64,000 nt of DNA from Actinomycetota bacterium. GTDB lineage: Bacteria > Actinomycetota > Aquicultoria > Aquicultorales > Aquicultoraceae. How positions within the stretch are numbered: position 1 is the stretch's first letter; the number at the start of each line of letters is the position of its first letter. The translations under genes were made by a program, and so were the position numbers. Of this stretch, positions 1 to 64,000 are shown piece after piece. The stretch is taken from positions 17,654-81,653 of the forward strand of contig JAGXSZ010000031.1 of the NCBI GenBank assembly GCA_018333515.1. The letters are read 5' to 3'. The notes beneath the pieces are model-generated. The model was given only the letters and a program-made list of their open reading frames with translations, did not search any database and was not told the origin of the DNA.

Positions 1-8
1 GCGCTAAG

Positions 9-881
9 TTGGCCGCGATTGAGACCAGCCTAAACAACGCCAACGAAAGGCTACGCTGGTACGAAGCCGAGCTGGAGGCGCAACGCAAAATCCTCAATGA
101 GCGTATCGTGGAGATTTACCGGCACGGCAACGTGGAGCCGATTGACGCCCTCGTCAACAAAGCCGGCTTCAAAGATTTGATAACACGCCTCAGCTTCCTG
201 CTTAAAATCAGCGAACACGATGCCGAGCTGCTTCGCGGCATCGAAGAACAGCACGCCAAGGTCGAGGAGACCAAGAGTTCGCTCGATGATTTGTTCGCGC
301 AGCAAAAAGAGTTCACCGTCCAGCTAGAGCAGAGAAAAACAGCGATTGAAGCAAAAATCCGGGAAGAGACAGAGCTGTTGGCGAGTATAGATGCGCAGAC
401 CAGGCAGATAATCGAGAACAAAGAAGCCGAGCGCCGGCGCGAACAAGTCAACGTCGTAAACACGCTCGTGTCGAAGCGGTCTGCCGACGAGATATCGCTT
501 GAGCCCGGCACGATCGCATACGAAGCGCTCCAATATCTCGGCGTACCTTATGTGTGGGGCGGGAAAAACCCGGCAACCGGACTCGACTGCTCGGGACTGG
601 TTCAGGTCGTCTTTGCAAAATTTGGCGTCAATCTCGCCTATTATTCCCGCGCGCAAGCGAAACTCGGCGTCGGGGTGGCCTATGACGACCTCCAATCGGG
701 AGACGTGGTCTTCTTCGGGCGACCCATCCACCATGTCGGTATATACCTTGGCGAAGGCTACTTCATCCACGCACCTAAACGCAACGATTTCGTCAAAATC
801 AGCAAGATGAGCGAACGCCGAGACCATGCGGGCGCGCGTCGCATCTTGAGCAACATTCCCGTCGCGGGCGAAACACCTTAG
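9..881 (+). CDS. Coiled-coil protein with C-terminal NlpC/P60 cell-wall endopeptidase domain (5' end probably off-window)
   Basis: ORF track 9..881. The C-terminus has YVWGG...LDCSGLV...HHVGIY...H, the Cys/His set of NlpC/P60. The N-terminal ~170 aa are heptad-rich (E/Q/K/L). No stop lies between position 1 and the TTG at 9, so the true start is likely upstream of the window. Confidence 0.8.
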   Translation: MAAIETSLNNANERLRWYEAELEAQRKILNERIVEIYRHGNVEPIDALVNKAGFKDLITRLSFLLKISEHDAELLRGIEEQHAKVEETKSSLDDLFAQQKEFTVQLEQRKTAIEAKIREETELLASIDAQTRQIIENKEAERRREQVNVVNTLVSKRSADEISLEPGTIAYEALQYLGVPYVWGGKNPATGLDCSGLVQVVFAKFGVNLAYYSRAQAKLGVGVAYDDLQSGDVVFFGRPIHHVGIYLGEGYFIHAPKRNDFVKISKMSERRDHAGARRILSNIPVAGETP

Positions 882-1050
882 GCCATCGTCGCGACTTAAA
901 CAAATCTTAAAATTGTGGTATTATCTATTCCTGAGAAACGCCGGCAAGTCTAGCGTTTACTTATTTTATTTGGCGAGTGCCTCGATAAAGAATAAAAGGC
1001 TTATCAGAAGGCCTTTAGGGGAATTCATATATCATCGAATGGGAGGATAA

Positions 1051-2493
1051 ATGAAGGAATTGGCCTTTCTCGCCCTCGATGTCGCCAAAGCGTACGGCGC
1101 GACATATGCGGATATTCGGATTATCGAGCGACAGAACGAAGCGATTATTATCAAAAACGGGCGTGTCGAAGAACTCGGGACCTCCACCAACTACGGTTTC
1201 GGCATCCGGGTCATCGCCGATGGAGCCTGGGGATTCGCGGGCAGCTTTTTAGTCGAGCGGGTCGAGATCGAGCGGGTCGCCCGCCTCGCGGTAGCGACCG
1301 CAAAGGCTAGCGCTCTCGTCAAGCATAAGAACGTAACCCTCGCCCCCGCCCCCGTTATAACGGACTCGTTTATATCACCTGTTCAGAAAGACCCGTTTGA
1401 CGTCGCGCTCAAAGACAAACTGGCGCTACTGAGCCAAGCCGAGGAGGTTATCCGGAAAACACCGGGGGTCTCCATCGCCACCGCGTCGATGGAAATGGCG
1501 CGGCAAAAAAAGGTCTTTGCGAGCCTTGAAGGAAGCTATATCGAACAAGAGACGACCGAGTGCGGTGCCGGAATTCACGCGATAGCGATTTCGGGAAAGG
1601 ATATCCAGGAACGTTCTTATCCAAATTCTCATGGCGGAGATTGGGCGACCGCGGGCTATGAGTTCATCGAAAGTCTCGAACTCGGTAAGCACGCCGCGCG
1701 AATCGCTGAGGAAGCGGTCGAACTGCTCACGGCGAAAGAATGCCCGAGCGGCGAAATGACTATTATACTAGATGGGAGCCAGCTCGCGCTCCAGGTCCAT
1801 GAGTCCTGCGGGCATCCGGTAGAGCTGGACCGGGTTCTCGGGATGGAGGCGAGCTTTGCGGGCACGAGCTTTCTGACCCTGGATAAACTCGACAAACTAA
1901 GATACGGCTCGCCCATCGTAAACATCACCGCCGACGCGACGATACCCGGGGCACTCGGCACCTTCGCCTACGATGACGAAGGTATCCCGGCGCAGCGATT
2001 CGATATCGTAAAAAACGGGTTGTTCAAAGGCTATCTGACGTCGCGCGAGACCGCGCCCATCCTCGGGCAGACCAGCAACGGCTGCATGCGCGCGGACGGC
2101 TGGGGCAGACTGCCTCTTATAAGGATGACCAATATAAACTTGCTCCCCGGCGACTCTTCGCTTGCCGAGATGATAGACGGCGTAAAAGACGGGTTGTACC
2201 TTTCGACAAACCGCAGTTGGAGTATTGACGACAAGCGCCTGAATTTTCAATTCGCCGCCGAGATAGGCTGGGAGATAAAGAACGGCAAGCTTGGGGCGGT
2301 AATCAAAAACCCCAACTACACCGGACTTACGCCGGATTTCTGGAACTCGTGCGACGCGATTGCCGGTCGAGACGAATGGCGTATCTGGGGTCTCGCCAAT
2401 TGCGGCAAAGGAGAGCCCCTGCAGGTGTCTCACGTCGCCCACGGGGCCGCTCCGGCAAGATTTCGCAACGTGAGGGTGGGTGTGGGTCGATGA
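1051..2493 (+). CDS. tldD: TldD-type metalloprotease
   Basis: 480 aa with the HESCGHPVELD (HExxxH) motif and TldD/PmbA-family sequence throughout. A GGAGG lies upstream of the ATG. The stop overlaps the next start (ATGA at 2490-2493). Confidence 0.9.
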   Translation: MKELAFLALDVAKAYGATYADIRIIERQNEAIIIKNGRVEELGTSTNYGFGIRVIADGAWGFAGSFLVERVEIERVARLAVATAKASALVKHKNVTLAPAPVITDSFISPVQKDPFDVALKDKLALLSQAEEVIRKTPGVSIATASMEMARQKKVFASLEGSYIEQETTECGAGIHAIAISGKDIQERSYPNSHGGDWATAGYEFIESLELGKHAARIAEEAVELLTAKECPSGEMTIILDGSQLALQVHESCGHPVELDRVLGMEASFAGTSFLTLDKLDKLRYGSPIVNITADATIPGALGTFAYDDEGIPAQRFDIVKNGLFKGYLTSRETAPILGQTSNGCMRADGWGRLPLIRMTNINLLPGDSSLAEMIDGVKDGLYLSTNRSWSIDDKRLNFQFAAEIGWEIKNGKLGAVIKNPNYTGLTPDFWNSCDAIAGRDEWRIWGLANCGKGEPLQVSHVAHGAAPARFRNVRVGVGR

Positions 2494-3827
2494 TAGACGT
2501 AAAGCAAATCGAAGACGTTATGCGCCTCGCTGTGGAACATTCGAACGCGGACCAGCTAGAGGTCTTGGCGAGTGCGCGCGAAACCGCCCTCACCCGTTTT
2601 TCCAACAACCACATTCACCAAAACGTCTCCGAGACGAATATGGGATTGTCGATACGGGCGGCGGTGGGAAAACGTCTCGGGTACGCGTCGACCAACCGTC
2701 TCGACGCCGATTCGGTCAAAGCTATGGTCGACAGAGCCGTCGAGATGGCCGCGCACCGGCCGCCGGACGACCGGTTTATCTCTCTCCCCTCCCCTAAAGA
2801 TACGCTCAAGAGAGACCTCGTCGCCTCGTCGACGGTAGATTGCTCTCCTGAGAGACGGGCCCGACAGGTCGAGAAGCTGATCCGCGTCGCTGAAGACGGA
2901 GACTTGACGGCAGCGGGGGCGTTTTCGACCGGTTACAACATCATCGGAATCGCGAATACGCTCGGGGTGTTGGCGACAACGGTCGTGAGCGACGCGTCGC
3001 TGAAGACGGTCATGATGGCCGAGACGAGTTCCGGCTACGGCAGCGCGATAGCCGTCGATGTCGACGACATCGATGTCGACCAAGTCGCCTCAGAGGCGGC
3101 CGACAAAGCGCGTATGAGCATTGACCCCATAGATATCGAGCCTGGGCACTACACGGTCATACTCGAGCCTGACGCGGTAGCCGACATGGTCTCGTTCATG
3201 GCGTTTGCGGGCTTTGGCGCCCTTTCGCTCCAGGAAGGCCGAAGCTTCATGAAAGAGCGTCTCGGGCAAGAGATCGTCAGCCCCCTGATTTCGATTTGGG
3301 ATGACGCCTTCGACGACCACACTATAGGCCTGCCCTTCGATTTCGAGGGCGTCCCTAAGCAAAAGGTATCCTTCATTGAAAACGGTGTCGCTAAGGGCGT
3401 CTGCTATGATACGTATACGGCGGCAAAAGAAGGGGTGGAGTCGACCGGGCACGGCCTGCCGGCCCCGAATATCCACGGCCCGCTTCCGCTCAACCTCATC
3501 GTCGGCGCCGGGAATTTGTCCTTGAGCGAGATGGTTAGAGGCTCTGAGCGCGCCATACTCGTGACCAGTTTTCACTACACGAACCTTGAGGACCCGATTA
3601 AGACGACGCTTACCGGCATGACTAGAGACGGTACCTTCCTCGTGGAAAACGGCGAAATAAAAACCGGCATTAAGAACCTCCGCTTTACGCAGAGCATCCT
3701 GGGAGCCCTCTCTCAGGTGGAACAAGTATCGGATGAGCGACAGATGAAAGACGCGTTTTTGGGAACGATTTACGTGCCGGCGCTGAAAATTCGGGATTTC
3801 AATTTCACGGGGGCTACGCAATTCTAA
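2490..3827 (+). CDS. pmbA: PmbA/TldE-type partner subunit of TldD
   Basis: Paralogue of the upstream gene lacking HExxxH. I chose the ATG at 2490 (MIDVKQIED...) rather than the ORF-track start at 2349, which would add an Arg-rich 47-aa extension overlapping tldD. Confidence 0.85.
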   Translation: MIDVKQIEDVMRLAVEHSNADQLEVLASARETALTRFSNNHIHQNVSETNMGLSIRAAVGKRLGYASTNRLDADSVKAMVDRAVEMAAHRPPDDRFISLPSPKDTLKRDLVASSTVDCSPERRARQVEKLIRVAEDGDLTAAGAFSTGYNIIGIANTLGVLATTVVSDASLKTVMMAETSSGYGSAIAVDVDDIDVDQVASEAADKARMSIDPIDIEPGHYTVILEPDAVADMVSFMAFAGFGALSLQEGRSFMKERLGQEIVSPLISIWDDAFDDHTIGLPFDFEGVPKQKVSFIENGVAKGVCYDTYTAAKEGVESTGHGLPAPNIHGPLPLNLIVGAGNLSLSEMVRGSERAILVTSFHYTNLEDPIKTTLTGMTRDGTFLVENGEIKTGIKNLRFTQSILGALSQVEQVSDERQMKDAFLGTIYVPALKIRDFNFTGATQF

Positions 3828-3874
3828 ATAACGCGCTAAAAGAAAAAGGCTAAGCCTTACCGATAAGAGAATTA

Positions 3875-4336
3875 TTAGCCGCTTGCCGCCCTGGCCTTCT
3901 GCCGTGAACCGTCTTGGGCGACTTTAAACTTCTTCAAAAGAACGACTTCGGTCCCTTTGCCGGGCTCGGAGTTGATGGAAATGTCGTCCATGAGAAGGTG
4001 CATGAGCGGTATGCCCCGTCCGCCCAAATCCTCCACGCAGGGGAACTCGCGGATATCGGAGGAGGTATCGAAACCGCTCCCATCATCTATTACCCGAACC
4101 ACCATCGAGTCACCGCTACGATTGACTTCAACCACTACACAAGCCGAGTTTGCATGGCGAATCGAGTTGGTCACCGCTTCGACGGTCGCGAGAACTATAT
4201 CGTCGGCAGCTTCATCGCCGATAGCCACAGTCCGTGCGATATTGAGAATAAACTCGCGCGCTCGCGATATATGCCGATAGTTCGCGTCTATCGTCAGTCT
4301 ACCTATATTCTCTGCTTTTTGTTTGGGAACCGCCAT
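3875..4336 (-). CDS. RsbW/SpoIIAB-like anti-sigma factor serine kinase (HATPase_c)
   Basis: About 150 aa with the N-box AVTNSIRHA and G-boxes DDGSGF and GGRGIPLM, as in GHKL anti-sigma kinases. The ATG at 4336 (MAVPKQ) is preceded by AGGG. The ORF track extends to a GTG at 4354. Confidence 0.75.
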   Translation of the reverse strand: MAVPKQKAENIGRLTIDANYRHISRAREFILNIARTVAIGDEAADDIVLATVEAVTNSIRHANSACVVVEVNRSGDSMVVRVIDDGSGFDTSSDIREFPCVEDLGGRGIPLMHLLMDDISINSEPGKGTEVVLLKKFKVAQDGSRQKARAASG

Positions 4337-4863
4337 CTCGACCCTACCCCTCACACTTTTCCATTAGTATCGGCAGGCGTACGGATATGATTAGAAATCT
4401 AACCCTAACGGGCTGGGCTACGAGTCTATGCGTGACCCCTATCAGCCCTCGCACGGCAACGGTTTTTGATAAGAGATGAGGTTTGGGGGTAAAAAAGAAC
4501 CCGGATGAGCAACTGGAGGGGCGCCATTGCACATCCGGGACCTATGTTGTCTTTAGAATAACAAAATCGTCACCAAAAAGCAAGGGGTCTTTGATAAATT
4601 TGGGTAAGTATGTTCATATACTTCCTGTATAACTTAATTATACATATAGTATACGGGGTACCCCTAGTCCATGTATGCTATAGTGGCAGCCGGCCTCCGT
4701 GAAGACGCTCGAAGCAGGTCGGTCTCCTGTCCCCGGCCTCTCCACCGGCAAGATATTCTCCGAAAAAGAGCAGTGACAACCGGCTTGCGCTAATAATTAT
4801 TGCGACTTTTTATCGGGCTAGCTCGAACCGTCTTACCTGCGATTACTACGGCTACACTTAGCC

Positions 4864-4887
4864 GCTGGACGCGCTTTTCCAGTTTTT
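4864..4887 (+). terminator. Weak hairpin plus U5 tract inside the long 4355-5227 gap (possible end of a small RNA or leader)
   Basis: CTGGA(4865-4869), 8-nt loop, TCCAG(4878-4882), followed by TTTTT(4883-4887). The stem is short, so this is tentative. Confidence 0.3.
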
Positions 4888-5227
4888 GGCATGGACAATA
4901 GCGAATCCTTGAGGGAGAATATAACACTTAAGCAGTGATAAGAAGGAGTGATATACAAAATTTTCTTTGAAATTAAAATCAAACGTTTATAGGCCTAGCG
5001 AAATAATGCATCTTTCTTGATGATTTCGGACACGCAGCTACTTAATCCCTGCATTAAACACAACACGAGTTCTCACACCGCATTTTAGCATTGAAGATTT
5101 CTTTATCCCAAGAATACCGATCTGAACCGCTATAGGACATCGGGCAGGCGTGCTCGGCTGTTTCATGGTGTGTCAAGCGTAACATGCGTGTCTTTCGCGG
5201 CCTTCAAGCGTTGTTACTTGGAAGGAA

Positions 5228-6307
5228 GTGCTTTGTTTGGGCGGTAAAAAGACGGTGTTGATCTTGCCGATACTAGTAGTCGTGCTGATATTGTCGGGCG
5301 TGTCCGTGTCCGCGGGCGCGGACGTAGTAGATAAGCAAGAGGAGATAGAGCGAATACGAGAAGAGATGGCAAACAACCGGGCCTCCCTCGAGAAGGCCAA
5401 CTTGTTTTACGAGCAATCGCTGACGGAAGTCAGAGTCGTCGATGACGAAATTCGCAAGAACGAGGCTGAAGTCAATAAGACTAAGGCCAAGATCGAAACC
5501 CTGAGAAAAAACCTCGACAGGCGCGTAACCTATATGTACAAGACGGGACCGTCCAGCTTCCTATCCGTTCTCGTACTCTCCGATGATTTTACGGATTTCC
5601 TCTCCAGGGCAAAATTGTTGTCATACGTTCTTTACCGCGATTTCGATTTGATAAGCACGACTAAGACACTCCGAGCCGGCCTCGACAAGCAGAGCCGGGG
5701 ACTCGCGGCTTCGAGAGCAAAATATGCGAAGCAACTGGCTACTGCCGAATCACTTAGAAAAGAGCTTTACCAGCAGTACTCTATTAGGAACGCGAAGTTG
5801 GCGCAGTTAAACAAAAGGGCTGCCGGAAGCAATGACGGCAAGTTCGCCATGGCTCGCGCCGGCGCTTCTAGAGCCTATGTGTCCCGCGGTCAATCGCGAA
5901 CGGGCTTCGTCTTTCCGGTCACCGGCTCAAACTCCTATGTGGATACTTGGGGCGCGCCGCGCTCGGGAGGCCGCCGGCATAAAGGCACCGATATCATGTC
6001 GTTAAAGGGCACACCGGTAGTCGCGTGCGTCTCGGGAACCATCGGCAGAACGACGCCTTACGACAGGGGTCTCGGCGGGGTTACCATATATCTCGACGGC
6101 GATGACGGAAATACCTACTACTATGCGCACCTCAACGGCATCAGCGCGGGGATCGGTTCGGGAACGAGGGTCGAGGCGGGTCAAGTCATCGGCTCGGTCG
6201 GCAGCACCGGGAACGCGAGCGCGAGCGCCCCCCACCTGCATTTCGAGATTCACAGAGGCGGGGGTTCCGCTGTAAACCCGTATGCGACGCTGCGAAGCGC
6301 CGAATAA
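5228..6307 (+). CDS. Secreted coiled-coil protein with C-terminal M23 (LytM) peptidase domain
   Basis: N-terminal signal/TM segment (LILPILVVVLILSGVSVSAGA) and a ~200-aa coiled coil. M23 motifs are HKGTDI, YYYAHL and PHLHFEIH. GTG start with GGAAGGAA just upstream. Confidence 0.85.
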   Translation: MLCLGGKKTVLILPILVVVLILSGVSVSAGADVVDKQEEIERIREEMANNRASLEKANLFYEQSLTEVRVVDDEIRKNEAEVNKTKAKIETLRKNLDRRVTYMYKTGPSSFLSVLVLSDDFTDFLSRAKLLSYVLYRDFDLISTTKTLRAGLDKQSRGLAASRAKYAKQLATAESLRKELYQQYSIRNAKLAQLNKRAAGSNDGKFAMARAGASRAYVSRGQSRTGFVFPVTGSNSYVDTWGAPRSGGRRHKGTDIMSLKGTPVVACVSGTIGRTTPYDRGLGGVTIYLDGDDGNTYYYAHLNGISAGIGSGTRVEAGQVIGSVGSTGNASASAPHLHFEIHRGGGSAVNPYATLRSAE

Positions 6308-6351
6308 TAGAGACCTCGCACGGACGACATGCGTTTGGCGAAAATATTGGC

Positions 6352-7449
6352 CTAGAGGGCTTCCTCTACAGTGCCGCCGCCGACCACAATATCCCCATCG
6401 TAGAAGACGACGGCTTGACCTGGTGTGATAGCCGATTGCGGCTCGTCGAATTCGACCCTGACCCGGGCGTCGTCGAGGGGAACAAGCGTCGCGGGGACTT
6501 CGGGCGACTTATACCGTATCTTTGCGCACACTCTCATCGGCGATGTCAACTCGGCGATTGAGATAAGATTGATATCATTGGCCACAAGCCCTCTCCCGCC
6601 AAGGTCTTCCTTTGTGCCGACGATTATCGCGGCTTCCTCTTCGCTGATGGAGATGACGTAGAGCGGCTCAGGCCAGGATATCCCCAATCCTCTGCGCTGG
6701 CCGATAGTGTAATGGATTATCCCTTTATGCGCACCCAGAACAGTCCCATCCTTATGGTAAATCGGTCCCGGTTTCTCGGCTCCCGGCGCATACTCGCCGA
6801 CAAAACGCGCGTAGTCGTTGTCGGGCACAAAGCAGATTTCCTGGCTCTCTTCTTTCCGGGCGACGGAGAGGCCGAGCGACTCGGCTTTTTCACGAGTCTC
6901 CTCTTTCGTCAGCGACCCCAGGGGAAAGAGCGTGTGCGCCAACTGCTCCTGTGTTAGCGAATAAAGAACATAGGTCTGGTCTTTCCGTTTGTCTCGCCCT
7001 TTTTTCAGAACGAATCTCCCGGTGCGCTCGTCGAACTCGATTTGCGCATAATGTCCGGTCGCTATAAAATCGGCGCCCACGGCGAATGCTTTATTAAACA
7101 GCGCTTTGAATTTTACGAATTGGTTGCAGCGTATGCAAGGGTTGGGAGTTCTGCCCCGCCGGTATTCGGATACGAAGTCTTCGATGACCGCCTCTTTGAA
7201 GACCTCGCGAAAATCAAAGGTATAATGAGGTATGCCTAGCTTGTGGGCGACGTTCTTGGCATCGTCCGTGTCCGAGAGTGAGCAACAACCCCCAAAGCGC
7301 TCGGCCGCTTCAGCGGTCTTCGCCGACGGCCGGATATTCATCGTGATGCCAATGACCTCATAGCCTGCCTCGACTAGTAAGGCGGCGGCGACAGAGCTGT
7401 CCACACCGCCGCTCATCGCGCAGACTACGCGCTGCTTTGCCTCGACCAT
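6352..7449 (-). CDS. mnmA: tRNA 2-thiouridine(34) synthase
   Basis: 365 aa with the PP-loop CAMSGGVDSS at the N-terminus, the catalytic Cys context (NPCIRCN) and a C-terminal barrel region typical of MnmA/TrmU. Confidence 0.9.
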   Translation of the reverse strand: MVEAKQRVVCAMSGGVDSSVAAALLVEAGYEVIGITMNIRPSAKTAEAAERFGGCCSLSDTDDAKNVAHKLGIPHYTFDFREVFKEAVIEDFVSEYRRGRTPNPCIRCNQFVKFKALFNKAFAVGADFIATGHYAQIEFDERTGRFVLKKGRDKRKDQTYVLYSLTQEQLAHTLFPLGSLTKEETREKAESLGLSVARKEESQEICFVPDNDYARFVGEYAPGAEKPGPIYHKDGTVLGAHKGIIHYTIGQRRGLGISWPEPLYVISISEEEAAIIVGTKEDLGGRGLVANDINLISIAELTSPMRVCAKIRYKSPEVPATLVPLDDARVRVEFDEPQSAITPGQAVVFYDGDIVVGGGTVEEAL

Positions 7450-7465
7450 GCCGCGGCGAACCTCC

Positions 7466-7846
7466 CTAACCTTCCTCAGCGGGATGCTTGGAGCGATAAT
7501 CGGTTATCGCCTCGCGCAGGCCGTCAGCCGCGAGTACCGAACAATGCATCTTCTGTGGGGGCAGGCCGTCGAGCGCATCCGCGATATCCTGTCTCGATAT
7601 CTTCTCGGCATCCCCGAGCGACATTCCTTGGGCAAGTTCGGTGACCATGCTGCTGGTCGCGATTGCCGCACCGCAGCCGAGCGTCTTAAACTTAATGTCA
7701 TCTATTTTGTCATCCTTGACTTTGATGGTGATACGCATCATATCCCCACAGGTCGGATTGCCGACCTCGCCGACGCCGTCCGGGTTCTCGACCTCGCCGA
7801 CATTTCGAGGATTCCTGAAATGCTCCATTACTTTCTCGGTGTACAT
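7466..7846 (-). CDS. iscU: NifU-N/IscU-type Fe-S cluster scaffold
   Basis: 126 aa with HFRNPRN, GNPTCGD, LGCGAAIA and MHCS, the three scaffold cysteines. Confidence 0.9.
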   Translation of the reverse strand: MYTEKVMEHFRNPRNVGEVENPDGVGEVGNPTCGDMMRITIKVKDDKIDDIKFKTLGCGAAIATSSMVTELAQGMSLGDAEKISRQDIADALDGLPPQKMHCSVLAADGLREAITDYRSKHPAEEG

Positions 7847-7925
7847 CTTCTATCCTTTCCCTCCATAATATTTTTAACGCAACTAGCCTGCCAATCAACC
7901 GTCAAGCAGCCCGATAAGTACTTTC

Positions 7926-9104
7926 CTAACACTTCTTACCCCAGGATGCGTCGAGCGGCGACATGGCGCGCAGCTTGGTTATGATAGGCGGCAAGACCTC
8001 CAAGACGTAATCTATCTCGGCTTTGGTCGTCGTGCCGCCGAACGTCAGCCTGAGCGAGCTATGCGCCACCTCCGGCGGTACACCGATGGCCAGGAGGACG
8101 TGCGATGGGTCGAGAGTGCCAGAGGTACACGCTGAGCCGCTCGAACAGCTGATATTCTCCATATCGAGACTTAACAGAATCGCCTCGCCCTCCGCCCCGT
8201 TCAAACATACGCTCACGTTGTTCGGCAAGCGCTTTTCCGGATGGCCGTTGACCCGGACATCTTCGACCCGCTCGACGATGCCGGCGATGAGATAATCGCG
8301 TAATTCGATGAGGCGCTTAGCCTCGGCGTCCATCTCTTCTTCGGCCAGCTCGACCGCCTTGGCGAAGCCTACGATGCCGGCGACATTGTGCGTCCCGCCG
8401 CGGCGGTTGTGCTCCTGGCCGCCGCCGTGCATTATCGGTACCATCTTCGTCCCCTTGCGGACATAGAGCGCGCCGACGCCTTTCGGGCCATACAGCTTAT
8501 GCGCGGAGATCGAGAGTAAATCGACGCCGAGCACATCGACCTTGGTCGGGATGTGGCCGAAGGTCTGCACCGCGTCGGTATGGAACAATACCTTTTTGTC
8601 GCGGGTCACCTTCGATATCTCCCCTATCGGCTCGATTGTGCCGATTTCGTTATTCGCGTGCATGACCGAGACGAGCACCGTCTTATCGGTTATCGCTTTT
8701 GCGACGTCGGCCGCTTCGACCAGACCATACTCATCGACCGGCAGGTACGTGACATCGAAACCGCGTTTCTCGAGATAGTGGCATGGCGCCAACACCGCAT
8801 GGTGCTCGATTGGGGTGGTTATTATATGATTACCCTTTTTTTCATTCGCGTAGACCGTCCCCTTGACGGCAAAATTGTCGGCCTCGGTCCCGCCGCTCGT
8901 AAAGATTATCTCCCTCGGGTCGGCTCCGAGAAACGCCGCGATGCGCTCGCGGGCTTCCTCGATGACGCCCCTGTTCCTTCGCCCTAACGTATAGAGCGAA
9001 GACGGGTTGCCGAACTCATCGGTCAAATACGGCATCATCGCGTCGAGAACCTCTCGTCTCATCGGCGTCGTAGCCGCGTAATCCATATAAATCGATTTTT
9101 CCAA
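7926..9104 (-). CDS. iscS: Cysteine desulfurase (NifS/IscS class)
   Basis: 392 aa. It has DYAATTP, the PLP-lysine context SAHKLYGPKG and the active-site loop SSGSACTSG. TTG start 8 nt after GGAGG. Confidence 0.9.
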   Translation of the reverse strand: MEKSIYMDYAATTPMRREVLDAMMPYLTDEFGNPSSLYTLGRRNRGVIEEARERIAAFLGADPREIIFTSGGTEADNFAVKGTVYANEKKGNHIITTPIEHHAVLAPCHYLEKRGFDVTYLPVDEYGLVEAADVAKAITDKTVLVSVMHANNEIGTIEPIGEISKVTRDKKVLFHTDAVQTFGHIPTKVDVLGVDLLSISAHKLYGPKGVGALYVRKGTKMVPIMHGGGQEHNRRGGTHNVAGIVGFAKAVELAEEEMDAEAKRLIELRDYLIAGIVERVEDVRVNGHPEKRLPNNVSVCLNGAEGEAILLSLDMENISCSSGSACTSGTLDPSHVLLAIGVPPEVAHSSLRLTFGGTTTKAEIDYVLEVLPPIITKLRAMSPLDASWGKKC

Positions 9105-9187
9105 GTCTGCTGCCTCCTCGTTGATAAAACCTAGAAATTCTCGCCCGCTCGACGCGCGCCGTTAATCCTAGCGGCAGAGGGTGCGCC

Positions 9188-9919
9188 TTATCCTTCTTTT
9201 TGCGTCGCGCCTAAGTCGATGCCGCACGATGTCTCCCCCTGCTCACCGGGGACTACCCGCAACTCCGACGGCTGCTCCCCCTTCGACAGGGCTTCTATCT
9301 TTTGTTCAAGCTCGCGTATCTTATCCCCCAGGCATTTGATGGCCTGGGCTTCCGGGTCGGGCAGATGCCCGTGCTCGAGGACTTCTTCGGCGCTCAAGTG
9401 CTTCCCATGGCTCATAACGACGCGCCCCGGTATGCCGACTACGGTGGTGTTTGCCGGCACCGAGCGCACCACGACCGAGCCGGCTCCGACTTTTACGTCG
9501 TCGCCGACGGTGATGGCGCCAAGGACCTTAGCGCCCGCGCCGACGACAACCCGGTCGCCGATTGTGGGGTGGCGTTTTCCTTTTTCTTTGCCGGTACCTC
9601 CGAGAGTCGAGTTCTGGTACAAGAGGACATCATCGCCGATTTCGGCGGTCTCTCCTATCACTACGCCCATGCCGTGGTCGATAAAGAAGCGCCTCCCGAT
9701 TTGCGCTCCCGGATGGATTTCGATTCCGGTTAGAAATCTGTTAAATTGAGATATGATGCGCGGTATGAGCGGCACGCGCCTTTCGTAAAGCAAGTGCGCG
9801 AATCGATGCATTAAGATAGCGTGAAACCCCGGGTAGCAGAAGACTACCTCCAGCACGCTCTTTGCCGCCGGGTCTTTTTCAAATATCGTTTTTATCTCTT
9901 CCCTTAGCGCCTTAAACAC
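9188..9919 (-). CDS. cysE: Serine O-acetyltransferase
   Basis: N-terminal SATase helical region (DPAAKS...FCYPGFHA) followed by hexapeptide repeats ([28 protein letters not shown]). A ~60-aa C-terminal extension contains a short coiled segment. Confidence 0.85.
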
Positions 9920-9946
9920 CTAAAGCACCCCTTACGCGTTAGCGGA

Positions 9947-10924
9947 TTATTCAAAATCGGCGAAGACCGGGTTGCTCAAATACCGCTCACCGGTATCGGG
10001 CAGAAGAACTACGATCAGCTTGCCCCGGTACTCTCGACGCTGGGCTATCTGGACCGCGGCGCAGGCCGCGGCACCGCTTGAGATGCCCGCCAGTATGCCC
10101 TCCTCGCGGGCTAACCTGCGAGTATACTCAAACGCCTGGTCATTTGTGACCTGGACTATCTCATCTATTATCTCTTGATTGAGCACCGGCGGCACGAAGC
10201 CCGCCCCGATTCCTTGAATCTTATGCGGACCCGGCTGTCCACCAGAGAGCACTGGTGAATCGGTCGGCTCGACGGCGATGGCCTTAAAACCGGGTTTGCG
10301 CTCCTTTATTACTTCGGAGACGCCGGTAATAGTCCCGCCGGTCCCGACGCCTGCTACCAATATGTCGATTGCGCCATCGGTGTCGCGCCATATCTCCTCC
10401 GCCGTCGTCCGGCGATGGATATCGGGGTTGGCCAGGTTCTCGAATTGCTGCGGCATATAAAATTCCTGGTTTTCGCGGCCTATCTCTTCCGCTTTAGCAA
10501 TCGCCCCCTTCATGCCTTCCGCGCCGGAGGTGAGAATAAGCTCCGCGCCGTACGCCTTGAGCAGATTGCGCCGCTCGAGGCTCATCGTATCCGGCATGGT
10601 AAGAATGACCTTATATCCACGGGCCGCCGCGACAAAAGCGAGCGCAATTCCCGTGTTTCCGCTAGTAGGCTCGATTATGGTCGAGCCTTTCGCCCTTGCG
10701 CCGCCGCTTGCGAAGGTCACGATGGTCTGCCCGGGACGCAACTTTCCCTCGCGCTCGGCGAAGTCGATCATGTTGACACCGATTCGGTCTTTTACGCTGC
10801 CGGCCGGGTTGAACGACTCTATCTTCGCAACGACCACCGCGTCCGCCCCGTCGGTGACCCGGTTGAGCCTGACTAAAGGCGTTCGACCGACAGTCTCCGA
10901 AAGGTCGTTATAGATTTGCGCCAT
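9947..10924 (-). CDS. cysK: Cysteine synthase A (O-acetylserine sulfhydrylase)
   Basis: TPLVRLN, SVKDR (PLP lysine), EPTSGNTG and GTGGT motifs. I chose the start MAQIYNDL at 10924, because the ORF-track start 10978 would overlap the upstream Rrf2 gene. It contains an unusual 14-aa insertion (see findings). Confidence 0.9.
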
Positions 10925-10943
10925 GTGTCTCCCCCTTAATGTT

Positions 10944-11390
10944 TTAGATATAATACATCGGTTTGAGTGTTTGGTCATAGTGAACCTGGTCCATCGCCAG
11001 CTGCCTCAAGGTCGTCCCCTTGAGGACACGCTCGACCGCGCGTCCGACTTGGCACCAAAGGTCTTGTATCGCGCACTGCGCGTTTCTCGCGCACTCGGAC
11101 GCATAGCTCCCGGCACAGCTCACCTCGGCGGGCGACCCCTCCAGGGCTTCTATTACCTCAAAGACCGTGATACTCTCCGGGTCGCGCGCCAACAAAACCC
11201 CGCCCTGGGCGCCGCGCCGGCTTTTTACTAGTCCTGCTTTGCGCAAAACCGTTACTTGCTGTTCAAGAAAGCGCTCGGGAATACCCTGGCGCGCCGCTAT
11301 TTCGCGCACGCCGACGGGGCCTTGTCCGAAATAGTGTGTCATATCGACTAATGCCCTAAGCGCGTACTCGCTCTTGGCCGAAAATTTCAT
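10944..11390 (-). CDS. Rrf2-family transcriptional regulator (IscR/CymR-like) with three clustered Cys
   Basis: 148 aa with an N-terminal winged helix (SEYALRAL...[17 protein letters not shown]). The C-terminal part has C-x7-C-x5-C ([17 protein letters not shown]), which could ligate an Fe-S cluster. It is the first gene of the cysK-cysE-nifS-nifU-mnmA run. Confidence 0.85.
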
Positions 11391-11585
11391 CTTACTCCCT
11401 GCTTTGCTTTCTTTATAATTCCGATAAATTTAGTGCGCCTTACTATAGAGCGACCGTACCACCGCGCTTTGACGATGTCAAGCTCTTCCAGGATAGCGAG
11501 GTCTATTATCCGTGGAATTGCCTATGGATAACGCTGCGAATTAGGAGTTTTAGGAGATTCGACATGCGACACGAGCCCGCACCGC

Positions 11586-12407
11586 TTACCTGTTGGGCGA
11601 GTCCTCTTCGAGGCCGATATTCATGTTGCCGCTCTTAAACGCCCGCAGGTCAAGGGCGACGAACCTGAAACCGATTTGGGCAAAGCGCTCGTGTATCTCA
11701 GTCGCACAGGCGAGCGCGTCGGCCATCTTTACTCTGCCAAGCTCTATCCGCGCCAGCTCGCCGTGGTGACGAACACGCAACTCACCCAAGTCTAGCGAGG
11801 CAAGAAACTGCTCCGCCTCTCCTATCTGACGGAGCTTCTCTTCGGTAATGGGCTGTCCGTATGGGATGCGCGTAGCGAGGCACGGTGAGCTTGGGGCGTC
11901 CCAATTGGCAAGGCCCAACTCCGCCGCGAGCCGGCGTATCTCGGCTTTGGTGAAGCCGACTTCTTTCAGCGGGCTTCGCACCCCCAGCTCCGCCGCGGCC
12001 CGCATACCGGGGCGCCAGTCATTGGCGTCATCCGCGTTGGCGCCGTCTACAACCAAGGCCAGCTTGCGCTCGGATTGAATCTCTAAGAACTCGGAAAACC
12101 GCGCTTTCTTGCAATGATAGCAGCGCTCGGGAGGGTTTGCGATGAAATCAGGATTAGACATCTCGCCGGCTTCGACGAAAAGGTGGTCGACTCCGATGGC
12201 GGCGGCTATGCTCGCCGCCCGCCCCCGCTCACCGGGCGGGAGCGTCGCGGAGACCCCGGTCACCGCCAGGACGTCGCCACCGAGAAGCCCATGCGCCACC
12301 CTCAAAAGGAGCGTGCTGTCGACACCCCCGGAAAACGCTACGAGAAGGCTGTCCATCTCGCGCAGCATATCTTCGAGATGCGCGTGTTTTTGGGTAAGCG
12401 TCTTCAT
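11586..12407 (-). CDS. larE: LarE-type ATP-dependent sulfur transferase (PP-loop ATPase)
   Basis: 273 aa with the PP-loop AFSGGVDST, CYHCK and SPCLATR. It lies immediately downstream of larB. Confidence 0.75.
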   Translation of the reverse strand: MKTLTQKHAHLEDMLREMDSLLVAFSGGVDSTLLLRVAHGLLGGDVLAVTGVSATLPPGERGRAASIAAAIGVDHLFVEAGEMSNPDFIANPPERCYHCKKARFSEFLEIQSERKLALVVDGANADDANDWRPGMRAAAELGVRSPLKEVGFTKAEIRRLAAELGLANWDAPSSPCLATRIPYGQPITEEKLRQIGEAEQFLASLDLGELRVRHHGELARIELGRVKMADALACATEIHERFAQIGFRFVALDLRAFKSGNMNIGLEEDSPNR

Positions 12408-12410
12408 GTC

Positions 12411-13178
12411 CTATCTTTCGTCTTCGCCGATTTGGTTTATGAGCGCGGCCATATACCCCGCGCCGAAGCCGTTGTCGATATTGACGACCGCGACACCGGT
12501 GGCGCATGAGTTGAGCATCGTCAGCAGCGGGGCGAGTCCGCCAAAGTGCGCCCCGTAACCGATGCTGGTGGGAACCGCTACGACCGGACAAGATACGAGG
12601 CCTCCGACGACGCTCGGCAACGCGCCGTCCATACCGGCGACGACCACAATAACCTTGGCGGAGACAATTGTCTGGTAAAAGGCCAAGAGGCGGTGGAGAC
12701 CCGCGACACCCACATCGAAGACGCGTTCGACGCGCGCGCCGAGCATCTCAGCGGTTATCGCGGCTTCTTCGGCAATGGGAAGATCCGCCGTACCGGCGCT
12801 CAGGATCGCCACGAAGCCGACGGGCGCCTCTTGGGGGCGGCGGTCGACCGCGATAACCCGGGCCGCCTCGTGATAGACGGCGTCGGAGCAGATGCCTCTG
12901 ACGGCATCGTATGCGCCGCGCCCGGCTCGGGTCGCCAAAAGCGCGCTTCCCCGCTCAAGGATAGTAGCGGCGATAGCCTCTACCTGTTCCGCGGTCTTTC
13001 CTTCGCAGTATATGACCTCCGGGAATCCCTTTCGCAGCGCGCGGTGGTTATCGACCTTAGCGAACCCCAGCTCCGTGAAGGGCAAATCCCTTAGTTTGGC
13101 GTAAGCCTCATCGACATCGATTTGGCCGCTCTTCATATCGTTCAACAACCGCTTTATATTATTGTCATGCATCGACAT
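12411..13178 (-). CDS. larB: LarB-type nicotinic acid adenine dinucleotide carboxylase/hydrolase (PurE-like)
   Basis: 255 aa. The N-terminal helical part (DNHRALRKGFPEVIYCEGKT) precedes a PurE-like domain (AILSAGTADLPIAEE...VVAGMDGALPSVV). Confidence 0.8.
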   Translation of the reverse strand: MSMHDNNIKRLLNDMKSGQIDVDEAYAKLRDLPFTELGFAKVDNHRALRKGFPEVIYCEGKTAEQVEAIAATILERGSALLATRAGRGAYDAVRGICSDAVYHEAARVIAVDRRPQEAPVGFVAILSAGTADLPIAEEAAITAEMLGARVERVFDVGVAGLHRLLAFYQTIVSAKVIVVVAGMDGALPSVVGGLVSCPVVAVPTSIGYGAHFGGLAPLLTMLNSCATGVAVVNIDNGFGAGYMAALINQIGEDER

Positions 13179-13342
13179 ACCTCACAATACGCAACCGGAT
13201 AGAAACGGGAACGGCCTCTTGGGAACAACGGACGCGGCAAAAACAAACGGGTGTGAGCGCGCCCAACATTTCGAGGGTTTAGTCCTCATAAGAATCCTCG
13301 AGATATAATTTTACGGTGAAGTAGCCGAAAATACCAGGTATT

Positions 13343-16300
13343 CTACTTAGCCGACTTTCTTCTGAGTATACTCAGGGCGATATCGTCGGTGAGGCGGCCG
13401 CGCGCGAAGAACGTGACCTCCTCTATCACGCGTCCGACCAACTCTTCGGCGGAGAGGTACGCGTGAACCTCTACTGCGCGCATCAGGCGCTCTACGCCGT
13501 AGAACTCCGAGCCGTGCCGCGCCTCGATTACCCCGTCGGTGTAGAAGACGAGGAAGTCGTCCTCGCTCAACCTCTCGACCGTCTCGGTATAGGCCAAGTC
13601 CGGTAAAATGCCGAACGCCGCGTTGAAATTTTCTATCTGGCGCGCCCGACGGAGCGTTCCCGAATAATGTATGGGATGAGGATGTCCGGCGTTGGAGATT
13701 AACAAGCGACCGCTGTTCCAATCGTAAACCGCGTAAACAAGGGTGATAAAAGTGCCGGTCTCGATGTCTCGCGATATGACCCGGTTAGCCATCTCGACGA
13801 CGCCTGAGGCATATTTGGCTTGGTAGGCGAACGAGCGCATCGTATATTTTGCGAGCGCGGTAGTAGAGGCGGCTTCGATACCTTTGCCGCTGACATCACC
13901 GATGACCAGTCCGATAAGACTGTCCGAGATGTCGATGAAATCGTAGAAATCTCCGCCGATTTTAGCGGCCTCGCTCGCCGACGCATAGTAGACCGCCAGT
14001 TCGGTGTTGGGTATTTGCGGCAAGCGCCCCGGCAAGAAACTGCGCTGCAGGACATCGGCTACGTATCTCTCGCGCTCATAGGCGTCCTTTATCTTCTCGT
14101 AGAGACGCGCGTTCGATATGGCCAGCGCCGCCTCTCTCGCTATCGCTTCAGCCAGCCTGATTTGCGATGGCGTAAAAGCCGGAGAGGCGCCCGGGTTATC
14201 GAGAAACAGGCCGCCGATTATTTCATCACGCTGAGCTATGGGCACACCGAGGAGCGACTTCATATCCAAGTCCGCGACGAAGTCCCGGAGTGGGCTCTCG
14301 GTTTGGAGGTCATCGATGACGACCGTTCGTATCTCCGCATACATCGAGGCGAGCATATCGCCCATCTCCGTTAGCGAGACGCGCGTCCCCACCGCGAAAT
14401 TTGGCCGACCGATACTCGCGACAAATTCGATGCCCCGGCGTTCGGGGTCGTAAAACTGGATACTGCCGCGCTTCAACCCTGTCAACTCGGTAGCGACTAG
14501 GCCGAGCCGCTGGAGGACATCATTGATATTGAGCGCGGAGGTGAGCGTATCGCTGGCTTCGATAAGCAGGCCCGCCTCCTTGGCCGATTGGCGGCTTTTT
14601 TCAAATAGACGAGCGTTTTCGATAGCGATTGCCGCCTGCAATGCGATGGATTCGGCAAACGCTATCTGGTCCTCGTCGAATTCATGCTCCCCGTCGGTAT
14701 GGCTTAATACGATAACCCCGCTCACCTTGTCTTTAACGGCCAGCGGCAGCACCAGTACCGAGCGCAGCCCAAACATCTGAACATAATTATAGGGAACCCG
14801 CGGGTCGATATTGGCGTCCTTGATCAACACATATTCTTTGGTCTTTATCGCCTCGGCGGCGAAGCGAAACTTGCTCGCGTCCTCGACGATGTCATGGATG
14901 CGCTCACCGACCGGACCATAGCCCATCTGCCCGTAGAACCTACCCTCATCAGGCTGGTAAAAGAAGATGCCTCCGGCCTCGATGCCGATAGCATTGCTTG
15001 TCTCATTGATGACCCGTTGGAGGACTTCGGAGAGTTCGAGGGTGGAGCTGATGATTCGGCTTATCTCGTTCGCGGCCTCGCTGCGCCTCGCCCGCTCCTC
15101 GGTCTCCGCGAAGAGCCGCGAGTTCTCGATGGCTATCGCCGCTTGACGTCCGACCGCTTCGACCATCGTCAAGTCGTTGCCGCTAAATTTGCGCGCCTCG
15201 CTAAGGTTGCCGACCAAGAGCGAACCTATCAGCCGTTCGTCTACGAGCAGCGGTACGACAATCAAAGACTTTACCCCGCAACCCGCAAACTCAACGGAAG
15301 ATGCCGCGTGCGGCGGGCATTCGTTTACCAGAGACGGCCGTTTCGTTTTGATGACATCCCCGGTCACCCCGACCCCGGAGTGTATGGCCGCCTGGGACAA
15401 GGTGCCCGGAAAACGATATGCGTGGCCGTATGTAAGGGTATCCGATTTTTCATCGTAAAACCCGACGGCACCGGCGTCGGCGTTGGACAACTGCACGGCG
15501 CGCCTGACGATAAGCGGGAGAAACTTGTCGACTTCAAGACCGGACGTTATCTCAAGCGCGGTCCTGGCGAGTATCTGTAGGTTGCGATTTTGGTCACGCA
15601 GGCGCGCCTCGGAATCCTTTACCCGCTCGAAGAGGCGCGCGTTCTCAACGGCCGCCGCGGCTTGGCGCCCCATACCGACCAAGAGGCCCAATCCTTCGCT
15701 GAGCAACCCCGACTCCGGCTCGACGGCGAAGACGCCGAGCACTCCAAGGACCGTCTCCTTCGATTCCAATATGACCAGGGCCGCTGATTTCACGCCGGCC
15801 TCCACGAACTCCTCCACCGCCAACTCATGGTTTGGATAGTCCTCTATGATGACCGGCTCTCTAGTCTCGATGACGCGGGTGAAAAGCCCGTCACCCCTTC
15901 TTATTATGGCTTTCTCGAGATTTCGCGGCATATTGTAGAGGTAAGGATAGCTTACCGTGCCGTCATGCTCATCGTAGAAACCTATCGCACCCGCGTTTCC
16001 GCCCATGCTTTCGACCGCATTTTCCACTACGCGCGTTAGAATCTCCCGAAAGTCCAGGCGTGAAGTAATCTCAAGGGCGACCTTGTTGAGTAGTTCGAGG
16101 TTGTCTTTTCCTTCGCGCAGCTCTTTCTCGATTCGCAGTCGCTCGGTGATGTCGCGGGCGATACTCAATATAAAAGCGCGGCGGTTTACTTTGATGACTT
16201 TCGCGTTGATCTCGACGGGAATCAACGTCCCGTCCTTTTTCTTAAAGTGAGTTTCGCTGAAATCGCGAACGTGGCCCTTTGCGATGAGTATATCGAGTAT

Positions 16301-16528
16301 TTTCCGCACCTGCGGGCGCTCGGAGTGCGGGCGCAGCCCAAACGCGTCCATTTGCAGGAGTTCGTCTCTCGAATAACCGGTAAGCTCGCTCGCGTAGCCG
16401 TTCGAGTCGACGATGGTCCCATCGAGCCCGAAGACGATTATGGCATCGAAAGCCTCCGCGAAGAGTTTCTTGAACCGCTTAAGCTCCCTCTCGAGTTCCC
16501 TAAAAGTCTCGCTATCCTTGCTCATCAT
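13343..16528 (-). CDS. PAS - 4x GAF - PP2C (SpoIIE/RsbU-type) serine phosphatase
   Basis: About 1060 aa. An N-terminal PAS (DAIIVFGLDGTIVDSN) is followed by four GAF units, each ending in the repeated signature A(A/I)A(I/V)(E/S)N(A/S)RL(F/Y)E. The C-terminal PP2C part has GGDFYDF, GDVSGKG and TDGV. I chose the start MMSKD (16528). The ORF track runs to a GTG at 16558. Confidence 0.85.
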   Translation of the reverse strand: MMSKDSETFRELERELKRFKKLFAEAFDAIIVFGLDGTIVDSNGYASELTGYSRDELLQMDAFGLRPHSERPQVRKILDILIAKGHVRDFSETHFKKKDGTLIPVEINAKVIKVNRRAFILSIARDITERLRIEKELREGKDNLELLNKVALEITSRLDFREILTRVVENAVESMGGNAGAIGFYDEHDGTVSYPYLYNMPRNLEKAIIRRGDGLFTRVIETREPVIIEDYPNHELAVEEFVEAGVKSAALVILESKETVLGVLGVFAVEPESGLLSEGLGLLVGMGRQAAAAVENARLFERVKDSEARLRDQNRNLQILARTALEITSGLEVDKFLPLIVRRAVQLSNADAGAVGFYDEKSDTLTYGHAYRFPGTLSQAAIHSGVGVTGDVIKTKRPSLVNECPPHAASSVEFAGCGVKSLIVVPLLVDERLIGSLLVGNLSEARKFSGNDLTMVEAVGRQAAIAIENSRLFAETEERARRSEAANEISRIISSTLELSEVLQRVINETSNAIGIEAGGIFFYQPDEGRFYGQMGYGPVGERIHDIVEDASKFRFAAEAIKTKEYVLIKDANIDPRVPYNYVQMFGLRSVLVLPLAVKDKVSGVIVLSHTDGEHEFDEDQIAFAESIALQAAIAIENARLFEKSRQSAKEAGLLIEASDTLTSALNINDVLQRLGLVATELTGLKRGSIQFYDPERRGIEFVASIGRPNFAVGTRVSLTEMGDMLASMYAEIRTVVIDDLQTESPLRDFVADLDMKSLLGVPIAQRDEIIGGLFLDNPGASPAFTPSQIRLAEAIAREAALAISNARLYEKIKDAYERERYVADVLQRSFLPGRLPQIPNTELAVYYASASEAAKIGGDFYDFIDISDSLIGLVIGDVSGKGIEAASTTALAKYTMRSFAYQAKYASGVVEMANRVISRDIETGTFITLVYAVYDWNSGRLLISNAGHPHPIHYSGTLRRARQIENFNAAFGILPDLAYTETVERLSEDDFLVFYTDGVIEARHGSEFYGVERLMRAVEVHAYLSAEELVGRVIEEVTFFARGRLTDDIALSILRRKSAK

Positions 16529-16732
16529 CCCCAACTTCTCACAGTACGGCGCGGACACCGCTCTTATCGTCGTCTAAATTCTATCGCTACTTAGTAGTTT
16601 CCATAAGAATGACCAGATAAAACTTGCCCGGTAACAGCTTGCATCAAGGATTTTGCGGGGCGTCTTTGGGGATTTATCGTTGATTATTGTGGGTAGATTT
16701 TTGTTGGGCTTATCGCCTACGGAAGCACAAAG

Positions 16733-16747
16733 CCGGCTAACCGCCGG
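16733..16747 (-). terminator. Possible terminator hairpin just 3' of tRNA-Leu
   Basis: On the minus strand, CCGGC-GGUUA-GCCGG is followed by CUUUGUGCUU. The U-tract is poor. Confidence 0.3.
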
Positions 16748-16759
16748 TTGTTCAAAGTA

Positions 16760-16846
16760 TGGTGCCCGAGGCCGGAGTCGAACCGGCACAACCTAAAGGT
16801 CGGCGGATTTTAAGTCCGCTGCGTCTGCCTATTCCGCCACTCGGGC
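16760..16846 (-). tRNA. tRNA-Leu (anticodon UAA), CCA encoded
   Basis: Minus-strand read: GCCCGAG...GCGGA-CUUAAAA-UCCGC...long variable arm...GCCGG-UUCGACU-CCGGC-CUCGGGC-A-CCA. It has a 7-bp acceptor stem, a 7-nt anticodon loop with UAA at positions 34-36, a canonical T-loop and a class II variable arm. Confidence 0.9.
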
Positions 16847-16964
16847 ATCTCTTCGATTATATAAATCTTACTCATAAAATCCTAGTTAAATATGGATTGT
16901 TTTTCGTTGCGCTAAAACATATCCAAAACATATCAATCCGGTTCTTCTCGGACCGACAAAGGGC

Positions 16965-17897
16965 TTACGAAGTCGACCCGTCGCCAAGCGCGCGAATCAG
17001 GCCATCCAGGATGTCGTGCTCGCTAACGACCATCTCGGCAAAATCAAGTCTCTCAAGCGTCTCGTCGAGGATGAGGGCTCCGGCGATTATGACGTCGGCG
17101 CGCTTGGGGTCCATGCCGGTCAGCGCTTTGCGGGCGTCGAGGTCGAGCGACGCTAGCTGTGCGACCAATGCTTGCAGCTGACCGCGCGTGATTCTCGAGC
17201 CGTGGATTCGCGCCGAGTCGTAGGGCTCAACGCTATATAGAACAGCGGCTAACTGGGTGGCGGTTCCGGCTACGGCCACCAGAGCGTTTGGCTTTGCCGC
17301 GACTATGCGCTCGAAGAGATCGCGCGTCCGTTCCCCTATCATCGCGCGCGCCGCCGCGAACTCGGTATCGGTCGGTGGGTCGGATTTGAAAAAGAGTTCC
17401 GTAAGGCGGACCGCGCCGATATCGATGCTGACCGCATCGAGAACACCGCCGCCGGCCCCCCGGATATACTCGGTGCTCCCGCCGCCTACATCGACGACGA
17501 GGGTCATGCCGCCGGGCGCGACGGCCGACTCCGACGCGGCGCCCGCGAAGGTGAGCCTCCCCTCTTCTTCTCCTGAGATGACCTCGATTTGGAGCCCGAG
17601 CCGGCGCTCGACCATGGCGATAAAATCGTCCGCGTTGCGGGCGTCGCGCATCGCGCTCGTCGACACCGCGCGCACCTTGCGCACGCCGTGTTTGAGCATT
17701 AAATCCCGGTAGCCCTCGAGTATGGCAACCGTGCGCTCCATCGCCCGCGGGTTTATCTCCCGGCTCTGCTCGACCCCTTCGCCGAGTCGCGCTATCTCGA
17801 CTTCGCGCACGACATCGAGCCATTTGCCGTCGGCGCCCTCCTCGGCGATTAGAAGCCGCACCGTATTGGTACCGATATCGATGACCGCCGCTTTCAT
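16965..17897 (-). CDS. ppx: Ppx/GppA-family phosphatase (exopolyphosphatase)
   Basis: 310 aa with AVIDIGTNTVRLLI and DVGGGSTE, the actin-like ATPase motifs of Ppx/GppA. It overlaps the upstream DUF501 gene by 4 nt. Confidence 0.85.
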   Translation of the reverse strand: MKAAVIDIGTNTVRLLIAEEGADGKWLDVVREVEIARLGEGVEQSREINPRAMERTVAILEGYRDLMLKHGVRKVRAVSTSAMRDARNADDFIAMVERRLGLQIEVISGEEEGRLTFAGAASESAVAPGGMTLVVDVGGGSTEYIRGAGGGVLDAVSIDIGAVRLTELFFKSDPPTDTEFAAARAMIGERTRDLFERIVAAKPNALVAVAGTATQLAAVLYSVEPYDSARIHGSRITRGQLQALVAQLASLDLDARKALTGMDPKRADVIIAGALILDETLERLDFAEMVVSEHDILDGLIRALGDGSTS

Positions 17898-18421
17898 TTG
17901 CCGTCACAGCGCGCGTCGCACGCCCCGGCTCCGAGATTCTCCGCCACCAGCTTGCCGACGGGATTAGACCCGGACACGAGATAGTGCGCGAAGTGCGCGT
18001 GAAGGCACTTGATGGCGTCGAGGTCTCGCACGCCGCCGATGCCCTTGTCGTATACGGGATGGGCCGTATCGCGTACGCCGCACTTGCGGGCCTCTCCGTA
18101 CTCCCGTTGGGCCTGGTTGAGATGGGCCCGTAACTCCGTATCGCGGGAGAGCCTGTCGATAAACCCGGCCGCCCAGCCGCTAGCTTCAAGTCGCGCTACG
18201 GCCTTGACTTTCATCGGACAAGTAAGCCAATAAAGGGTTGGAAAGGGCGTTCCATCGCTCAAAAACGGTTCCGTTTCGACAACTTCGGGACAACCGAAAT
18301 CACAGCGAGCAGCCACGCGCCTTAGTCGGCGAGGCTTGCGCTTGATTTGCGTCTCGATGATTACTCTATCATCCTCGGCTATCTTCTCTTTCACATCCTC
18401 CATTAAACAACAAAAAAACAT
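17894..18421 (-). CDS. DUF501-family protein
   Basis: 175 aa with RCDFGCPEVVETEP...PFPTLYWLTCP, characteristic of the DUF501 proteins found between ftsB and ppx in Actinobacteria. The exact start is uncertain (alternative ATG at 18403). Confidence 0.7.
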   Translation of the reverse strand: MFFCCLMEDVKEKIAEDDRVIIETQIKRKPRRLRRVAARCDFGCPEVVETEPFLSDGTPFPTLYWLTCPMKVKAVARLEASGWAAGFIDRLSRDTELRAHLNQAQREYGEARKCGVRDTAHPVYDKGIGGVRDLDAIKCLHAHFAHYLVSGSNPVGKLVAENLGAGACDARCDGK

Positions 18422-18495
18422 CCGTGAGGATACTTTTCTCTATGTCTAAGCGGGTATTATCGTCGAAATCCCCGCTTGTTGGATATTTAGTTTTC

Positions 18496-18981
18496 CTAAA
18501 AAACACCCGTAAGCCAATCGGTTAAACGCTTCCAAAGCGAAGAGAACCCTTCGTTTTGCCCGTTCTTTGCGGCGTCATCCGGATTCGGCTTGAGCGACTC
18601 TTTCGGCTTTTCGGGAACGACTATGATAATCTCCTCGTCGGCTCTTGATAGCCCGAGCGACCTGGCTTGCTGCTCGACATAATCGTCCGAGTCCAACTCT
18701 TTGAGTTCTCCCTTGAGCCGGATATTTTCGGCCTTGATCCGCGCTAACTGGGTATCGAGACGCGCCAGCTCACGGCTGTGCTCCATGCGGTATGTTACCG
18801 GATAGACGGCCCAAGCTATGAGCGCAATCGATATTCCGAGTAAGATGATGCGCCCGACATTGGGCCGAGCCCGCCGCTTCGGGCGTATAGCCGTGACTTT
18901 GCCCGGTTTGCGCCGCGCCTTCGCCGGCGTGACTTTAGCGCCCGACGCGGTTTTGAGCTGCGCCGGTTTAAGGGACTTCAT
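18496..18981 (-). CDS. FtsB/DivIC-type septum formation initiator
   Basis: A basic N-terminus, one TM segment (IILLGISIALIAWAVYPV) and a short leucine-zipper-like coil (LDTQLARIKAENIRLKGELKEL). I chose the start MKSLK (18981). The ORF track runs to 19089. Confidence 0.7.
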   Translation of the reverse strand: MKSLKPAQLKTASGAKVTPAKARRKPGKVTAIRPKRRARPNVGRIILLGISIALIAWAVYPVTYRMEHSRELARLDTQLARIKAENIRLKGELKELDSDDYVEQQARSLGLSRADEEIIIVVPEKPKESLKPNPDDAAKNGQNEGFSSLWKRLTDWLTGVF

Positions 18982-19181
18982 AGTCGTCCGCTGTTTATTC
19001 TTGCCCCTTTGCTCTGTTCTCACAGCTATCTCTCTTGCCGTATCGATTGCTACGAATATTGGTAGAGCGCCCCAGCGCCCGCCGGCCAACCTTCTTAACT
19101 ATAATATTACAATCGCTCGCGGTAAAAAGAAAGCCCGCCTTGGCCGCTGCGCGTCGAGCGTCAACCGCCATACCGAACGGC

Positions 19182-20591
19182 TCAAACGCGATGGACCTTT
19201 ATCAGATTAGTAGTTCCCGGCACATTTACCAGCACGCCGGCGGTGATTACCACGAGGTCTCCGCTGTCTATCAAGCCGACCCTGAGCGGGATGTCGACGG
19301 CAATATCGAACATGTTGTCGAGATGAATGCTCGGGCTCGCGACAAGCGGGATGACGCCCCATGAGAGTTGGAGCTGCCGAACGACTTCCGGGCTCGGGCT
19401 CACCGCCACTATCGGCTGGAGCGGGCGGTGTTTTGCGACCTGCCTGGCGGTCTCGCCCGACTGCGTGGAGGTGATAATGGCTTTAGCCTTGAGCGACGAG
19501 GCGATTTCGCACGTAGCCCGGCTAATCGCCGAGGTCGTGCCGACAGCTTTACCTTTGGCTCCGCCGCGGTCGACGCAATAGGTAAGAACCTTCTCCGCTT
19601 CCATGATGCTCCGCCCCATCATCTCGACGCTCTCAATCGGAAATCTGCCCATCGCGGTCTCGCCCGAGAGCATCAAGGCGTCGCTCCCATCCAAAACCGC
19701 GTTGGCGACATCGCTTACTTCGGCGCGCGTAGGGCGGGGGTTGCGTATCATCGAATCGAGCATCTGAGTCGCGGTGATGACCGGCTTGGCCGCCTTCATG
19801 CACCTGTCGATGATCATCTTCTGCACAAACGGGACCTTCTCGGTAGGCATCTCGATACCGAGGTCGCCCCGTGCTATCATTATGCCGTGCGAAACCCTTA
19901 AAATATCATCGAAGTCCTCGACCGCTTCGGTCTTTTCGATCTTGGCGATTACTTTGGCGCTGGAAGATGCCTCCGCTATCAGGCTCAGCAGCAACTCGAT
20001 ATCCTCCGCGTTCCTGACGAACGATAGGCCGACCCAGTCTACGCCCTTCTCAAGGCCAAACTCTAAATCGGCACGATCTTTCTCGGAGAGCGGCGAGAGG
20101 CTGACCTTGACGCCCGGAAGATGAACTCCCCGGCGCGAATTGAGCGGGCCGCCCTCGATGATTCGGGTGCGCACATCTTCGCCCTCGACCCCCAGCACTT
20201 CCAGCGTTATTAAACCTTCGTCTATCAAGACGGTGTCGCCCGGCCGCACATCCCCGGGCAGGTCGTGGTAGTTGATAGAGACGGCGTCTTTAGTGCCGAG
20301 AATATCGCGAGTGGTGACGACAAACTCGTCACCGTCGATAAGCTCTACTTCACCGCCATCGACCTCGCCGACCCTGAGTTTTGGGCCCGCGAGGTCCATA
20401 AGAACCGGGATGGGCCGGCCGGTCTCCTCTTCCATGGCCCGTGTAAATTTGATTGTGAGGGCGTGGTCGTCGTGCGTTCCGTGCGCCATATTGATACGCA
20501 CGACATCCATGCCGGCATCGAGCAGCCTTCTCATGACCGTTTTATCCCGGCTAGCCGGCCCTATCGTGCATACTATCTTCGCGTGTCTCAC
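19182..20591 (-). CDS. pyk: Pyruvate kinase
   Basis: KIVCTIGPAS, NMAHG and MIARGDLGIEMP motifs, with barrel plus C-terminal domains. I chose the GTG at 20591, 4 nt after GGAGG. The ORF track begins at a TTG at 20639. Confidence 0.9.
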   Translation of the reverse strand: MRHAKIVCTIGPASRDKTVMRRLLDAGMDVVRINMAHGTHDDHALTIKFTRAMEEETGRPIPVLMDLAGPKLRVGEVDGGEVELIDGDEFVVTTRDILGTKDAVSINYHDLPGDVRPGDTVLIDEGLITLEVLGVEGEDVRTRIIEGGPLNSRRGVHLPGVKVSLSPLSEKDRADLEFGLEKGVDWVGLSFVRNAEDIELLLSLIAEASSSAKVIAKIEKTEAVEDFDDILRVSHGIMIARGDLGIEMPTEKVPFVQKMIIDRCMKAAKPVITATQMLDSMIRNPRPTRAEVSDVANAVLDGSDALMLSGETAMGRFPIESVEMMGRSIMEAEKVLTYCVDRGGAKGKAVGTTSAISRATCEIASSLKAKAIITSTQSGETARQVAKHRPLQPIVAVSPSPEVVRQLQLSWGVIPLVASPSIHLDNMFDIAVDIPLRVGLIDSGDLVVITAGVLVNVPGTTNLIKVHRV

Positions 20592-20655
20592 ATCGCCTCC
20601 AAAAAAACTCGCGTTAATTCCGTTAATACCGTGCGTCAACCGCCAAGCCTTATGG

Positions 20656-22792
<2,137 letters not shown>

Positions 22793-22941
22793 AGAGAGAA
22801 AGATACCACGAAAAGACGGCGAAGTATACTCTACCCGGCGGGATACATAGCGCGCCTATATCGGGCGCTCAAGCGGCTCCACCGGCCCCGACCCCATATT
22901 AGGTCTTTTCCCGAAACCATCCGGAGCAATCCGCGTGTATC

Positions 22942-22975
22942 AAAAAAAGGCCCGCATTTGCGGGCCTTTGATTTT
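22942..22975 (-). terminator. Rho-independent terminator downstream of the prsA-like gene
   Basis: GGCCCGC(22949-22955), ATTT loop, GCGGGCC(22960-22966). It is flanked by A7 on the plus strand, so on the minus strand the hairpin is followed by UUUUUUU. Confidence 0.8.
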
Positions 22976-22981
22976 AAATTA

Positions 22982-24028
22982 TTATTTGCCTGTCTGGGGC
23001 ACCGTATTTTGAGGCGCTCCCTGGTCGGCGGGCGGAACCGCTCCCGGGGCCGCACCTGGAGCCGCTCCCGGCGCTACCTGCGGTGGATTAGCGTCTATAT
23101 ATCTATCGATTTTTGCCTTCTTCTTTAGCTCCTCGAGCCACTTTCCGAAAGTCTCTTGCTTCTCAGCGCTGAGCATCTGCTCTTCGACTTCGTCTTTGAC
23201 TTCCTTGTATGCCTTCTCTCCGCCATTCTTCTTGGCGATCATCTTGATGATATGAAAGCCGTAGGTCGTCTTTACGAGATCGCTGATTTGCCCGGGCTCA
23301 AGCTTCCAGGACGCCTCCGCAAACTCTGGAACAAACTGGTCTTTGTCGGTCATCGGCATCTCGCCGCCTTTATCTTTGCTCCCCGGGTCGATGCTGTGCT
23401 CTTTGGCCAATTTGGAGAAATCCGCGCCCGCCCGGACATCCGCGAGTATCTTCTTGGCTTTATCCTCTTCTTGGACGAGAATGTGAGCCACCTGTACCTG
23501 GTCTTTTACCGCGAAACTCGCCTTGTTCTTTTCGTAATACTCTTTGACCTCTTTGTTCGAAGCCTTGATATCCTTGGTCACCTGCTCGCCGAGTTTCTCT
23601 ATTTGGATACGGTCCGCCAACTCTTTTTTAAACTGGACAAGCGTCATGTTCTGCTGCTTAAGAGCCGCTTCGAGTTCCGCTTGCTCCTTGAGACCGTACT
23701 CTTTCATCAACTCTTTTAACTTGTCGTCTATCTCTTTATCGGTCACCTTGATGCCGCGTTTGTTGACTTCAGCCATGAGCAATTCCATTTCAATCATTTG
23801 GTCTAAGACTTGATTTCGGAATTGCACTTTCGCCTGCTCGCCCTGCTCTCCTTGGAACATCTCGGCCTGCTGCCCAACCATTTGAGCCATCCTCACATCC
23901 ACCTCGGCCAATGTGATCTTCTTACCGTTAACCTTTGCAGCCAGGGGCTCTTTGGAGCAGCCGGCTACGGATAGAGCAACCACCGCGATAAGCGCGATTG
24001 CCGTGCCGTACCTCAAAACTTTCATCAA
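22982..24028 (-). CDS. PrsA/SurA-like parvulin peptidyl-prolyl isomerase lipoprotein
   Basis: Lipobox LSVAGC after a signal peptide, a SurA-N-like chaperone region and a PpiC rotamase (VAHILV...GGEMP...GFHIIK). The C-terminal tail is Ala/Pro/Gly-rich (APGAAPGAAPGAVPPADQGAPQ). Confidence 0.8.
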   Translation of the reverse strand: MMKVLRYGTAIALIAVVALSVAGCSKEPLAAKVNGKKITLAEVDVRMAQMVGQQAEMFQGEQGEQAKVQFRNQVLDQMIEMELLMAEVNKRGIKVTDKEIDDKLKELMKEYGLKEQAELEAALKQQNMTLVQFKKELADRIQIEKLGEQVTKDIKASNKEVKEYYEKNKASFAVKDQVQVAHILVQEEDKAKKILADVRAGADFSKLAKEHSIDPGSKDKGGEMPMTDKDQFVPEFAEASWKLEPGQISDLVKTTYGFHIIKMIAKKNGGEKAYKEVKDEVEEQMLSAEKQETFGKWLEELKKKAKIDRYIDANPPQVAPGAAPGAAPGAVPPADQGAPQNTVPQTGK

Positions 24029-24029
24029 A

Positions 24030-27000
24030 TTACCTCGCTTTCGTGCTTACATCGTCTCTTGAAGAGAGCGAACTCATTATATCACTAAATAAAGACAACA
24101 TGAAGGGAATTATGTTCGACGATTCCACCTTGGCTACCTGGAGGTATTCGCGCTCGGGCTTGAATAACAAATTTTTATATGACACCGATAACACAACCTC
24201 TTGGTGCTTGGGCACTCGTATCGGAGACACCCTTACTTTGCCGTATTGCAGGCTGACCTCTTTTATGCCGAGAACATTGGCGATTAAGCGTAGGCGCGCG
24301 ATACCGAGCAAGGCGTCGACCGGCTCCGGAACCGGACCGAAACGGTCGGCTAACTCCAAGGCGACTTCATCGAGGTCTTCGGGCGACCGCGCGAGGATTA
24401 TCTTTTTGTACGCCTCTACCCGCAGATTCTCCTCGGCGATGTACGGCTCCGGCAGGTACGCGTCGACCGGCAAATCGATCTTTATCTCGGCGGGTTCCGC
24501 CACCGATTTTCCCTCCATCTCCTCGATAGCTTCGCGCAACATCTGACAGTAGAGTTCAAAACCTACCGCCGACATATGCCCGCTCTGCTCGGCTCCGAGG
24601 AGGCTGCCCGCTCCCCTGATTTCGAGGTCGCGCATGGCTATCTTGACGCCGGAGCCCAGCTCGGTAAAGTCGCTGATCGTCTTGAGCCGCTCGAAAGCCC
24701 GGCCGGTTAGGAGCCGGTTCGGAGTAAAGAAAAAGTAGGCGTAGGCGCGGCGCTCGCTCCGTCCGACCCTCCCCCTTAGTTGGTAGAGTTGGGCCAGGCC
24801 CAGATGCTCGGCGCGGTCGACTATGAGCGTGTTTACGTTCGGGATATCGATTCCCGACTCGATGATAGTCGTGCTGACTAGGACATCGTAATCACCTTCT
24901 AGAAACGCCGCCGTTATCTTTTCAAGTTGGTTCTCGCTCATTTGCCCATGCGCGACGGCGACGCGCGCCTCGGGCACTAGCGAGGTCAGGCGCACCGCGA
25001 CACCGGTAATGGTCTCTACGCGGTTATGGACATAATAAACCTGCCCACCCCGGCCAAGCTCACGGCGGACGGCCCGGAGCAACATCTCCTCATCATAACG
25101 GCCGACATGGGTGATGATCGGGCGGCGATCTTCGGGGGGCGTCTCTATCACCGACATATCGCGCACACCCGCCAGTGACATCTGCATAGTACGCGGTATC
25201 GGCGTAGCGCTCAGCGTCAGGACATCGACGCTCTTTTTGAAGTTGCGGATTTTCTCTTTGTCGTTGACCCCGAAGCGCTGTTCTTCGTCGATTATTACGA
25301 GCCCCAGGTCGAACGGTTTCACATCGGCCTGGAGCAGCCGGTGCGTCCCTATCAGAATGTCTACTTCGCCCTCGTTAAAACGCTTTATGGTATCCTTCCG
25401 CTCGTTGCGCGACCTGAAGCGGCTGACCATATCGACATTGACCGGATAGGCCGAGAGCCGCTCTTTAAATGTGGTGTAGTGCTGCTGCGCCAGAATAGTC
25501 GTCGGCACGAGAACGAGAACCTGCTTGCCGTCTACGACCGCCTTGAACGCGGAGCGGACCGCGACCTCGGTCTTACCGTAGCCGACGTCGCCGCATATCA
25601 GCCTGTCCATAGGCTTTGGGGCTTCCATGTCGCGCTTGACATCGTCTATCGCGGTCAGTTGGCCGGGCGTCTCGACGTGGACAAAGTCGCCCTCCATCTC
25701 GTTTTGCCACGCCGTATCGGCCGAGTACGCGTGGCCCCTCGCCTTCGAACGCTCGGCGTAGAGCGACAAAAGGTCATAGGCGACCTTCTTGACGGATGCT
25801 TGAACCTTTCGCTTCGCTTTGAGCCACTCGGCGCTGCCGAGTCGCGATATAGTCGGCTCCTCGCCGGCTGTGCCGATAAAGCGGGTTATCCGGTCGAGCT
25901 GCTCCATCGGGACAAAGAGCTTGTCGGTACCGGCATACTCGAGGAGCGCGTAATCGCGGACGATACCGGCGACTTCGCGCCGCTTGAGCCCCGCGTAGAC
26001 CGCTATGCCGTGGTTGCTGTGGACGACAAAGTCGCCCGGGTTGAGTTCGGAGACGCTTGCGATAGCCCGACCCGGCGTCACACCGCCGACTTTAGTCGCG
26101 GCGCTTTGCCTCCCGAAAATATCGGCAAAGGATACTACCGCGAGCGCGAGGTCGCCGCTGTCGAAACCGCCGGAAAGATTTCCGAGCGCGAGACAGACAC
26201 CGTGCAAAACGAGCGAATCCCGCGAGTAGGCAATCCCCCGCTCAGAGAATATCTCTGCCATACGCGCGCGCTCTCCCTCATTGCGCAGAACCACTACGAC
26301 CGCCATTCCGGCGCTTACATAATCTTTGAGAAGTTTTTCTAGCGCGTCGATGTCTCCGAAAAGCGGCTGAATCGCCGAGGCCGCAAAACTCATGACCTCG
26401 TTTGATGATTGGCCTATAGAGAACAACCGCAAAGTCGGCGCGCCCTTCTCGAGGAGCGCCGCCGGCCGCATGAAGTACGTATCGGCCGAGCCCGTCGCGG
26501 CGCTGTCCTCCACCAGGTGCTCGATATAGGATTGTTGCTGCTCGTAGTAGCGCTCGCCCGCTTGCTCCGTCTCCTCGGGTTCATCGAGGACGATTATACA
26601 ATGCTCCGGCAGGTAATCCATCAATGAAGCCGTCTCTTCGTAGAGAAACGGCAGGTATTTCTCGATTCCGTCGAAGTAGCGAAACTCCCGCAACGCGGCT
26701 ATCTCATCTTCATGCTCGGCCCGGTATCTCTCCGGAAGCCTCCGGAGCGCCCGTTCGATATTGCCCTCGTTGAGCGATAGGTGACGGCATCCGTAGACGA
26801 CGGCGCTGATCATATTGCCGGTCGAGCGCTGTGTTGTCGGGCTGAATGTCCGTATCGACTCGACATCGTCGCCGAAAAGCTCGATACGGATTGGTGTCTT
26901 CCCCTGTGCCGGAAAGACGTCGATGATGCCGCCGCGCACGCTAAACCGACCTTGGCCCTCGACGCGCATCGTTCGCAAATAGCCCATCGACACCAACCGC

Positions 27001-27530
27001 TCAGCTAAGCCATAGATATCTATCGTCTCACCGACGCGCACCTCGACCGGATGATGGAGTGATTCCGTGACGGGAGGCAGTACGCCCATCGCCGTCTGAA
27101 TGGAGCTTACCCACACCCGCGGCACGCCCGCGGCCATGCTGTCGAGAACCGCGAGTCGCTTACCCGCGGATGCCGCGCCGGGTGAGAGCGGATCATAGGG
27201 CATCGTCTCGGGGTCCGGGAAGACATCCGCGTCGACCGAGAACGCCCGCAAGTCCGAGGCCAGACGGACGGCGCGCTCCGCGCTTGCCGTTAGTACCAGC
27301 ATCGATGAGCGCAAATCCGAGCGAATCGCCGCGAGCAGAAAAGCCCGCGCGCTCGCGCTAATCGACACGTCCGCTTCGGAGCCGCTCTTTAACTCGCTGA
27401 TAATACTCTTATAGCGCTCGTCGCTTGAGATATATTCGACCAGTTTGCTTATTTCCACATAAATCCCCGCATCATTCGCATGCCGCATAGGCCTCGGCAA
27501 GCTGCCCAGGCCCCTGTTGGTTCGATTCAA
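24030..27530 (-). CDS. mfd: Transcription-repair coupling factor
   Basis: 1166 aa with a UvrB-homology N-terminal region, a CarD-like RNAP-interaction region (VVHSNHGIAVY) and an SF2 helicase core (GDVGYGKTEVA, DEEQRFG). A TRG motif region and a C-terminal D7 domain follow. Confidence 0.95.
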   Translation of the reverse strand: MNRTNRGLGSLPRPMRHANDAGIYVEISKLVEYISSDERYKSIISELKSGSEADVSISASARAFLLAAIRSDLRSSMLVLTASAERAVRLASDLRAFSVDADVFPDPETMPYDPLSPGAASAGKRLAVLDSMAAGVPRVWVSSIQTAMGVLPPVTESLHHPVEVRVGETIDIYGLAERLVSMGYLRTMRVEGQGRFSVRGGIIDVFPAQGKTPIRIELFGDDVESIRTFSPTTQRSTGNMISAVVYGCRHLSLNEGNIERALRRLPERYRAEHEDEIAALREFRYFDGIEKYLPFLYEETASLMDYLPEHCIIVLDEPEETEQAGERYYEQQQSYIEHLVEDSAATGSADTYFMRPAALLEKGAPTLRLFSIGQSSNEVMSFAASAIQPLFGDIDALEKLLKDYVSAGMAVVVVLRNEGERARMAEIFSERGIAYSRDSLVLHGVCLALGNLSGGFDSGDLALAVVSFADIFGRQSAATKVGGVTPGRAIASVSELNPGDFVVHSNHGIAVYAGLKRREVAGIVRDYALLEYAGTDKLFVPMEQLDRITRFIGTAGEEPTISRLGSAEWLKAKRKVQASVKKVAYDLLSLYAERSKARGHAYSADTAWQNEMEGDFVHVETPGQLTAIDDVKRDMEAPKPMDRLICGDVGYGKTEVAVRSAFKAVVDGKQVLVLVPTTILAQQHYTTFKERLSAYPVNVDMVSRFRSRNERKDTIKRFNEGEVDILIGTHRLLQADVKPFDLGLVIIDEEQRFGVNDKEKIRNFKKSVDVLTLSATPIPRTMQMSLAGVRDMSVIETPPEDRRPIITHVGRYDEEMLLRAVRRELGRGGQVYYVHNRVETITGVAVRLTSLVPEARVAVAHGQMSENQLEKITAAFLEGDYDVLVSTTIIESGIDIPNVNTLIVDRAEHLGLAQLYQLRGRVGRSERRAYAYFFFTPNRLLTGRAFERLKTISDFTELGSGVKIAMRDLEIRGAGSLLGAEQSGHMSAVGFELYCQMLREAIEEMEGKSVAEPAEIKIDLPVDAYLPEPYIAEENLRVEAYKKIILARSPEDLDEVALELADRFGPVPEPVDALLGIARLRLIANVLGIKEVSLQYGKVRVSPIRVPKHQEVVLSVSYKNLLFKPEREYLQVAKVESSNIIPFMLSLFSDIMSSLSSRDDVSTKAR

Positions 27531-27533
27531 AAT

Positions 27534-28109
27534 TTAGTCTTGGTCGGAACGGCGATTAAACTCGTTCATAGCTTTGGTGACGCCTTCCGAGAGCAAATAT
27601 GCTACCGCGTCCGCCGCGCGCTCGATTGTGACAGCCATATCTTCGCGCTCACGCTTGCTAAAAGGGCTTAGAACATAGCGCGCCGGGTCTTGGCGGCCCG
27701 GCGGCCTGCCGATGCCGACCCGCACTCGCACAAACGCGCCGGAGCCGATTTGGTCTACGATGGAGATTATTCCTTTATGTCCGCCGCTCCCGCCATTCTC
27801 TCGAACGCGTATCTGACCCGGCTCCAGGTCGAGGTCGTCGTAGACGACGATGAGCTTCTCGGGGTCCGCGTCGGCCGCCCTGAGAAGCTCCTTCACCGCC
27901 AGCCCGCTATTGTTCATGAACGTGCGCGGCTCGGCTAACGTTACCGGTATCCCTGAGATGGCGCCCTCGCCCCACCGCGCCAACCGGGTTCTCTTGTCGA
28001 GAGCGATGTCGCGGGTTTGCGCCAAGCGCTCGACGACCATAAAGCCCGCGTTATGGCGTGTCGATTCATATTCGGTTCCGGGATTTCCCAATCCTACTAC
28101 TATATTCAT
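27534..28109 (-). CDS. pth: Peptidyl-tRNA hydrolase
   Basis: 191 aa with VVGLGNPG...Y..TRHNAGF and GHKG/NG motifs of Pth. Confidence 0.9.
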   Translation of the reverse strand: MNIVVGLGNPGTEYESTRHNAGFMVVERLAQTRDIALDKRTRLARWGEGAISGIPVTLAEPRTFMNNSGLAVKELLRAADADPEKLIVVYDDLDLEPGQIRVRENGGSGGHKGIISIVDQIGSGAFVRVRVGIGRPPGRQDPARYVLSPFSKREREDMAVTIERAADAVAYLLSEGVTKAMNEFNRRSDQD

Positions 28110-28119
28110 GCAACCTCAA

Positions 28120-28147
28120 AGAAAAAAGCGCGGATCGCGCCCGCGCT
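28120..28147 (-). terminator. Rho-independent terminator between ctc and pth
   Basis: Minus strand: AGCGCGG-GCGCGAU-CCGCGCU (28147-28127) is followed by UUUUUCUUUG. Confidence 0.7.
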
Positions 28148-28160
28148 TCCAGGTTTGATC

Positions 28161-28823
28161 CTATTTAGACGCTTCGGCTTCCTTTTCGGCCGCTTTAGCC
28201 GCGGCTCCGCCGCTTGCGACCAATTCAGGCTCAGCGCCCTCGACCGCTTCAGCGCCCTCGACCTCCGCCTTGCCTAAGGATATGGCAAGAATCGTCGAAT
28301 CCGGGTCGGTCACCAGCTCGATATCGGCGGGAATTACGATATCCCGCGCGTGGATGGCGGCACCGACCACCAAAGTGCTCACGTCGACCACAAGGTTTCC
28401 CGGCATGTCCGTAGGCAGACCCTCAAGCTCTACTTCCCAAAGCTGCTGCTCGAGCATCCCGCCGGCTTTTACACCGGGCGCTTCCCCTACGACCGATATC
28501 GGAACCATCGCGTTTATCTTCTCATCCATCGCTATCTTCTGAAAGTCGATACTAAAATACTCGTTCCGCAAGGGATTCTTTTGAATCTCTTTGATTATCG
28601 CGCTCGGGTGGCTCCGCATACCCGCGATTTTGAGCTTGACGATAACGTTGGTTCCTGATTTCGAGTGCACGATCGCGCGAAAGTCACGGGCGTCGACTGT
28701 CAGCGTCGACGACTCCCCGTCGCTGTATAAGACCGCGGGCACCCTTCCTTCACGTCGCAGTTTTTTGCTCGACTCTTTACCTACGACATCACGCTTTTCC
28801 GCCTTAAGTTCGGCTGTTTCCAT
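28161..28823 (-). CDS. rplY: 50S ribosomal protein L25 / general stress protein Ctc (long form)
   Basis: 220 aa with LKAEKR...GK...RR.G.VPAVLY at the N-terminus, a Ctc-type second domain and an acidic/Ala-rich tail. Confidence 0.9.
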   Translation of the reverse strand: METAELKAEKRDVVGKESSKKLRREGRVPAVLYSDGESSTLTVDARDFRAIVHSKSGTNVIVKLKIAGMRSHPSAIIKEIQKNPLRNEYFSIDFQKIAMDEKINAMVPISVVGEAPGVKAGGMLEQQLWEVELEGLPTDMPGNLVVDVSTLVVGAAIHARDIVIPADIELVTDPDSTILAISLGKAEVEGAEAVEGAEPELVASGGAAAKAAEKEAEASK

Positions 28824-28948
28824 CTCATCACTCCTGTGCTTTCGCCATGCCGCCGACCTGTCAACTCCTTAGCGAGCCGCTTTTTAGGCCCAACCGCGAC
28901 ATGCCATATAATCATCATTTACCTGTAATTGTAAACCGCTTCTCGTCC

Positions 28949-29914
28949 CTAGTCTTGGTTTTGCCCGTCGAAAAGCTCGCTTACCGACCTGTCCTCGTAT
29001 ACATTTCTAATCGCCTCAGCAAAGAGCTGTGCGATGGAGACGACCTTTATCCTGGATAGAAGCTTATTCTCCGGTATCGGAAGCGTGTCCAAGACCACCA
29101 GCTCTTTTATCGGCGACTTGGCTATCCTGTCGATTGCCGGACCGGATAGTACCGGATGCGTCGCGGCGGCGAAGACCTCTTTCGCGCCGTGCTCCATAAG
29201 CGCCTGGGCGCCGTTGCTCAGCGTCCCGGCGGTATCCACCATGTCGTCGACGAGCAGACACGGCCTTCCTTCGACTTCACCTATAACGTGCGATATCTCG
29301 GCGACATTATGCGCCGGTCGGCTCTTATGAAGAATAGCAAGCGTCGCCCCGATTCTGTCCGAAAACTTCTTAGCCATTTTTACCCTGCCGACGTCGGGCG
29401 AGACAATAACCAGATTTTCGAGGTTTTTCTCTTTAAAGTAGTCCACCAGGAGCGGAAGGCCCGTCAGGTGGTCGACAGGGACGTTGAAGAAGCCTTGTAT
29501 CTGCCCGGCATGCAGGTCTACCGTTATCACTCTGTTGATACCGGCGGTCATCAAGATGTCGGCGACGAGCTTCGCTGTGATGGGCTCTCGCGCGGCCGCC
29601 TTCTTGTCCTGCCTCGCGTAGCCGTAAAATGGGACAACCGCGGAAATCCGGTGCGCGGAAGCGCGTTTGAGCGCGTCGATCATGATCAGCAGCTCGACCA
29701 GATAGTCGTTTATGGGATCACACAATGTTTGAACGACAAAGACCTCGGCGCCCCGCACGCTTTCGAGGTACCGAACGTAGATTTCGCCGCTGCTGAAGGT
29801 CGCCAACTCCACCTCACCCAGATGTATCCCGAGATGCCCCGCGATCTCCTGGGCGAGCGCCGGTATGGACCGGCCGCTAAACATCATCAACCGTTTGCTT
29901 TCTTCGCTAGCCAT
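28949..29914 (-). CDS. prs: Ribose-phosphate pyrophosphokinase
   Basis: 321 aa with YARQDKK, DLHAGQIQGFF and the PRPP loop LVDDMVDTAGT. Confidence 0.95.
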   Translation of the reverse strand: MASEESKRLMMFSGRSIPALAQEIAGHLGIHLGEVELATFSSGEIYVRYLESVRGAEVFVVQTLCDPINDYLVELLIMIDALKRASAHRISAVVPFYGYARQDKKAAAREPITAKLVADILMTAGINRVITVDLHAGQIQGFFNVPVDHLTGLPLLVDYFKEKNLENLVIVSPDVGRVKMAKKFSDRIGATLAILHKSRPAHNVAEISHVIGEVEGRPCLLVDDMVDTAGTLSNGAQALMEHGAKEVFAAATHPVLSGPAIDRIAKSPIKELVVLDTLPIPENKLLSRIKVVSIAQLFAEAIRNVYEDRSVSELFDGQNQD

Positions 29915-29928
29915 TATCTCCTCATGCT

Positions 29929-31311
29929 TTACTGTTCAGGCCGTCTCGCCTTTTTTCTTCGCTTCTTAGCCCAGTCGCCGATTGTCCGCTGCTCTGAACG
30001 CTCAATCGCCAAGCTATCCTCGGGCACGTCTTTAGAGATAACCGAACCCGCGCCCGTAAACGAACCCTTGCCTACTTTGACGGGGGCGACGAGCATGGTG
30101 TCGCTTCCGATGAAAGCGCCGGCCTCGACGACGGTCCTATGTTTCTCGAAACCGTCATAATTACAGGTTATGGTTCCCGCACCTATATTAACATAATCGC
30201 CGATTAGTGCGTCCCCGATATAGCTGAGATGCGGCACTTTGCTGTCGATGCCCAGCTCGCTGTTTTTTATCTCTACAAAACCGCCGACCTTGGCCCCCGT
30301 CTTGACATGCGTCCCCGGTCGAACATGAGCGAACGGGCCGATGGTCGCGTCGTCCTCTATGGTGCTCTGGAGCACTATGGAATTGTCTATCGTAGTATTA
30401 TCCCCGACCTTGGAGCCCTTCAGTCGCGAGGATGGCCCCACAACACATCCCTCGCCGATGATTGTCTCGGCATCTATAAAGGTCATCGGATAAATGATGG
30501 TGTCGGCGCCGATTTGGGCGCCGGGCGTTATAAAGGTCGATGCGGATTCGATGATGGTCACGCCGCGCAGCATATAGCCCTCGTTGACTCTGTGGCGCAT
30601 AACCTTATCCGCCTGCGCCAACTGCACCCGTGAGTTTACGCCGGCGATTTCATCGGCGTCGCCCGCGGTGCGTGCGGCGACCGCGGCACCCTGCTCGCGC
30701 AGGATTTCGATGACGTCGGTCAGATAATACTCTTTCTGCTCGTTGTCGGCGCCAACTTGCCCCAAAGCCGCAAATAGCTTCTCCGAGTCAAAACAGTAAA
30801 TCCCGGAATTGGTCTCGTCGATTCTTTTCTCCTCCTCGGTCGCGTCCTTTTCCTCGACGATGGCTGCGACCGAACCATCGGCCGCCCGAACGATTCTGCC
30901 ATATCCGGTAGGATTATCGAGCCGCGCGGTCAAAATGCCGACGGCGGCGCCCGCGGTATGGTAGGCATCGATGAGTTCGGATATCGTCTCGGGTCTGATA
31001 AGGGGCGTATCACCGCTTAAGATCACAAGACTACCCTCAAATCCGGAGAGCATCGGACGGCTCGCCATCACCGCATGCCCCGTACCGAGCTGCTCCTCTT
31101 GGAGGGCGAACTCGACGCCGTCGACGGCGGACATGACCTCCTCGGCCTTATGACCGACGACGACTATAATCTTTTTCGGCTCAAGCGCGCGGGCCGCATC
31201 GACGACATAGTGCAACATCGGCCTCCCGCAGACGGCGTGGAGAACTTTCGGCGTCGACGATTTCATGCGGGTTCCCTCACCCGCGGCCAAAACAATCACA
31301 GCAAGGTTCAT
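29929..31311 (-). CDS. glmU: Bifunctional UDP-N-acetylglucosamine diphosphorylase / GlcN-1-P acetyltransferase
   Basis: LAAGEGTRMKS nucleotidyltransferase motif followed by a C-terminal left-handed beta-helix of hexapeptide repeats. I chose the ATG at 31311 (MNLAVIVLAAG). The ORF-track GTG at 31329 lies inside a TATAAT box. Confidence 0.9.
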   Translation of the reverse strand: MNLAVIVLAAGEGTRMKSSTPKVLHAVCGRPMLHYVVDAARALEPKKIIVVVGHKAEEVMSAVDGVEFALQEEQLGTGHAVMASRPMLSGFEGSLVILSGDTPLIRPETISELIDAYHTAGAAVGILTARLDNPTGYGRIVRAADGSVAAIVEEKDATEEEKRIDETNSGIYCFDSEKLFAALGQVGADNEQKEYYLTDVIEILREQGAAVAARTAGDADEIAGVNSRVQLAQADKVMRHRVNEGYMLRGVTIIESASTFITPGAQIGADTIIYPMTFIDAETIIGEGCVVGPSSRLKGSKVGDNTTIDNSIVLQSTIEDDATIGPFAHVRPGTHVKTGAKVGGFVEIKNSELGIDSKVPHLSYIGDALIGDYVNIGAGTITCNYDGFEKHRTVVEAGAFIGSDTMLVAPVKVGKGSFTGAGSVISKDVPEDSLAIERSEQRTIGDWAKKRRKKARRPEQ

Positions 31312-31659
31312 AATTAAGAAATTATACACTTATAGCCCGATATTTAAAACTATGCGTAATAATGAGCGCATGTCGGACAATCCACGGCAAAAGATTCCAG
31401 ACTTCAGCGTTGATAAAAAAACGGTTTCCCGGCGGGAACAATCGAAGGGGCGGGGGTTACTTAAGACTTGTCGGACGCCGGAAAACGGCGCCCCTCGAAC
31501 ACTTTCGAAATTCGACCTGAAAGCGGCTTAAGCCGGTAGAATCGGGACATATATGCGACACGCGGTCACTCCAAATACCGGTTTTACCGCAAAACGTCCT
31601 TGTTTTATTTAACGCCCCTATCGCCTAAAGAACAGAGCCGGCACACACAGACGTTCTTG

Positions 31660-31917
31660 CTATTGATCGAGCTGCCCCTTGTACTCCTCGATTACCGCGG
31701 CTTGGATGCGCTCCCGAGTCTCACTGTTGATAGGATGGGCGATATCCCTGAAATCGCCGTTTGGCAACTTACGGCTGGGCATAGCGACAAATAGGCCTTT
31801 GTCCCCTTCGACGACTCGCAAATCGTGAACGACAAACTGGTCATCGATGGTAATGCTCGCTATCGCTTTCACCTTGTTCATCTCTACCGGTCGAATGCTC
31901 ACCTTTGTAATTTCCAT
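31660..31917 (-). CDS. spoVG: Septation/regulatory protein SpoVG
   Basis: 85 aa: [12 protein letters not shown]...[33 protein letters not shown]...G.FRDIAHPI. Confidence 0.9.
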
Positions 31918-31929
31918 ACTTGCGCTCCT

Positions 31930-32319
31930 TTACTGTGTGGTTGCCAACCCGATGGCTGAAATCTCTATCCTAGCGCCCTTTGGCAGAGCTGCGACTTGAA
32001 CCGCTTCTCTGGCAGGCGGCTGTTGGGAAAATATTTCACCGAAAACATCGTTGACGGTTGAAAAATCAGCTATATCGCTCAGATACACCGTCATCTTTAA
32101 AGTCTTGTCAAACGAACTGTTTCCCGCTAAAAGGATGGCTTCGACATTCTTAAGAGCGCGCTGCGTCTGCACTCGCATGTCGCCGTCGACGAGTTCCCCC
32201 GTATTCGGGTCGAGCGGAATCTGACCCGAGACAAAGACGAGGTTCTCGGCCCGTATCCCCTGCGAATATGGTCCCACGGGAAGCGGTGCGCCTTCGGTTA
32301 TTATCGTTATCTTATTCAT
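31930..32319 (-). CDS. ridA: RidA/YjgF-family reactive intermediate deaminase
   Basis: 129 aa with PVGPYSQG...VFVSGQIP and PAREAVQVAALPKGARIEI. Confidence 0.9.
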   Translation of the reverse strand: MNKITIITEGAPLPVGPYSQGIRAENLVFVSGQIPLDPNTGELVDGDMRVQTQRALKNVEAILLAGNSSFDKTLKMTVYLSDIADFSTVNDVFGEIFSQQPPAREAVQVAALPKGARIEISAIGLATTQ

Positions 32320-33061
32320 GTCGACCCCCAGAGAGAACTGCTTCGACCAATTTTAAATCCGATTCTTTGTCGACATCGACCCCTATCTCTATAAACGGCG
32401 TCTCAATCCCCGCGCATGTGGCGTTTAACACATCGCCCACTCGTTGCTCCATCCGGCGAATGTCGAGCATCCCCAGAAAGAACCCGACCAGAAACCAAAA
32501 ACCAAGTATTTGAAAGAGCTTCATCGGGCTCTTTCGCATATCATAAACGTCTTCCATCAAATCCATGTTCTTCGAGACCACGACCGGGTTCATAAGCATA
32601 ATATTCCCCCCCGTGAATCTTCCTTCCCGCAAACGGACATAGGTCCGCTTCATGCCGGGAAAACGGCGCTCGGGCTCACCGTAACGGATAATCGGATAAC
32701 ATATATCGACATCGCGTTTTGCGCATCGAAGCAGAAAATCGCCGACGGCCTCAACGGTTACCAACGGGATATCGGCCGAGAGCATAAGGACCGGCTTCTT
32801 CGCCGCCAAAGACTCAAAACCGGCCTTTGCCACTTGCGGCAAACTACCACTCGCGACCTTGATCGTTACCCGGTCATCCATATGAGACGTTCCCTCTTCG
32901 GAGGGGAGCACTACGCAAATCCGGCCGATATCGGCGCAACTCAAAAGAGTCTCGACAATATATTCATACATGGGCCTGCCGTTTATCGGGACCATTCCTT
33001 TGGCCGCAACCGGCGCGAGCCCACGAGCATTGCCTCCGGCCAGGACAATCGCGTCTACCAA
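32312..33061 (-). CDS. MobA-like nucleotidyltransferase-family protein (substrate unknown)
   Basis: 249 aa with an N-terminal AIVLAGGNARG...K.M..I.GRPM signature of NTP_transf_3-type enzymes. It overlaps ridA by 8 nt. Confidence 0.6.
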   Translation of the reverse strand: MVDAIVLAGGNARGLAPVAAKGMVPINGRPMYEYIVETLLSCADIGRICVVLPSEEGTSHMDDRVTIKVASGSLPQVAKAGFESLAAKKPVLMLSADIPLVTVEAVGDFLLRCAKRDVDICYPIIRYGEPERRFPGMKRTYVRLREGRFTGGNIMLMNPVVVSKNMDLMEDVYDMRKSPMKLFQILGFWFLVGFFLGMLDIRRMEQRVGDVLNATCAGIETPFIEIGVDVDKESDLKLVEAVLSGGRHE

Positions 33062-33232
33062 TACTTGCCACCTCTAAACTTCTATTGGGTGTTACATATT
33101 CGTTATTCTTACCTGTTTTTCCTCTAGTTTAGATGAAGTTTGCTCAAAGAATCTCAACATATCGACGGAAAACTTCAAATTGCGGTCGGCGCTTCGTCCA
33201 ATATCGGCGCTCCAGCCGACGCTTGGCGCCTC

Positions 33233-34129
33233 TTACACCAGTTCCACACCGGTACGCGCCGGTTTTACAACCTCCACAAAGAACGAGCTGTCGTGGAGGC
33301 GCATAGCCCGCGCGACCTCGAGCGCCGCAACCTCATCGCCGCAGAGCGCGAAGACCGATGGGCCGCTTCCCGACATCAACGCCGCAAGCGCCCCGGACGC
33401 AAGCGCTATATCTTTGGCCTCTAAAATTATGGGATAGCGTTTGAGCACTACATATTCGAGAAGATTGTTGAGTGAACCCGCGATGCCTCGGGCGTCGCCG
33501 TGGTAAAGCGCGCTCAATATCTCGTCTTTTTTCCCAAGCGGCGCCGGCCCCGCCTCATCGAACTGACGGTAGACCTCCGCGGTAGAGACAGGCATCGGTG
33601 GGGTCGCTATTACCAGCGAAACATCGGGCACCGGTGTCAGGGACGCCAGTATCTCGCCTTTGCCCTCGGCCAGCATAGTGCCGCCGATAAGGCAGAACGG
33701 TACGTCGGCACCGATTCTAGTCGCTATCTCTTTGAGATACTCGCTTGAAAGGTCGAGGCCCCATAGACGGTCGAGGCCGAAAAGCGTCGCGGCCGCATCG
33801 GCGCTTCCTCCCGCCAATCCGGCCGCGATGGGAATGTTCTTCTTGATGCTTATGCGAGCGCCCGCCCTAACACCGGTCTGCTCCCTCAACTCCAGCGCCG
33901 CCCGATACGCCAGGTTGGTCGTTCCGCTTAAGCCCCCCGCGGTACAACGCACGTCGATGACCGGATAGGGCGCTTCGGATATTTCGAGCAAATCATGGAG
34001 TGAGACGCTTTGCATGATACTTACAATCCGGTGGTATCCGTCGGGATAGCGCGAGATTACGTCGAGGTAAAGGTTTATCTTGGCGAAAGCCTTAATCGTA
34101 AGCAAATTTTTGCTGGTCTCAGCCGTCAT
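33233..34129 (-). CDS. ispE: 4-diphosphocytidyl-2-C-methyl-D-erythritol kinase
   Basis: 298 aa with AFAKINLYLDV, the GHMP-kinase motif IPIAAGLAGGSADAAA and MSGSGPSVF. Confidence 0.9.
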   Translation of the reverse strand: MTAETSKNLLTIKAFAKINLYLDVISRYPDGYHRIVSIMQSVSLHDLLEISEAPYPVIDVRCTAGGLSGTTNLAYRAALELREQTGVRAGARISIKKNIPIAAGLAGGSADAAATLFGLDRLWGLDLSSEYLKEIATRIGADVPFCLIGGTMLAEGKGEILASLTPVPDVSLVIATPPMPVSTAEVYRQFDEAGPAPLGKKDEILSALYHGDARGIAGSLNNLLEYVVLKRYPIILEAKDIALASGALAALMSGSGPSVFALCGDEVAALEVARAMRLHDSSFFVEVVKPARTGVELV

Positions 34130-34174
34130 TGGTTCACCAGGCCCCGTAATCCGTCGTCAAGCCTAAACTCGATA

Positions 34175-34465
34175 TTATTGAATGAGCCAAGGTAGTAAGT
34201 TTTCCCCGTTATCGGGGTTTGAAAGTTCGACCGTCTTGGTCAAAACGTCGGCGTAGCTATAAGAGACCCTCCTGCAACGATCCCTCTTCTCCTCGACTTT
34301 GACGACGAACAAATTAGGGTGTGTCTCTTCAAGAACACCCTCTCTTTCTATGATTTTGCAGCGCCCCATATTTGCCTTAAGACGCATTTTTTCGCCTACG
34401 AACTCGTCAAGCTCCTTCCGAATACGATCGACGACTTCGGCATGGGGCACTTGAATTAATGCCAT
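34175..34465 (-). CDS. veg: Veg-family protein (DUF1021)
   Basis: 96 aa with IRKELDEFVGEKMRLKANMGR.K..EREGVLEETHPNLFVV...SYSYADVLT. RBS GAAGGAGAGG. Confidence 0.85.
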   Translation of the reverse strand: MALIQVPHAEVVDRIRKELDEFVGEKMRLKANMGRCKIIEREGVLEETHPNLFVVKVEEKRDRCRRVSYSYADVLTKTVELSNPDNGENLLPWLIQ

Positions 34466-34496
34466 CGCTATTATCCTCTCCTTCAGATACCCACCA

Positions 34497-34525
34497 ATTA
34501 TATATCAAAATCGCAAAAACTACAA
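34497..34525 (-). promoter_or_regulatory. Candidate sigma-A-type promoter of veg
   Basis: Minus strand: TTGTAG (34525-34520), 17 nt spacer, TATAAT (34502-34497), about 30 nt upstream of the veg ATG. Confidence 0.45.
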
Positions 34526-34676
34526 GTTTACCTTGAGCGGTAATCAAATGCAAGAATATCTTCGCCAATATTTTTTATACGACAAAGTACGGTCAAATCC
34601 TTCTTTATTAATAAAATTTTGAAACATTCGCGGATATTCTTGCAACCTCGTCGTTGCTTGAGAGACATGCGCAAAA

Positions 34677-35540
34677 CTACCTATGCGTCTCCTTATAGAT
34701 GACGTCCGCTATACGCGCAAACTCATCTATTGAAAGCGTCTCTCCGCGGCGCAGCGGGTCGATGCCGGCTCGATGGAGCAGCTCACCTAAGGTAGAGGGG
34801 TCGAGACGGAGCGGCTCACTCCCGGCCAGAGCATTCTTTATGGTCTTTCTCCGCATCCCGAAAGCACCTTTGACGACCGCGAAGAAGAGGTCGCGGTCGA
34901 CTACGTCCGCGCTCGGCTCGACATAACGCTCCATCTTGATAACCGCCGACCGCACCTCCGGTGGAGGGATAAAGACGTTTCTCGATATCGTCGCGACCTT
35001 GTTTATATCGCAGTAGAACTGCGCTTTTACCGAAAACACGCCATAATCCCGAGTCGCGGGTTTTGCCGTGACCCTATCGGCGACTTCTTTTTGGATCATG
35101 ACCACATAAAGCTTTAGTTCTTCGAAGTTGTCGAGATAGCCGGCGAGAAGCGGTGTCGCTATTTGATAAGGAAGGTTCGCCACCAGCTTGTTTGGAACCG
35201 GCAGACCTCCTGGAAGGTGCGGCAAGTCCGCCTTGAGCGCATCGATAAAGACCACCTCGGCATTGGGGAAGTCTTTGAGCGTGTATTCGAGGACCGGCTC
35301 TAGCCGCCGGTCGAGTTCGAGCGATATGACTTTGCCCGCTCGTTCGGCCAAGGCCTGGGTAAGGGTTCCGATGCCGGGGCCGACTTCGAGAACGACGTCG
35401 TCGGCCGAGAGGTCCGCGGCGTCGACGATTTTATTTAGGATATTCTGGTCTACCAAAAAATGTTGCCCCAGGCTCTTATCGAGCCTGAGGCTAAATTTTT
35501 TGACAACTTCCAGTGTCGCGTGTGGCGTAGCTAGAGTCAC
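34677..35540 (-). CDS. rsmA: 16S rRNA (adenine1518/1519-N6)-dimethyltransferase
   Basis: 287 aa with K.LGQHFL.D, the SAM motif VLEVGPGIGTLT and NLPYQI. Confidence 0.95.
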   Translation of the reverse strand: MTLATPHATLEVVKKFSLRLDKSLGQHFLVDQNILNKIVDAADLSADDVVLEVGPGIGTLTQALAERAGKVISLELDRRLEPVLEYTLKDFPNAEVVFIDALKADLPHLPGGLPVPNKLVANLPYQIATPLLAGYLDNFEELKLYVVMIQKEVADRVTAKPATRDYGVFSVKAQFYCDINKVATISRNVFIPPPEVRSAVIKMERYVEPSADVVDRDLFFAVVKGAFGMRRKTIKNALAGSEPLRLDPSTLGELLHRAGIDPLRRGETLSIDEFARIADVIYKETHR

Positions 35541-35565
35541 TGTGGCTCCATCGCCTCGTAGTAAC

Positions 35566-36591
35566 CTATTCCAGGATGGTAACTTTTACATCCCGTCGGC
35601 CAAACTTAAAGCATTCCCCCGGTGTGTTATAGCACAGGTCGATACGATTTCCTTTAATCGCTCCACCGGTATCCGCTGCGATCGCTTCGCCATAACCTTC
35701 GACATACACCCTTGTGCCCAGAGGAATAACTCTCGGGTCTACCGCGACGACGCCTCTCTGTGCTCTCATGCCGCTAGCGGTTATGCTGCCGACGCCCGGG
35801 CCGTAATTCGGCGCATAGGCGGTAGCTTCCATAACAACCGTCTTTCCGGCGGGAGCACGAGTAGCCCCTCGCGATACACTGGACCCTACCAATCGGGCGA
35901 CCTTACGTTTTGTGCCGACCGCCACCACCTCGCTCGACGGCGGCGTCACAACACTCTGAGATTTAACACTTCTCGTGACCGGCCGGTCGCCTTCGTACAC
36001 AACTTCGACAATCTTTACGAGCAAACCTTGCTTGCCCGCCGCTACGACCTTCTTCTTCCCATAATCGAGACCCGCGTCCGTCTTGTTTACGGTCTCATAA
36101 GGAATAGTGGTCTTGGTGACTTCAAACTTGCTCGTCACCAGCGCTACGTTAATCGCTAAGCCTGCCTTGAGCCTCGTGTCGATACTCGGCTCCACTTTAT
36201 CGGCGGGCTTTAGACGTAACCCGATGTCTTCCAGGGCTCCTCCAACGGTGCCGTTAGTCGACATCACTCCAAATTCAGCTTCGTTGATTCTTATTTTCAA
36301 TGGTACGGCTTGTTGTATTTTTACTGTCATACCCTCCCTAACTCGGTCGGAGGGTTCGGGCGTTACTTCGTCTGATGCCTTGATCGTTACGCCGTTTTCG
36401 TTCAATACAGCAGCCACAGTCCGGCCTCGCGTCGTTATCGTCTTCGCCTCTCCATCGATGACCAGGTTTACTTTAGCTTCACTGTAAACCATATCCATCA
36501 AGACAAGTACCATAATTAGCGCGAGAAGAAGCACTTCGTACTTTCTTACACCAAAACCGCCGGCTAGCTGAGGAAAACGTGCCTTCATCAA
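35566..36591 (-). CDS. YabE/RpfB-architecture protein: TM - 2x DUF348 - G5 - 3D domain
   Basis: An N-terminal TM segment and two ubiquitin-like DUF348 repeats (DGE.KTITTRGRTVAAVL; the second ends AINV). A G5 domain (TIPYETVNKTDAGLDYGKKKVV.AGKQG) and a C-terminal 3D domain (ATAYAP...TASGM....GVVAVDPRVIPLGTRVYVEGYG.A.AADTGGAIKGNRIDL) follow. Confidence 0.85.
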   Translation of the reverse strand: MMKARFPQLAGGFGVRKYEVLLLALIMVLVLMDMVYSEAKVNLVIDGEAKTITTRGRTVAAVLNENGVTIKASDEVTPEPSDRVREGMTVKIQQAVPLKIRINEAEFGVMSTNGTVGGALEDIGLRLKPADKVEPSIDTRLKAGLAINVALVTSKFEVTKTTIPYETVNKTDAGLDYGKKKVVAAGKQGLLVKIVEVVYEGDRPVTRSVKSQSVVTPPSSEVVAVGTKRKVARLVGSSVSRGATRAPAGKTVVMEATAYAPNYGPGVGSITASGMRAQRGVVAVDPRVIPLGTRVYVEGYGEAIAADTGGAIKGNRIDLCYNTPGECFKFGRRDVKVTILE

Positions 36592-36650
36592 ATCAGTCCC
36601 TTCAGCTTGCTTATTAAGTTGTCAAGGCACAATCGCAACGAGTGCCTGTC

Positions 36651-36679
36651 ATTATAGCACAATCGGTTTCGTTTTGAAA
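36651..36679 (-). promoter_or_regulatory. Candidate extended -10 promoter of the yabE-like gene
   Basis: Minus strand: TTTCAA (36679-36674), 17 nt spacer ending in TGc, TATAAT (36656-36651). The leader downstream can form AGGCAC...GTGCCT and then carries GAAGGGA before the ATG. Confidence 0.5.
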
Positions 36680-36799
36680 AACTTAAATGACGGGCACGGT
36701 ACGGCATCGACAGAAACACGGCGATTATTCGAGTCGCCCAACGCTGAGACCCGAATATTAGACGATGTAACCCGCGTCGATACAATATAAGCGGACTAT

Positions 36800-37579
36800 T
36801 TAAGCGATGCCGAAGAGAAGCCGTATGTTTTCCTGCGTCGATGCCTCGACCGCCGAAACGTCGATCTCTTTGAGTTCGGCGATCTTCTCCGCGACCAAGC
36901 GCACATGCGCGGGCTCGTTTTTGCGGCCCCGGTACGGGTGAGGTGTAAGATACGGTGAATCGGTTTCGACGAGGAGTTTGGTCAAAGGAACGAATTTGGC
37001 TATACCGGCCAATGCGCCCGCGTTTTTGAACGTGACGGGGCCGGCGATCGATATATAGAAATTCATGGCGAGAACTTTTTCGGCAAACGCCAGGTCTCCA
37101 CTGAAGCAGTGAAAGACCCCCTTTTTGGTCCCATGTTTGATAAGCGCCCCCATAACATCCGCATCCGCATCGCGATCGTGGACTATGACCGGCAATTTCA
37201 ATTTCTTGGCCAGCTCGAGCTGTTGCTCAAAGACTTTCCGCTGCACCAGATGGGGCGAGTGGTTCTTATGGTAGTCGAGTCCTATCTCCCCTATTGCCAC
37301 GACCTTCGGCTCTTTTGCCAGGCGCTCCAACTCTTTGAGCGTCTCGGGGTTGACGTCGCTCGCGTTGTGGGGATGGACGCCGACCGCGGCGTATACCTCA
37401 CTGTACTTCCGGGCCAGCTCGACGACCCTATAGCTGCTCTCAAGACTATCCGCAATCGTGATTATACCGGTTACACCGTTCTCGGCCGCGCGCGCCAATA
37501 CTTTTTCTATCTTAGGCTCTGAGCCATAGAAATCCAAATGCGCATGGCTATCGGTCAAACCGCCTCTTTTATTACCCAT
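36800..37579 (-). CDS. tatD: TatD-family metal-dependent hydrolase/DNase
   Basis: 259 aa with TDSHAHLDF, AIGEIGLDY, VIVHDRDA, GVFHCFSG and ETDSPYL. Confidence 0.9.
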   Translation of the reverse strand: MGNKRGGLTDSHAHLDFYGSEPKIEKVLARAAENGVTGIITIADSLESSYRVVELARKYSEVYAAVGVHPHNASDVNPETLKELERLAKEPKVVAIGEIGLDYHKNHSPHLVQRKVFEQQLELAKKLKLPVIVHDRDADADVMGALIKHGTKKGVFHCFSGDLAFAEKVLAMNFYISIAGPVTFKNAGALAGIAKFVPLTKLLVETDSPYLTPHPYRGRKNEPAHVRLVAEKIAELKEIDVSAVEASTQENIRLLFGIA

Positions 37580-37655
37580 CGGCCTCCGATCTCACACATA
37601 AAAGTAACCCTCAGAGCAACAACTACACCACAATACTATCCAACTTGGCAAGAGT

Positions 37656-39233
37656 TTATGCGTCTTCTTCTATCTCGATTCGAGGAAAGAGCGGCGGCGC
37701 TTTCTTGACCGATGTGCCGGAGGCTAGACCGTCCCAGCTCTTAGCGTCCTCGAAAGAGAGTTCCTCGAAGCCCTCCTGCCCGAGCCGGCTCCATATCTGA
37801 GCGGCGGTCTTCGGCATCACCGGAGTTAGGTTGAGTGCGACGATACGAATACTCTCCAGGAGCGTGCGCATCACGGTTGCGAGCCGCTCGGCCTGTCCTT
37901 CTCTAGCCAGCGCCCAAGGGGCCGCTTCATCGATATATTTATTGGCTTTGCCGACTACCTTCCATATCCGCACAAGCGCCTCTCGAATATCAATCCTATC
38001 CATCGCTTCCCCGACGGCATCGGCTAGACCGAGCGCTTCGTTTTTTAAATCCGCGTCGATCGGGCCTACCTCCCCCGCCTCGGGAATCGCTCCCTCGAAG
38101 TATTTCATCATCATCGCCACCGTGCGGTGGACGAGGTTGCCGAGGTCGTTGGCGAGGTCGCCGTTGATCCTGCGCACGACGGCGTCTTTGGTGAACTCAC
38201 CATCGAGCCCCAGGCCGATCTCGCGCAAGAGAAAATAACGGATGGTGTCCTCTCCGAACTCGTCTATCAACTCGTTGGGGTCGACTACAATGCCTTTGGA
38301 TTTCGAGATCTTTTCGCCGCCGAGCGTCCAGAAACCGGTGGCCAATACTTTTTTGGGAAGCTCGACGCCGAGCGCCAGCAGCATTATGGGCCAGATAACC
38401 GCATGGAAGCGGATGATGTCTTTGCCGATGACATGGATGTCCGCGGGCCAGTATTTCCGATATTTCTCATCGTCTTGGAGGTAGCCGCTACCGGTAATGT
38501 AGTTGATTAGCGCGTCGAACCAGACATATATGATGTGCTTCGAATCGAAGGGTACGGGTATGCCCCATTGAAAGGTCGTGCGCGAAACCGATATGTCTTG
38601 GACGCCGCCCTCCATGAAACTCAAAACCTCGTTGCGGCGAAAATCGGGCTGAACGAAGTCGGGATGCTTTTCGATATGCGTCAGGAGAGCTTCCTGATAT
38701 TTGGAGGTCCTGAAATAATAGCTCTCCTCTTTCAGCCATTCGACCTCGCGGCCGCATTCGGGACAGCATCCGCCGACAAGTTGAGCTTCGGGATAAAAAG
38801 TCTCTTCATGGACACAGTACCAGCCTTCATACAGCCCCTTATAAATATCCCCTTTATCATAGAGCGCCTGGAAGATGCTTTGTACGACCTCGATATGTCG
38901 CTCCTGCGTCGTTCTTATAAAATCGTCGTACGATATGTTCAGCTTTTTCCATAACGATTGCCACGGTTCGACCATTCGATCGGAGTGCTCTTGAGGAGAG
39001 AGCCCTTTTTCACGCGCGGCCTTCTCTACTTTCTGGCCGTGTTCGTCGGTGCCGGTCAAAAACAGCACGTCATAGCCGGTAAAACGCTTGTACCTAGCCA
39101 TAACGTCCGCGATTATAGTCGAATATCCGTGTCCGATATGGGGAACATCATTAACATAGTAGATAGGCGTCGTTACGTAAAAAGCCTTCCTTGACAAGTT
39201 AAAATCTCCCCGCGCCTGTTGTAAAAATTTCAC
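37656..39233 (-). CDS. metG: Methionine--tRNA ligase (short form, no C-terminal EMAPII/Trbp111 domain)
   Basis: 525 aa with the HIGH motif (PHIGHGYS), a zinc knuckle (CPECG) and the KMSKS variant KISKSKG. The true start may be slightly downstream of 39233. Confidence 0.9.
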   Translation of the reverse strand: MKFLQQARGDFNLSRKAFYVTTPIYYVNDVPHIGHGYSTIIADVMARYKRFTGYDVLFLTGTDEHGQKVEKAAREKGLSPQEHSDRMVEPWQSLWKKLNISYDDFIRTTQERHIEVVQSIFQALYDKGDIYKGLYEGWYCVHEETFYPEAQLVGGCCPECGREVEWLKEESYYFRTSKYQEALLTHIEKHPDFVQPDFRRNEVLSFMEGGVQDISVSRTTFQWGIPVPFDSKHIIYVWFDALINYITGSGYLQDDEKYRKYWPADIHVIGKDIIRFHAVIWPIMLLALGVELPKKVLATGFWTLGGEKISKSKGIVVDPNELIDEFGEDTIRYFLLREIGLGLDGEFTKDAVVRRINGDLANDLGNLVHRTVAMMMKYFEGAIPEAGEVGPIDADLKNEALGLADAVGEAMDRIDIREALVRIWKVVGKANKYIDEAAPWALAREGQAERLATVMRTLLESIRIVALNLTPVMPKTAAQIWSRLGQEGFEELSFEDAKSWDGLASGTSVKKAPPLFPRIEIEEDA

Positions 39234-39254
39234 TTAATTCTATAATAGTCTGCG

Positions 39255-39283
39255 TTGACACAAATTTTCCTCAACCATATAAT
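39255..39283 (+). promoter_or_regulatory. Consensus sigma-70/sigma-A promoter of abrB
   Basis: TTGACA (39255-39260), exactly 17 nt, TATAAT (39278-39283). GGAGG lies 7 nt before the ATG at 39325. Confidence 0.75.
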
Positions 39284-39324
39284 TGATGCAACCACTTGTC
39301 AAGGAAAGCAGCAGGAGGTACACC

Positions 39325-39576
39325 ATGAAGTCCACCGGCATTGTGAGGCGTGTAGACGAACTAGGAAGAATAGTAATACCCATGGAGCTAAGACGAACAT
39401 TTGGCATAGAGATCAAGGACCCCTTAGAGATCTTTGTCGACGGTGATTCTATCGTCTTATCCAAGTATCAATCGGTCTGTGTCTTTTGCGGAAGCGGCAC
39501 CCGGATCGAAACTTTTAAAGGCAAAAATGTCTGCCAAGACTGCAAAAAGGAGCTTCTGATAGATCGAAAAGTATAG
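39325..39576 (+). CDS. abrB: AbrB-family transition-state regulator with C-terminal CxxC...CxxC
   Basis: MKSTGIVRRVDELGRIVIPMELRRTFGI (SpoVT/AbrB swapped-hairpin domain), then CVFC-x14-CQDC. I chose the start at 39325 (GGAGG RBS) rather than the ORF-track 39283. Confidence 0.9.
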   Translation: MKSTGIVRRVDELGRIVIPMELRRTFGIEIKDPLEIFVDGDSIVLSKYQSVCVFCGSGTRIETFKGKNVCQDCKKELLIDRKV

Positions 39577-39662
39577 CGGACAACAGTGGAGTAACCGGTA
39601 GGAAGAACCGGCGGCCCTGCGATATAGCATGGATGTAGCGTCAATGGGCCTGTCTCAAGAGT

Positions 39663-40508
39663 CTACGTGTGGATATCCTTAACGGACTCGTAGACTATAC
39701 GCTTGCCGACACCCAAACCTTTAGCTACCTCGAAAATCGCCTGCTTCTTTGGCATACCTTCGTTCATGAGACCGACAACCGCGGACCTTAAACCATCGGC
39801 CTCCAATATTCGGGGACGTTTTTCTTTTGACGGCGCTATCAACAGAACCACCTCTCCCCTTATCTCGGTCGCATCTAAGCGCTCGAGCATTTCGCCCGCC
39901 GTACCCCTGAGAACTTGCTCGAATTTCTTGGTCAGCTCCCGCGCCGTGACTACTTCGCGGTCGGCATCGAACTCGGCGATTTCCCGGAGCGTGGCTTTGA
40001 GGCGACGGGGTGACTCGAAGAGTACCACGGTGCGCTTCTGCCCCGCCAGCTCGGCCAAGAGCGCGGTGCGCTCCCCTTTTTTGCGCGGCATGAACCCCTG
40101 AAAAACAAAGCTATCGGTAGGTAGGCCCGAAATGACGAGCGCGGTGATAAGCGAGGACGCGCCCGGAACCGCCTCCACCGCAATCCCTCTGTCGATACAA
40201 CGCTTGATAAGCTTGTGTCCGGGGTCTGAAATGCCCGGCATGCCGGCATCCGAGACGAGCGCGACCGTTGCGCCCGACTCGATCAAAGCGACGAGCGCGC
40301 CGGCTTTGGCCGCCTCGTTGTGCTCGTGGTAGCTGGTCAATTTGGTATGTATGTCATAGTAGCTGAGGAGCTTGCGTGTGTGCCGCGTATCCTCGGCGGC
40401 GATGTAGTCGGCCTCCTTAAGAATGCGAAGCGCGCGGAGGGTGATATCTTCGAGGTTTCCTATGGGTGTTGCGCAGATATAGAGCTTTCCATTCTCCCCA
40501 GACACCAT
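39663..40508 (-). CDS. rsmI: 16S rRNA (cytidine1402-2'-O)-methyltransferase
   Basis: 281 aa with LYICATPIGNLEDITLRA...AEDTR and SDAGMPGISDPG, the tetrapyrrole-methylase-fold RsmI motifs. Confidence 0.9.
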   Translation of the reverse strand: MVSGENGKLYICATPIGNLEDITLRALRILKEADYIAAEDTRHTRKLLSYYDIHTKLTSYHEHNEAAKAGALVALIESGATVALVSDAGMPGISDPGHKLIKRCIDRGIAVEAVPGASSLITALVISGLPTDSFVFQGFMPRKKGERTALLAELAGQKRTVVLFESPRRLKATLREIAEFDADREVVTARELTKKFEQVLRGTAGEMLERLDATEIRGEVVLLIAPSKEKRPRILEADGLRSAVVGLMNEGMPKKQAIFEVAKGLGVGKRIVYESVKDIHT

Positions 40509-40531
40509 AACTCCTTCATAGGCGACGCACT

Positions 40532-41476
40532 CTAAGGCGCATTATCCGACGCCGCTGCCGCTGCCTCGTCCGTTCCCAGATTATCGCTTATCCGCCCACG
40601 CAACGCAAGGAACGCCAGCGTCCAGAAGGTGCTCCCAAAGGCTTCGAAAAAGCCGTATGGGATTAGAGCCGCCAAGAAAAGGACCGCGGCGACCGACAGG
40701 GCGACGACGAGGCTCGTCCCGAAAAGCGCCTTGACCGCGAGTATTATAAGCGCGCCCAGTCCTCCCGCAAAGGCGATAAAGACGACCGTGAGGCCGAAGA
40801 TGATGAGCCAAGTCAAAATCGCCGAGCCCAGTTCGCGCCTGAAGAGCGACGACGCTTGCTTGACCGCGGCAAAAGCCCGCGTCCCATCGATTACGATGAA
40901 GCGGTTGGCGAAGCGGCCTATGATGGCGAGTGCGATTCCCAAAGCGATGAAGATAAGTATGGCTAATGCGGTGGCGAAGACCAAAATAACGACTGTGGTG
41001 GTGGAGGCGGCGGTATTTTGCGTTACGGTCATGAAGAGGTAGATATCGGCTATGGCGACTATCGTAAGTATAAGCATAAAAGGAACCCAAAGGAGCAGCG
41101 CGGCGCCGAGAACCGGGATAGCCTTGCGGATGCCGACGCCGAGACCGCGGCCGAAACGCGCTCGCTTTCCCGCCGCCGCGTCCCCCGCCAGCCCGATGAG
41201 CGCGCCGGTGACGATTATATAGACGGCGACGCTAAAGACTATGAGAGCGACCAATCCGGCGAAAAGCATGATGAGCGTCTCCGCGGTCAGGCTGCCCGCA
41301 AAAGAATCGATACGCTCTTGAACCAGCTCGATATCCCGCTCATCGGCGGTAAAGTTGACGAAGTTGCCGGCACCGCCGGAGAGGCTCAGAAAAACACCGA
41401 ACAACCATATTGTCTTGTTACGCCGGACCAATCCGGCGGCGCGTGACAGAAGCTTTCCGTACTCCACTCTCTTCAA
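40532..41476 (-). CDS. Polytopic membrane protein of unknown function
   Basis: 314 aa with about 6 hydrophobic helices rich in A/L/I/V/G. I recognise no catalytic motif. Confidence 0.5.
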   Translation of the reverse strand: MKRVEYGKLLSRAAGLVRRNKTIWLFGVFLSLSGGAGNFVNFTADERDIELVQERIDSFAGSLTAETLIMLFAGLVALIVFSVAVYIIVTGALIGLAGDAAAGKRARFGRGLGVGIRKAIPVLGAALLLWVPFMLILTIVAIADIYLFMTVTQNTAASTTTVVILVFATALAILIFIALGIALAIIGRFANRFIVIDGTRAFAAVKQASSLFRRELGSAILTWLIIFGLTVVFIAFAGGLGALIILAVKALFGTSLVVALSVAAVLFLAALIPYGFFEAFGSTFWTLAFLALRGRISDNLGTDEAAAAASDNAP

Positions 41477-41612
41477 CCCCTTAAACGCGATGACTGCAGT
41501 GGATATTGGTCAAGCCTGAGCCTATCCCCTCCTTGGCGCCGGCCGGAGGTGCGTCTCCTTAATACTTTAGTAATACGCTTAACTTTATTATATTCGCTGC
41601 CTAGCAGGCATT

Positions 41613-42701
41613 TTACTCTAGCGTTACCAGCTCGTAGGCGCGCGTGCCGAGCCCGATTTCCTCGCCATACGCAAGCTGCGGACGCCAATCAATACCGCTG
41701 ATACGCCCGAATTTGTCGGGGTCGTCGGCGCGCGTGAGCCGGCCCGCGATTCCCAACGTATCGTTGACCAGGTCGGCGCAGGCTTGGTCTATCGCGATAG
41801 GGTCGAGCGACGCCGCGACGCCGATATCGGGGACTATCGGTGTGTCGTTCCAGCCCCAGCAGTCGCAATCCGGGCTCACATCCATAACAAAATTAACGTA
41901 TCCGACTTTACCGGGTTTATCTTTTACCGCCGCCCAGACGTACTCGACGATCTTCTCTTGAATGGTACGCGGCTCGGTCTTCCAGTTGACCATGATTGCT
42001 CCAAACGAGCAGGTCACCGTACATTCCCCGCAACCGATACACATCGCCGAATCTATCTTTGCCGTGTCGGTTACGGCGATGGCTCCGGTGGGGCACCACT
42101 CGACGCAATCCCCGCACGCGGTGCAAGTCTCCTCGTCGACCTTGGGCAAAACATCGGAGTGCATCATCTGTTTCGCGCTGCGACAGCCTAACCCCATTCC
42201 GACATTCTTGAGCGCTCCGCCGAAGCCGGTCAACTCATGCCCTTTAAAGTGAGTCAGCACGATCATGGCGTCCGCGTGGACGACCGCGCTCCCCAACTTG
42301 GCTTCTTTGAAATGTTTGCCGTCGATTTCAACGGCGGCATAGTCCTTTCCATTGAGGCCGTCGGCTATGACAAGCGGCGCGCCGACCGTCGCATAGCTAA
42401 AACCGTTTTCTAACGCGGTCGTAAGATGGTCGACCGCGTTAGAACGCGTGCCCACATACAACGTATTGGCGTCTGTGATAAACGGTTTGCCGCCCGCCGC
42501 TTTGACCTTGTCGACGATGCGCCTGACATATAGCGGCGACAGAAAAGCCGTGTTGCCTCGCTCTCCAAAATGGACCTTGACGGCGACGATCTCGCCGGGT
42601 GAAATAAGCGACGCGAAACCGGCCCGCTCGAAGAGTTCCTCGGTCTTGGTAAGCCAACTCTTATGCTTCCCGGAAAATCGGCTCAAATATACTTTCGACA
42701 T
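41613..42701 (-). CDS. DUF362-domain protein with embedded 2x[4Fe-4S] ferredoxin module
   Basis: The N-terminal DUF362-like region (VAVKVHFGERGN...FITDANTLY) is followed by two CxxCxxCxxxCP-type motifs (CTACGDCVEWCP; CIGCGECTVTC). I chose the start MSKVY (42701). Confidence 0.7.
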   Translation of the reverse strand: MSKVYLSRFSGKHKSWLTKTEELFERAGFASLISPGEIVAVKVHFGERGNTAFLSPLYVRRIVDKVKAAGGKPFITDANTLYVGTRSNAVDHLTTALENGFSYATVGAPLVIADGLNGKDYAAVEIDGKHFKEAKLGSAVVHADAMIVLTHFKGHELTGFGGALKNVGMGLGCRSAKQMMHSDVLPKVDEETCTACGDCVEWCPTGAIAVTDTAKIDSAMCIGCGECTVTCSFGAIMVNWKTEPRTIQEKIVEYVWAAVKDKPGKVGYVNFVMDVSPDCDCWGWNDTPIVPDIGVAASLDPIAIDQACADLVNDTLGIAGRLTRADDPDKFGRISGIDWRPQLAYGEEIGLGTRAYELVTLE

Positions 42702-42839
42702 AGACCACCTCAAATTATTAAATCGACGACGATACAGTGAAGGCTGCTCGATAACTACACAAGCAAAGGCTTATTATGTGAACGATTATTGCACAACAAT
42801 GTCATCGTCGCCAACCGTGCCGAGATACTCGGCCTTAGC

Positions 42840-45326
42840 TCAATCTTTGCCGACCGCCTCGGCGGCTTCCTGTCCGCTCGCAGCTTCGCCCGCCGTATGC
42901 GCCGCGCCGAACTCATAGGCTTTCAGTTTTTCGGCCATCTCTTTTAGTCGCTCGTTCGCCAGGTAGTGGACGGTGCCTTCGGGAAAGGCGCCGCCTTCGG
43001 CTCTCAGGCCGGCCTCGACCCCGGTAAGGATCTCGATTCCCTCGTCTATCGTGCGCACCGGGTAAATATGAAACCGTCCCGCCTCCACCGCCTCCAAGAC
43101 CTCGTTCTTGAGCATAAGGTTGTCGAGATTTTGCACGGGTATGAGGACGCCCTGCTCCCCCGTGAGCCCACGCGCCCGGCAGACATCGAAGAACCCTTCT
43201 ATCTTGCGGTTGACCCCGCCGATCGGTTGAATTTCCCCGTGCTGATTGACCGAGCCCGTAACCGCCATGTTCTGCTTGATGGGCAGGCCGGAGAGCGCCG
43301 AAAGAATCGTGTAGAGTTCGGTGCTCGACGCGCTGTCGCCGTCGACGCCTTCGTAGCTCTGCTCGAACGTGATACTCGCCGACATCGACAGCGGTTTGTC
43401 CGTCGCGTACATGCCGGCGAGATAGTTCGCGAGAATGAGAACGCCCTTGCTGTGGCTCGGCCCGCTCATCGATATCTCGCGCTCGATATCGACGACGCCG
43501 CGTTTGCCTAGATGGACCTTACCGGTAATCCGGGAGGGCCGACCGAAATAGTAATCGCCCAGACTTATGATGGAGAGCGCGTTGATCTGCCCGACGACTT
43601 CACCCTCGGTCTTAATCATCACGATATCCCTATCGATCAGCTCCTGCGTCTTCGCCTCTATCATATTTGACCGGAACCGCTTATGCTCGACCGCCCTGTC
43701 CACATGCCCGGCGTTGACGACCGCCGAGCCGTTGTCCGCTGTCGCCCAATAACTCGCCTCGCTGGCGATATCGCCGATGTCCATAAAACGGGTCGAGAGC
43801 TTCTTCTGGTCGCCCGCGAGCCAAGAGCCGTATTCGACGATTTTCGCGACCCCCGACGGGTCGAACGGCTTGAGCTTCGCCTCCCGAACCCTGCTGCCGA
43901 CAAAGCTCGCGTAACTGAGCATGTGCTCGTCGGTGCGGTCCATCTCTATATTGAAGTCGGCTTTTACCTTGAAGAGTTCCCGGAAATCCTCATCCATCTG
44001 GTAGAGGAGCATATATATGCGCGGGCTGCCGACCAAGACCACTTTGACATTGAGAGGAATAGGCTCCGGCTTGATGGTCGAAGCCGGAATCGCCCTAAAC
44101 TGTTCGCCCATAAGCTCGATTCGTATCTCCTCGCTGTGGAGCGCGCGTTTTAGCATATCCCAGGCGAGCGGGCTCATCAGCAGGTCCAGTATGTTCACGA
44201 GCAAATAACCGCCGTTCGCCCGGTGAAACGCGCCCGCTTTTATCAATGTAAAGTCGGTGCTCATCGCGCCAAAGGTCGCCTTATACTCGGTTTTACCGGT
44301 CAGATTATAGTAAGAAGGGTTAAGCTCGAAATCGACCGGTGCGCCCTCGAGTTCGCCGTTGTCGACGACGACATTTACTTTGTACCGGTCGAAGGTCGGC
44401 TGCTTCTGGAACGCCTCGAGGCCGGGCATAACCGCCAACGGTTTTTCGGTGACGCGAAAATCGTTAAGGTTATCGATGATATCCTTCTCTATCTGCTCCA
44501 AATAAGCGATGACTTTGGCGTGGTCTTTATAGTTATCGCGCAAATCCTGGAGCAAGTGGCCTATCGCAAAGAGCGAAGTTTCTTTATCCAACTCCTGGAC
44601 TCTCTGCTTGGCTTCCTTTTCGGTGCGCCGTATGCGACCTAAGACCTCGTTAATCTCGGATTGTAACCCCTCCGCCGCCGTTTGAATCTCTTTTCGCTCC
44701 TCCTCGGGGAGGAGACCGAACTCTTCTCTCCGCAAAGGTCTCCCTTTTCTCAACGGAAGCGTGGCGATGCCCGAGGGAGTTATGTCGACCGCGAATCCGC
44801 GCTCCTCCGCTTTCTTCTCTATCTCGCCGAAGCCTTTCTCCTTTGCGGCTTCGAAATCATTCGAGATGCGCGATTTGCGCTCCTCATACTCTTTGCCCTC
44901 GAAGGCTTTGGGAATCTCTTCCCGCGCGCTCTCGATAAGCTCATCCATATGTTTGGCGAATTCCCTGCTGTGACCGGCGGGAAGCGATATCGCCAACGGG
45001 CGGTCGGGGTCGACAAAATTGTTGACATAACACCAGTCGTCGGGGACGGGCTCCTCCTTGGCCCGCTTTTGAATATACGCTTTGATAGTCGAGGTCTTGC
45101 CCACCCCGAGGGGGCCCGAGGCATAAAGGTTAAAACCTTTTGTCTTGATGCCTAAGCCGAACTCTATCGCTTCGAGCGCTCTCGCTTGCCCGACCGTTCC
45201 CTCGAGCGGCTCGACCTCGTCGGTAGAGCTAAACTTAAAGATACTCGCGTCGCAGACCTGTCGAAGGCCTTCGACAGGCACTTCGGCCGGCTTACCCGTT
45301 GTTTTTTTGACCGTCTTTGAACCCAT
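42840..45326 (-). CDS. Lon-like ATP-dependent protease (AAA+ with helical insertion, C-terminal S16 Lon protease domain)
   Basis: Walker A GPLGVGKTS, a long coiled insertion and a C-terminal Lon proteolytic domain (GPSHSKGVLIL...VDGDSASS...TGSVNQHGEIQPIGGVN.KIEGF). The ATG at 45326 is preceded by AAAGGGGA. The ORF track reaches a GTG at 45344. Confidence 0.8.
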   Translation of the reverse strand: MGSKTVKKTTGKPAEVPVEGLRQVCDASIFKFSSTDEVEPLEGTVGQARALEAIEFGLGIKTKGFNLYASGPLGVGKTSTIKAYIQKRAKEEPVPDDWCYVNNFVDPDRPLAISLPAGHSREFAKHMDELIESAREEIPKAFEGKEYEERKSRISNDFEAAKEKGFGEIEKKAEERGFAVDITPSGIATLPLRKGRPLRREEFGLLPEEERKEIQTAAEGLQSEINEVLGRIRRTEKEAKQRVQELDKETSLFAIGHLLQDLRDNYKDHAKVIAYLEQIEKDIIDNLNDFRVTEKPLAVMPGLEAFQKQPTFDRYKVNVVVDNGELEGAPVDFELNPSYYNLTGKTEYKATFGAMSTDFTLIKAGAFHRANGGYLLVNILDLLMSPLAWDMLKRALHSEEIRIELMGEQFRAIPASTIKPEPIPLNVKVVLVGSPRIYMLLYQMDEDFRELFKVKADFNIEMDRTDEHMLSYASFVGSRVREAKLKPFDPSGVAKIVEYGSWLAGDQKKLSTRFMDIGDIASEASYWATADNGSAVVNAGHVDRAVEHKRFRSNMIEAKTQELIDRDIVMIKTEGEVVGQINALSIISLGDYYFGRPSRITGKVHLGKRGVVDIEREISMSGPSHSKGVLILANYLAGMYATDKPLSMSASITFEQSYEGVDGDSASSTELYTILSALSGLPIKQNMAVTGSVNQHGEIQPIGGVNRKIEGFFDVCRARGLTGEQGVLIPVQNLDNLMLKNEVLEAVEAGRFHIYPVRTIDEGIEILTGVEAGLRAEGGAFPEGTVHYLANERLKEMAEKLKAYEFGAAHTAGEAASGQEAAEAVGKD

Positions 45327-45477
45327 TTTATCCCCTTTCGCCACTATAACGATGATTTACCCGCTTCGGGCCGTCGGAAAACTAGAAATGCCCGCTTAAT
45401 AAGGGATTTGTGACTATTTGTGCGAACGGTTGATCTGCCATTAAGCGCAAAGAGAAGGCCTGAGCTTCTGATTAGGG

Positions 45478-46446
45478 CTACCCGGCATCGAAGGTCTCGA
45501 ATACGAGGGCGGCCGCACCGAGCATCCCGGCCTGGTTTCCGAGTTGGCCCCGGACGATTTTGGCGACATACTTATTCGGGCTAAGGGTTCGTTCGGCCAC
45601 TACGGCTCTAGCCGGTGCGAGCACCAGCTCGCCGACTTCGGCCATGCCGCCGTCGATGACTACGATTTCCGGGTTGAAGATGTTGATAATATTGTTGATG
45701 CCGATTCCGAGCCAGAAACCGACCTCGGCGAAGACCTCGTTGGCCGCGACGTCGCCCTGGCGGGCCGCCTCGGTCACCATCGGGCCGGTTACCCGCGCCG
45801 GGTCACCGCCGGCCATCTCGCCGATGAGACCGCCCCCGTCGAGCACGAGCCGCGCTCTTGCAAAGCGAACGAGCGCTCTTCCGGACGCCATCTCCTCGAA
45901 ACACCCGTACGAGCCGCAAGTGCATCTGGGACCTGACGCAGAGATTACCATGTGCCCCAGCTCAGCGGCGCTGCCGGTCGCCCCCCGGTAGAGACGCCCA
46001 TCGCAGATAATGCCCGAGCCGATGCCGGTGCCGAGTGTCAGGCCGACGATATGGTTGGCGTCACGCGCCGTCCCATAGTGCTTCTCGCCAAAGGTCGCGA
46101 GATTCGCGTCGTTGTCGAGGACTGTCGGCAGCCCGCAGCTCTTTTCGATTATCGCGCGAAGCTTTATGTCGCTAAAAGGAAGGTTCGGCGATTGCACGAT
46201 AGCCCCGCGCGCCCAGTCGACGGTACCCGCCGCGGCGATGCCGATGCCCACCGGTTCGACTCTCCCGGACGAAGCTGTCTTGACGGTCTCTATGAGCCGG
46301 GTAATCGCATCGATCGCGACTTCGCTCGATTGGAGTGGCGTGGGGATCGTGCGCGATAAGACGATCTTTCCCCGCCGGTCGACGGTCGCCGCGGCGATCT
46401 TTGTGCCGCCGATATCGACTCCGATTGCCGCGGTTCGCGAGCGCAT
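45478..46446 (-). CDS. ROK-family sugar kinase (glucokinase-like)
   Basis: AIGVDIGGTKIA, DNDAN and the ROK zinc motif GHM...C.CG..GC.E. I chose the start MRSRTAA (46446), because the ORF-track start 46596 overlaps the upstream gene. Confidence 0.8.
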   Translation of the reverse strand: MRSRTAAIGVDIGGTKIAAATVDRRGKIVLSRTIPTPLQSSEVAIDAITRLIETVKTASSGRVEPVGIGIAAAGTVDWARGAIVQSPNLPFSDIKLRAIIEKSCGLPTVLDNDANLATFGEKHYGTARDANHIVGLTLGTGIGSGIICDGRLYRGATGSAAELGHMVISASGPRCTCGSYGCFEEMASGRALVRFARARLVLDGGGLIGEMAGGDPARVTGPMVTEAARQGDVAANEVFAEVGFWLGIGINNIINIFNPEIVVIDGGMAEVGELVLAPARAVVAERTLSPNKYVAKIVRGQLGNQAGMLGAAALVFETFDAG

Positions 46447-46519
46447 ACAAACACCACCCTTTTCAATCACGCTGTTAGAGTTAAATGTTAAGTTCTCCAA
46501 CCGGCCCGCGGTTCCTTCG

Positions 46520-47302
46520 TTAAAAGACGGGGTATCGCGGAAAACTCCATTCCTGGGTAAAATCCTCACCGGGGACTTTTGTCTTGACCACCACATCGCC
46601 GGAGAATATCTCGACGATATTATAGGAGGGTTCCGTAAAGCCGCGGGTTCGATAGGTCGAGGCGGTGCCGCTGTTTATAAGAAGCATGTTCGATACCGAC
46701 CACACGTACGGCACGTGCTTGTGACCGCAAAAGACCAGGTTTACGCCGGCGCCGCGCAGGCGCGCCAGAACATCGCCGGCATCCCATACGATATTTCGCT
46801 CGCGACCGGTTCCGGGCACGCTTACCAGGTGGTGATGGAGGATGAAGACCTTAAAAGTGCTCTCGACGGCGAATTCCTCCTTAAGCCAATCGTAATGCTC
46901 GCGGCCTATCTCGCCGTCGTTGAGGTCGGGCTTGCATGAATCGACGGCGACGAACTTTATCCGTTCGTCTAAACCATCCTGCGACGCCATCCCGAATTGG
47001 AGGTCGTAGGTCTTGTAGCGGGTGCCGAAGATGTTTTCGAAGTGGAGGTAACCGAGATTGCGGTGGTCGTGATTGCCGGCGACGATTATCTTGACGGGGC
47101 AGCGCAGCATGTCGATATAATTTTGCGCCCGCTCGAACTCGTCCAAATAGCCCGCGGTCGTCAGGTCGCCACAGACGACCACGACATTCGGCTCGACCTC
47201 GTTTATCTCCTGGACAGCACTGAGCATGAGGCTCTCCTCAAAGCGGCTGTCGCCGCAATGGAGGTCCGATATCTGTGCGATTCTAAATAGCTCTATACCC
47301 AT
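46520..47302 (-). CDS. Calcineurin-like metallophosphoesterase
   Basis: 260 aa with ISDLHCG, CGDLT, GNHD, HHH and GHKH, the metallophosphoesterase motif series. Confidence 0.8.
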   Translation of the reverse strand: MGIELFRIAQISDLHCGDSRFEESLMLSAVQEINEVEPNVVVVCGDLTTAGYLDEFERAQNYIDMLRCPVKIIVAGNHDHRNLGYLHFENIFGTRYKTYDLQFGMASQDGLDERIKFVAVDSCKPDLNDGEIGREHYDWLKEEFAVESTFKVFILHHHLVSVPGTGRERNIVWDAGDVLARLRGAGVNLVFCGHKHVPYVWSVSNMLLINSGTASTYRTRGFTEPSYNIVEIFSGDVVVKTKVPGEDFTQEWSFPRYPVF

Positions 47303-47403
47303 ACATTAACCCCGCCCGATTGCCGGCAAGGCCCGACAACCGCGACCCAAAATCTCTCCTGGCTAAATGATAACCTTTTTGAGGCTCTTTTACACCCGGC
47401 TAC

Positions 47404-49851
47404 TTAAATCGAGGCTGTGAGCTGCGGCGCCTTGAACCTGCGCAGCCTCAACGAATTCGATACCACCGAGACCGAGCTTAAAGCCATCGCCGCGGCCGCA
47501 TACATCGGATTTAGGCTAATCCCGAAGAACGGGTAGAGAACACCGGCCGCCACGGGTATCAGCATTATATTATAGAAGAACGCCCAGAACAGGTTCTGGT
47601 AGATGGTCTTGAGCGTTTTCCGGCTGAGCGCGATCGAGGTCACCAGGCCTTGGAGGTCGCCGCTGATCAGCGTGATATCGGATGCTTCGATTGCGACGTC
47701 GGTGCCGGTACCTATCGCGATACCGATGTTCGCCTGCGCGAGCGCCGGCGCGTCGTTGATGCCGTCGCCCACCATAGCAACGACCCGCCCCTCATCCTGG
47801 AGACGCTTTATCTGACGAGCTTTGTCGGCCGGGAGCACCTCCGCGAAGACGCGGGCGATGCCGACTTGGCTCGCGATAGCCTTGGCTGTCCGCTCATTGT
47901 CGCCGGTTATCATAATTACTTCGAGCCCCATGTCCTTAAGTCGCCCAACGGCGGCCTTCGAGTTCCCCTTTAAAACGTCGGCGACGGCGACTATGCCGAC
48001 CGCCTCCGTGTCGACCGAGATATACATGGGCGTCTTGCCCTCGGTGGAAAGCGTCGCGGCGACCCCGTCCAAGTCGTTGAGCGCGATATCGCGCTCGTCC
48101 ATTAGGCGGGCGTTGCCCAACATCACACGGCGCCCGTCGATGGTAGCGCCGATGCCTCGGCCGGTGAACGACTCGAAATCTTGCGGCTCTCCCAGGGTGA
48201 GCGCTCGTTCTTTGGCGCGGGCGACTATCGCTTCACCGAGCGGGTGTTCGGAACCGCGCTCCGCGGATGCGGCAAACCGTAAAATATCTTCGTCGCTAAA
48301 GCCGACCGCCGCGACAATATCGGTTAAGACCGGTTTGCCCTGCGTCAAAGTGCCTGTTTTATCCAGAACGATAGCGTTTATCTTGTGCGCGTTCTCAAGC
48401 GCCTGCGCGTCACGGATAAGGATGCCGTTCTGCGCGCCCTGGCCGGTGCCGACCATGATGGCCGTCGGCGTGGCCAGCCCCAGCGCGCACGGGCAAGCTA
48501 TAATCAACACGGCGACAAAGTTTAGTAAAGCTAACGTAAAGGCCGGTTTCGGGCCAAAGACGTACCAGACGACAAACGTCAGCACCGCGATAGTAATGAC
48601 CGTCGGCACAAAATAACTCGCTACGATGTCGGCGAGACGCTGGATGGGGGCTTTGGAGCCCTGCGCTTCCTCGACGAGTTTTACTATTTGCGCCAAGGCG
48701 GTCTCGCTGCCGACTTTGGTCGCCTTGAATTTGAATGCCCCGGTCCTGTTTATGGTCGCGCCTATCACCTCATCGCCGGCGCGCTTTTCGACCGGGATAC
48801 TCTCACCGGTTATCATCGACTCGTCTATCGACGAATAGCCGTCGACCACGATACCGTCGACCGGGATTTTCTCTCCGGGTCGAACCAGCACGATATCGCC
48901 GGCGACGATTGCGTCGATGGCTATATCGACCTCCCGGCCATCCCGGACTACGCGGCCGGTTTTCGCCTGGAGCCCGAGGAGTTTCTTTATAGCGTCCGAA
49001 GCCCTTCCCTTTGCTCTTGCCTCAAGATAGCGTCCGAAGAGGATGAGGGTGATAATCGTTGTGGAGGTATCGAAGTAGACCGCGGGCATGATCCCCTGGG
49101 CCTCGAAAAGCCCGGGGGTAAACGTTACCGCGACACTGTAGAGGTACGCGGCGGTCGTTCCGACCGCGACAAGCGTGTTCATGTCGGTGGCGCCGTGTTT
49201 GGCCGTAAGGTACGCCCCGCGGTAGAAACGCCGGCCCGCCCAGAACTGTACCGGAGTTGCCAGAGCTAAAAGTATCAAAAATCTCGTTTTGTCCGGGACC
49301 ATCATCAGCGCGGGGATAAGGTCGTGCATGCTGCCTATCATCACTATAACGGTGAGCGCCGCTGCGATGGTCAAGCGAGGCTTTATCTCTTCGGCTTCAC
49401 TCCGCGGCTTAAGCGCCTCCGCCGCGTCGTCCGTCTCCCGCACCTCATAGCCCGCATCGATTATCGCCTTCCTGAGTTGCCGCGGGGTCGCGACCGACGG
49501 AATATACGCGACGGTTCCCTTTTCGGTAGCCAGGTTGACATTGGCGGACAATACTCCCTCTACCGCGAGGAGCGCTTGCTCCACGCGGCGCACGCACGAA
49601 GCGCACGTCATCAAACCGATGGGGATGGCCGTCTCTTCGGCTTCGACTTCATAGCCCGCTTCTTTGATTGCCGCCAAAAGGTCGCCGACCGAGACTTTGT
49701 CCTTATCGATCTCGACAGTCGCCTTCCGGCTCGCCAGGCTGACGTTTACACCTATTACACCGTCTACTTTCCGGAGCGCCGTTTCCACGCGGCGCACGCA
49801 CGACGCTCAGGTCATGCCCGTGACGGGAAGAATCACTTTTATCGTCTCCAC
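47404..49851 (-). CDS. copA: Cu(I)-exporting P1B-type ATPase with two N-terminal HMA domains. The first HMA CxxC has an in-frame TGA in place of the first Cys.
   Basis: CPC (IIACPCALG), [13 protein letters not shown] and TGES motifs. The second HMA domain has GLMTCASC. The ORF track starts at 49797 (GTG), but the frame continues upstream to GTG 49851 (RBS AAGGTGA) with a single TGA at 49807-49809, reading [25 protein letters not shown]. Confidence 0.85.
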
Positions 49852-49860
49852 GACTTCACC

Positions 49861-49886
49861 TTCTATTCTTATCTTCTATTCTTATC
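49861..49886. repeat. Perfect 13-nt tandem duplication in the copA 5' leader
   Basis: TTCTATTCTTATC occurs twice back to back (49861-49873 and 49874-49886), immediately upstream of the copA RBS on the minus strand. Confidence 0.9.
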
Positions 49887-49944
49887 TAAGATAGAGCGTG
49901 TTTCTACGCGCCGAATCGATATTCCTCTTATGATACGCATCCAA

Positions 49945-49964
49945 TCGATGAGAGCGCTCATCGA
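49945..49964. promoter_or_regulatory. 8-bp-arm palindrome in the copA/csoR intergenic region (candidate operator)
   Basis: TCGATGAG-AGCG-CTCATCGA, followed by an A9 run on the plus strand. The run position relative to the hairpin is wrong for an intrinsic terminator on either strand. Confidence 0.35.
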
Positions 49965-49977
49965 AAAAAAACCGGCG

Positions 49978-50002
49978 ACATATACCCTTGCCCCCTATAT
50001 GT
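49978..50002. promoter_or_regulatory. 7-bp inverted repeat flanking C-tracts (candidate metal-regulator operator upstream of copA)
   Basis: ACATATA-CCCTTGCCCCC-TATATGT. The AT-rich arms with a C-rich core resemble CsoR-type sites, but the core is not a C-tract/G-tract dyad. Confidence 0.35.
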
Positions 50003-50073
50003 ACAAAGTTATCATTTGCGAACTTGCCAAGTCAAATCGTCAGCCATATAGCGAGGTGGATTTATATGGATTG

Positions 50074-50102
50074 TTGACACTTTCACAACATCCTAAGATA
50101 AT
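50074..50102 (+). promoter_or_regulatory. Candidate sigma-70-type promoter of csoR
   Basis: TTGACA (50074-50079), 17 nt, GATAAT (50097-50102), followed by AGGGGTATAC overlapping the predicted transcription start. RBS GAGGTGGAG precedes the ATG at 50144. Confidence 0.6.
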
Positions 50103-50143
50103 AGGGGTATACGTATCTAGGCGAGGTCGAATGAGGTGGAGAA

Positions 50144-50419
50144 ATGACTTCATATACAGCCGACAAAGAAAAGATTTTATCAAGACTTAAGCGTATTGAG
50201 GGGCAACTCCGCGGTATCCAGCGGATGGTAAACGACGAAAAGTATTGCGTCGACATTCTGGTCCAGATATCGTCGGTTCTCGGCGCGACTCAGCGAGTAG
50301 GACTAATCATCCTTGACGACCACATCAAAGGCTGTGTGCGAGAGGCCATGTCGAGCGAGGACGAAGACTCGGCCATACAGGAACTGATGGATGTAATCCA
50401 GCGTTTTGTAAAGACCTAA
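50144..50419 (+). CDS. csoR: CsoR-family copper-sensing transcriptional repressor
   Basis: 91 aa with RLKRIEGQLRGIQRMV....YC.DIL.Q and H..GC, the C-H-C Cu(I) ligand pattern of CsoR/RcnR. It is divergent from copA. Confidence 0.9.
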   Translation: MTSYTADKEKILSRLKRIEGQLRGIQRMVNDEKYCVDILVQISSVLGATQRVGLIILDDHIKGCVREAMSSEDEDSAIQELMDVIQRFVKT

Positions 50420-50498
50420 CCGCTTCGGCACCCTCGTCAACTCTACCGAACGGCCGGCAGCGGGCCGGTCTCTATACCACATGGGCGCCGATTGTGAG

Positions 50499-51230
50499 CT
50501 AAACTGCGTCGCGGTCGCCTGTGCCGACTCCGCTTGGAGCGCGCAACACCGCCCCGGTCGCCGCGTCACTCACTATGACACCATCTCTCAACTCTATCAA
50601 ACGACCGGTATCGCGAATCGAGTCGGGATTGTGCGTGACCATTATTATGGTTTGGCCGTCCGCGTGCAAGGCTTGAAAGAGGTCGAGAATCTCGGAACCG
50701 GTCTTGCTGTCGAGACTGCCCGTCGGCTCGTCGGCGAGGAGCATAGGCGGGTCGTTTACGATAGCGCGCGCGATGGCGACACGGCTTTGCTCGCCTCCGG
50801 AAAGCTCCGACGGCAACCGTCTTGCTTTGTCCCCGAGGCCGACTTTTTCGAGCATCCGAGCCGCCCGCCCTTTCTTGTCCTTGACGTCGGACACGACCAA
50901 CGGCAGCATCACGTTTTCGAGCGCCGTAAGATACGGTATGAGCTGTGGCTGCTGAAAGACGAATCCCAAGTATTCGCGCCTGAAATCGGCCCGTTTCTCC
51001 TGCGATAGCGCGTAGACGTCGATACCGTCGACGAGGAGCGCGCCCTCACTCGGCGGGTTCATCGCACCCAAGATCGCCAGCAACGTGCTCTTTCCGCTCC
51101 CCGATGGGCCCATGACCGCGATATACTCGCCCGGCTCGATTGTAAAATCGACGTGCCGCAACGCATGGACTCTCGTCTCCTCATCGTTCCCATAATACTT
51201 GCAGACCCCGTTCGCTATCACCAGCGACAT
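50499..51230 (-). CDS. ABC transporter ATP-binding protein (MacB/LolD/FtsE-like)
   Basis: Walker [10 protein letters not shown], signature [14 protein letters not shown] and Walker [13 protein letters not shown]. Confidence 0.9.
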
Positions 51231-51261
51231 TAATAAAACCTCCTATGAAAGAAATCTACCC

Positions 51262-52419
51262 CTAAAGACTTTTGAGCGCGTCGGACGGATCCATGTTCGC
51301 CGCGCGGCGCGCCGGCATCGCGCTCGAGACGAGTCCGACGAAGACCGCTATCGCGAGCGCCAATAAAAAGACCGACGAACCGGCCTCGACCCGCAGTTCG
51401 ATACCTCGCACGAACCGCGGCAACGCGTATGTGGCGCCGAAACCGACAATATAGCCGACAATACCGCCGACAACGCTGACCGCCAGCGCCTCGGTTAGAA
51501 TTATCCGGGCAACGCTCGACTTCCGGTACCCCATCGCCCGAAATACGCCTATCTCTTGCTTGCGTTCGTTTACCGATGAGGTCATCGTCACAAAGACTAT
51601 AAACCCGCTTATCATTATGATAATCGCCGTCACCATCAACCCGAATCTGACGAGTGAGCCCATCGCCTCTTCCCGATATTTGACCGCCTGCTTGATTGAG
51701 GAGACCTCGGCACCCGGAAGCGCCTTCTCCAACTCGGCCACGACGGTGTCGATTTGGTCGCTTCGCCGCGCCGATATTTCAATGAGGCTCAACTCTTGAC
51801 CGCGGCCAAAGAGCGACTGCGCCAATTCGATATCGCTAAAGACCAGGCCGTCATCTTGGCTTCCGGTCTCATGTAAAATACCCGCCACCTTAAAGGTCTG
51901 TGAGCCGATTTTCACCGAATCGCCCACTTTTAGGCGGAGGCTCTTTGCGGCATCCGAACCGAGAATGACCTGGTCTTTCGACGAAGGTTTGTGCCCCGTG
52001 ACCTTCCACCACTTCTTAACCTGAAACTCCTCGTCGAAATCGACCCCGACAAGGAGCGCCTTCTTATTCTTGACCTCGATCGCCTGTAAGACCTTGGGCG
52101 ATATGGCCATAATATGATCCGCACTCCGAATCCGGCGCGCTTTCCCGAGGTCCGCTTCGGTCAAGGTTTCGACCTCGAACGTGTCGACGCCCGAGATATT
52201 CATGCCGCCGTAATTTAGCGAGAGGCTCGAAGAGGCGGGGTAAACCACGATATTGAAGCCGTACGCGTCGAGCTGGGTGTCGATGCTCTTTTCGAAAGCG
52301 AGCATCAAGGTGACGATAGAGACCATCGTCGCGATACCGACGGCCAACCCGACGACGACCAGCGTCGCCTTCCCTTTTCGTCGCGCGAGATTCTTAAAAG
52401 CAATCGTATGTAATCTCAT
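51262..52419 (-). CDS. FtsX/MacB-type ABC transporter permease
   Basis: 385 aa. It has TM1, a large extracytoplasmic domain, then three C-terminal TMs with the FtsX-family motif (EIGVFRAMGY). Confidence 0.85.
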   Translation of the reverse strand: MRLHTIAFKNLARRKGKATLVVVGLAVGIATMVSIVTLMLAFEKSIDTQLDAYGFNIVVYPASSSLSLNYGGMNISGVDTFEVETLTEADLGKARRIRSADHIMAISPKVLQAIEVKNKKALLVGVDFDEEFQVKKWWKVTGHKPSSKDQVILGSDAAKSLRLKVGDSVKIGSQTFKVAGILHETGSQDDGLVFSDIELAQSLFGRGQELSLIEISARRSDQIDTVVAELEKALPGAEVSSIKQAVKYREEAMGSLVRFGLMVTAIIIMISGFIVFVTMTSSVNERKQEIGVFRAMGYRKSSVARIILTEALAVSVVGGIVGYIVGFGATYALPRFVRGIELRVEAGSSVFLLALAIAVFVGLVSSAMPARRAANMDPSDALKSL

Positions 52420-52428
52420 CAGAACATC

Positions 52429-53601
52429 CTATGTTATAGAGTTTAACGCCTCGGACGGGTCGAGGCGGGCGGCGACTGTCGCCGGATACACGCCTGCCAA
52501 CAACGATAGAACGACTACGCCGCCGATGGCAATAGCCGGGACGATAGGGTCGAAGACGACACCGACGTCCATACCGGTGGCGATCGGCGCGATATAGCCC
52601 GACGCCGAAAAACCGGCGAGATACCCGCCGACTCCGGCGACCAGTCCGACTATGGCCGATTCTAAGAGCACTATGAGGGCGATGTGAGACCGGCGGTAGC
52701 CGACCGCGCGAAAGACCCCTATTTCCCGGCGCCGCTCCCGAACCGCGCTCAACGTGTTCGTAAAGACTACGAGCGCGGCAACGATACCCATCGTCACCGA
52801 GAGTATCAGGCTGAAGAGGCTGAATTGGCCGATGACGGCATCGCGCGTCTCGGCGGCTTGGCGCACCGCCGCGACTTTGGCTCCCGGCAATTTCTCCCTT
52901 ACCTGCTCGACTATGTCATCAATGGGACAATCTTTGCACCACGCCGAGACCTCCGCGAAGCTGACCTCGCCCGGCCGCTCAAGGATAGCCTGGGCCTGCT
53001 TCATGCCTATAAATATTAGTTCGTCTTCTTCCGTGCCGACCTGTCCGAGTACACCGGCGACCCGAAACTCTTCGCCGGAGATGTTTAAGCTATCCCCGGC
53101 GCCTGCCCCGAGTCTGCGCGCCGCTTTACCGCCGAGTAAGATCTCGCGGTCGTTGGCGGGACGAACGCCCTGCTTTATCTCCCACCACTTCTTAAGATCG
53201 AACTCATCTTTGAAGCGAACCCCGGCGAGCATCGTCTTCGACCCGTTTACCTCGACTATGCCGAGGAGTTTCGGCGAGACGACCTTTACGTTGGCGCTCT
53301 CCTCTATGGTGCGGATCTTTTCGAGGTCTTTCTCGGTGAGCGAGTGCGAGCCGTACTGCAAGCCGCCGACGGTCACACCCGCGTATGTGAGGGGCAAGCT
53401 CTCGCTCTTGGGCGTAATGACCATATTCGCTCCGTACTCGTCGATTTTGTCCTGCAGGTCCATATGCATGGCTCTGGAGACCGTGTATAATCCGACGATG
53501 ACCGCTACGCCGACCGCGAGCCCGGCCACCAAAAGCGCGACCTTCGCGGGGTGCGTCTTTATATTCTTCCACGTTATGTGGTAGAGCCTCACAAAATTCA
53601 C
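52429..53601 (-). CDS. FtsX/MacB-type ABC transporter permease (paralogue of the downstream gene)
   Basis: 390 aa with the same topology and EIGVFRAVGY. Confidence 0.85.
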   Translation of the reverse strand: MNFVRLYHITWKNIKTHPAKVALLVAGLAVGVAVIVGLYTVSRAMHMDLQDKIDEYGANMVITPKSESLPLTYAGVTVGGLQYGSHSLTEKDLEKIRTIEESANVKVVSPKLLGIVEVNGSKTMLAGVRFKDEFDLKKWWEIKQGVRPANDREILLGGKAARRLGAGAGDSLNISGEEFRVAGVLGQVGTEEDELIFIGMKQAQAILERPGEVSFAEVSAWCKDCPIDDIVEQVREKLPGAKVAAVRQAAETRDAVIGQFSLFSLILSVTMGIVAALVVFTNTLSAVRERRREIGVFRAVGYRRSHIALIVLLESAIVGLVAGVGGYLAGFSASGYIAPIATGMDVGVVFDPIVPAIAIGGVVVLSLLAGVYPATVAARLDPSEALNSIT

Positions 53602-53691
53602 CTTTACATTAACTCTTAATCTTTATCTTAAACACTCATCGTTGACGCCGGGGTTTTGAGCCCCACGCCCCGTTTATTGCCCGCTTGCAAC

Positions 53692-53757
53692 GCGCCCCTC
53701 GGGCGGGCGCACCACAAGTGCTTCCGATAGCGCGAGCGCGCGCCCCTCGGGCGGGCG
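53692..53757. repeat. Two copies of an 18-nt GC-rich hairpin-forming direct repeat
   Basis: GCGCCCCTCGGGCGGGCG at 53692-53709 and 53740-53757. Each contains CGCCC-CTC-GGGCG. They lie between the Cys-rich protein gene and the first permease gene. Confidence 0.85.
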
Positions 53758-53761
53758 ACGA

Positions 53762-54247
53762 TTACTTAGGACGCACTGGAAACAACGTCTCTGAGAACTC
53801 GCCGTTTCTAAAAGAAAGTTCGGTGACTGCTTTGCCGTCCTTCTTAATCGTAATCTCGTAATGACATCCTAAGCTTTCGGCCTCGGCGGTGACCTCACGG
53901 TCGCCCGTTCTCTCGGCATAGTAATCCATAGCGGCCTTCTCTATCGCGGCAAGCTCCGTCGAGGCGGCCTGCGAACCGCCGGGGGCAACCTGTGCGGCCG
54001 AAGAACCGCAACTATCGCCACAGCTACCGCCGCCGCAAGAGCCCGGTTCGAACGCGGCTGCCTGGTTCGAAGCAACCGATTTTATGACATTGTTGAACAC
54101 GAGAAAGAGCGCGACAACCGCGACCCAAATCACCACATACTTGAGGGCCCGGCTCTTGGTGTCTTGCCTGGGGCTCACCTCGTCCGCTTCGCTCTTTGCC
54201 TCTTCGATCCTGCTCTCGTCCATAGGGGCCTCCTTACGCGTTGGCAT
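53762..54247 (-). CDS. Membrane-anchored protein with SCG-repeat Cys cluster and small C-terminal domain (function unknown)
   Basis: One TM segment (YVVIWVAVVALFLVF) and the extracytoplasmic run GSCGGGSCGDSCGSS, then a ~70-aa domain. The start could be MDESR at 54223. Confidence 0.6.
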   Translation of the reverse strand: MPTRKEAPMDESRIEEAKSEADEVSPRQDTKSRALKYVVIWVAVVALFLVFNNVIKSVASNQAAAFEPGSCGGGSCGDSCGSSAAQVAPGGSQAASTELAAIEKAAMDYYAERTGDREVTAEAESLGCHYEITIKKDGKAVTELSFRNGEFSETLFPVRPK

Positions 54248-54310
54248 ACATAAACTCCGCTAATTCCATCGTCACTTTTTTATGCCGTAAGACCGATTCG
54301 CGATAGACTA

Positions 54311-54985
54311 TTATTCATCGCCGACCGGCCTGTCGAGCGGCTGCGGCTCCCAGTCGGCCAGGTCGGCCTCGGCCAGCTCGATGTTTTTACCGACAAGTTC
54401 GTGCGCAATCGCATCGGCCGGATATAGCTTACATGAGCCGGAGATGCCGGCTTCGGTCTCAGGGTCGCGTTTGGTGCCGCAAGCATTACACGTCAGCGTC
54501 CCGTCGGCCTCAAAATGATGATACTTGGCCTGACAAGGCGGGCAATAACTTACTCCGGTAAAGAGTTCGCCCGAGGGCTTGATGTAAGCCATCATCGAGA
54601 TTGATTGGCCGTCCTTCGGCCGAAGATACTCAAAAGATACGATGCGGTCGACGATGACGTCTCCCGCTTTGATTATTACTTTGCCGTCCTTAACCTCGGG
54701 AATAACCGGAACCATGTCTATCCGGCGGTCGTAAACGACCGGCTCGGTCAGTTTCTCCGGTTTAAAATCGGACGGCAAATACCTGCCGATATATTTTGCC
54801 TCGGCGGCTGTCGGTTGCACCGAACCCGGCGTCTTGCCCGAGTTTGCATAGGCGACTATGAAACCCACGATAGCTACAACCGCGACGCTCAGCACGACGT
54901 ATAGAAGCGCCGGTTTCTTATTCTTCGGCTCGACAAAGTGTGCGCGCTTGCCTTTAAGCCTCTCATTAGCGTTCTTCTTATCCAC
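54311..54985 (-). CDS. DUF2318-like membrane-anchored Cys4 (metal/Fe-S-binding) protein
   Basis: N-terminal TM segment, then SYCPPCQ...CNACG...GSC. I recall this as the DUF2318 arrangement seen next to FtsX/ABC genes in iron-uptake loci. Confidence 0.6.
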   Translation of the reverse strand: MDKKNANERLKGKRAHFVEPKNKKPALLYVVLSVAVVAIVGFIVAYANSGKTPGSVQPTAAEAKYIGRYLPSDFKPEKLTEPVVYDRRIDMVPVIPEVKDGKVIIKAGDVIVDRIVSFEYLRPKDGQSISMMAYIKPSGELFTGVSYCPPCQAKYHHFEADGTLTCNACGTKRDPETEAGISGSCKLYPADAIAHELVGKNIELAEADLADWEPQPLDRPVGDE

Positions 54986-55139
54986 AACTAATCACCTCTC
55001 TAAATCTTTTTATATCTAATCGGCCGGCAATGCCTTGGCCTGATACCCATGTCCGCGTCAAAAATAAACCGGGCACACGAGCAAGTCTATCTTAACACAT
55101 CTACTACGGCCCATAGTAGTTAAACATAAAAAATTTTCA

Positions 55140-56111
55140 CTACTTGCAACATCCGTGGTTCTTAGCCACGCAGTCCGGTCCCTTACAGCAACCACCGACC
55201 GCATTTGCGTCTATCGCCGGCTGCGCATATGCAAAGCCCGCAACGATCAGCACAATGGTTGCGCTTGCGACGATGCTCAGCATCAACCCGGAGATAGAGG
55301 GGCGCGCTTTTATCTTCGGGTCGAGAAGACGTTGAACACGGTCTTTAGCCGACGCTCTCCCGGAGAAAAACGTCGCGTACGCCGGCGAGAACGTCACGCC
55401 GCGGGTAACCCTGGCCACAGAGACGATAGCCTCGGCCAGCTCGACCGGTTTTGCGGTAAGCTCGACCGCGAAGTCGTCGGCGGCGTATTCCTTCTCGCGA
55501 ACGAACAGGCCGAGCAAGTAGTGGCTTATCGGGAGAGGCCAGAGAAAATCACGGATGAAGATCGCGGCGAAGATCGCGAGGTTATCGCGACGCCGAACGT
55601 GGCCGATTTCGTGGGCGAGCAGCGCCGTCAGCTCATCATCTCTTAATTTGTCGATAAGCCCTTTAGAGATACATATAGAAGGGGCCAGCAGACCGTGCGT
55701 AAACGCCGCCACAGACTCGTCGTCGGCTATCCGAACCCTCATCTCTTCGGCGTTCAGCCCTAATAGGAGACGCTTAAGACGCGGCGATTCCTCTCCGTTG
55801 CGCTCATAACGCGCCGCCATCCTTCGGGCTGAAGCGAGCACAAGCACAGCTTTTACCAGCGCCGCGCCGAGCGCCACGATAGCCAAACTTACCAAAAGGT
55901 TCCGCGGGCTTCCTATAATTTGAGCGATGGATATATACGCGTCTTTGCATTCTGTCCCGAAACCCGCGCACGTCTCGGCGATACGCTTGACGGCAACGCC
56001 GTTCGCGAGCCACCGGTCGATGTTGTAGCCGATTGCCCCAATAGCCGCAAACCCCAATACGAGAAGGCCGATTATACTGATGCGCGTATTTCGCGAGGGC
56101 GTCTTGGTCAT
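55140..56111 (-). CDS. BlaR1/MecR1-type M56 zinc metalloprotease signal transducer lacking a penicillin-binding domain, with a Cys-rich C-terminal tail
   Basis: HEIGHVRRRD (HExxH), several TM segments and a final TM followed by only ~27 aa (QPAIDANAVGGCCKGPDCVAKNHGCCK). It overlaps the upstream BlaI-like gene by 4 nt. Confidence 0.75.
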   Translation of the reverse strand: MTKTPSRNTRISIIGLLVLGFAAIGAIGYNIDRWLANGVAVKRIAETCAGFGTECKDAYISIAQIIGSPRNLLVSLAIVALGAALVKAVLVLASARRMAARYERNGEESPRLKRLLLGLNAEEMRVRIADDESVAAFTHGLLAPSICISKGLIDKLRDDELTALLAHEIGHVRRRDNLAIFAAIFIRDFLWPLPISHYLLGLFVREKEYAADDFAVELTAKPVELAEAIVSVARVTRGVTFSPAYATFFSGRASAKDRVQRLLDPKIKARPSISGLMLSIVASATIVLIVAGFAYAQPAIDANAVGGCCKGPDCVAKNHGCCK

Positions 56112-56533
56112 TCCTCTATCCGACTTCTCTTCTGCTTAATCAGGCGCTCAAGCTCGTCGAGGGTCGCTGTGTCTTCGGTGATGTTCTCGACAAAAAAACT
56201 TAAAGCTTGCTTTCCGAGGTCTTCATGGAAACCGTTGAATACCGAGGCGAACATGGTCTGGTTGAACTCTTCTTTGCTAAGGAGCGCCCTATAGAGATAT
56301 TGCTTTCCGTTGCGCTCTTGAAATAGGATGTTTTTCTCGGCCAAGCGGCTCATTACCGTCATTACGGTCGTATAAGCTATTTCGCGGTCTCTCTCAAGGA
56401 TACCGTGGATCTCCCTTACGCTTGCCGGGTCTTTCTCCCATACAAGCTCCATTATGTCGGCCTCAAGGTCACCGAGCATCTTTCTCACACCCGACTCGGC
56501 CGGTCGAAAACTTCCCAGCTTGAACCGCTTCAT
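56108..56533 (-). CDS. BlaI/MecI/CopY-family winged-helix repressor
   Basis: 141 aa with E..IM..VW.....SVREI...L......AYTTVMTVMSRL..K. There is no C-terminal CxCxxxxCxC, so it is not a CopY-type direct copper sensor. Confidence 0.85.
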   Translation of the reverse strand: MKRFKLGSFRPAESGVRKMLGDLEADIMELVWEKDPASVREIHGILERDREIAYTTVMTVMSRLAEKNILFQERNGKQYLYRALLSKEEFNQTMFASVFNGFHEDLGKQALSFFVENITEDTATLDELERLIKQKRSRIEE

Positions 56534-56563
56534 AAAAGCCTCTCAAGAAAACGTAAAACGATT

Positions 56564-56580
56564 TACTATGCTTTGTAGTA
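56564..56580. promoter_or_regulatory. Candidate BlaI-type operator
   Basis: TACTA-TGCTTTG-TAGTA dyad lies 31 nt upstream of the BlaI-like start. It contains TAC/GTA half-sites like BlaI/MecI/CopY boxes, but not the exact TACAnnTGTA. Confidence 0.3.
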
Positions 56581-56636
56581 TATCCTTTATTTGTCAGTTT
56601 GCCAATATTAAACACACCTTTTGTATGAAAAATCTC

Positions 56637-56664
56637 TTCACTTCCGATATTCTTGTGATAAAAT
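56637..56664 (+). promoter_or_regulatory. Candidate promoter of ccdA
   Basis: TTCACT (56637-56642), 16 nt ending in TGa, TAAAAT (56659-56664). Confidence 0.35.
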
Positions 56665-56698
56665 GATTGCGGAACACAGATACCGGTAGGGGGTATAT

Positions 56699-57421
56699 AT
56701 GGGCGGCAGTCCCGACATTGGAATACTTATAGCGTTTACAGCGGGCATTATATCGTTCTTATCACCCTGTATTTTGCCGCTCATCCCAGGGTACCTCTCC
56801 TTTATATCGGGAATCTCCGTCGACCGCCTCGGCGAATCGAGCGGCCGGGAACGGTTCAAAATCCTATTCGCCACCCTCTTGTTTGTGGCCGGCTTTGCGA
56901 CGATATTCGTCGGTCTGGGCGTATCGGCCGGCCTGGTAGGCGTTTCCTTGACGAACTATCAATCGATTATGACAAAAGTGGCCGGTATCACCATTATCCT
57001 GTTCGCCTTGTTCACAATGGATATCATTAAAATACCGCAGCTCTACAACACCAAGCGTTTTCAATCAAAGACCACGCGCCAACGGAGTCTATGGGGGGCG
57101 CTGCCGCTGGGCATGGCCTTTGGTTTCGCCTGGACACCGTGTGTCGGCCCGGTGCTCGGCTCGATATTCATGGTGGCCGCGACCGGCGACAACGTTAGTC
57201 AGGGAGCGGTACTCTTGAGCGTCTACGCCCTCGGCCTGGGTATTCCGTTTATCGCGACGGCGCTCTTCTTCAACACGGCGCTCAACGCGTTCGGCTGGAT
57301 AAAAAGGAATTATCGCGCGGTAAATATAGTAAGCGGGGTACTACTGCTGGCAATGGGCATTTTAATACTGACCAATAAGATGGCGGCGGTCAACTCGTAT
57401 ATATTGAAACTGACCGGCTAG
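56699..57421 (+). CDS. ccdA: CcdA/DsbD-family thiol-disulfide transporter (cytochrome c maturation)
   Basis: 240 aa with 6 TM segments. The first TM has SPCILPLIPGYL and the fourth has TPCVGPVLG, the two conserved Cys of CcdA. Confidence 0.9.
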   Translation: MGGSPDIGILIAFTAGIISFLSPCILPLIPGYLSFISGISVDRLGESSGRERFKILFATLLFVAGFATIFVGLGVSAGLVGVSLTNYQSIMTKVAGITIILFALFTMDIIKIPQLYNTKRFQSKTTRQRSLWGALPLGMAFGFAWTPCVGPVLGSIFMVAATGDNVSQGAVLLSVYALGLGIPFIATALFFNTALNAFGWIKRNYRAVNIVSGVLLLAMGILILTNKMAAVNSYILKLTG

Positions 57422-57649
57422 GTCTTCAAGCGACCGAGCCGGTGTTACCGGATGGTTTCGCCCCTCTGTGACGCCCAATGATATCTTCGTTTTTTCGATT
57501 AATCCTCGTCGGAGCGGACCGTAAATTAACCTAACGGCGCTGAGCGTTTGACATGCCGAAATTGATAATATTTTAGCATTCTGGGCGTTAAAATCGCTCT
57601 TATTATATTAAACCCGCTGTCCAGCACGTTTTTTTTTGGTAAAATTTGC

Positions 57650-57680
57650 TTGACAGTGACCTCTATGTAGCATTTATAAT
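57650..57680 (+). promoter_or_regulatory. Candidate sigma-70-type promoter of the cytochrome operon
   Basis: TTGACA (57650-57655) and TATAAT (57675-57680) with a 19-nt spacer, or TTTATA with 17 nt. A ~225-nt leader precedes the first cytochrome gene. Confidence 0.55.
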
Positions 57681-57904
57681 AACCGTATCGTAGCTTCCTA
57701 GAAGTCCTAACCGTATATACATTAGGCTAGCTCAGCTGAGTTAATGCTGCTGAGCGAGTGCTCGGCTCATAAGCATAAGCGGATATGATTTGCGATCAAT
57801 ATGTGTTATCATGTTACAAACTTTTGTGTTTTAACTAAAGTCAAATGCGCTTAAGCCGATGTCTCTTTAATGCAAGCAAAAACAACCATGGGGACGGTAC
57901 ATCA

Positions 57905-58777
57905 ATGCCAGACTTAAAAGGGATGTCTTCCAGGACAAAAAAACTTATCTTAACGATAGCCGCTTCCCTCACGGTCTTTTCCATTGCTGTCGTGGTAGCC
58001 GGAACGGCTATGACGAGTCGTCCGCAAACCTGCAGCCTCTGCCACGCAATGCAAGAGCCTGTCAAAGCGTGGCAGGCCTCATCGCATGAAAAAATAACCT
58101 GTATCGAATGCCACCACAAGGAACCCGGCTATTTAGGGTTTGCCGTAGGTATTCCCACCAAGGTCAGTGAGGCTACGAAGCACATCACCGGCGACTATCA
58201 GATCCCGGTTAGAGCGAAGCACGACACCAAGAGTAAGGTCTGCCAAAAATGTCACGTTAGCTGGCGAAACGTATCCCCCGGCGGCGACCTTATCATACCC
58301 CACAATCTCCACTTCGAGAAACGCAAAATCGAATGCGTCGTATGCCACTCCTCGGTCGTCCACGGCGAGGACAGGGATAACGAGATTACGAGGCGTCCGG
58401 CAATGCAGCTCTGCTTGAGTTGCCACGATACCGGCAGAGAGAACGCGCCTATCCTTAAGTGTAAGGATTGCCATACTGAAAAAGGCGTACCGTCGAGCCA
58501 TAACGAAAAAGATTGGTTCGAGATGCACGGGCAGCTCTATAAGGACCCGAATCATCCCGACAGCCAATGCGACGATTGCCATGGTTGGACGCCGACATTC
58601 TGCAGCGACTGCCATAAGAGCAAGCTTCCGACGACCCACTACGGCGGCAGCCAGTGGAAGACATTTCACAGCATTCGCGCCAAAGTCAGAAAGAGCGGTT
58701 GTCTGGTCTGTCATGACGCGAAGACCTTCTGTTATAGGTGTCACGATCCATTTGAAGATGTTGAGAAGGGTAAATAA
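57905..58777 (+). CDS. Membrane-anchored decahaem c-type cytochrome (NapC/NirT-like N-terminus plus paired CxxCH motifs)
   Basis: One N-terminal TM segment (LILTIAASLTVFSIAVVVAG). Ten CxxCH motifs: CSLCH, CIECH, CQKCH, CVVCH, CLSCH, CKDCH, CDDCH, CSDCH, CLVCH, CYRCH. I chose the start MPDLK (57905). The ORF track runs from 57845. Confidence 0.85.
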   Translation: MPDLKGMSSRTKKLILTIAASLTVFSIAVVVAGTAMTSRPQTCSLCHAMQEPVKAWQASSHEKITCIECHHKEPGYLGFAVGIPTKVSEATKHITGDYQIPVRAKHDTKSKVCQKCHVSWRNVSPGGDLIIPHNLHFEKRKIECVVCHSSVVHGEDRDNEITRRPAMQLCLSCHDTGRENAPILKCKDCHTEKGVPSSHNEKDWFEMHGQLYKDPNHPDSQCDDCHGWTPTFCSDCHKSKLPTTHYGGSQWKTFHSIRAKVRKSGCLVCHDAKTFCYRCHDPFEDVEKGK

Positions 58778-58779
58778 AC

Positions 58780-59619
58780 GTGAGCAACGAGGCTAAGGGA
58801 TTGCTGGGTAAAATCAAAGATTTCTACAATAACAACCAACGCAAGGCGAATATCATCATAATCGCGATTGCGGCGTTTGGTGTCTTCACCTATGGAGCGC
58901 TCCAATATACCGGAAGTCCCGGCTTCTGCAAAAGTTGCCATGAGATGAACCCGGCCTTCGATAGCTGGAAAGCCTCGGTCCACTCGGAGGTAACCTGCTA
59001 TTCGTGCCATATGCCGCCGGGCATCGTAAACTTCGCGACCCACAAAGTGATCGCCTTAAAGGAAGTCTACCTTCACTTTACGGTCTACAATAAGCCAAAC
59101 GCGCCGAAGATAGTCGCACGTCAAAAAGAGCCGGTCAATGACGCCTGCGGTAATTGTCACTCCCTCAACAGGGAGATGGCGTTCGGCGGCGGTCTCAACG
59201 TGCCCCATAAGCTCCATATCGAACAAGGACTAAAGTGCACGACTTGTCACGCGAGAGTAGTTCACGGGCTCGGCGACGATAAGGCCCGCAAGCCGAAGAT
59301 GGAAACGTGTATGAAGTGCCACGACGGCAAGAAAGCGCCCGATAAATGCGATGTCTGCCATACCAAGATGGGGACTCCTGAAAGTCATCAGCAGGCGAAC
59401 TGGTTCAAAGTCCATGGTGAGCAATCCAAGACCATTAAATGTAACGAGTGCCATAACTGGAGACCCGACTGGTGTATGGATTGCCATACCAAGAAACCCG
59501 AATCGCACGCCGTGCGCTGGAGGTCGAACCATGGCTCGGCGGCGAAAGCTGCTCGGGACGGCTGCAACGCTTGCCACACGCTCGACTTCTGCATGCGCTG
59601 TCATGGTGTCCAACCTTAA
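58780..59619 (+). CDS. Membrane-anchored decahaem c-type cytochrome, collinear paralogue of the upstream gene
   Basis: GTG start 2 nt after the upstream stop and a TM segment (IIIIAIAAFGVFTYGAL). Ten CxxCH motifs: CKSCH, CYSCH, CGNCH, CTTCH, CMKCH, CDVCH, CNECH, CMDCH, CNACH, CMRCH, with the same spacing pattern as the previous protein. Confidence 0.85.
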   Translation: MSNEAKGLLGKIKDFYNNNQRKANIIIIAIAAFGVFTYGALQYTGSPGFCKSCHEMNPAFDSWKASVHSEVTCYSCHMPPGIVNFATHKVIALKEVYLHFTVYNKPNAPKIVARQKEPVNDACGNCHSLNREMAFGGGLNVPHKLHIEQGLKCTTCHARVVHGLGDDKARKPKMETCMKCHDGKKAPDKCDVCHTKMGTPESHQQANWFKVHGEQSKTIKCNECHNWRPDWCMDCHTKKPESHAVRWRSNHGSAAKAARDGCNACHTLDFCMRCHGVQP

Positions 59620-59852
59620 TAAGCGAGTATGCCGCTAAAGACTAGACGGTAAATCTAAACGCCGGGCGAGCACCGGTATTATCTGCAAGATTCTCGATAT
59701 CTCAACTCCCGAACATGTTGGGCTCATTAATCCGCAATTCGACCTTGCCGAGGTTTGACTCAGAGCTCTCCGGCGCTTACGCAAAACAAAAGATACTCGC
59801 GGCTGTTGTAAAATCCCTCTCTTAATCCTAAGATTGAGACAGGAGGCCGAAG

Positions 59853-61400
59853 ATGAACTGCGATGATGCCAGGCGTTCGCTCGCCGACTACACTGACGAC
59901 CAACTAAGTGAAGATATTCGCCGCGACGTCGAGGAGCATCTCACAACATGCGGCGAATGCGCTGCTATACCGGCTAAGTTACGCGAACTTCCCCAGTCGT
60001 TGCGAGACATCCCTCCTCTTCTCGTCCCGGAATCCATATATCAGCAGCTAGCCGACAAAGCGGCCGGGACGTTTAAAGCTACAGCGGGTAGACGCAAAAT
60101 CGCGCCCCGAGGCCTGGAACGGTTTGCGCGCTCGGCTACACTTGGCGTCGCCGCTATCTTCATAGCCGTGACTCTTGCCGCCTTCACCTTCGCCCTCATG
60201 TTCGATCAGGGGTTCGCAATACTGGATATCTTCAACATCAGTGACCTCGCGCCCGAACCGGGACAGAGTGCCGCTGAGAGGACCCTGAACCAGAGCTTTG
60301 AAGACCTCGTGTTAAAAGCAGAGAGCGGTGGCCCCAGAGCCTATGATTACCTCCCGCGCCCGGAAATCTTAGTGTCGGGAAAACACTACGCTGAGGATGC
60401 CTTGGAACAGGTCGCGATCCAGCCCATAATCGTCGCTTTTTCTCAGGAATACCGGACCGTCGAAGCAAAGCTCTACCGAGCCAACATCATATCTGAGATT
60501 ACAGCTCAAGCGGCTATCCTTGGTCTGGAGAAGCGCGTTTTGGGTCGGTGTATGGAGACCATTCTTGCGACGACAAACGACCTCGCCCTCCCCTCTTACG
60601 TCGAAAAAGCCTTCTTGAACGAAAAAGAGGTCTTGTTTATCGTCGTCAACCGCACCGATGCGAAAAGCGGTAAACTGCTCACCGGAATCTCGGTCTTCGC
60701 GTTCGACCCTGCAACCGCATCCATTGTGGCGACCTGGCCGCAGACTCCATTGAGCCAGGCGGTCGAGTTGCGTGACATTAATCCGCACAAATCGCTTGCC
60801 TGCATCGCATGCCACCCTAACTTTGAGGGTTCGACAAAAGATCTCGAGGACGCAGGCTGGAAAGAGGTCGCCAAGCGTACCTGCTCGCAATGCCACAGCC
60901 ACAAAAAGCAGCACGAAATTTATGCTAAGAGCATCCACGGGCAATTGGCGCTCAGCAAAAGAACCGGTAAAGGGGGCGTGCCGGCGCCGGCTTGCGGCGA
61001 CTGCCACGATGCGCACGCGACGCTGGCATCGAACAAGAAACCGCAAACCCTTGCCGAGATGAGAACTCACGCCAAAAATATTTGCGGCGACTGCCATAAA
61101 GACTATTGGGAATCGTACAACGATTATTACCACGGTAAAGCATATAAAGCGGCCGCCCCCGACGCACCGGCATGTTGGGACTGCCACGGAAACCACGACA
61201 TTCAACCTTCGCGCAATCCGAAATCGCGAGTATCCGGAAAAAACTTGCCGAAAACTTGTAGTGCCTGCCATGCGGAAGCTGAGCTAAAGTTCGTCAAATA
61301 TGGAAAAATGGTGCATGGTATGAAAGCGGAGCAAGACAAAAGTCCGGTTTGGCGGCAATTCGACAGCGGGCTCGAAGCGTTGAAAGGACTTCTGAGATGA
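59853..61400 (+). CDS. Zinc-anti-sigma (zf-HC2)-like N-terminal domain - TM - extracytoplasmic domain - C-terminal hexahaem cytochrome c domain
   Basis: N-terminus MNCDDARRSL...EEHLTTCGEC (C...H-x3-C-x2-C) and a TM segment LGVAAIFIAVTLAAFTFALMF. Six CxxCH motifs lie in the last ~190 aa (CIACH, CSQCH, CGDCH, CGDCH, CWDCH, CSACH). RBS AGGAGG. Confidence 0.8.
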   Translation: MNCDDARRSLADYTDDQLSEDIRRDVEEHLTTCGECAAIPAKLRELPQSLRDIPPLLVPESIYQQLADKAAGTFKATAGRRKIAPRGLERFARSATLGVAAIFIAVTLAAFTFALMFDQGFAILDIFNISDLAPEPGQSAAERTLNQSFEDLVLKAESGGPRAYDYLPRPEILVSGKHYAEDALEQVAIQPIIVAFSQEYRTVEAKLYRANIISEITAQAAILGLEKRVLGRCMETILATTNDLALPSYVEKAFLNEKEVLFIVVNRTDAKSGKLLTGISVFAFDPATASIVATWPQTPLSQAVELRDINPHKSLACIACHPNFEGSTKDLEDAGWKEVAKRTCSQCHSHKKQHEIYAKSIHGQLALSKRTGKGGVPAPACGDCHDAHATLASNKKPQTLAEMRTHAKNICGDCHKDYWESYNDYYHGKAYKAAAPDAPACWDCHGNHDIQPSRNPKSRVSGKNLPKTCSACHAEAELKFVKYGKMVHGMKAEQDKSPVWRQFDSGLEALKGLLR

Positions 61401-61463
61401 GATATGGCATTCAAAAAACGCCGGTCGAGTATCCGGCAAGGAGAGTGGAGAGGTCTGTTTGGT

Positions 61464-62360
61464 ATGAAGTGCGGTAAGGCATTGCGCTTACTCCCCTTTT
61501 ATTATGATGGGATTTTAAGACAGGAGCGCGCTGAAGAGGTCTCCTCACATATTCGCGCGTGCCCATCGTGCTCGGCTGAACTCCTTAAGATAGAACGGTT
61601 ATCACAGGCGCTCTATTCGCTATCCGATGTAGAGCTACCGCGCTCGCTAGCGGAAGAACTCGAGTCGACTCTGCGCAAACGCAATATCCATCGGCTTTCG
61701 ACAAAAGCAAGGCGCTACTCCATAGAGAAGCGCGCTTCCCTACTGCGCGCGGCTCTAAGCTTAGGATACGCGGCACTCGTCGCCGCAAGCGTTTTAGCTA
61801 TAACCAAATCAGGTGTCTGGCAGAACCGGCAAGCGCCATCGGCAGGCGCCCCAGGCGCCCTTGAAAATCAGAATTCGCGACCACCCGTAAAACTTAAGCA
61901 GCCGCTCAAAGAGAAACGTGCGGAGCCGGGAGTGGAGAGCCTCGAGCGCTTTAAGGGAGGCATAGGGCTTTCGCTCCAACCCGAAGTGGCAATCTCAAAG
62001 CAGGACTACACGGTAGAAGATGTGGATGATGTGAAGTTCACGTCGGTCGTTCTAAGCTTTGCCGACCGATATACCGCGGAAGATGCGGTAGCTTTGCGCG
62101 GTAAAATGGTAAGTGGTATCATCGACGCCGCTGGACAGGCCGGCCAAGATATAGGCTCGACCTCGCGGGCACTGTCGACCGCGCTCGCCGCCATCGATAA
62201 ACCCGCGCTCCCCGCGTACGCCGAACGCGCTAGCCTTCAGGGGCGCGACGTCTGGCTTTTTGTCCTGGTGTGGAGTCCCGGAGGCTCCACGGGGGCTCTT
62301 TCGAGCGCCTCGGTGGTCGCGGTCGACCCGGCGTCGAACGAGGTCGTGCTCACCAAATAA
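61464..62360 (+). CDS. Zinc-anti-sigma (zf-HC2)-like transmembrane protein, haem-less paralogue of the upstream gene
   Basis: MKCGKALRLL...SHIRACPSC (H-x3-C-x2-C) and a TM segment LLRAALSLGYAALVAASVLAI. The extracytoplasmic part aligns with the middle of the upstream protein (ALPAYAERASL..VWLFVLV / ALPSYVEKAFL..VLFIVV; VVAVDPASNEVV / VFAFDPATASIV). The ORF-track start at 61404 is an alternative. Confidence 0.7.
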   Translation: MKCGKALRLLPFYYDGILRQERAEEVSSHIRACPSCSAELLKIERLSQALYSLSDVELPRSLAEELESTLRKRNIHRLSTKARRYSIEKRASLLRAALSLGYAALVAASVLAITKSGVWQNRQAPSAGAPGALENQNSRPPVKLKQPLKEKRAEPGVESLERFKGGIGLSLQPEVAISKQDYTVEDVDDVKFTSVVLSFADRYTAEDAVALRGKMVSGIIDAAGQAGQDIGSTSRALSTALAAIDKPALPAYAERASLQGRDVWLFVLVWSPGGSTGALSSASVVAVDPASNEVVLTK

Positions 62361-62415
62361 TCTCAACGCTGACCGGATGGAAAAGGCGCTGACGTCTCTT
62401 TACTGAGGGGCTCGG

Positions 62416-63288
62416 CTAACCCTCGTGATGCGCATCGTGGGCGACTTCGGTGTTCGTGTTTTCCGCACGGTCCTCCTCACCCGATTTGTTTCTCCGCTCT
62501 TTTAAATCATGCGGCTTTATGCCGAAAAAGAAGAACAGCAGCGCCGGTAGATCCTCGGTGATCGCGAGATAGATATGCGCGCACATAAACGCACTCACGA
62601 CCCAGGTCACGAAATAATGGACGGTTCTCACGTAGACCCGCGCCAGCGCAAGCCCTCCCACTGAGGATGCCGGCCAACCGAGAAGCTGCGGCGAAAACAG
62701 CAGCGCAAGCCCGGTCACTATCTGAATGAAGATTAACGTGGGAACCATGAGACCGTATGATGCTTTCTGCATCGGGTTATAGGTTGCGACGTGCGGTTTC
62801 GACTTGGCCATGAACGCATAGTATTTAAGCGTCGGCACAAAGGCCGTCATGTCTTTCTTGGTAAGCGCGAATTCGCGGTAATCCTTGCTCTTATGGAGAA
62901 ACGCATAGCCGATTCTTATGAAGAATATCGCCGTGACGGCGAAAGCCGCGACATAGTGCAGATATTTGATGGTCGTGCGATTACCGAAAGGCAGTTCAAA
63001 CGGAAATCGGATATATATGCCGCTCACCATCAACACGACCATCGAGCCCACCAACATCAAGTGCATAGAACGACGAACCAACGATGGTAATTCCACATGG
63101 TCGGGCCACTGCCATAATTTGAACCGCTTGCGGGCCCGACCGGTCATTACGTTGCCGGTAAAATGACCGACATACATGCCGATGATGACGAGTACCAGAA
63201 GCGCGGGCCCGATGACATCAAGCGCCAGGTTTATTTGTATGATGGGAAGCGACTCATTCATCAAACCCCGTTTCTGCCGAGACAACAC
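62416..63288 (-). CDS. Integral-membrane b-type cytochrome (Ni/Fe-hydrogenase / formate dehydrogenase gamma-like cytochrome b family)
   Basis: 290 aa with about 5 TM segments carrying conserved His (VGHFTG, SMHLMLVG, KYLHYVAAF, TVHYFVTW, CAHIYLAI). An acidic/His tail follows. An alternative start is MNESLP at 63261. Confidence 0.65.
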   Translation of the reverse strand: MLSRQKRGLMNESLPIIQINLALDVIGPALLVLVIIGMYVGHFTGNVMTGRARKRFKLWQWPDHVELPSLVRRSMHLMLVGSMVVLMVSGIYIRFPFELPFGNRTTIKYLHYVAAFAVTAIFFIRIGYAFLHKSKDYREFALTKKDMTAFVPTLKYYAFMAKSKPHVATYNPMQKASYGLMVPTLIFIQIVTGLALLFSPQLLGWPASSVGGLALARVYVRTVHYFVTWVVSAFMCAHIYLAITEDLPALLFFFFGIKPHDLKERRNKSGEEDRAENTNTEVAHDAHHEG

Positions 63289-63556
63289 AGAGGGCGTGAA
63301 TCGCTTATGCGACTGCTATCTCGGGGCAACAAGATCGCACTTACATATTCAGCTTTGCGATTGCATCATACATCTTCGGCGCGGAGCAATCAAGCGCCGA
63401 GTAATACTAAGCGGCTTCGAGCCTTCGACCTTATTTTGAGGATCAGTATTAAGGCAAGGGTTTATTGTGCAAGGTCACGCGCTAATCAATACCGTGTTGA
63501 TATCGCGCTACAGCGGTTTGTGGATAATTCCGTAGCACAAATTCCTTAAAATCTCC

Positions 63557-63585
63557 TTGTAAGTAACAAACCGTTATTACATAAT
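63557..63585 (+). promoter_or_regulatory. Candidate promoter of the third NapC/NirT-like cytochrome gene
   Basis: TTGTAA (63557-63562), 17 nt, CATAAT (63580-63585). A GGGGGG RBS precedes the ATG at 63635. Confidence 0.4.
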
Positions 63586-63634
63586 ATTATCGATATCTTT
63601 ATCATCAATCGTTTAGCTGAGGCTTGGGGGGACT

Positions 63635-64000
63635 ATGCCGGATACGGTGGAAGAGCCACAGAAAACATCGGGCGGAAAAACGGGAAAATTCAAGCGTGGG
63701 TATTTTTTGGCGATTGCCGTTGCCCTTCTGGCGCTCTTTCTAGCCATCCCCTATGCCTATACGTCCGACCCCAAGAGCTGCACCCTCTGCCACAGTATGG
63801 ACAAATACTATGAATCGTGGCAAAAATCGACACATGCAACCGCCGCAAGCAATTGTTTTGAATGCCATGTTAAAGACGGCACTTTGAATATATGGGTCTA
63901 CCGTATTAGCTTCTATCGTGAAATATACGCGAGCATAGTCGGCGCCGAACTCAAACCGGCCGGCGCCACCGTGCCCGGTGTGGATTCATGTCAGAAACAA
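63635..64000 (+). CDS. NapC/NirT-like membrane-anchored multihaem cytochrome, 3'-truncated by the window end
   Basis: Not in the ORF track because no stop is reached. My own translation is MPDTVEEPQKTSGGKTGKFKRGYFLAIAVALLALFLAIPYAYTSDPKSCTLCHSMDKYYESWQKSTHATAASNCFECHVKDG... It has the same TM-CxxCH-W..S.H-CxxCH start as the two decahaem proteins. Confidence 0.75.
   Translation, partial: MPDTVEEPQKTSGGKTGKFKRGYFLAIAVALLALFLAIPYAYTSDPKSCTLCHSMDKYYESWQKSTHATAASNCFECHVKDGTLNIWVYRISFYREIYASIVGAELKPAGATVPGVDSCQKQ

Follow-up and report, generated by a model that had tools for sequence, protein, structure and literature searches.

The copA gene of a Candidatus Aquicultor-like actinobacterium very probably encodes a selenoprotein, through hairpin-assisted recoding of an in-frame UGA codon. 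The gene lies in a window of 64 kb, by which we mean the whole stretch of DNA that was analysed. Comparison of orthologues has shown that selection has conserved each of three features throughout the clade: the TGA, the reading frame ahead of it and a hairpin downstream of it. Translation would begin at GTG 49851, and the UGA at codon 15 would be recoded instead of being read as a stop, most likely as selenocysteine (Sec). The elongation factor SelB with Sec-tRNA(Sec) would presumably bind the mRNA hairpin 11 nt downstream of the UGA (49795-49776). The product would be an 815-residue copper-exporting P1B-type ATPase with G-M-T-U-x-x-C in its first metal-binding domain and C-x-x-C in its second. 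In domain 1 a selenolate and a thiolate would then hold Cu(I), and the selenolate may alter the affinity for copper, the rate of exchange or the resistance to oxidation of what would be a regulatory or chaperone-receiving domain.

The interrupted copA gene and its orthologues

The earlier note on this DNA had described a minus-strand frame running from GTG 49851 across a TGA into the rest of copA, with a ribosome-binding site ahead of the GTG and the TGA placed exactly at the first metal-binding Cys of HMA domain 1. All of these elements are present where they had been placed, with the Shine-Dalgarno-like string GAAGGTGA at 49863-49856. In translation the TGA (49809-49807) is the only interruption of the frame, which is then open to the TAA at 47406-47404. 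The features of the gene and its flank are as follows.

47404..49851, minus strand: complete coding sequence of copA, 815 codons with the putatively recoded UGA counted; stop codon TAA
49856..49863, minus strand: Shine-Dalgarno-like sequence, 4 nt upstream of the GTG start
49810..49851, minus strand: 14 codons upstream of the UGA, comprising the GTG start, the beta-1 strand and the GMT of HMA domain 1; omitted from all public annotations
49807..49809, minus strand: in-frame UGA, codon 15, in place of the first GMTCxxC Cys of HMA domain 1; proposed Sec codon (UxxC)
49795..49797, minus strand: GTG of Val19, the start chosen by gene callers, which yields truncated public entries of 797 aa
49648..49827, minus strand: HMA domain 1 with the proposed UxxC motif, residues 9-68 (Pfam PF00403)
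49438..49626 (approximate limits), minus strand: HMA domain 2 with an ordinary Cys-x-x-Cys, TGC at residues 83 and 86
50144..50419, plus strand: csoR-type copper-sensing repressor gene, divergent from copA (Pfam Trns_repr_metal, E 1.4e-29)

The copA product is a P1B-type ATPase that translocates copper and carries two HMA domains at its N-terminus. It scores 669 bits against the NCBIfam model TIGR01525 (cut-off 346.25) and 644.7 bits against TIGR01511 (cut-off 397), matches HMA twice, E1-E2_ATPase and Hydrolase in Pfam, and has DKTGT and a membrane-domain CPC as catalytic motifs. If the TGA is translated, the PF00403 match of HMA domain 1 scores 62.9 bits and spans profile positions 3-62 of 62; from the annotated start at V19 the match is 38.9 bits and covers only positions 13-62. 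The nucleotides around the TGC of HMA domain 2 are nearly the same, as the earlier note had pointed out.

Do the orthologues, which that note had named as a check, carry TGA or TGC at this codon? The homologous codon is TGA in 12/12 copA orthologues with retrievable DNA (approximately 70-92% protein identity), sequences that are mutually related and do not represent 12 independent events, and it is TGC in one relative nested among them, L169. The 12 sequences are the window, Ca. Aquicultor primus L001 and Ca. Aquicultor sp. L006, L081 and L161-L168. Their DNA comes from independent assemblies of different projects (JGI, NCBI, ENA/Logan) and was retrieved locus by locus, with at least one close relative in the metagenome scan. 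The exact window sequence, TGA included, recurs in two other samples (independent assemblies). The orthologous loci have a common synteny of csoR, copA, metallophosphoesterase, ROK and Lon. The second ligand of the domain 1 motif is an ordinary Cys, written TGC or TGT, in all 12, and the whole pump downstream of the UGA is conserved at 70-92% identity among the orthologues.

The segment upstream of the TGA is also conserved. Across the 12 orthologues, codons -12 to -1 have a dN of 0.23 and a dS of 1.30. On these values purifying selection acts on the 12 codons ahead of the TGA, and the short upstream ORF is conserved as protein. Within it the residues P, G, M and T are invariant, while P, G and T are each written with three synonymous codons. 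All 12 orthologues have a start codon 13-14 codons ahead of the TGA, and purine-rich strings stand before the corresponding starts in most of them. The two GTG codons further downstream behave differently from one another: codon 19 is GTC or GTA, neither of them a start, in L163 and L164, and the GTG of Val22 is strictly conserved and sits inside the hairpin loop.

Public databases hold this gene in shortened form. The clade entries examined are approximately 18-21 residues short, lack the first metal ligand and have no selenoprotein flag. Among the matches listed, 19 public protein clusters of 70-100% identity are all annotated to start just past the CxxC, including MDI6816212.1, MDP2211950.1 and HZD58938.1; the 12 orthologues compared at the DNA level are drawn from these 19. 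A further gene, P0050, seemed to have the same truncation, but it is of the Cys type and its start was mis-called.

The hairpin downstream of the UGA

The earlier note had drawn a G/C-stemmed hairpin shortly after the TGA. It is present, its synonymous sites are almost frozen and the constraints on bacterial SECIS elements hold for it.

49776..49795, minus strand: candidate bacterial SECIS hairpin, 6-bp G/C stem GCGCCG/CGGCGC with the 8-nt loop CGUGGAAA

An 11-nt spacer follows the UGA, the loop lies 17 nt from it, and G and then U occupy loop positions 2-3. The published bSECISearch model specifies an apical loop of 3-9 nt, an upper stem of 4-16 bp, a UGA-to-loop distance of 16-37 nt and an energy no higher than -7.5 kcal/mol, together with G (then U) in the first two loop positions; the hairpin satisfies the four published bacterial SECIS constraints. 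Across the 12 sequences 95.8% of the hairpin cells are paired, and 10/12 fold at -11.7 kcal/mol. L164 has 4-5 pairs left and misses the -7.5 kcal/mol threshold. In our own implementation of the model 11/12 Sec-type sites pass, compared with 23/318 Cys-type HMA sites.

Constraint also shows in the silent sites. Codons 19-25 (VRRVETA), which encode the hairpin, have a mean pairwise codon difference of 0.136 against a gene-wide median of 0.565. This is the lowest synonymous variation in copA, both of the bottom windows among 414 covering the hairpin region, and 0/200,000 random draws, amino-acid-matched draws included, reached so low a value. The same residues in HMA domain 2 are a paralogous control: there the codon difference is 0.68-0.77 and the VRRVE codons vary freely. 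This silent-site contrast between the two domains offers a simple, assumption-light way of recognising a bacterial SECIS without covariation.

Taken by itself, the window sequence folds no better than chance (z = -0.30 against dinucleotide shuffles); it is the comparison of orthologues, not single-sequence folding, that places the hairpin beyond chance. No compensatory double change occurs in the 12 sequences. In a hairpin that hardly varies there is no covariation to count, and its support is synonymous-site conservation. A search of the whole window against Rfam at gathering score matched no family, and positions 49740-49830 at E up to 10 gave only chance-level matches (E 1.4 and 3.8), none to a SECIS family. 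This null does not weigh against function, because bacterial SECIS elements are too diverse.

A second structure had also been put forward, a helix that starts inside the UGA itself. It does form, and is the minimum-free-energy fold of the window sequence; however, this helix of 8-9 bp is not conserved among the orthologues, where its wobble positions vary without compensation, and it was rejected.

Relatives with Cys at the site provide a further comparison. L169 (P0016) is nested inside the Sec clade and has TGC at the homologous codon, and its hairpin is gone, with an energy of +6.9 kcal/mol at the hairpin columns. The outgroups P0021, P0022 and P0025 have TGC at the homologous codon, as do 318 other HMA sites at the corresponding position. 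Given its nested placement, L169 is a natural reversion, in which the hairpin decays once the codon has reverted to TGC. That a Cys-type relative uses TGC and has dropped the hairpin suggests that the UGA state offers something that Cys does not.

Other readings of the UGA

The earlier note had held recoding to Sec, a nonsense mutation and a base-call error to be equally simple explanations. Recoding to Sec is supported, and the orthologue data have broken that equality. Could the UGA act, beyond this, as a selenium-dependent switch between two pump forms with different regulation? This is unlikely in our estimate. With selenium present the cell would make the pump with a selenolate-containing first metal-binding domain. 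With selenium absent, translation would stop after 14 codons and re-initiate at GTG Val22 (or Val19), or Cys would be inserted by a tRNA-ReC-like tRNA. The invariant GTG in the hairpin loop would then have two roles.

Insertion of Cys might also account for the site more generally. The site would be genuinely SECIS-dependent, with Cys placed at the UGA, always or at low selenium, by a tRNA-ReC or selC*-type tRNA. A tRNA(Sec)-like tRNA(Cys) has been reported to decode UGA as Cys given a downstream SECIS, and tRNA-ReC is a stated limitation of sequence-only selenoprotein calls (PMC13582414); the present data do not separate Sec from Cys at codon 15. However, tRNA-ReC-like genes occur in only about 2% of the CxxU/UxxC-type genomes analysed (PMC13582414), no tRNA-ReC-like tRNA is present in the 64-kb window, and the Cys-type relative encodes its Cys with an ordinary TGC and has dropped the hairpin. 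On balance we regard Cys insertion as very unlikely.

Is the codon instead an old nonsense mutation, with HMA domain 1 dead and the pump made from GTG Val19 or Val22 with HMA domain 2 only? GTG codons stand at residues 19 and 22 and gene callers have picked them, and CopA-type pumps can often transport without their N-terminal metal-binding domains. Against this, the 12 upstream codons are under purifying selection with a conserved start codon, and two orthologues have GTC or GTA at codon 19. Translation from residue 19 would leave out the beta-1 strand and the metal-binding loop, yet the remainder of domain 1 is conserved. In addition, the frozen silent sites coincide exactly with a hairpin of SECIS geometry, and the sole lineage in which the codon has changed went to Cys. 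We therefore give a dead first domain very little credence.

Genome-wide reassignment of TGA, for example to Trp or Gly, or leaky near-cognate read-through without Sec machinery, is scarcely credible. In its favour, TGA is the rarest stop among the naively called ORFs of the window (8/62). However, in well-supported genes TGA stands where a domain naturally ends: pyruvate kinase stops at TGA two residues past the end of the PK_C profile, and Lon also ends at TGA. TGA otherwise serves as a stop here. Moreover, relatives have Cys at the site and not Trp or Gly, and the coding frames of approximately 20 kb common to the orthologous loci contain no second conserved in-frame TGA; the further candidates checked in that stretch are antisense to a real gene or out of frame with it. 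The hunt for other UGA-containing selenoprotein genes proposed in the earlier note returned none from this shared DNA.

An A at 49807 that is a sequencing or assembly error for TGC can be dismissed as practically negligible: TGC and TGA are one base apart and domain 2 has TGC in near-identical context, but the TGA is found in two other samples of identical sequence and in 11 further orthologues from different projects. The conserved TGA, the upstream ORF and the frozen hairpin, together with the controls, lead us to set aside both the nonsense and the base-call readings.

Recoding to Sec is thus the reading that we prefer, and if it holds, Candidatus Aquicultor and its relatives would be expected to decode selenocysteine. 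No selA, selB, selD or tRNA-Sec gene lies within the 64-kb window (approximately 55 annotated ORFs), and a literature search on Aquicultor and selenocysteine found nothing.

Relation to known selenoproteins and copper pumps

The UxxC cation-transporting ATPase E1-E2 (TIGR01525) is a recognised predicted selenoprotein family (PMC13188914, PMC2398784); we found no experimental report of selenium incorporation for it, and in the papers found the family is predicted only. The earlier note had proposed a UxxC selenoprotein form of CopA, which the comparison supports, although the family itself was already described. The window CopA has in common with these ATPases the protein family and the UxxC motif type, and they were likewise predicted from an in-frame UGA aligned with a Cys of homologues. 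One member is ABB15669.1, and the comparison of it with the window CopA covers protein family and motif type. In the window CopA the proposed U is in the first of the two HMA domains only. Unlike the known UxxC ATPase lineages, Candidatus Aquicultor and its relatives (Actinomycetota) are not noted in the literature that we found. Judged by protein family and motif, the window CopA fits the UxxC ATPase selenoprotein family, and what would be new is the lineage (Actinomycetota, Aquicultor), not the kind.

The candidate SECIS resembles the bSECISearch consensus and the Escherichia coli fdhF SECIS in being a stem-loop within the coding sequence just after the UGA. We take its 11-nt spacer and the GU at +22/+23 to resemble the E. 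coli fdhF SECIS as well. In contrast to the bacterial consensus it has no conserved lower stem and no bulged U, and its loop ends in three A, against at most two in the common pattern. Its sequence is unrelated to any Rfam family.

Sec in place of Cys in an HMA-type, ferredoxin-like CxxC is also a feature of NF041115 (UxxU_metal_bind) and of the MerP or mercuric transport selenoproteins. These are small stand-alone proteins with two Sec, whereas in the window CopA a single Sec would sit in a domain that is joined to a pump. HMA domain 1 scores 89.5 bits against NF041115, under its cut-off of 95, and is not assigned to that family.

With canonical CopA (PRK10671, E. coli CopA), which has two N-terminal CxxC domains and is under CsoR or CueR control, the window CopA agrees in architecture and catalytic motifs. 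It differs in that Sec would replace Cys at the first ligand of domain 1, and its score against PRK10671 (741 bits, equivalog cut-off 1316) shows that it is not that equivalog. The clade would be a clean natural experiment in exchanging Cys for Sec at a site that binds metal and is not a catalytic redox centre. A Sec domain and a Cys domain in one protein, together with the nested Cys revertant, would allow a matched comparison of selenolate in Cu(I) handling.

The gene divergent from copA has RicR as its top NCBIfam match, under the RicR cut-off. The csoR-copA arrangement recurs at every orthologous locus for which that flank was retrieved, and the csoR-type product is probably the regulator of copA.

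The copA frame and its in-frame TGA codon

The copper-exporting P1B-type ATPase gene copA has a TGA in its fifteenth codon, near the start of its reading frame:

49851-47404, minus strand: copA, from GTG 49851 through 14 residues to the TGA, then open up to TAA 47406-47404, with the string GAAGGTGA 4 nt 5' of the GTG
49809-49807, minus strand: the in-frame TGA
49797, minus strand: GTG of Val19, the copA start in the mechanical ORF list
49861-49889, minus strand: direct repeat AGATAAGAATAGA-AGATAAGAATAGA, directly 5' of the copA ribosome-binding site

With the TGA translated as Cys for profile scoring, the product is 815 residues long and scores 669 bits against TIGR01525 (cut-off 346) and 645 bits against TIGR01511 (cut-off 397). 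A profile search finds two HMA domains in it. The first aligns with positions 3-62 of the 62 in the Pfam HMA profile when its N-terminus is full, and with 13-62 only if it is started at Val19. Because the domain is complete with readthrough, the TGA falls exactly at its first metal-binding Cys, as had been proposed from the sequence alone.

Recoding of this TGA as selenocysteine (Sec) is well supported by the comparisons described here and is, in our judgement, very probable. The earlier note had held a lesion or a sequencing error to be equally simple, and that parity is lost: both are rejected by the conservation of the TGA, selection upstream of it and its presence in independent assemblies. 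SECIS-dependent machinery might instead deliver Cys at the UGA, carried by a tRNA(Cys) that resembles tRNA(Sec); PMC13582414 raises this caveat.

Orthologues and other readings of the TGA

In a protein search, 19 clusters of 70-100% identity all start with (V/M)RRVETAL or METAL, just past the CxxC motif. These entries (MDI6816212.1, MDP2211950.1, HZD58938.1 and 16 more) are annotated as heavy-metal P-type ATPases of 792-806 residues that start within HMA domain 1; one is labelled Anaerolineae, and its locus has Aquicultor-type synteny. The normal M...GMTCASC N-terminus was found in relatives at 66% identity or less and in one protein, P0016, at 73%. DNA was taken for 11 truncated-as-annotated relatives (L001, L006, L081 and L161-L168) from JGI, NCBI and Logan assemblies of different samples. 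Which codon the orthologues carry had been posed as a check: it is TGA in all 11, and TGC in L169, the DNA that encodes P0016. Wherever flanks were fetched the gene order around copA is identical, with a divergent csoR-type gene upstream, an ABC-transporter/BlaR1-like block further upstream, and metallophosphoesterase, ROK kinase and Lon-like protease genes downstream. On this synteny the copA loci are orthologous.

Could the TGA be a nonsense mutation and the part 5' of it a dead remnant? An open frame, M-x-x-K/R-F/Y-x-L/F-P-V/I-T/S-G-M-T, precedes the TGA in 11 of 11 relatives, each with an ATG or GTG start 13-14 codons ahead. Pairwise comparison of codons -12 to -1 gives a mean dN of 0.23 and a mean dS of 1.30 (39 computable pairs), and the Pro, Gly and Thr before the TGA are invariant as amino acids with three codons used for each. 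In lineages whose silent sites have mostly diverged, a dead remnant would not have kept frame, start codon and substitution pattern together. Codon 19, moreover, at which gene callers start the protein, is GTC or GTA in two orthologues. The nonsense reading is rejected, and these comparisons indicate that the region 5' of the TGA is translated.

Reassignment of TGA, for example to Trp or Gly, is contradicted by pyruvate kinase and Lon, both of which end at TGA (the former two residues past the end of the PK_C profile), and by the relatives, which carry Cys at the site rather than Trp or Gly; in this genome TGA serves as a normal stop. Among naively called ORFs of the window it is the least used stop (8 of 62, with 29 TAA and 25 TAG; G+C 55.6%). 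All other apparently conserved in-frame TGAs checked in the shared 20 kb proved to be on the opposite strand of a real gene or outside its frame. An error of base calling or assembly is ruled out, since the TGA is kept in independent assemblies of different samples and the window's exact sequence, TGA included, recurs in two further JGI samples.

The hairpin 3' of the TGA codon

In a codon alignment of the 12 TGA-containing genes, 421 columns have an invariant, degenerate amino acid, and their mean pairwise codon difference is 0.55. At codons 19-25 (V-R-R-V-E-T-A) the values are 0.32, 0.17, 0.30, 0, 0, 0 and 0.17. Their mean, 0.136, ranks second from the bottom among 414 sliding windows, each of seven such codons (median 0.565); the lowest overlaps them, and none of 200,000 random draws, amino-acid-matched draws included, was as low. 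Variation in the A, S and C codons that adjoin the TGA on its 3' side (0.77, 0.59 and 0.53) is at the level of the whole gene. The paralogous HMA domain 2 of these genes repeats the residues V-R-R-V and A, and their codons there vary at 0.68-0.77, with AGA, AGG, CGA, CGC and CGT freely used. The mRNA just 3' of the TGA is thus constrained as RNA.

The frozen stretch, GUGCGCCGCGUGGAAACGGCGCU, folds into the hairpin proposed in the earlier note:

49795-49776, minus strand: GCGCCG / CGUGGAAA / CGGCGC, candidate bacterial SECIS (bSECIS)

Stem pairing holds in 95.8% of cells across the 12 sequences. Three pairs are invariant, one C-G becomes U-G, and the two basal pairs are lost in L163 and/or L164. 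The first loop base of these two relatives is U, not C, which makes an extra U-A pair possible at the stem top, and RNAfold gives them a 6-nt loop, GUGGAA. The energy is -11.7 kcal/mol in 10 of the 12; at these columns L163 and L164 have -8.6 and -3.5, and their local folds -11.3 and -6.2. The bSECIS consensus has an apical loop of 3-9 nt on a stem of 4-16 bp, a G within loop positions 1-2, as a rule with G or U next, a UGA-to-loop distance of 16-37 nt, and an energy of -7.5 kcal/mol or lower (PMC13188914, Fig. 2 legend). The copA element agrees with it: the loop is 8 nt, the stem 6 bp and the spacing 17 nt, with G then U at loop positions 2-3. A simple implementation of these rules passes 11 of 12 Sec-type sites and 23 of 318 Cys-type HMA sites from other fetched loci, figures that are descriptive and not a P value because the 12 sequences are related. 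No compensatory double substitutions occur in the hairpin among the 12, and Rfam models gave no match to the region. The case for the structure is built on conservation, geometry and controls.

The earlier note's other fold is a helix that begins within the UGA codon. For the window sequence it has the lowest free energy, but it is not conserved among the 12 sequences: of its nine pairs, two involve wobble positions whose changes are uncompensated, one pair being broken in 9 and the other in 5 of the 12, and its 5' arm is free of silent-site constraint.

Neighbour-joining groups the TGA-containing and truncated-as-annotated proteins in a single clade. The Cys-type P0016 branches within it; the Cys-type relatives of 66% identity or below branch outside. 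The TGC of L169 is followed by GTG AAT CGT TTG GAA ACA GCA, a stretch that has lost the hairpin: its energy is +6.9 kcal/mol over the hairpin columns, and the local minimum free energy is -1.0. L169 is a natural reversion to Cys, and the joint loss of UGA and hairpin links the two functionally.

In three Aquicultor genomes only (the window, 49575-49598 against 49776-49799, L001 and L006), the domain 2 codons GTG CGC CGC GTG GAG are almost identical to the SECIS-region nucleotides of domain 1; the remaining orthologues have AGA/AGG-type codons there. The likeness may reflect gene conversion between domains or plain GC-driven codon choice. Domain 2 of L081, L161, L165, L167 and L168 has a possible hairpin, GAAGGG...CCCUUC (-8 to -13 kcal/mol), about 15-40 nt past its ordinary TGC Cys codon, which may be chance, a codon-pair effect or a relic.

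Family, lineage and genomic setting

A cation-transporting ATPase selenoprotein family figures in the Olavius symbiont study (PMC1976440), and the Global Ocean Sampling study lists pfam00122, UxxC, with 1 Sec and 882 Cys sequences (PMC2398784). A 2026 review lists TIGR01525, UxxC, ABB15669.1, and describes such transporter selenoproteins as predicted, with roles that need more investigation (PMC13188914). By sequence, copA fits this UxxC family on every criterion tested. It is an added member in a lineage not noted before, and the family type itself is not new. Domain 1 also comes near the NCBIfam model of small HMA-like UxxU (seleno)proteins but stays under its cut-off (89.5 against 95 bits).

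In CopA-type pumps, chaperones hand Cu(I) to the N-terminal domains, which also modulate turnover and are not themselves the transport site. A selenolate ligand in domain 1 should exist deprotonated at neutral pH, hold Cu(I) tightly and withstand irreversible oxidation. Any of these properties may be the one under selection. The finding is of use in annotation and provides matched Sec and Cys forms of a metal site as a model.

The nearest species-representative genomes are Candidatus Aquicultor primus (MELI01000096) and Candidatus Aquicultor sp. (JAUXNY010000137), with 92% CopA identity each, and the nearest CopA proteins bear the public names 'Actinomycetota bacterium' and 'Candidatus Aquicultor sp.'. 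A literature search found no mention of selenium in Aquicultor. The window holds housekeeping genes (including enolase, pyruvate kinase, Mfd, Pth, PrsA-type and GlmU-type), a block of genes related to metals and respiration and a single tRNA gene, for Leu, which was also the only match in an Rfam scan. None of selA, selB, selC and selD lies within its 64 kb; from the strength of the comparative evidence we predict that these genomes encode them. On an unrelated metagenome contig (Ga0209427_10003337; L096:5415-12397), a Cys-type copA with 59% identity is the immediate neighbour of a complete Sec-machinery cluster: selB (TIGR00475, 337 bits), selA (TIGR00474, 550 bits) and selD, the last with its own in-frame TGA at the active-site position (GAG*ASKIG).

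The surroundings of copA in the window are as follows:

49990-50010 and 50101-50112: ATACCCC / GGGGTAT-type boxes in the csoR-copA intergenic region
50144-57421: conserved block adjoining copA, with the same genes in L161-L168: csoR, an ABC ATPase with two MacB/FtsX-type permeases, an unannotated 161-aa protein, an FtrD-like membrane protein, a BlaR1/M56-M48 sensor protease with a CopY/BlaI-type repressor, and DsbD/CcdA
57845-61400: NapC/NirT-type multihaem cytochromes, after the block

The block looks like a metal-stress and envelope-redox island. Together, the divergent csoR-type repressor and this conserved neighbourhood argue for copper-induced expression of copA. The boxes, which also occur as two per locus about 115-135 bp apart in L161, L164, L165 and L168, are candidate CsoR operators.

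Follow-up and report, generated by a model that had tools for sequence, protein, structure and literature searches.

The multihaem cytochromes ImdcA, PdcA, CwcA and OcwA of Thermincola provide a Gram-positive precedent for electron transfer through large c-type cytochromes (PMC7911101), and islands that combine multihaem cytochromes with NapC/CymA-like quinol oxidases and with NHL and TPR proteins occur in the Gram-positive iron reducers Thermincola (PMC7911101) and Dethiobacter (PMC10376724). Actinobacteria rich in multihaem cytochromes have already been reported as well (PMC7399161, PMC9686372), including Parvivirga, which reduces Fe(III) (PMC9686372). The locus described here lies at the end of a 64,000-nucleotide stretch of DNA, called the window, and this end holds the first 7 kb, on the membrane side, of an island of multihaem cytochrome genes.

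By sequence comparison, the window is 100% identical to part of a 123-kb metagenome contig, and among named organisms its closest relative is Candidatus Aquicultor primus (Actinomycetota). The host is an uncultured Candidatus Aquicultor, and because this is a member of the Actinomycetota a monoderm envelope is a reasonable expectation. The gene context is typical of monoderms, with spoVG, veg and abrB all present in the window together with genes for peptidoglycan hydrolases. If the host were instead a diderm, the cytochromes could belong to a conventional periplasmic pathway that ends in a porin-cytochrome complex encoded elsewhere, and weak, sub-threshold Pfam matches to the MtrC/MtrF domain II/IV model point in that direction. 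Given the affiliation and the gene context of the host, and given that no porin or outer-membrane gene was found in the scanned ORFs (most of the window and the ORFs of A. primus), we regard such an arrangement as highly improbable.

Among the ORFs of 60 aa or more in all six frames of the window (63,184 residues), exactly 28 CxxCH motifs are found, the number given in a preliminary description of this DNA, and every one falls within four ORFs at 57.9-64.0 kb (10, 10, 6 and 2 motifs). That description had also listed ccdA, two tandem collinear decahaem cytochromes with single N-terminal transmembrane (TM) anchors, a zinc anti-sigma (ZAS) domain TM protein with six haem motifs and its haem-less paralogue, a convergent polytopic cytochrome b-like protein, and a third NapC/NirT-like cytochrome running off the window. 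Each of these identifications is borne out by the profile matches, identities and helix counts given below, and the DsbD_TM, Cytochrom_NNT, zf-HC2 and Ni_hydr_CYTB assignments all pass the Pfam gathering cut-offs. TM helices were counted with a hydropathy script, and features lie on the forward strand unless stated otherwise. The island is flanked by a conserved BlaI/BlaR1-like pair that has an operator of its own and that the first reading had overlooked.

The first gene, ccdA (56699..57421), encodes a protein with no CxxCH, several hydrophobic segments and exactly two cysteines, in the motifs SPCILP and TPCVGP. Its match to DsbD_TM (74 bits, E = 1e-20) identifies the product as an exporter of thiol reductant of the DsbD type, which supports the attachment of haem to apocytochromes c. 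This gene is located directly 5' of the first decahaem gene in every related locus (L007, L020, L024, L025 and L028). ResB and ResC, for which a search had been suggested, were not found in the window or the related loci, where no WWD motif occurs.

The 483-bp region between ccdA and the first decahaem gene had been described as a long leader. A leader is indeed present, occupying about 215 nt of this region (57687..57904), and the remainder includes a conserved promoter (57650..57680) composed of TTGACA, a 19-nt spacer and TATAAT. The two hexamers and the distance between them do not vary among six lineages, whereas the spacer sequence does. This main operon promoter is of the housekeeping type, not the ECF type. 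The leader carries conserved boxes, CTAAAGTC (57835-57842) and GCCGATG (57855-57861), that are invariant or nearly so in the same number of lineages, and a Shine-Dalgarno sequence, GGAyGGT. RNAalifold yielded no conserved structure for the leader, and no Rfam model matches it.

Two decahaem cytochromes follow, the stop codon of the first lying two bases before the start of the second. Decahaem A (57905..58777; 290 aa, 10 CxxCH) is the product of a longest ORF that opens at 57845, although its likely start is 57905, as in the gene calls on the identical contig. Decahaem B (58780..59619) has 279 aa and 10 CxxCH. The proteins are collinear paralogues (34% identity, E = 3e-49), each with one N-terminal TM helix. 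Decahaem A matches Cytochrom_NNT above the cut-off (29.8 bits) as well as Cytochrome_C7, and it matches the NrfH model TIGR03153 below the cut-off of that model (E = 6.5e-13); its first module is of the NrfH/NapC type, with CSLCHAM as haem 1. Decahaem B (Cytochrom_NNT, 71.6 bits) consists of an NrfH-type N-terminal tetrahaem module, with CKSCHEM as haem 1, and six further haems. Residues 29-160 match the NrfH structure 2J7A (E = 9e-11), and in this alignment CKSCHEM falls on the CxxCHxM of NrfH, with one lysine and one acidic residue also aligned. All 10 CxxCH motifs of decahaem B are invariant in 17 homologues, and the protein has 20 histidines for its 10 haems. The family is narrow, with 16 matches in a word-indexed search. 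An AlphaFold model of decahaem B, made to test for a continuous haem wire, reached a pLDDT of 51.

At the other end of the locus, an NrfH-like gene (63635..64000) runs off the window with two CxxCH, and the fragment matches Cytochrom_NNT (E = 6.5e-11). The window ends inside a CX4CH motif, and the full protein encoded on the identical contig (L001, 13783-14400) has 205 aa, five CxxCH and that one CX4CH, with CTLCHSM as haem 1. Beyond position 64000, this contig carries three tandem NrfH-like cytochromes (the window gene being the first), a dodecahaem cytochrome, TPR, NHL and GerMN proteins, and a secreted multihaem cytochrome, whose full-length A. primus orthologue has seven CxxCH. The first haem motif is CxxCHxM in both decahaems, the pentahaems and the dodecahaem. 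The island measures at least 15 kb on this contig and, judging by synteny with Ca. A. primus, whose locus adds about 29 further haem motifs, would extend over roughly 25 kb in all.

A survey of gene neighborhoods found the core of the island in L007, which has ccdA, decahaems A and B, two pentahaems, the dodecahaem, TPR, NHL, GerMN and the secreted cytochrome. The module of TPR, NHL, GerMN and secreted cytochrome recurs in Coriobacteriia MAGs (L008, L009, L013 and L016) and in a MAG labelled Eubacteriales (L012), and a Thermoleophilia locus (L010) has cytochromes and TPR up to the point where it ends.

No catalytic reductase was seen in the approximately 17 kb downstream (7.5 kb of this contig and about 10 kb of the orthologous A. 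primus locus), nor was any NrfA, Nap, Tor, Hao, molybdoenzyme or porin gene. Perhaps one of the multihaem cytochromes is itself the catalyst, in the manner of OcwA, which is related to NrfA/Otr-type enzymes, so that the island would serve a soluble substrate (nitrite, sulfite, tetrathionate, humic or quinone compounds, or metal chelates) and would not form a wire to solids. NrfH-type modules classically serve catalytic partners, and seven CxxCH are conserved in the family of the secreted cytochrome, along with several more invariant histidines. Moreover, as summarised in PMC7911101, citing Costa et al. 2019, Thermincola OcwA is structurally closer to multihaem enzymes of the nitrogen and sulfur cycles and reduces oxyanions as well as shuttles. 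Searches of Pfam, NCBIfam and the PDB, however, linked none of the proteins of the island to NrfA, Otr, Hao, MccA or another catalytic cytochrome, and CxxCK occurs in none of the six island proteins encoded wholly in the window. Six redundant NrfH-type anchors together with TPR, NHL and GerMN proteins instead resemble the islands of bacteria that reduce solids (PMC10376724), and we consider a soluble substrate quite unlikely. No similarity of the secreted cytochromes to OmcS, OmcE, OcwA or MtrC was shown, and neither single sequences nor a nine-sequence profile gave a significant match to the PDB.

Between the decahaem genes and the NrfH-like gene lie the ZAS genes and, convergent to them on the reverse strand, a gene for a dihaem cytochrome b (62416..63261; no CxxCH). 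Its longest ORF extends to 63288, and the likely start is 63261, again as in the gene calls on the identical contig. With five TM helices, a match to Ni_hydr_CYTB (PF01292, 77 bits), similarity to the HyaC structure 4GD3 (E = 1.9e-7) and four histidine positions shared with that structure (one each in TM1 and TM2, two in TM4), the protein appears to be a quinol/quinone-reactive membrane subunit of the HyaC/FdnI type.

The hexahaem domain of the neighboring ZAS fusion has a related origin, which the first reading had overlooked. Its closest relatives that lack a ZAS domain, P0009 (L030) and P0010 (L032), carry the same haem domain on a plain signal anchor, and each of their genes overlaps a Ni_hydr_CYTB gene by 4 nt. 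Further 3' lie another multihaem cytochrome, a repeat protein, which Pfam identifies as TPR in L030 and does not match in L032, and an NHL protein. The hexahaem domain shares 47% identity with P0009 (E = 2e-73), and the window cytochrome b is 46% identical to the cytochrome b coupled to P0009 (E = 7e-61). At 39% identity, the domain also resembles the haem repeats of the 715-aa protein P0034, a b+c fusion of CbcL architecture, while BLAST found no similarity between the window cytochrome b and the membrane part of CbcL-type fusions. These relationships trace the hexahaem domain to the c subunit encoded in a cytochrome b/c operon and show that, with the convergent cytochrome b, it represents a diverged copy of such a translationally coupled operon, which makes the two a quinol-oxidase-like unit.

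Electrons might also enter the cell through the island as a whole, with Fe(II), a cathode or a syntrophic partner reducing the quinone pool. Nothing in the sequence fixes the direction, and CymA and CbcL/MtoC-type proteins are found in Fe(III) reducers and Fe(II) oxidisers alike, with no distinguishing sequence feature (PMC6295460). Nevertheless, relatives in culture that have similar sets of cytochromes (Parvivirga, PMC9686372) reduce Fe(III), and in a related Aquicultorales locus a NiFe hydrogenase adjoins the cytochrome b/c unit, suggesting flow from H2 to an acceptor. Inward flow is thus unlikely, and we infer quinol oxidation, outward flow and an extracellular acceptor.

The most unusual genes of the island encode the ZAS pair, which is part of the cytochrome operon and shares its orientation. 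The fusion protein (59853..61400; 515 aa, six CxxCH, zf-HC2 30.2 bits) comprises a cytoplasmic ZAS domain (59853-60122), a TM helix (60135-60203, residues 95-117), an extracytoplasmic alpha/beta domain (about 60345-60743) and a hexahaem c domain (60780-61397). Its paralogue, ZAS2 (61464..62360; 298 aa, no CxxCH, zf-HC2 26.7 bits; longest ORF from 61404, likely start 61464 as in the contig gene calls), repeats the ZAS domain, the TM helix (residues 95-117) and the alpha/beta domain, has no cytochrome domain, and is 24% identical to the first 300 or so residues of the fusion (E = 1e-16). A candidate promoter, TTGTAA-N17-TAAGAT (59806..59834), matches the consensus only, and TTGTAA/TAwGAT equivalents are kept upstream of the ZAS genes in L020, L024, L025 and L028. 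The fusion is very rare, with three full-length clusters and one shorter among 1.84 billion representatives. A ZAS2-type gene follows the fusion gene in L020, L022, L025, L026 and L028, and lies directly 3' of decahaem B in L024, a sequence that ends soon after. L020 and L022 each have a second copy of the pair, which is a separable insert.

The pair may have a regulatory role, but the built-in regulator originally proposed is no more than a hypothesis. Against such a role, Pfam scans of the ORFs tested revealed no sigma-factor gene in the 64-kb window or 29 related loci, and the operon promoter is of the housekeeping type. The first of these observations could also mean that the ZAS module is structural, a type II membrane anchor or dimerisation scaffold that holds the c subunit beside cytochrome b and the other cytochromes with no sigma factor involved. 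The co-oriented position of the pair in the cytochrome operon, the plain anchors of P0009 and P0010, and the N-terminal 60 residues of the fusion, which are its least conserved part except for the Zn ligands, fit such a scaffold. The related island L007 lacks the pair and one Aquicultor lineage has it without an adjacent cytochrome b, which also argues against regulation. In contrast, the four Zn ligands (C3, H29, C33 and C36) do not vary in either paralogue, even across large distances, and in the fusion they persist with all six CxxCH down to 35% identity; a mere anchor would not need Zn ligands. Residues 1-110 also match several hundred genuine ZAS anti-sigma factors significantly, and the N-terminal domain (AlphaFold pLDDT 85-94) has a fold like that of the anti-sigma factor RslA (3HUG; Foldseek probability 0.87, 30% identity), with a Foldseek E of 2.2 that is not significant. 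Finally, ZAS anti-sigma factors encoded away from their sigma factor are known. A purely structural role is therefore doubtful, albeit the most credible of the alternatives considered here.

Our favored model, which we hold to be probable, is that the locus forms the membrane end of an electron-export island, in which parallel quinol dehydrogenases feed an outward haem chain and the ZAS pair reports on its state. CcdA would export reducing equivalents and thereby keep the many CxxCH sites reduced for haem attachment. Several membrane quinol dehydrogenases would draw electrons from the quinol pool in parallel. Six of them, the two decahaems, the three penta(+1)haems further downstream and the dodecahaem, have at the N-terminus an NrfH-type module with CxxCHxM as its first haem motif, and the HyaC-like dihaem cytochrome b with the hexahaem domain would provide a further one. 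The extra haems would hand electrons outward to wall and surface cytochromes encoded downstream, the acceptors being secreted cytochromes with seven and six CxxCH that adjoin TPR, NHL and GerMN proteins. The outcome would be extracellular electron transfer that dispenses with a dedicated catalytic reductase. The ZAS-fused c subunit and its haem-less paralogue may signal the redox or occupancy state of this chain through the membrane to a sigma factor whose gene lies elsewhere.

The overall interpretation in the preliminary description therefore stands with respect to continuation past position 64000, the missing reductase and porin partners, and the monoderm context; no adjacent reductase, homology of the whole gene set to a characterised locus, or evidence for a diderm host was found. 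Along with the built-in regulator, its claim that the island lies outside textbook layouts has to be reduced, because comparable Gram-positive islands have been described (PMC7911101, PMC10376724, PMC7399161, PMC9686372). The clusters of Dethiobacter, for example, include NHL and TPR proteins (PMC10376724), as this island does. Taken together, these comparisons make a Thermincola/Dethiobacter-style Gram-positive island for extracellular electron transfer the best reading of the locus. This type of island is already described but uncharacterised in this actinobacterial class, and its new element is the ZAS-hexahaem and ZAS pair, with a cytochrome fused to an anti-sigma domain.

The island opens with ccdA (56699-57421, forward strand; no CxxCH motif), which is followed on the same strand by two tandem, N-anchored cytochromes with ten CxxCH motifs each, decahaem A (57845/57905-58777) and decahaem B (58780-59619). 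Next come a 515-aa fusion of a zinc anti-sigma (ZAS) domain with a cytochrome of six motifs, here called ZAS-hexahaem (59853-61400), and its paralogue ZAS2 (61404/61464-62360), which has no motif. A cytochrome b gene lacking CxxCH lies convergently on the reverse strand (62416-63261/63288; the called gene encodes 281 aa, the longest ORF 290 aa), and a forward NrfH-like gene (63635-64000) carries two motifs before running off the window. By listing ORFs and counting motifs we reproduced exactly the 28 CxxCH motifs claimed in the preliminary description. Translated in six frames, the window has 63,184 residues in ORFs of 60 aa or longer; 28 of the 28 motifs in them fall within four island ORFs, so the pattern is not a product of chance.

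Island proteins match DsbD_TM, Cytochrom_NNT/Cytochrome_C7, zf-HC2 and Ni_hydr_CYTB above the Pfam gathering scores, and NCBIfam agrees at sub-equivalog scores (NrfH, anti-sigma factor, hydrogenase/formate-dehydrogenase cytochrome b). Three architectural claims made earlier also hold: the tandem decahaems are collinear paralogues (34% identity), each has a single N-terminal transmembrane helix as judged by a hydropathy script, and ZAS-hexahaem has a haem-less paralogue with 24% identity across the first ~300 residues. The same script places one helix in the ZAS proteins, at residues 95-117 with basic residues on its N side, and five in cytochrome b. CcdA/DsbD transporters share the DsbD_TM fold and have one essential cysteine in each of two transmembrane segments; the island protein scores 74 bits against PF02683 and contains exactly two cysteines, located in SPCILP and TPCVGP.

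Comparison of 14,148 bases shows 100% identity between the window and ENA contig ERZ27300244 k141_31908 (123.5 kb; hereafter L001), and the 515-aa ZAS-hexahaem sequence occurs unchanged on nine assembled contigs. The nearest named proteins are labelled 'Candidatus Aquicultor sp.' and 'Aquicultorales', and a genome scan that used the downstream secreted cytochrome located the locus in Ca. Aquicultor primus (L005) at 83% identity, with gene order kept. Ca. Aquicultor belongs to the Actinomycetota, class Aquicultoria, and we therefore expect a monoderm envelope. The homologues of spoVG (31660-31917, reverse strand), veg (34175-34465, reverse) and abrB (39283-39576, forward) named in the preliminary description are genuine (E = 1e-19 to 7e-31 versus the B. 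subtilis proteins). They sit inside a Firmicutes-like block in this Actinomycetota genome, which comprises mfd, pth, L25, prs, glmU, spoVG, ridA, ispE, veg, ksgA and a YabE-like gene. The remaining window is occupied by housekeeping genes such as mfd, pth, prs, glmU, ksgA, eno and pyk and by those for peptidoglycan hydrolases. It also encodes partner-switching components, namely a 1071-aa protein with PAS, four GAF and PP2C (SpoIIE) phosphatase domains (13343-16558, reverse strand) and an RsbW/SpoIIAB-like anti-sigma kinase of the HATPase_c_2 type (3875-4354, reverse strand); no sigma-factor gene was found in the window.

L001 carries the island past the window end, which falls inside the first of three CX4CH motifs. 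Three tandem, near-identical NrfH-like genes (window 63635-64000 and L001 13783-15886) encode proteins of 205, 205 and 215 aa, here called pentahaems for their five CxxCH motifs. All three proteins also have one atypical CX4CH, either CQKQGCH or CQRSGCH, where NrfH has haem 3, and hence probably bind six haems each. After this trio come genes for a dodecahaem of 349 aa that includes an NrfH module, a TPR protein, an NHL beta-propeller protein with two transmembrane helices, a GerMN lipoprotein and a secreted cytochrome of ~495 aa, for which the full-length A. primus orthologue has seven CxxCH. In Ca. A. primus the island extends further, with genes for a 255-aa membrane protein, 12-haem and 11-haem cytochromes, two small lipoprotein-like products, a Wzy_C-TPR protein, a TPR and an NHL protein that form a second such pair, and a six-CxxCH secreted cytochrome. 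Along this extended locus the claim that there is no catalytic reductase, molybdoenzyme or porin stands, as Pfam recognises none on the L001 continuation or in the A. primus island. Specifically, NrfA, NapAB, NirS and TorA are absent from the window, from 7.5 kb downstream on the same contig and from the next ~10 kb of Ca. A. primus. No MtrB/PioB-type porin was seen among the scanned window ORFs, the L001 gene calls or the scanned A. primus ORFs, and a scan of the window and related loci for the WWD motif of ResC/CcsA found none.

The four genes for the TPR protein, the two-TM NHL propeller, the GerMN lipoprotein and the seven-CxxCH secreted cytochrome form a conserved module (L001 17250-21548; the A. 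primus locus; related loci L008-L016). This module is present in Aquicultor-like and Coriobacteriia MAGs and in one MAG labelled Eubacteriales, is partial in a Thermoleophilia locus, and often adjoins a pair of 11/12-haem NrfH-like cytochromes. The secreted cytochromes share the invariant motif PHGGY..t.NkCk.CHAvHRaeG. Solved structures exist for OmcS, OmcE and OcwA. Sequence searches of the PDB with single secreted cytochromes and with a nine-sequence profile gave no significant match, with OmcS and OcwA not among the matches and OmcE appearing only as 7TFS at E = 3.5, and thus membership of the OmcS/CwcA, OmcE or OcwA families is unsupported.

The predicted quinol-oxidising parts of the island include an NrfH-type module. 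The Met of the CxxCHxM motif is a ligand of the quinol-site haem in NrfH, where a conserved Lys and Asp lie nearby. Decahaem B aligns over its first 160 residues with the NrfH quinol dehydrogenase 2J7A (E = 9e-11); the alignment takes in the haem 1 motif CKSCHEM, matches Lys with Lys, and places a Glu opposite the acidic residue of the NrfH ARDVY stretch. PF03264 scores are 29.8 bits for decahaem A, 71.6 for decahaem B and 42.7 for the 63635 gene (cut-off 24.1), and each of the three has one transmembrane helix and a haem 1 motif of this kind (CSLCHAM, CKSCHEM and CTLCHSM, respectively). Within the decahaem family all ten CxxCH are invariant, and 15 of the 17 members keep the haem 1 Met. Because decahaem A, the pentahaems and the dodecahaem likewise have CxxCHxM, we count six paralogous, predicted NrfH-type membrane anchors in the island, each extended by 1-8 further haems. 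These share with NrfH/NapC/NirT/CymA (2J7A) the N-terminal helix, four CxxCH in the same order and the haem 1 CxxCHxM, and decahaem B shares the Lys and acidic residue. They differ in that the 1-8 extra haems are carried in the same polypeptide, in that no NrfA, NapAB, NirS or TorA partner accompanies them, and in NCBIfam scores that fall far under the equivalog cut-offs (49-75 versus 134 bits). The AlphaFold model of decahaem B had a mean pLDDT of 51 and was unusable.

A second candidate route out of the quinol pool involves the convergent cytochrome b. This protein matches the E. coli hydrogenase-1 cytochrome b (HyaC, 4GD3) at E = 1.9e-7, scores 77 bits against PF01292 and has His residues coinciding with those of HyaC at four positions. 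The haem domain of ZAS-hexahaem is homologous to the haem repeats of ~715-aa proteins (P0034: 39% identity, E = 6e-28) that join a multihaem N-terminal half to a Ni_hydr_CYTB membrane half, which is the architecture of CbcL. Its nearest relatives without a ZAS domain, P0009 (Aquicultorales) and P0010, are encoded directly after a Ni_hydr_CYTB gene with a 4-nt overlap (loci L030 and L032). The hexahaem domain and cytochrome b of the window share 47% (E = 2e-73) and 46% (E = 7e-61) identity, respectively, with the c/b pair encoded by the overlapping genes of L030, and we therefore take them for a diverged version of a b/c quinol:cytochrome c oxidoreductase with two subunits. Downstream of P0009 and P0010 lie another multihaem cytochrome, a repeat protein (identified by Pfam as TPR in L030 and unmatched there in L032) and an NHL protein. 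NiFe hydrogenase small- and large-subunit genes also occur a few kb downstream of the unfused b/c operon in these Aquicultorales loci (L030 15257-16990; L032 16482-16981), which hints at an H2-driven chain. A 220-aa protein encoded upstream of the L030 operon proved unrelated to the ZAS middle domain.

CbcL itself is one polypeptide in which an N-terminal nine-haem c domain precedes a C-terminal six-TM, HydC/FdnI-like dihaem b domain (PMC6295460). The island unit resembles Geobacter CbcL/Cbc-type systems (PMC6295460) in two respects: a multihaem c domain is paired with a dihaem cytochrome b of the HydC/FdnI type, and the unit is one of several alternative quinol oxidases within one organism. 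We nevertheless reject its assignment to the fused CbcL family proper, because b and c are split between two convergent genes, the haems number six versus nine, and cytochrome b, with five predicted transmembrane helices and a HyaC-like sequence, has no BLAST similarity to the six-TM membrane part of the P0034 fusion. Furthermore, the c part is here fused to an anti-sigma domain. A 2018 survey reported no CbcL homologue in Actinobacteria (PMC6295460).

This fusion is the most unusual part of the island. First, its N-terminal domain has the residues C3, H29, C33 and C36, which form HxxxCxxC with an upstream Cys, and neither these Zn ligands nor the six CxxCH vary among eight full-length homologues, of which the most distant has 35% identity. 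Scores against zf-HC2 are 30.2 bits for ZAS-hexahaem and 26.7 for ZAS2 (cut-off 22.2). Second, AlphaFold models the N-terminal domain at pLDDT 85-94, and Foldseek places only the N-terminal 50 residues on M. tuberculosis RslA (3HUG; probability 0.87, 30% identity, TM 0.64), with an E value of 2.2 in the whole-model search that is not significant. Nothing was recovered by the whole model at E <= 0.001, and ZAS-hexahaem has no match among PDB sequences. Third, both paralogues share an alpha/beta domain (residues 170-295) that is modelled confidently and has no recognisable relative; an LpoB-like fold for this middle domain was rejected at a Foldseek E of ~1. Fourth, residues 1-300 were searched exhaustively against 1.84 billion representatives; of the 444 matches, nearly all span residues 1-110 only and reflect the generic ZAS domain. 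About two dozen of the 150 matches listed span all 300 residues, and among those listed the cytochrome extension is confined to three full-length proteins (P0001, P0006, P0138) and the shorter, 437-aa P0008. A word-indexed protein search with ZAS2 returned 5 matches, close relatives only. A full-text literature search found no description of an anti-sigma/multihaem fusion.

Judged by synteny, the ZAS pair is a separable insert: an Actinomycetota MAG (L007) lacks the pair and has ccdA, both decahaems, two pentahaems, the dodecahaem and the TPR, NHL, GerMN and secreted cytochrome genes. In addition, the pair is tandemly duplicated ahead of cytochrome b in L020 and L022, and one Aquicultor lineage (L028) has the pair and no cytochrome b. 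The resemblance to membrane-bound ZAS anti-sigma factors (RslA 3HUG and RsiW, with RsrA for the motif) comprises HxxxCxxC with a further N-terminal Cys, a single-pass topology with the N terminus inside, and a helical domain at the N terminus whose model superposes on RslA. Unlike those proteins, the island pair has no adjacent sigma-factor gene, bears six c-type haems in its extracytoplasmic part and is conserved with a haem-less paralogue inside a cytochrome operon.

The pair might be nothing more than a membrane anchor for the hexahaem domain, a reading that we consider possible, if somewhat less likely than a sensor role. A phmmer search of the window, the L001 tail, the A. primus locus and 29 loci found no sigma-factor gene, a weak test given its approximate E. 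coli RpoE query and its lack of a positive control, and none turned up when the other large window ORFs tested were scanned with Pfam. The missing sigma factor works in favour of the anchor; against it, the Zn ligands are invariant in both paralogues and the outer domain is a recruited respiratory subunit. For these two reasons we tentatively favour a sensor role, which we regard as possible. In a specific form of this role, likewise only possible, ZAS-hexahaem and ZAS2 would represent a new class of transmembrane redox sensor: an anti-sigma factor with a recruited quinol:cytochrome c oxidoreductase c subunit outside would read at the b/c unit how heavily the EET chain is loaded with electrons, or whether an external acceptor is available, and would release an unlinked ECF sigma factor in response.

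The regulatory DNA offers further observations. In the 483-bp gap after ccdA, TTGACA and TATAAT (57650-57680) are invariant in six lineages and are separated by 19 nt, a spacer length that is conserved and unusually long; a MerR-type operator there was rejected because the spacer sequence is not conserved. The resulting leader of 215-255 nt has in six lineages the invariant boxes CTAAAGTC and GCCGATG (window 57835-57861, ~45-70 nt ahead of the start codon) and a Shine-Dalgarno sequence GGAyGGT. RNAalifold predicted no pairs and hence no conserved fold for six orthologous leaders, and Rfam has no match across 54-64 kb; a riboswitch-like leader is thus rejected, and neither an RNA structure nor a known operator accounts for the conserved boxes. 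Upstream of the ZAS genes lies a further conserved element of promoter-like sequence, TTGTAA-N17-TAwGAT. Neither element appears ECF-type, and targets of any ZAS-controlled sigma factor are not evident at the locus.

Two genes lie divergent from ccdA in every lineage, L007 included; one encodes a BlaI/CopY-like repressor, the other a BlaR1-like protein of the M56/M48 type. In place of the canonical BlaI/CopY box TACAnnTGTA, which is missing, there is a perfect palindrome of another form, TACTAyN5rTAGTA. It is conserved in five lineages at two places, ahead of the blaI-like gene, within the intergenic region common to ccdA, and ahead of an FtrD-like gene (window 56564-56580 and 55102-55118; L007 940; L024 3224/3257/4740; L025 3501/4976; L028 3826/5317). 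The window holds 2 perfect copies and 3 at one mismatch or fewer, versus 0.55 expected. This palindrome is probably the operator of the BlaI/CopY-like repressor. Because it is absent from the cytochrome promoter, the BlaI/BlaR1-like pair probably governs a neighbouring, metal-related regulon and is not the island regulator. The adjoining metal/copper-type cluster (47404-56533, mostly reverse strand) includes a CopA-like P-type ATPase with two HMA domains, CsoR, an ABC ATPase with two MacB/FtsX permeases, a 161-aa Cys/Gly-rich protein, the FtrD-like protein, the repressor and the BlaR1-like protein, which ends in GGCCKGPDCVAKNHGCCK. Synteny between its MacB-to-blaI block and the island holds in every Aquicultor-like locus.

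From this gene content we consider it fairly probable that the island serves extracellular electron transfer (EET). CcdA would support cytochrome maturation, alternative quinol dehydrogenases (the NrfH-type anchors and the b/c unit) would draw electrons from the quinol pool in parallel, and their haem chains would hand the electrons to wall and surface cytochromes; we infer the direction of flow, the acceptor and the localisation of this chain. Gram-positive multihaem EET islands are a kind already known; the central idea behind this one has clear precedent, and we infer its function throughout. The literature searched held no description of the Aquicultoria locus, of the conserved TPR-NHL-GerMN-secreted-cytochrome module or, above all, of the ZAS-cytochrome fusion.

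How respiratory electrons pass a thick monoderm wall has been learned from a few Firmicutes only, and the Actinomycetota have so far contributed gene lists alone. For a deep-branching, uncultured class of actinobacteria, the locus supplies a compact and conserved inventory: CcdA, six NrfH-type multihaem anchors in parallel, a cytochrome b/c unit split over two genes, proteins of the TPR, NHL and GerMN types and a seven-CxxCH secreted family. The TPR-NHL-GerMN-cytochrome module is a candidate wall-crossing module common to actinobacteria, since Coriobacteriia have it too and a Thermoleophilia locus has part of it. If regulatory, the anti-sigma/cytochrome fusion would show a cell sensing the state of its extracellular electron chain, a question that stands even for Geobacter and Shewanella, and it is small enough for an in vitro test. 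Should the ZAS pair serve as an anchor only, the locus would be just one more predicted EET island.

One close functional parallel is the modelled EET pathway of Thermincola potens/ferriacetica, which comprises ImdcA, PdcA, CwcA and OcwA (PMC7911101). As in the island, the host is monoderm, a membrane-anchored decahaem is the proposed menaquinol oxidiser, there is no separate catalytic reductase, and further multihaem cytochromes are proposed to cross the wall and act at the surface (PMC7911101). In contrast, Thermincola belongs to the Bacillota and the island host to the Actinomycetota; the island decahaems are smaller (279-290 aa versus an apoprotein of ~42 kDa) and have a clear NrfH module; and the six parallel NrfH-type anchors, cytochrome b, ZAS pair and GerMN protein lie outside the Thermincola model. 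A word-indexed search with decahaem B returned 16 matches, close relatives only, none of them from Thermincola. The likeness to this pathway seems to be functional and architectural only.

Dethiobacter alkaliphilus has multihaem clusters with NHL and TPR proteins and CymA-like quinol oxidases, from which EET was inferred (PMC10376724). Multihaem-rich Actinobacteria, reported since 2017-2020 (PMC7399161), include Coriobacteriales S27 (PMC7399161) and Parvivirga and Anaerosoma (PMC9686372). None of the Dethiobacter, Coriobacteriales, Parvivirga or Anaerosoma loci has been dissected biochemically, and these papers do not contain the Aquicultoria island, the GerMN protein, the seven-CxxCH secreted family or the ZAS pair. 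Parvivirga, a cultured obligate Fe(III) reducer, demonstrates EET physiologically in Actinomycetota (PMC9686372), and all these monoderms share with the island host many multihaem cytochromes, CymA-like quinol oxidases and NHL/TPR proteins. By analogy, the multiple quinol oxidases of the island may parallel the potential-specific ImcH, CbcL and CbcBA of Geobacter.

Follow-up and report, generated by a model that had tools for sequence, protein, structure and literature searches.

Many different sensor domains occur in anti-sigma factors, and the sensing of the state of extracytoplasmic electron transfer chains is poorly understood, especially in Gram-positive bacteria. In Desulfovibrio DcrA and Geobacter GSU0582 and GSU0935, an extracytoplasmic, covalently attached haem signals to an output domain in the cytoplasm, through a single haem in a PAS-like fold and with chemoreceptor or kinase outputs. 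The class I ZAS anti-sigma factors, which include the membrane-bound RslA of M. tuberculosis, RsiW of B. subtilis, and ChrR of R. sphaeroides as well as the soluble RsrA of S. coelicolor, carry a helical C...HxxxCxxC domain. CbcL combines a multihaem c-type cytochrome with a dihaem b-type cytochrome (PF01292), and its haems are bis-His ligated (PMC9129911).

Here we describe a protein of an uncultured groundwater actinobacterium that could link an external electron transfer chain to gene control. Its fusion of a ZAS-type domain to a multihaem module is a new, undescribed architecture; an earlier note on this DNA knew of no characterized example, and the literature searched (anti-sigma factors with multihaem cytochromes, zf-HC2 with cytochromes, and Aquicultor with cytochromes) likewise held no description of such a fusion and no anti-sigma factor with a multihaem cytochrome. 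All coordinates refer to the window, the whole 64-kb stretch of DNA that was analyzed.

Domain architecture and topology

The long gene (59853 to 61400, + strand) starts with ATG and encodes a 515-amino-acid protein with the order ZAS domain, transmembrane (TM) helix, X domain, and hexahaem module; its NCBI entry, MBS3909756.1, is annotated merely as a "zf-HC2 domain-containing protein." The N-terminal Cys...HxxxCxxC arrangement that the earlier note had read as zf-HC2/ZAS is borne out by a match of residues 3 to 37 to Pfam zf-HC2 (PF13490) at 30.2 bits (gathering score, 22.2), with C3, H29, C33, and C36 as zinc ligands (C3...H29-x3-C33-x2-C36). The 26-residue spacing between C and H is presumably the same as that of C11 and H37 in RsrA. 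We assign amino acids 1 to 80 (59853 to 60092, + strand) to a cytoplasmic ZAS-type anti-sigma-like domain on the basis of this match, the invariance of the ligands, a Foldseek match to RslA, and the helices modeled by AF2. Of the three-helix bundle and fourth helix that make up the anti-sigma fold, AF2 predicts helices at residues 3 to 14, 20 to 32, and 34 to 44 with pLDDT values of ∼77 to 86, and helix 4 (residues 60 to 78) at pLDDT <50.

A single TM helix at approximately residues 95 to 117 (60135 to 60203, + strand) is evident from hydropathy, and the 7 Lys/Arg residues in the preceding 20 positions versus 0 in the following 20 imply an N-in/C-out topology. Both the helix and the arrangement proposed earlier thus stand, and the topology indicates that the ZAS domain would be cytoplasmic and the haems extracytoplasmic. 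The stretch previously described as a ∼200-amino-acid non-haem domain is better divided in two. The first part is an extracytoplasmic linker of ∼48 amino acids (residues 118 to 165; 60204 to 60347, + strand) that is disordered, modeled with low confidence (pLDDT <50), and poorly conserved, with 8 to 27% identity to other sub-lineages and to the short paralogues described below. The second is a folded, family-specific alpha/beta ectodomain of ∼130 amino acids, X (residues 166 to 297; 60348 to 60743, + strand; pLDDT 80 to 90), which is common to the long protein and the short paralogue. X had no Pfam match and nothing significant in a Foldseek search against the PDB (E >0.6), and searching the PDB by sequence with all 515 amino acids returned chance matches only.

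The remainder of the protein (residues 298 to 515; 60744 to 61397, + strand) consists of the hexahaem c-type module and a C-terminal helix. Its six CxxCH motifs start at residues 317, 344, 381, 411, 441, and 469, and Cytochrome_C7 and Paired_CXXCH_1 each exceed their gathering scores. All six motifs are invariant across the 47 homologues compared, and so are six histidines outside them: H388 and H448, corresponding to the nearby histidines that had been pointed out before, and a further four, H312, H362, H427, and H488. These additional histidines offer six candidate distal ligands for six bis-His haems, making the module a candidate bis-His multihaem c-type cytochrome as predicted from its sequence. 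It is also the best-conserved region of the protein, at 83 to 88% identity versus 50 to 76% for the cytoplasmic part. Its nearest relatives are membrane-anchored heptahaem cytochromes (43 to 47% identity), from which it derives, and it is homologous to the c-type part of ∼716-amino-acid fusions of cytochrome c with PF01292 (39% identity over 146 amino acids). Foldseek gave no matches for the haem domain model, which is unsurprising for a loop-rich fold modeled without its haems.

A short paralogue at the core of a cytochrome cluster

Downstream of the long gene lies a gene (61464 to 62360, + strand; GGAGAGG ribosome-binding site 10 nucleotides [nt] upstream of the start) for a 298-amino-acid paralogue with the order ZAS, TM helix, X and without haems, recognized by zf-HC2 and by its paralogy to the long form (24% identity over residues 1 to 297; E, 8e-17). 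It follows the long gene directly in all loci that carry the long form, and the stop and start codons of the two overlap (ATGA) in loci L040 and L044. zf-HC2 is present in 10/10 diverse short forms (best E, 1.6e-10), and all four zinc ligands are invariant among 18 members of both forms that are otherwise only ∼24 to 40% identical. The long and short forms fall into separate clades, implying that both have been retained since before the sub-lineages split; by this phylogeny they are ancient paralogues.

The pair always lies inside the same multihaem cytochrome cluster, and two lineages carry the short form in the cytochrome operon without the long form. The short form is the constant member and conserved core of the cluster, and the long protein, always accompanied by it, is not a lone sensor.

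In the window, the + strand cluster opens with a gene for a CcdA/DsbD_TM cytochrome c biogenesis thiol-reductant transporter (56699 to 57421), followed by two NapC/NirT-like decahaem cytochromes with 10 CxxCH motifs each (57905 to 58777, membrane anchored, and 58780 to 59619; both + strand); the long protein, unlike both of these upstream neighbors, has no match to PF03264 (NapC/NirT). The presence of CcdA in the cluster of the long gene agrees, as does the charge pattern around the TM helix, with the extracytoplasmic location that haem attachment requires. A block of ∼70 bp upstream of the long gene (59780 to 59852, + strand) is conserved in three species and contains a sigma-70-like site, TTGTAA-N17-TAAGAT (59806 to 59834), and a GGAGG ribosome-binding site. 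On the other side of the pair, a convergent gene for a b-type cytochrome (Ni_hydr_CYTB/PF01292; 62416 to 63288, − strand) adjoins it in most loci and is absent after it in L040, and the first of several pentahaem NapC/NirT-like cytochromes starts at 63635 (+ strand) and continues past the window end at 64000. The cluster also encodes TPR proteins with faint CcmH/CycH-type TPR matches. Divergent from it are genes for a BlaI-like repressor (56108 to 56533) and a BlaR1-like M56/M48 sensor protease (55140 to 56111), which together span 55140 to 56533 on the − strand, lie beside the cluster in every locus extending that far, and could encode its regulator. In Candidatus Aquicultor, a monoderm actinobacterium, this cluster probably serves extracellular electron transfer.

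The family is tiny: of 1.84 billion representatives, it accounts for ∼3 to 4 clusters at the 50% identity level, and all its named members belong to Candidatus Aquicultor. Most of the 150 matches listed in a profile search with the family alignment, haem columns included, were plain cytochromes, the full-length and short-type matches remaining informative. P0269, a weaker zf-HC2 match, was excluded from the family, since it lacks X and has only the anti-sigma domain and TM helix in common.

Anti-sigma likeness and the search for a sigma partner

By several comparisons, the N-terminal domain resembles genuine anti-sigma domains. The NCBIfam "anti-sigma factor" model NF052375 aligns to residues 10 to 113, covering the anti-sigma domain and the TM helix, with an E of 8e-8, a match that falls short of the model's cutoff. 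The only consistent Foldseek match of the N terminus was M. tuberculosis RslA bound to SigL (3hug; probability up to 0.87, TM-score 0.62, 30% identity), a short match with an E-value of >1. The closest genomic relatives of the domain (43 to 49% identity) are encoded directly downstream of ECF sigma genes.

Searches with phmmer and with a four-sequence HMM, based on three ECF sequences and the sigma factor of L030, detected no ECF sigma gene in the window, in the adjoining 10 kb, or in the ∼134 kb of ∼12 distinct family loci (L001 to L013 and L034 to L046). As a positive control, the same HMM detected the sigma factor next to 4/4 classical relatives (L030 to L033; E, 1e-41 to 1e-83), and it also picked up one unrelated ECF. 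An overlapping gene pair at 16965 to 18421 with the look of a sigma/anti-sigma pair proved to encode Ppx-GppA and DUF501. A shared ECF-type promoter motif was not found upstream of the cluster genes, where the best sites were sigma-70-like; we regard this as weak negative evidence. Of the transmembrane redox sensor acting through a sigma factor that was envisaged earlier, the anti-sigma-like domain and the topology are upheld, but no sigma gene was detected at any family locus, and a redox-sensing anti-sigma mechanism is plausible but putative.

Interpretation of the long and short pair

We hypothesize, with a rough probability of 0.45, that the long protein contributes the haems to a membrane-spanning, anti-sigma-like signaling pair of two proteins, which is dedicated to the multihaem cytochrome cluster. 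In such a pair, the X domains of the two forms would pair together or dock on neighboring cytochromes, while the hexahaem module would equilibrate electronically with the chain (cytochrome b and the NapC/NirT-type cytochromes). The redox, occupancy, or folding state of the module may then alter the ectodomain, acting either conformationally or by making the disordered linker accessible to site-1/site-2 proteases, as happens with RsiW. The ZAS domains would thereupon let go of a partner in the cytoplasm, the likeliest candidate being an ECF-type sigma factor whose gene lies elsewhere in the genome. Support for a signaling pair comes from the architecture and topology, the invariant zinc ligands, the occurrence of zf-HC2 in the short forms, the NF052375 and RslA matches, the sigma-adjacent relatives of the N-terminal domain, the separate clades and overlapping codons of the two forms, the disordered juxtamembrane linker, and the embedding of the short form in the cytochrome operon even without the long form. 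It is weakened by the absence of ECF sigma genes from the loci, the sigma-70-like promoters, the BlaI/BlaR1-like pair, and the low confidence of helix 4, and the haem module, as the most conserved region with all ligands kept, suits the role of electron carrier no less than that of sensor.

Since the haem module is the best-conserved part and retains all the hallmarks of an electron transfer cytochrome, the support for a structural or respiratory role equals that for a sensory one, and this role is a serious rival. Under this quite possible alternative, the long protein is an electron transfer subunit and not a regulator: the hexahaem module, cytochrome b, and the NapC/NirT-type cytochromes would form a menaquinol-to-exterior conduit resembling a split CbcL, the X domains would build the complex, and the ZAS domain would have been exapted for dimerization, assembly, or stability without any sigma partner. 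The lack of a sigma gene at every family locus favors it, as do the homology of the module to the c part of the PF01292 fusions, which have CbcL-type architecture, its still closer relationship to the anchored heptahaem cytochromes, the invariance of all six CxxCH motifs and six distal histidines in the best-conserved part of the protein, and the conservation of a PF01292 cytochrome b beside the pair. The ATGA coupling of the two genes suggests in addition a stoichiometric complex. Against this role, ordinary anchored cytochromes of the same family need a TM helix alone, and the persistence of a 90-amino-acid cytoplasmic domain with an invariant zinc site in both paralogues, despite their long divergence, implies that it binds something in the cytoplasm. 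Further, the short form is devoid of any redox cofactor, and the adjoining cytochrome b is encoded on the opposite strand, is missing after the pair in L040, and shows no specific similarity to the fused b domain (E, 0.012). A Rosetta-stone link between the hexahaem module and this cytochrome b was set aside, as it holds at the level of domain families only and is not specific.

We consider it unlikely that the two roles are merged in one protein, with the hexahaem module functioning within the respiratory chain and wired to cytochrome b and the NapC-type cytochromes, its redox poise directly gating the release of an unlinked sigma factor through the TM helix and ZAS domain, and the haem-less paralogue serving as reference or partner. 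If such redox-gated sigma release were true, the long protein would be without precedent, both as an anti-sigma factor reading electron flux in an extracellular electron transfer chain and as a regulator of such a chain in any monoderm actinobacterium.

Doubtful to a greater degree is a biogenesis or quality control device that monitors export of and haem attachment to the multihaem cytochromes made with CcdA, in which the long form would be a reporter substrate whose mis-maturation leads to its own degradation. The CcdA/DsbD_TM gene that opens the cluster, the TPR proteins with CcmH/CycH-type matches, the disordered, protease-accessible linker, and the position of the short form 25 nt after a decahaem gene in L045 would suit it, but this reading is purely contextual and still needs a cytoplasmic output partner, and X, which matches nothing in Pfam or the PDB, shows no thioredoxin-like, CcsBA/ResBC-like, or haem-lyase-like feature. 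Finally, an assembly chimera or a frameshift that fused separate anti-sigma and cytochrome genes, a danger raised in the earlier note, has nothing in its favor and is ruled out for practical purposes by the identical 515-amino-acid protein called on 9 contigs of independent ENA, Logan, and JGI assemblies and by uninterrupted full-length orthologues (507 to 534 amino acids, ∼40 to 79% identity) in at least five sub-lineages.

The signaling pair and the structural subunit carry different consequences. If the ZAS domains bind a sigma factor, the pair would represent a compact, portable redox-to-transcription switch and open a way to study how an uncultured subsurface lineage regulates extracellular electron transfer. 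Should they bind none, the pair would clearly exemplify the recruitment of an anti-sigma domain into a respiratory complex and would warn against labeling all zf-HC2 proteins as anti-sigma factors.

Comparison with known systems

The long protein shares with the CbcL-like fusions of ∼716 amino acids, which we liken to CbcL by architecture and not by sequence, a repeated dihaem module (C..CH ... Y..S.HG ... C.DCHG.H; 33 to 39% identity with P0034), and with CbcL itself the bis-His haems, here predicted, and a PF01292 cytochrome b, here encoded next door to the pair. Unlike in the CbcL-like bc quinol oxidases, separate genes on opposite strands encode the c and b parts, the b-type cytochrome has no specific relationship to the b domains of the fusions, and the long protein has six rather than nine haems, to which anti-sigma-like and X domains are added. 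The resemblance is closer to the N-terminally anchored heptahaem cytochromes of Aquicultorales, Chloroflexota, and Coriobacteriia (P0009 to P0012; ∼327 amino acids), whose haems 2 to 7 align one to one with the module, but whose short TM anchor and first CLVCH haem are replaced in the long protein by ZAS, TM helix, and X. It also differs from NapC/NirT proteins (PF03264), having no TM helix that leads straight into a tetrahaem NNT domain.

With the class I ZAS anti-sigma factors the long protein has in common the C...HxxxCxxC zinc ligands in a predicted helical domain, one TM helix, and an ectodomain of the kind that varies among them. In contrast to these proteins, whose cognate ECF sigma gene usually lies just upstream, it has no adjacent sigma gene at any locus, its ectodomain consists of a novel alpha/beta domain and six c-type haems, and it forms part of a long and short pair inside a cytochrome cluster. 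The likeness to DcrA, GSU0582, and GSU0935 is one of concept only, an external haem with a cytoplasmic output, and the long protein departs from them in combining a six-haem wire-type domain with an anti-sigma-type output.

A zinc anti-sigma-type domain fused to a hexaheme module

The ORF at 59853-61400 (+) encodes the 515-aa protein (here, the long form) quoted in an earlier note on this DNA, and the domain organization proposed there from sequence holds. The N terminus matches Pfam zf-HC2 (aa 3-37; 30.2 bits against a gathering score of 22.2), a single hydrophobic helix spans roughly aa 95-117, and six CxxCH motifs begin at aa 317, 344, 381, 411, 441, and 469, with Cytochrome_C7 and Paired_CXXCH_1 both matching aa 380-445 above their Pfam cut-offs. 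The 20 residues ahead of the transmembrane (TM) helix contain 7 Lys/Arg and the 20 behind it 0, indicating the proposed N-in/C-out topology, which is the orientation that heme attachment needs. Public records name the protein merely "zf-HC2 domain-containing protein" or "hypothetical protein."

The concern that an assembly error or frameshift had joined two genes was set aside, and an artifactual fusion is excluded by the identical protein on 9 contigs (ENA, Logan, and JGI assemblies) and by full-length orthologues at 76-79% and 40-42% identity; additional full-length orthologues of the long form span 524-534 aa. The family has very few members: when 1.84 billion representatives at 50% identity were scanned exhaustively with HMMER, 3-4 long-type and ~9 short-type clusters emerged, the full-length fusion occurs in only two GTDB species representatives, and a short-paralogue query matched four JGI metagenome loci. 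Members with a taxon-specific name belong to Candidatus Aquicultor (A. primus, A. secundus, and A. sp.; Actinomycetota), and the window's own record reads just "Actinobacteria/Actinomycetota bacterium." The architecture is genuine and conserved, every part of it is under selection, and the fusion protein is confined to one uncultured genus.

Across 18 long and short family members, otherwise down to 24% identical, the zinc anti-sigma-type (ZAS) domain keeps C3, H29, C33, and C36 without exception, and the four residues are equally invariant in another set of 10 diverse short forms. The Cys-to-His spacing in the long protein is 26 residues, the same as in RsrA (C11-H37). The NCBIfam "anti-sigma factor" model NF052375 aligns with aa 10-113 (E = 8e-8, below its cut-off), spanning the entire anti-sigma domain and TM helix. 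An AlphaFold2 model of aa 1-310 has helices at aa 3-14, 20-32, and 34-44 (pLDDT ~77-86), a low-confidence helix at aa 60-78, the TM helix at aa 88-117, and a disordered stretch at aa 118-165. Foldseek searches of the model against the PDB returned no significant E-value, including for the sole recurrent match, the complex of M. tuberculosis RslA with SigL domain 4 (3hug; TM-score 0.62, probability up to 0.87, and 30% identity across 50 aligned columns). That two paralogues keep an invariant zinc site points to a conserved interaction in the cytoplasm, for which sigma binding would be the best model.

The ectodomain, X (aa 166-297), is a well-predicted alpha/beta domain in AlphaFold2 that found no match in the PDB (Foldseek) or Pfam. 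The heme module that follows is built from a repeated diheme unit, and its closest relatives, at 43-47% identity, are ~327-aa heptaheme cytochromes anchored simply by an N-terminal TM helix, with whose hemes 2-7 the six hemes align; the same diheme unit occurs three times in ~716-aa fusions of multiheme c and PF01292 b-type cytochromes. All six CxxCH motifs and His at aa 312, 362, 388, 427, 448, and 488 are invariant across a 47-sequence alignment, so that six bis-His hemes are predicted. The AlphaFold2 model of this module is confident (pLDDT 82.9), and a structure search found no PDB neighbor.

A short paralogue within a conserved cytochrome cluster

The next gene (61464-62360, +) encodes a 298-aa paralogue (24% identity across aa 1-297 of the long protein, E = 8e-17) that has a full ZAS motif, a TM helix, and an X domain of its own and no hemes. 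An M-K-C start and a ribosome-binding site support the start at 61464, so a longer call beginning at 61404 is probably incorrect. Long and short forms cluster separately, indicating that the duplication is older than the sub-lineage split. The short gene lies directly 3′ of the long gene in every locus carrying the latter: the window's clade has one pair, Ca. A. secundus has two in tandem (2664-7710 in locus L005; 8378-13480 in L035), and pairs in L040 and L044 have ATGA stop/start overlaps. In Ca. A. secundus the first long copy is the more diverged in its heme module, at 44% identity to the window protein against 60%. Two lineages (L043 and L045) carry the short form only, directly after the decaheme genes; the short form is the constant member of the cluster.

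The conserved cluster comprises minus-strand BlaR1-like and BlaI-like genes and, in order on the plus strand, CcdA, two NapC/NirT-like decaheme cytochromes, and the ZAS pair(s), usually followed by a convergent PF01292 cytochrome b and then by two or three pentaheme NapC/NirT-like cytochromes, a dodecaheme cytochrome, and TPR, NHL, or Wzy_C proteins. The membrane-anchored NapC/NirT-like cytochromes (57905-59619 and 63635-64000, both +, in the window; 13783-17025 in locus L001) are unusually dense, with two decaheme, three pentaheme, and one dodecaheme, beyond which lie TPR, NHL, and Germane-domain proteins and another large cytochrome. The region resembles an island for extracellular electron transfer in a monoderm actinobacterium.

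The BlaI-like repressor and BlaR1-like M56/M48 sensor protease (55140-56533, -), divergent from ccdA, stay beside the cluster in all sub-lineages where this could be checked and are a candidate regulator of it or of adjacent metal-homeostasis genes; the protease has a Cys-rich C-terminal tail (...GGCCKGPDCVAKNHGCCK). The metal-homeostasis block (47404-54985, -; 50144-50419, +), syntenic with the cluster in other Aquicultor lineages, encodes a copper-type P-type ATPase with two HMA domains, a CsoR-like repressor (Trns_repr_metal), a MacB/FtsX ABC exporter, and an FtrD-like membrane protein.

Search for a sigma factor and promoters

Classical anti-sigma genes come after their sigma gene. Among genomic sequences, those most closely related to the first 50 residues of the long protein (43-49% identity; Verrucomicrobiota and Fulvimonas) likewise directly follow one. 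As controls, a small ECF HMM detected the sigmas of these relatives (E = 1e-41 to 1e-83) as well as an unrelated ECF (1.6e-17); it found no ECF sigma in the 64-kb window, 10 kb beyond it, or 12 distinct family loci totaling ~134 kb. Of the transmembrane anti-sigma sensor proposed in the earlier note, the ZAS sequence features and topology are supported, and no ECF sigma partner was found at these loci.

Elsewhere the window contains housekeeping genes, the metal-related ATPase, repressor, and ABC system, and partner-switching components, and no sigma-70-family gene. The partner-switching components are an RsbW-like anti-sigma serine kinase (HATPase_c_2; 3875-4354, -) and a 1071-aa PAS-4xGAF-SpoIIE (PP2C) phosphatase (13343-16558, -), with no sigma or STAS gene among the scanned ORFs. 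A 140-aa ORF (16759-17181, +) is spurious, overlapping a tRNA-Leu(TAA) gene (16760-16846, -).

Cluster genes have good sigma-70-like promoters upstream, and no ECF-like motif is common to their upstream regions. A perfect TTGACA-N17-TATAAT precedes the first decaheme gene, and TTGTAA-N17-TAAGAT precedes the long gene within a 70-bp block (59780-59852) nearly identical in three species whose proteins are just ~76-79% identical. An imperfect palindrome in this block (TCTCTTAATCCTAAGATTGAGA) overlaps the -10 element and is a possible operator.

Interpretation and comparison with known systems

The close pairing of the two ZAS genes and their location within the cytochrome cluster link their function to the cytochromes. 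Our preferred reading, at a probability of roughly 0.45, is a cluster-dedicated, two-component anti-sigma-like signaling pair, in which the long member would connect a hexaheme module to the extracytoplasmic electron-transfer network; the sigma partner would be encoded elsewhere in the genome. The main rival, tentative but a serious contender, makes the pair a structural or electron-transfer part of a complex that might, with the neighboring cytochrome b, form a split bc-type arrangement; the ZAS domain would then be exapted. A role in biogenesis or quality control is a lesser, improbable alternative.

The ZAS-multiheme fusion is unusual, and literature searches found no description of one. 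The ~716-aa fusions, whose c-type part is homologous to the heme module, resemble in architecture Geobacter CbcL, which combines a multiheme c domain with a PF01292 b-type cytochrome (PMC9129911); the long protein is of neither the CbcL nor the NapC/NirT type. It shares the sequence-level features of ZAS anti-sigma factors but, unlike them, has no sigma gene adjacent to its own, and we therefore call it anti-sigma-like rather than an anti-sigma factor.
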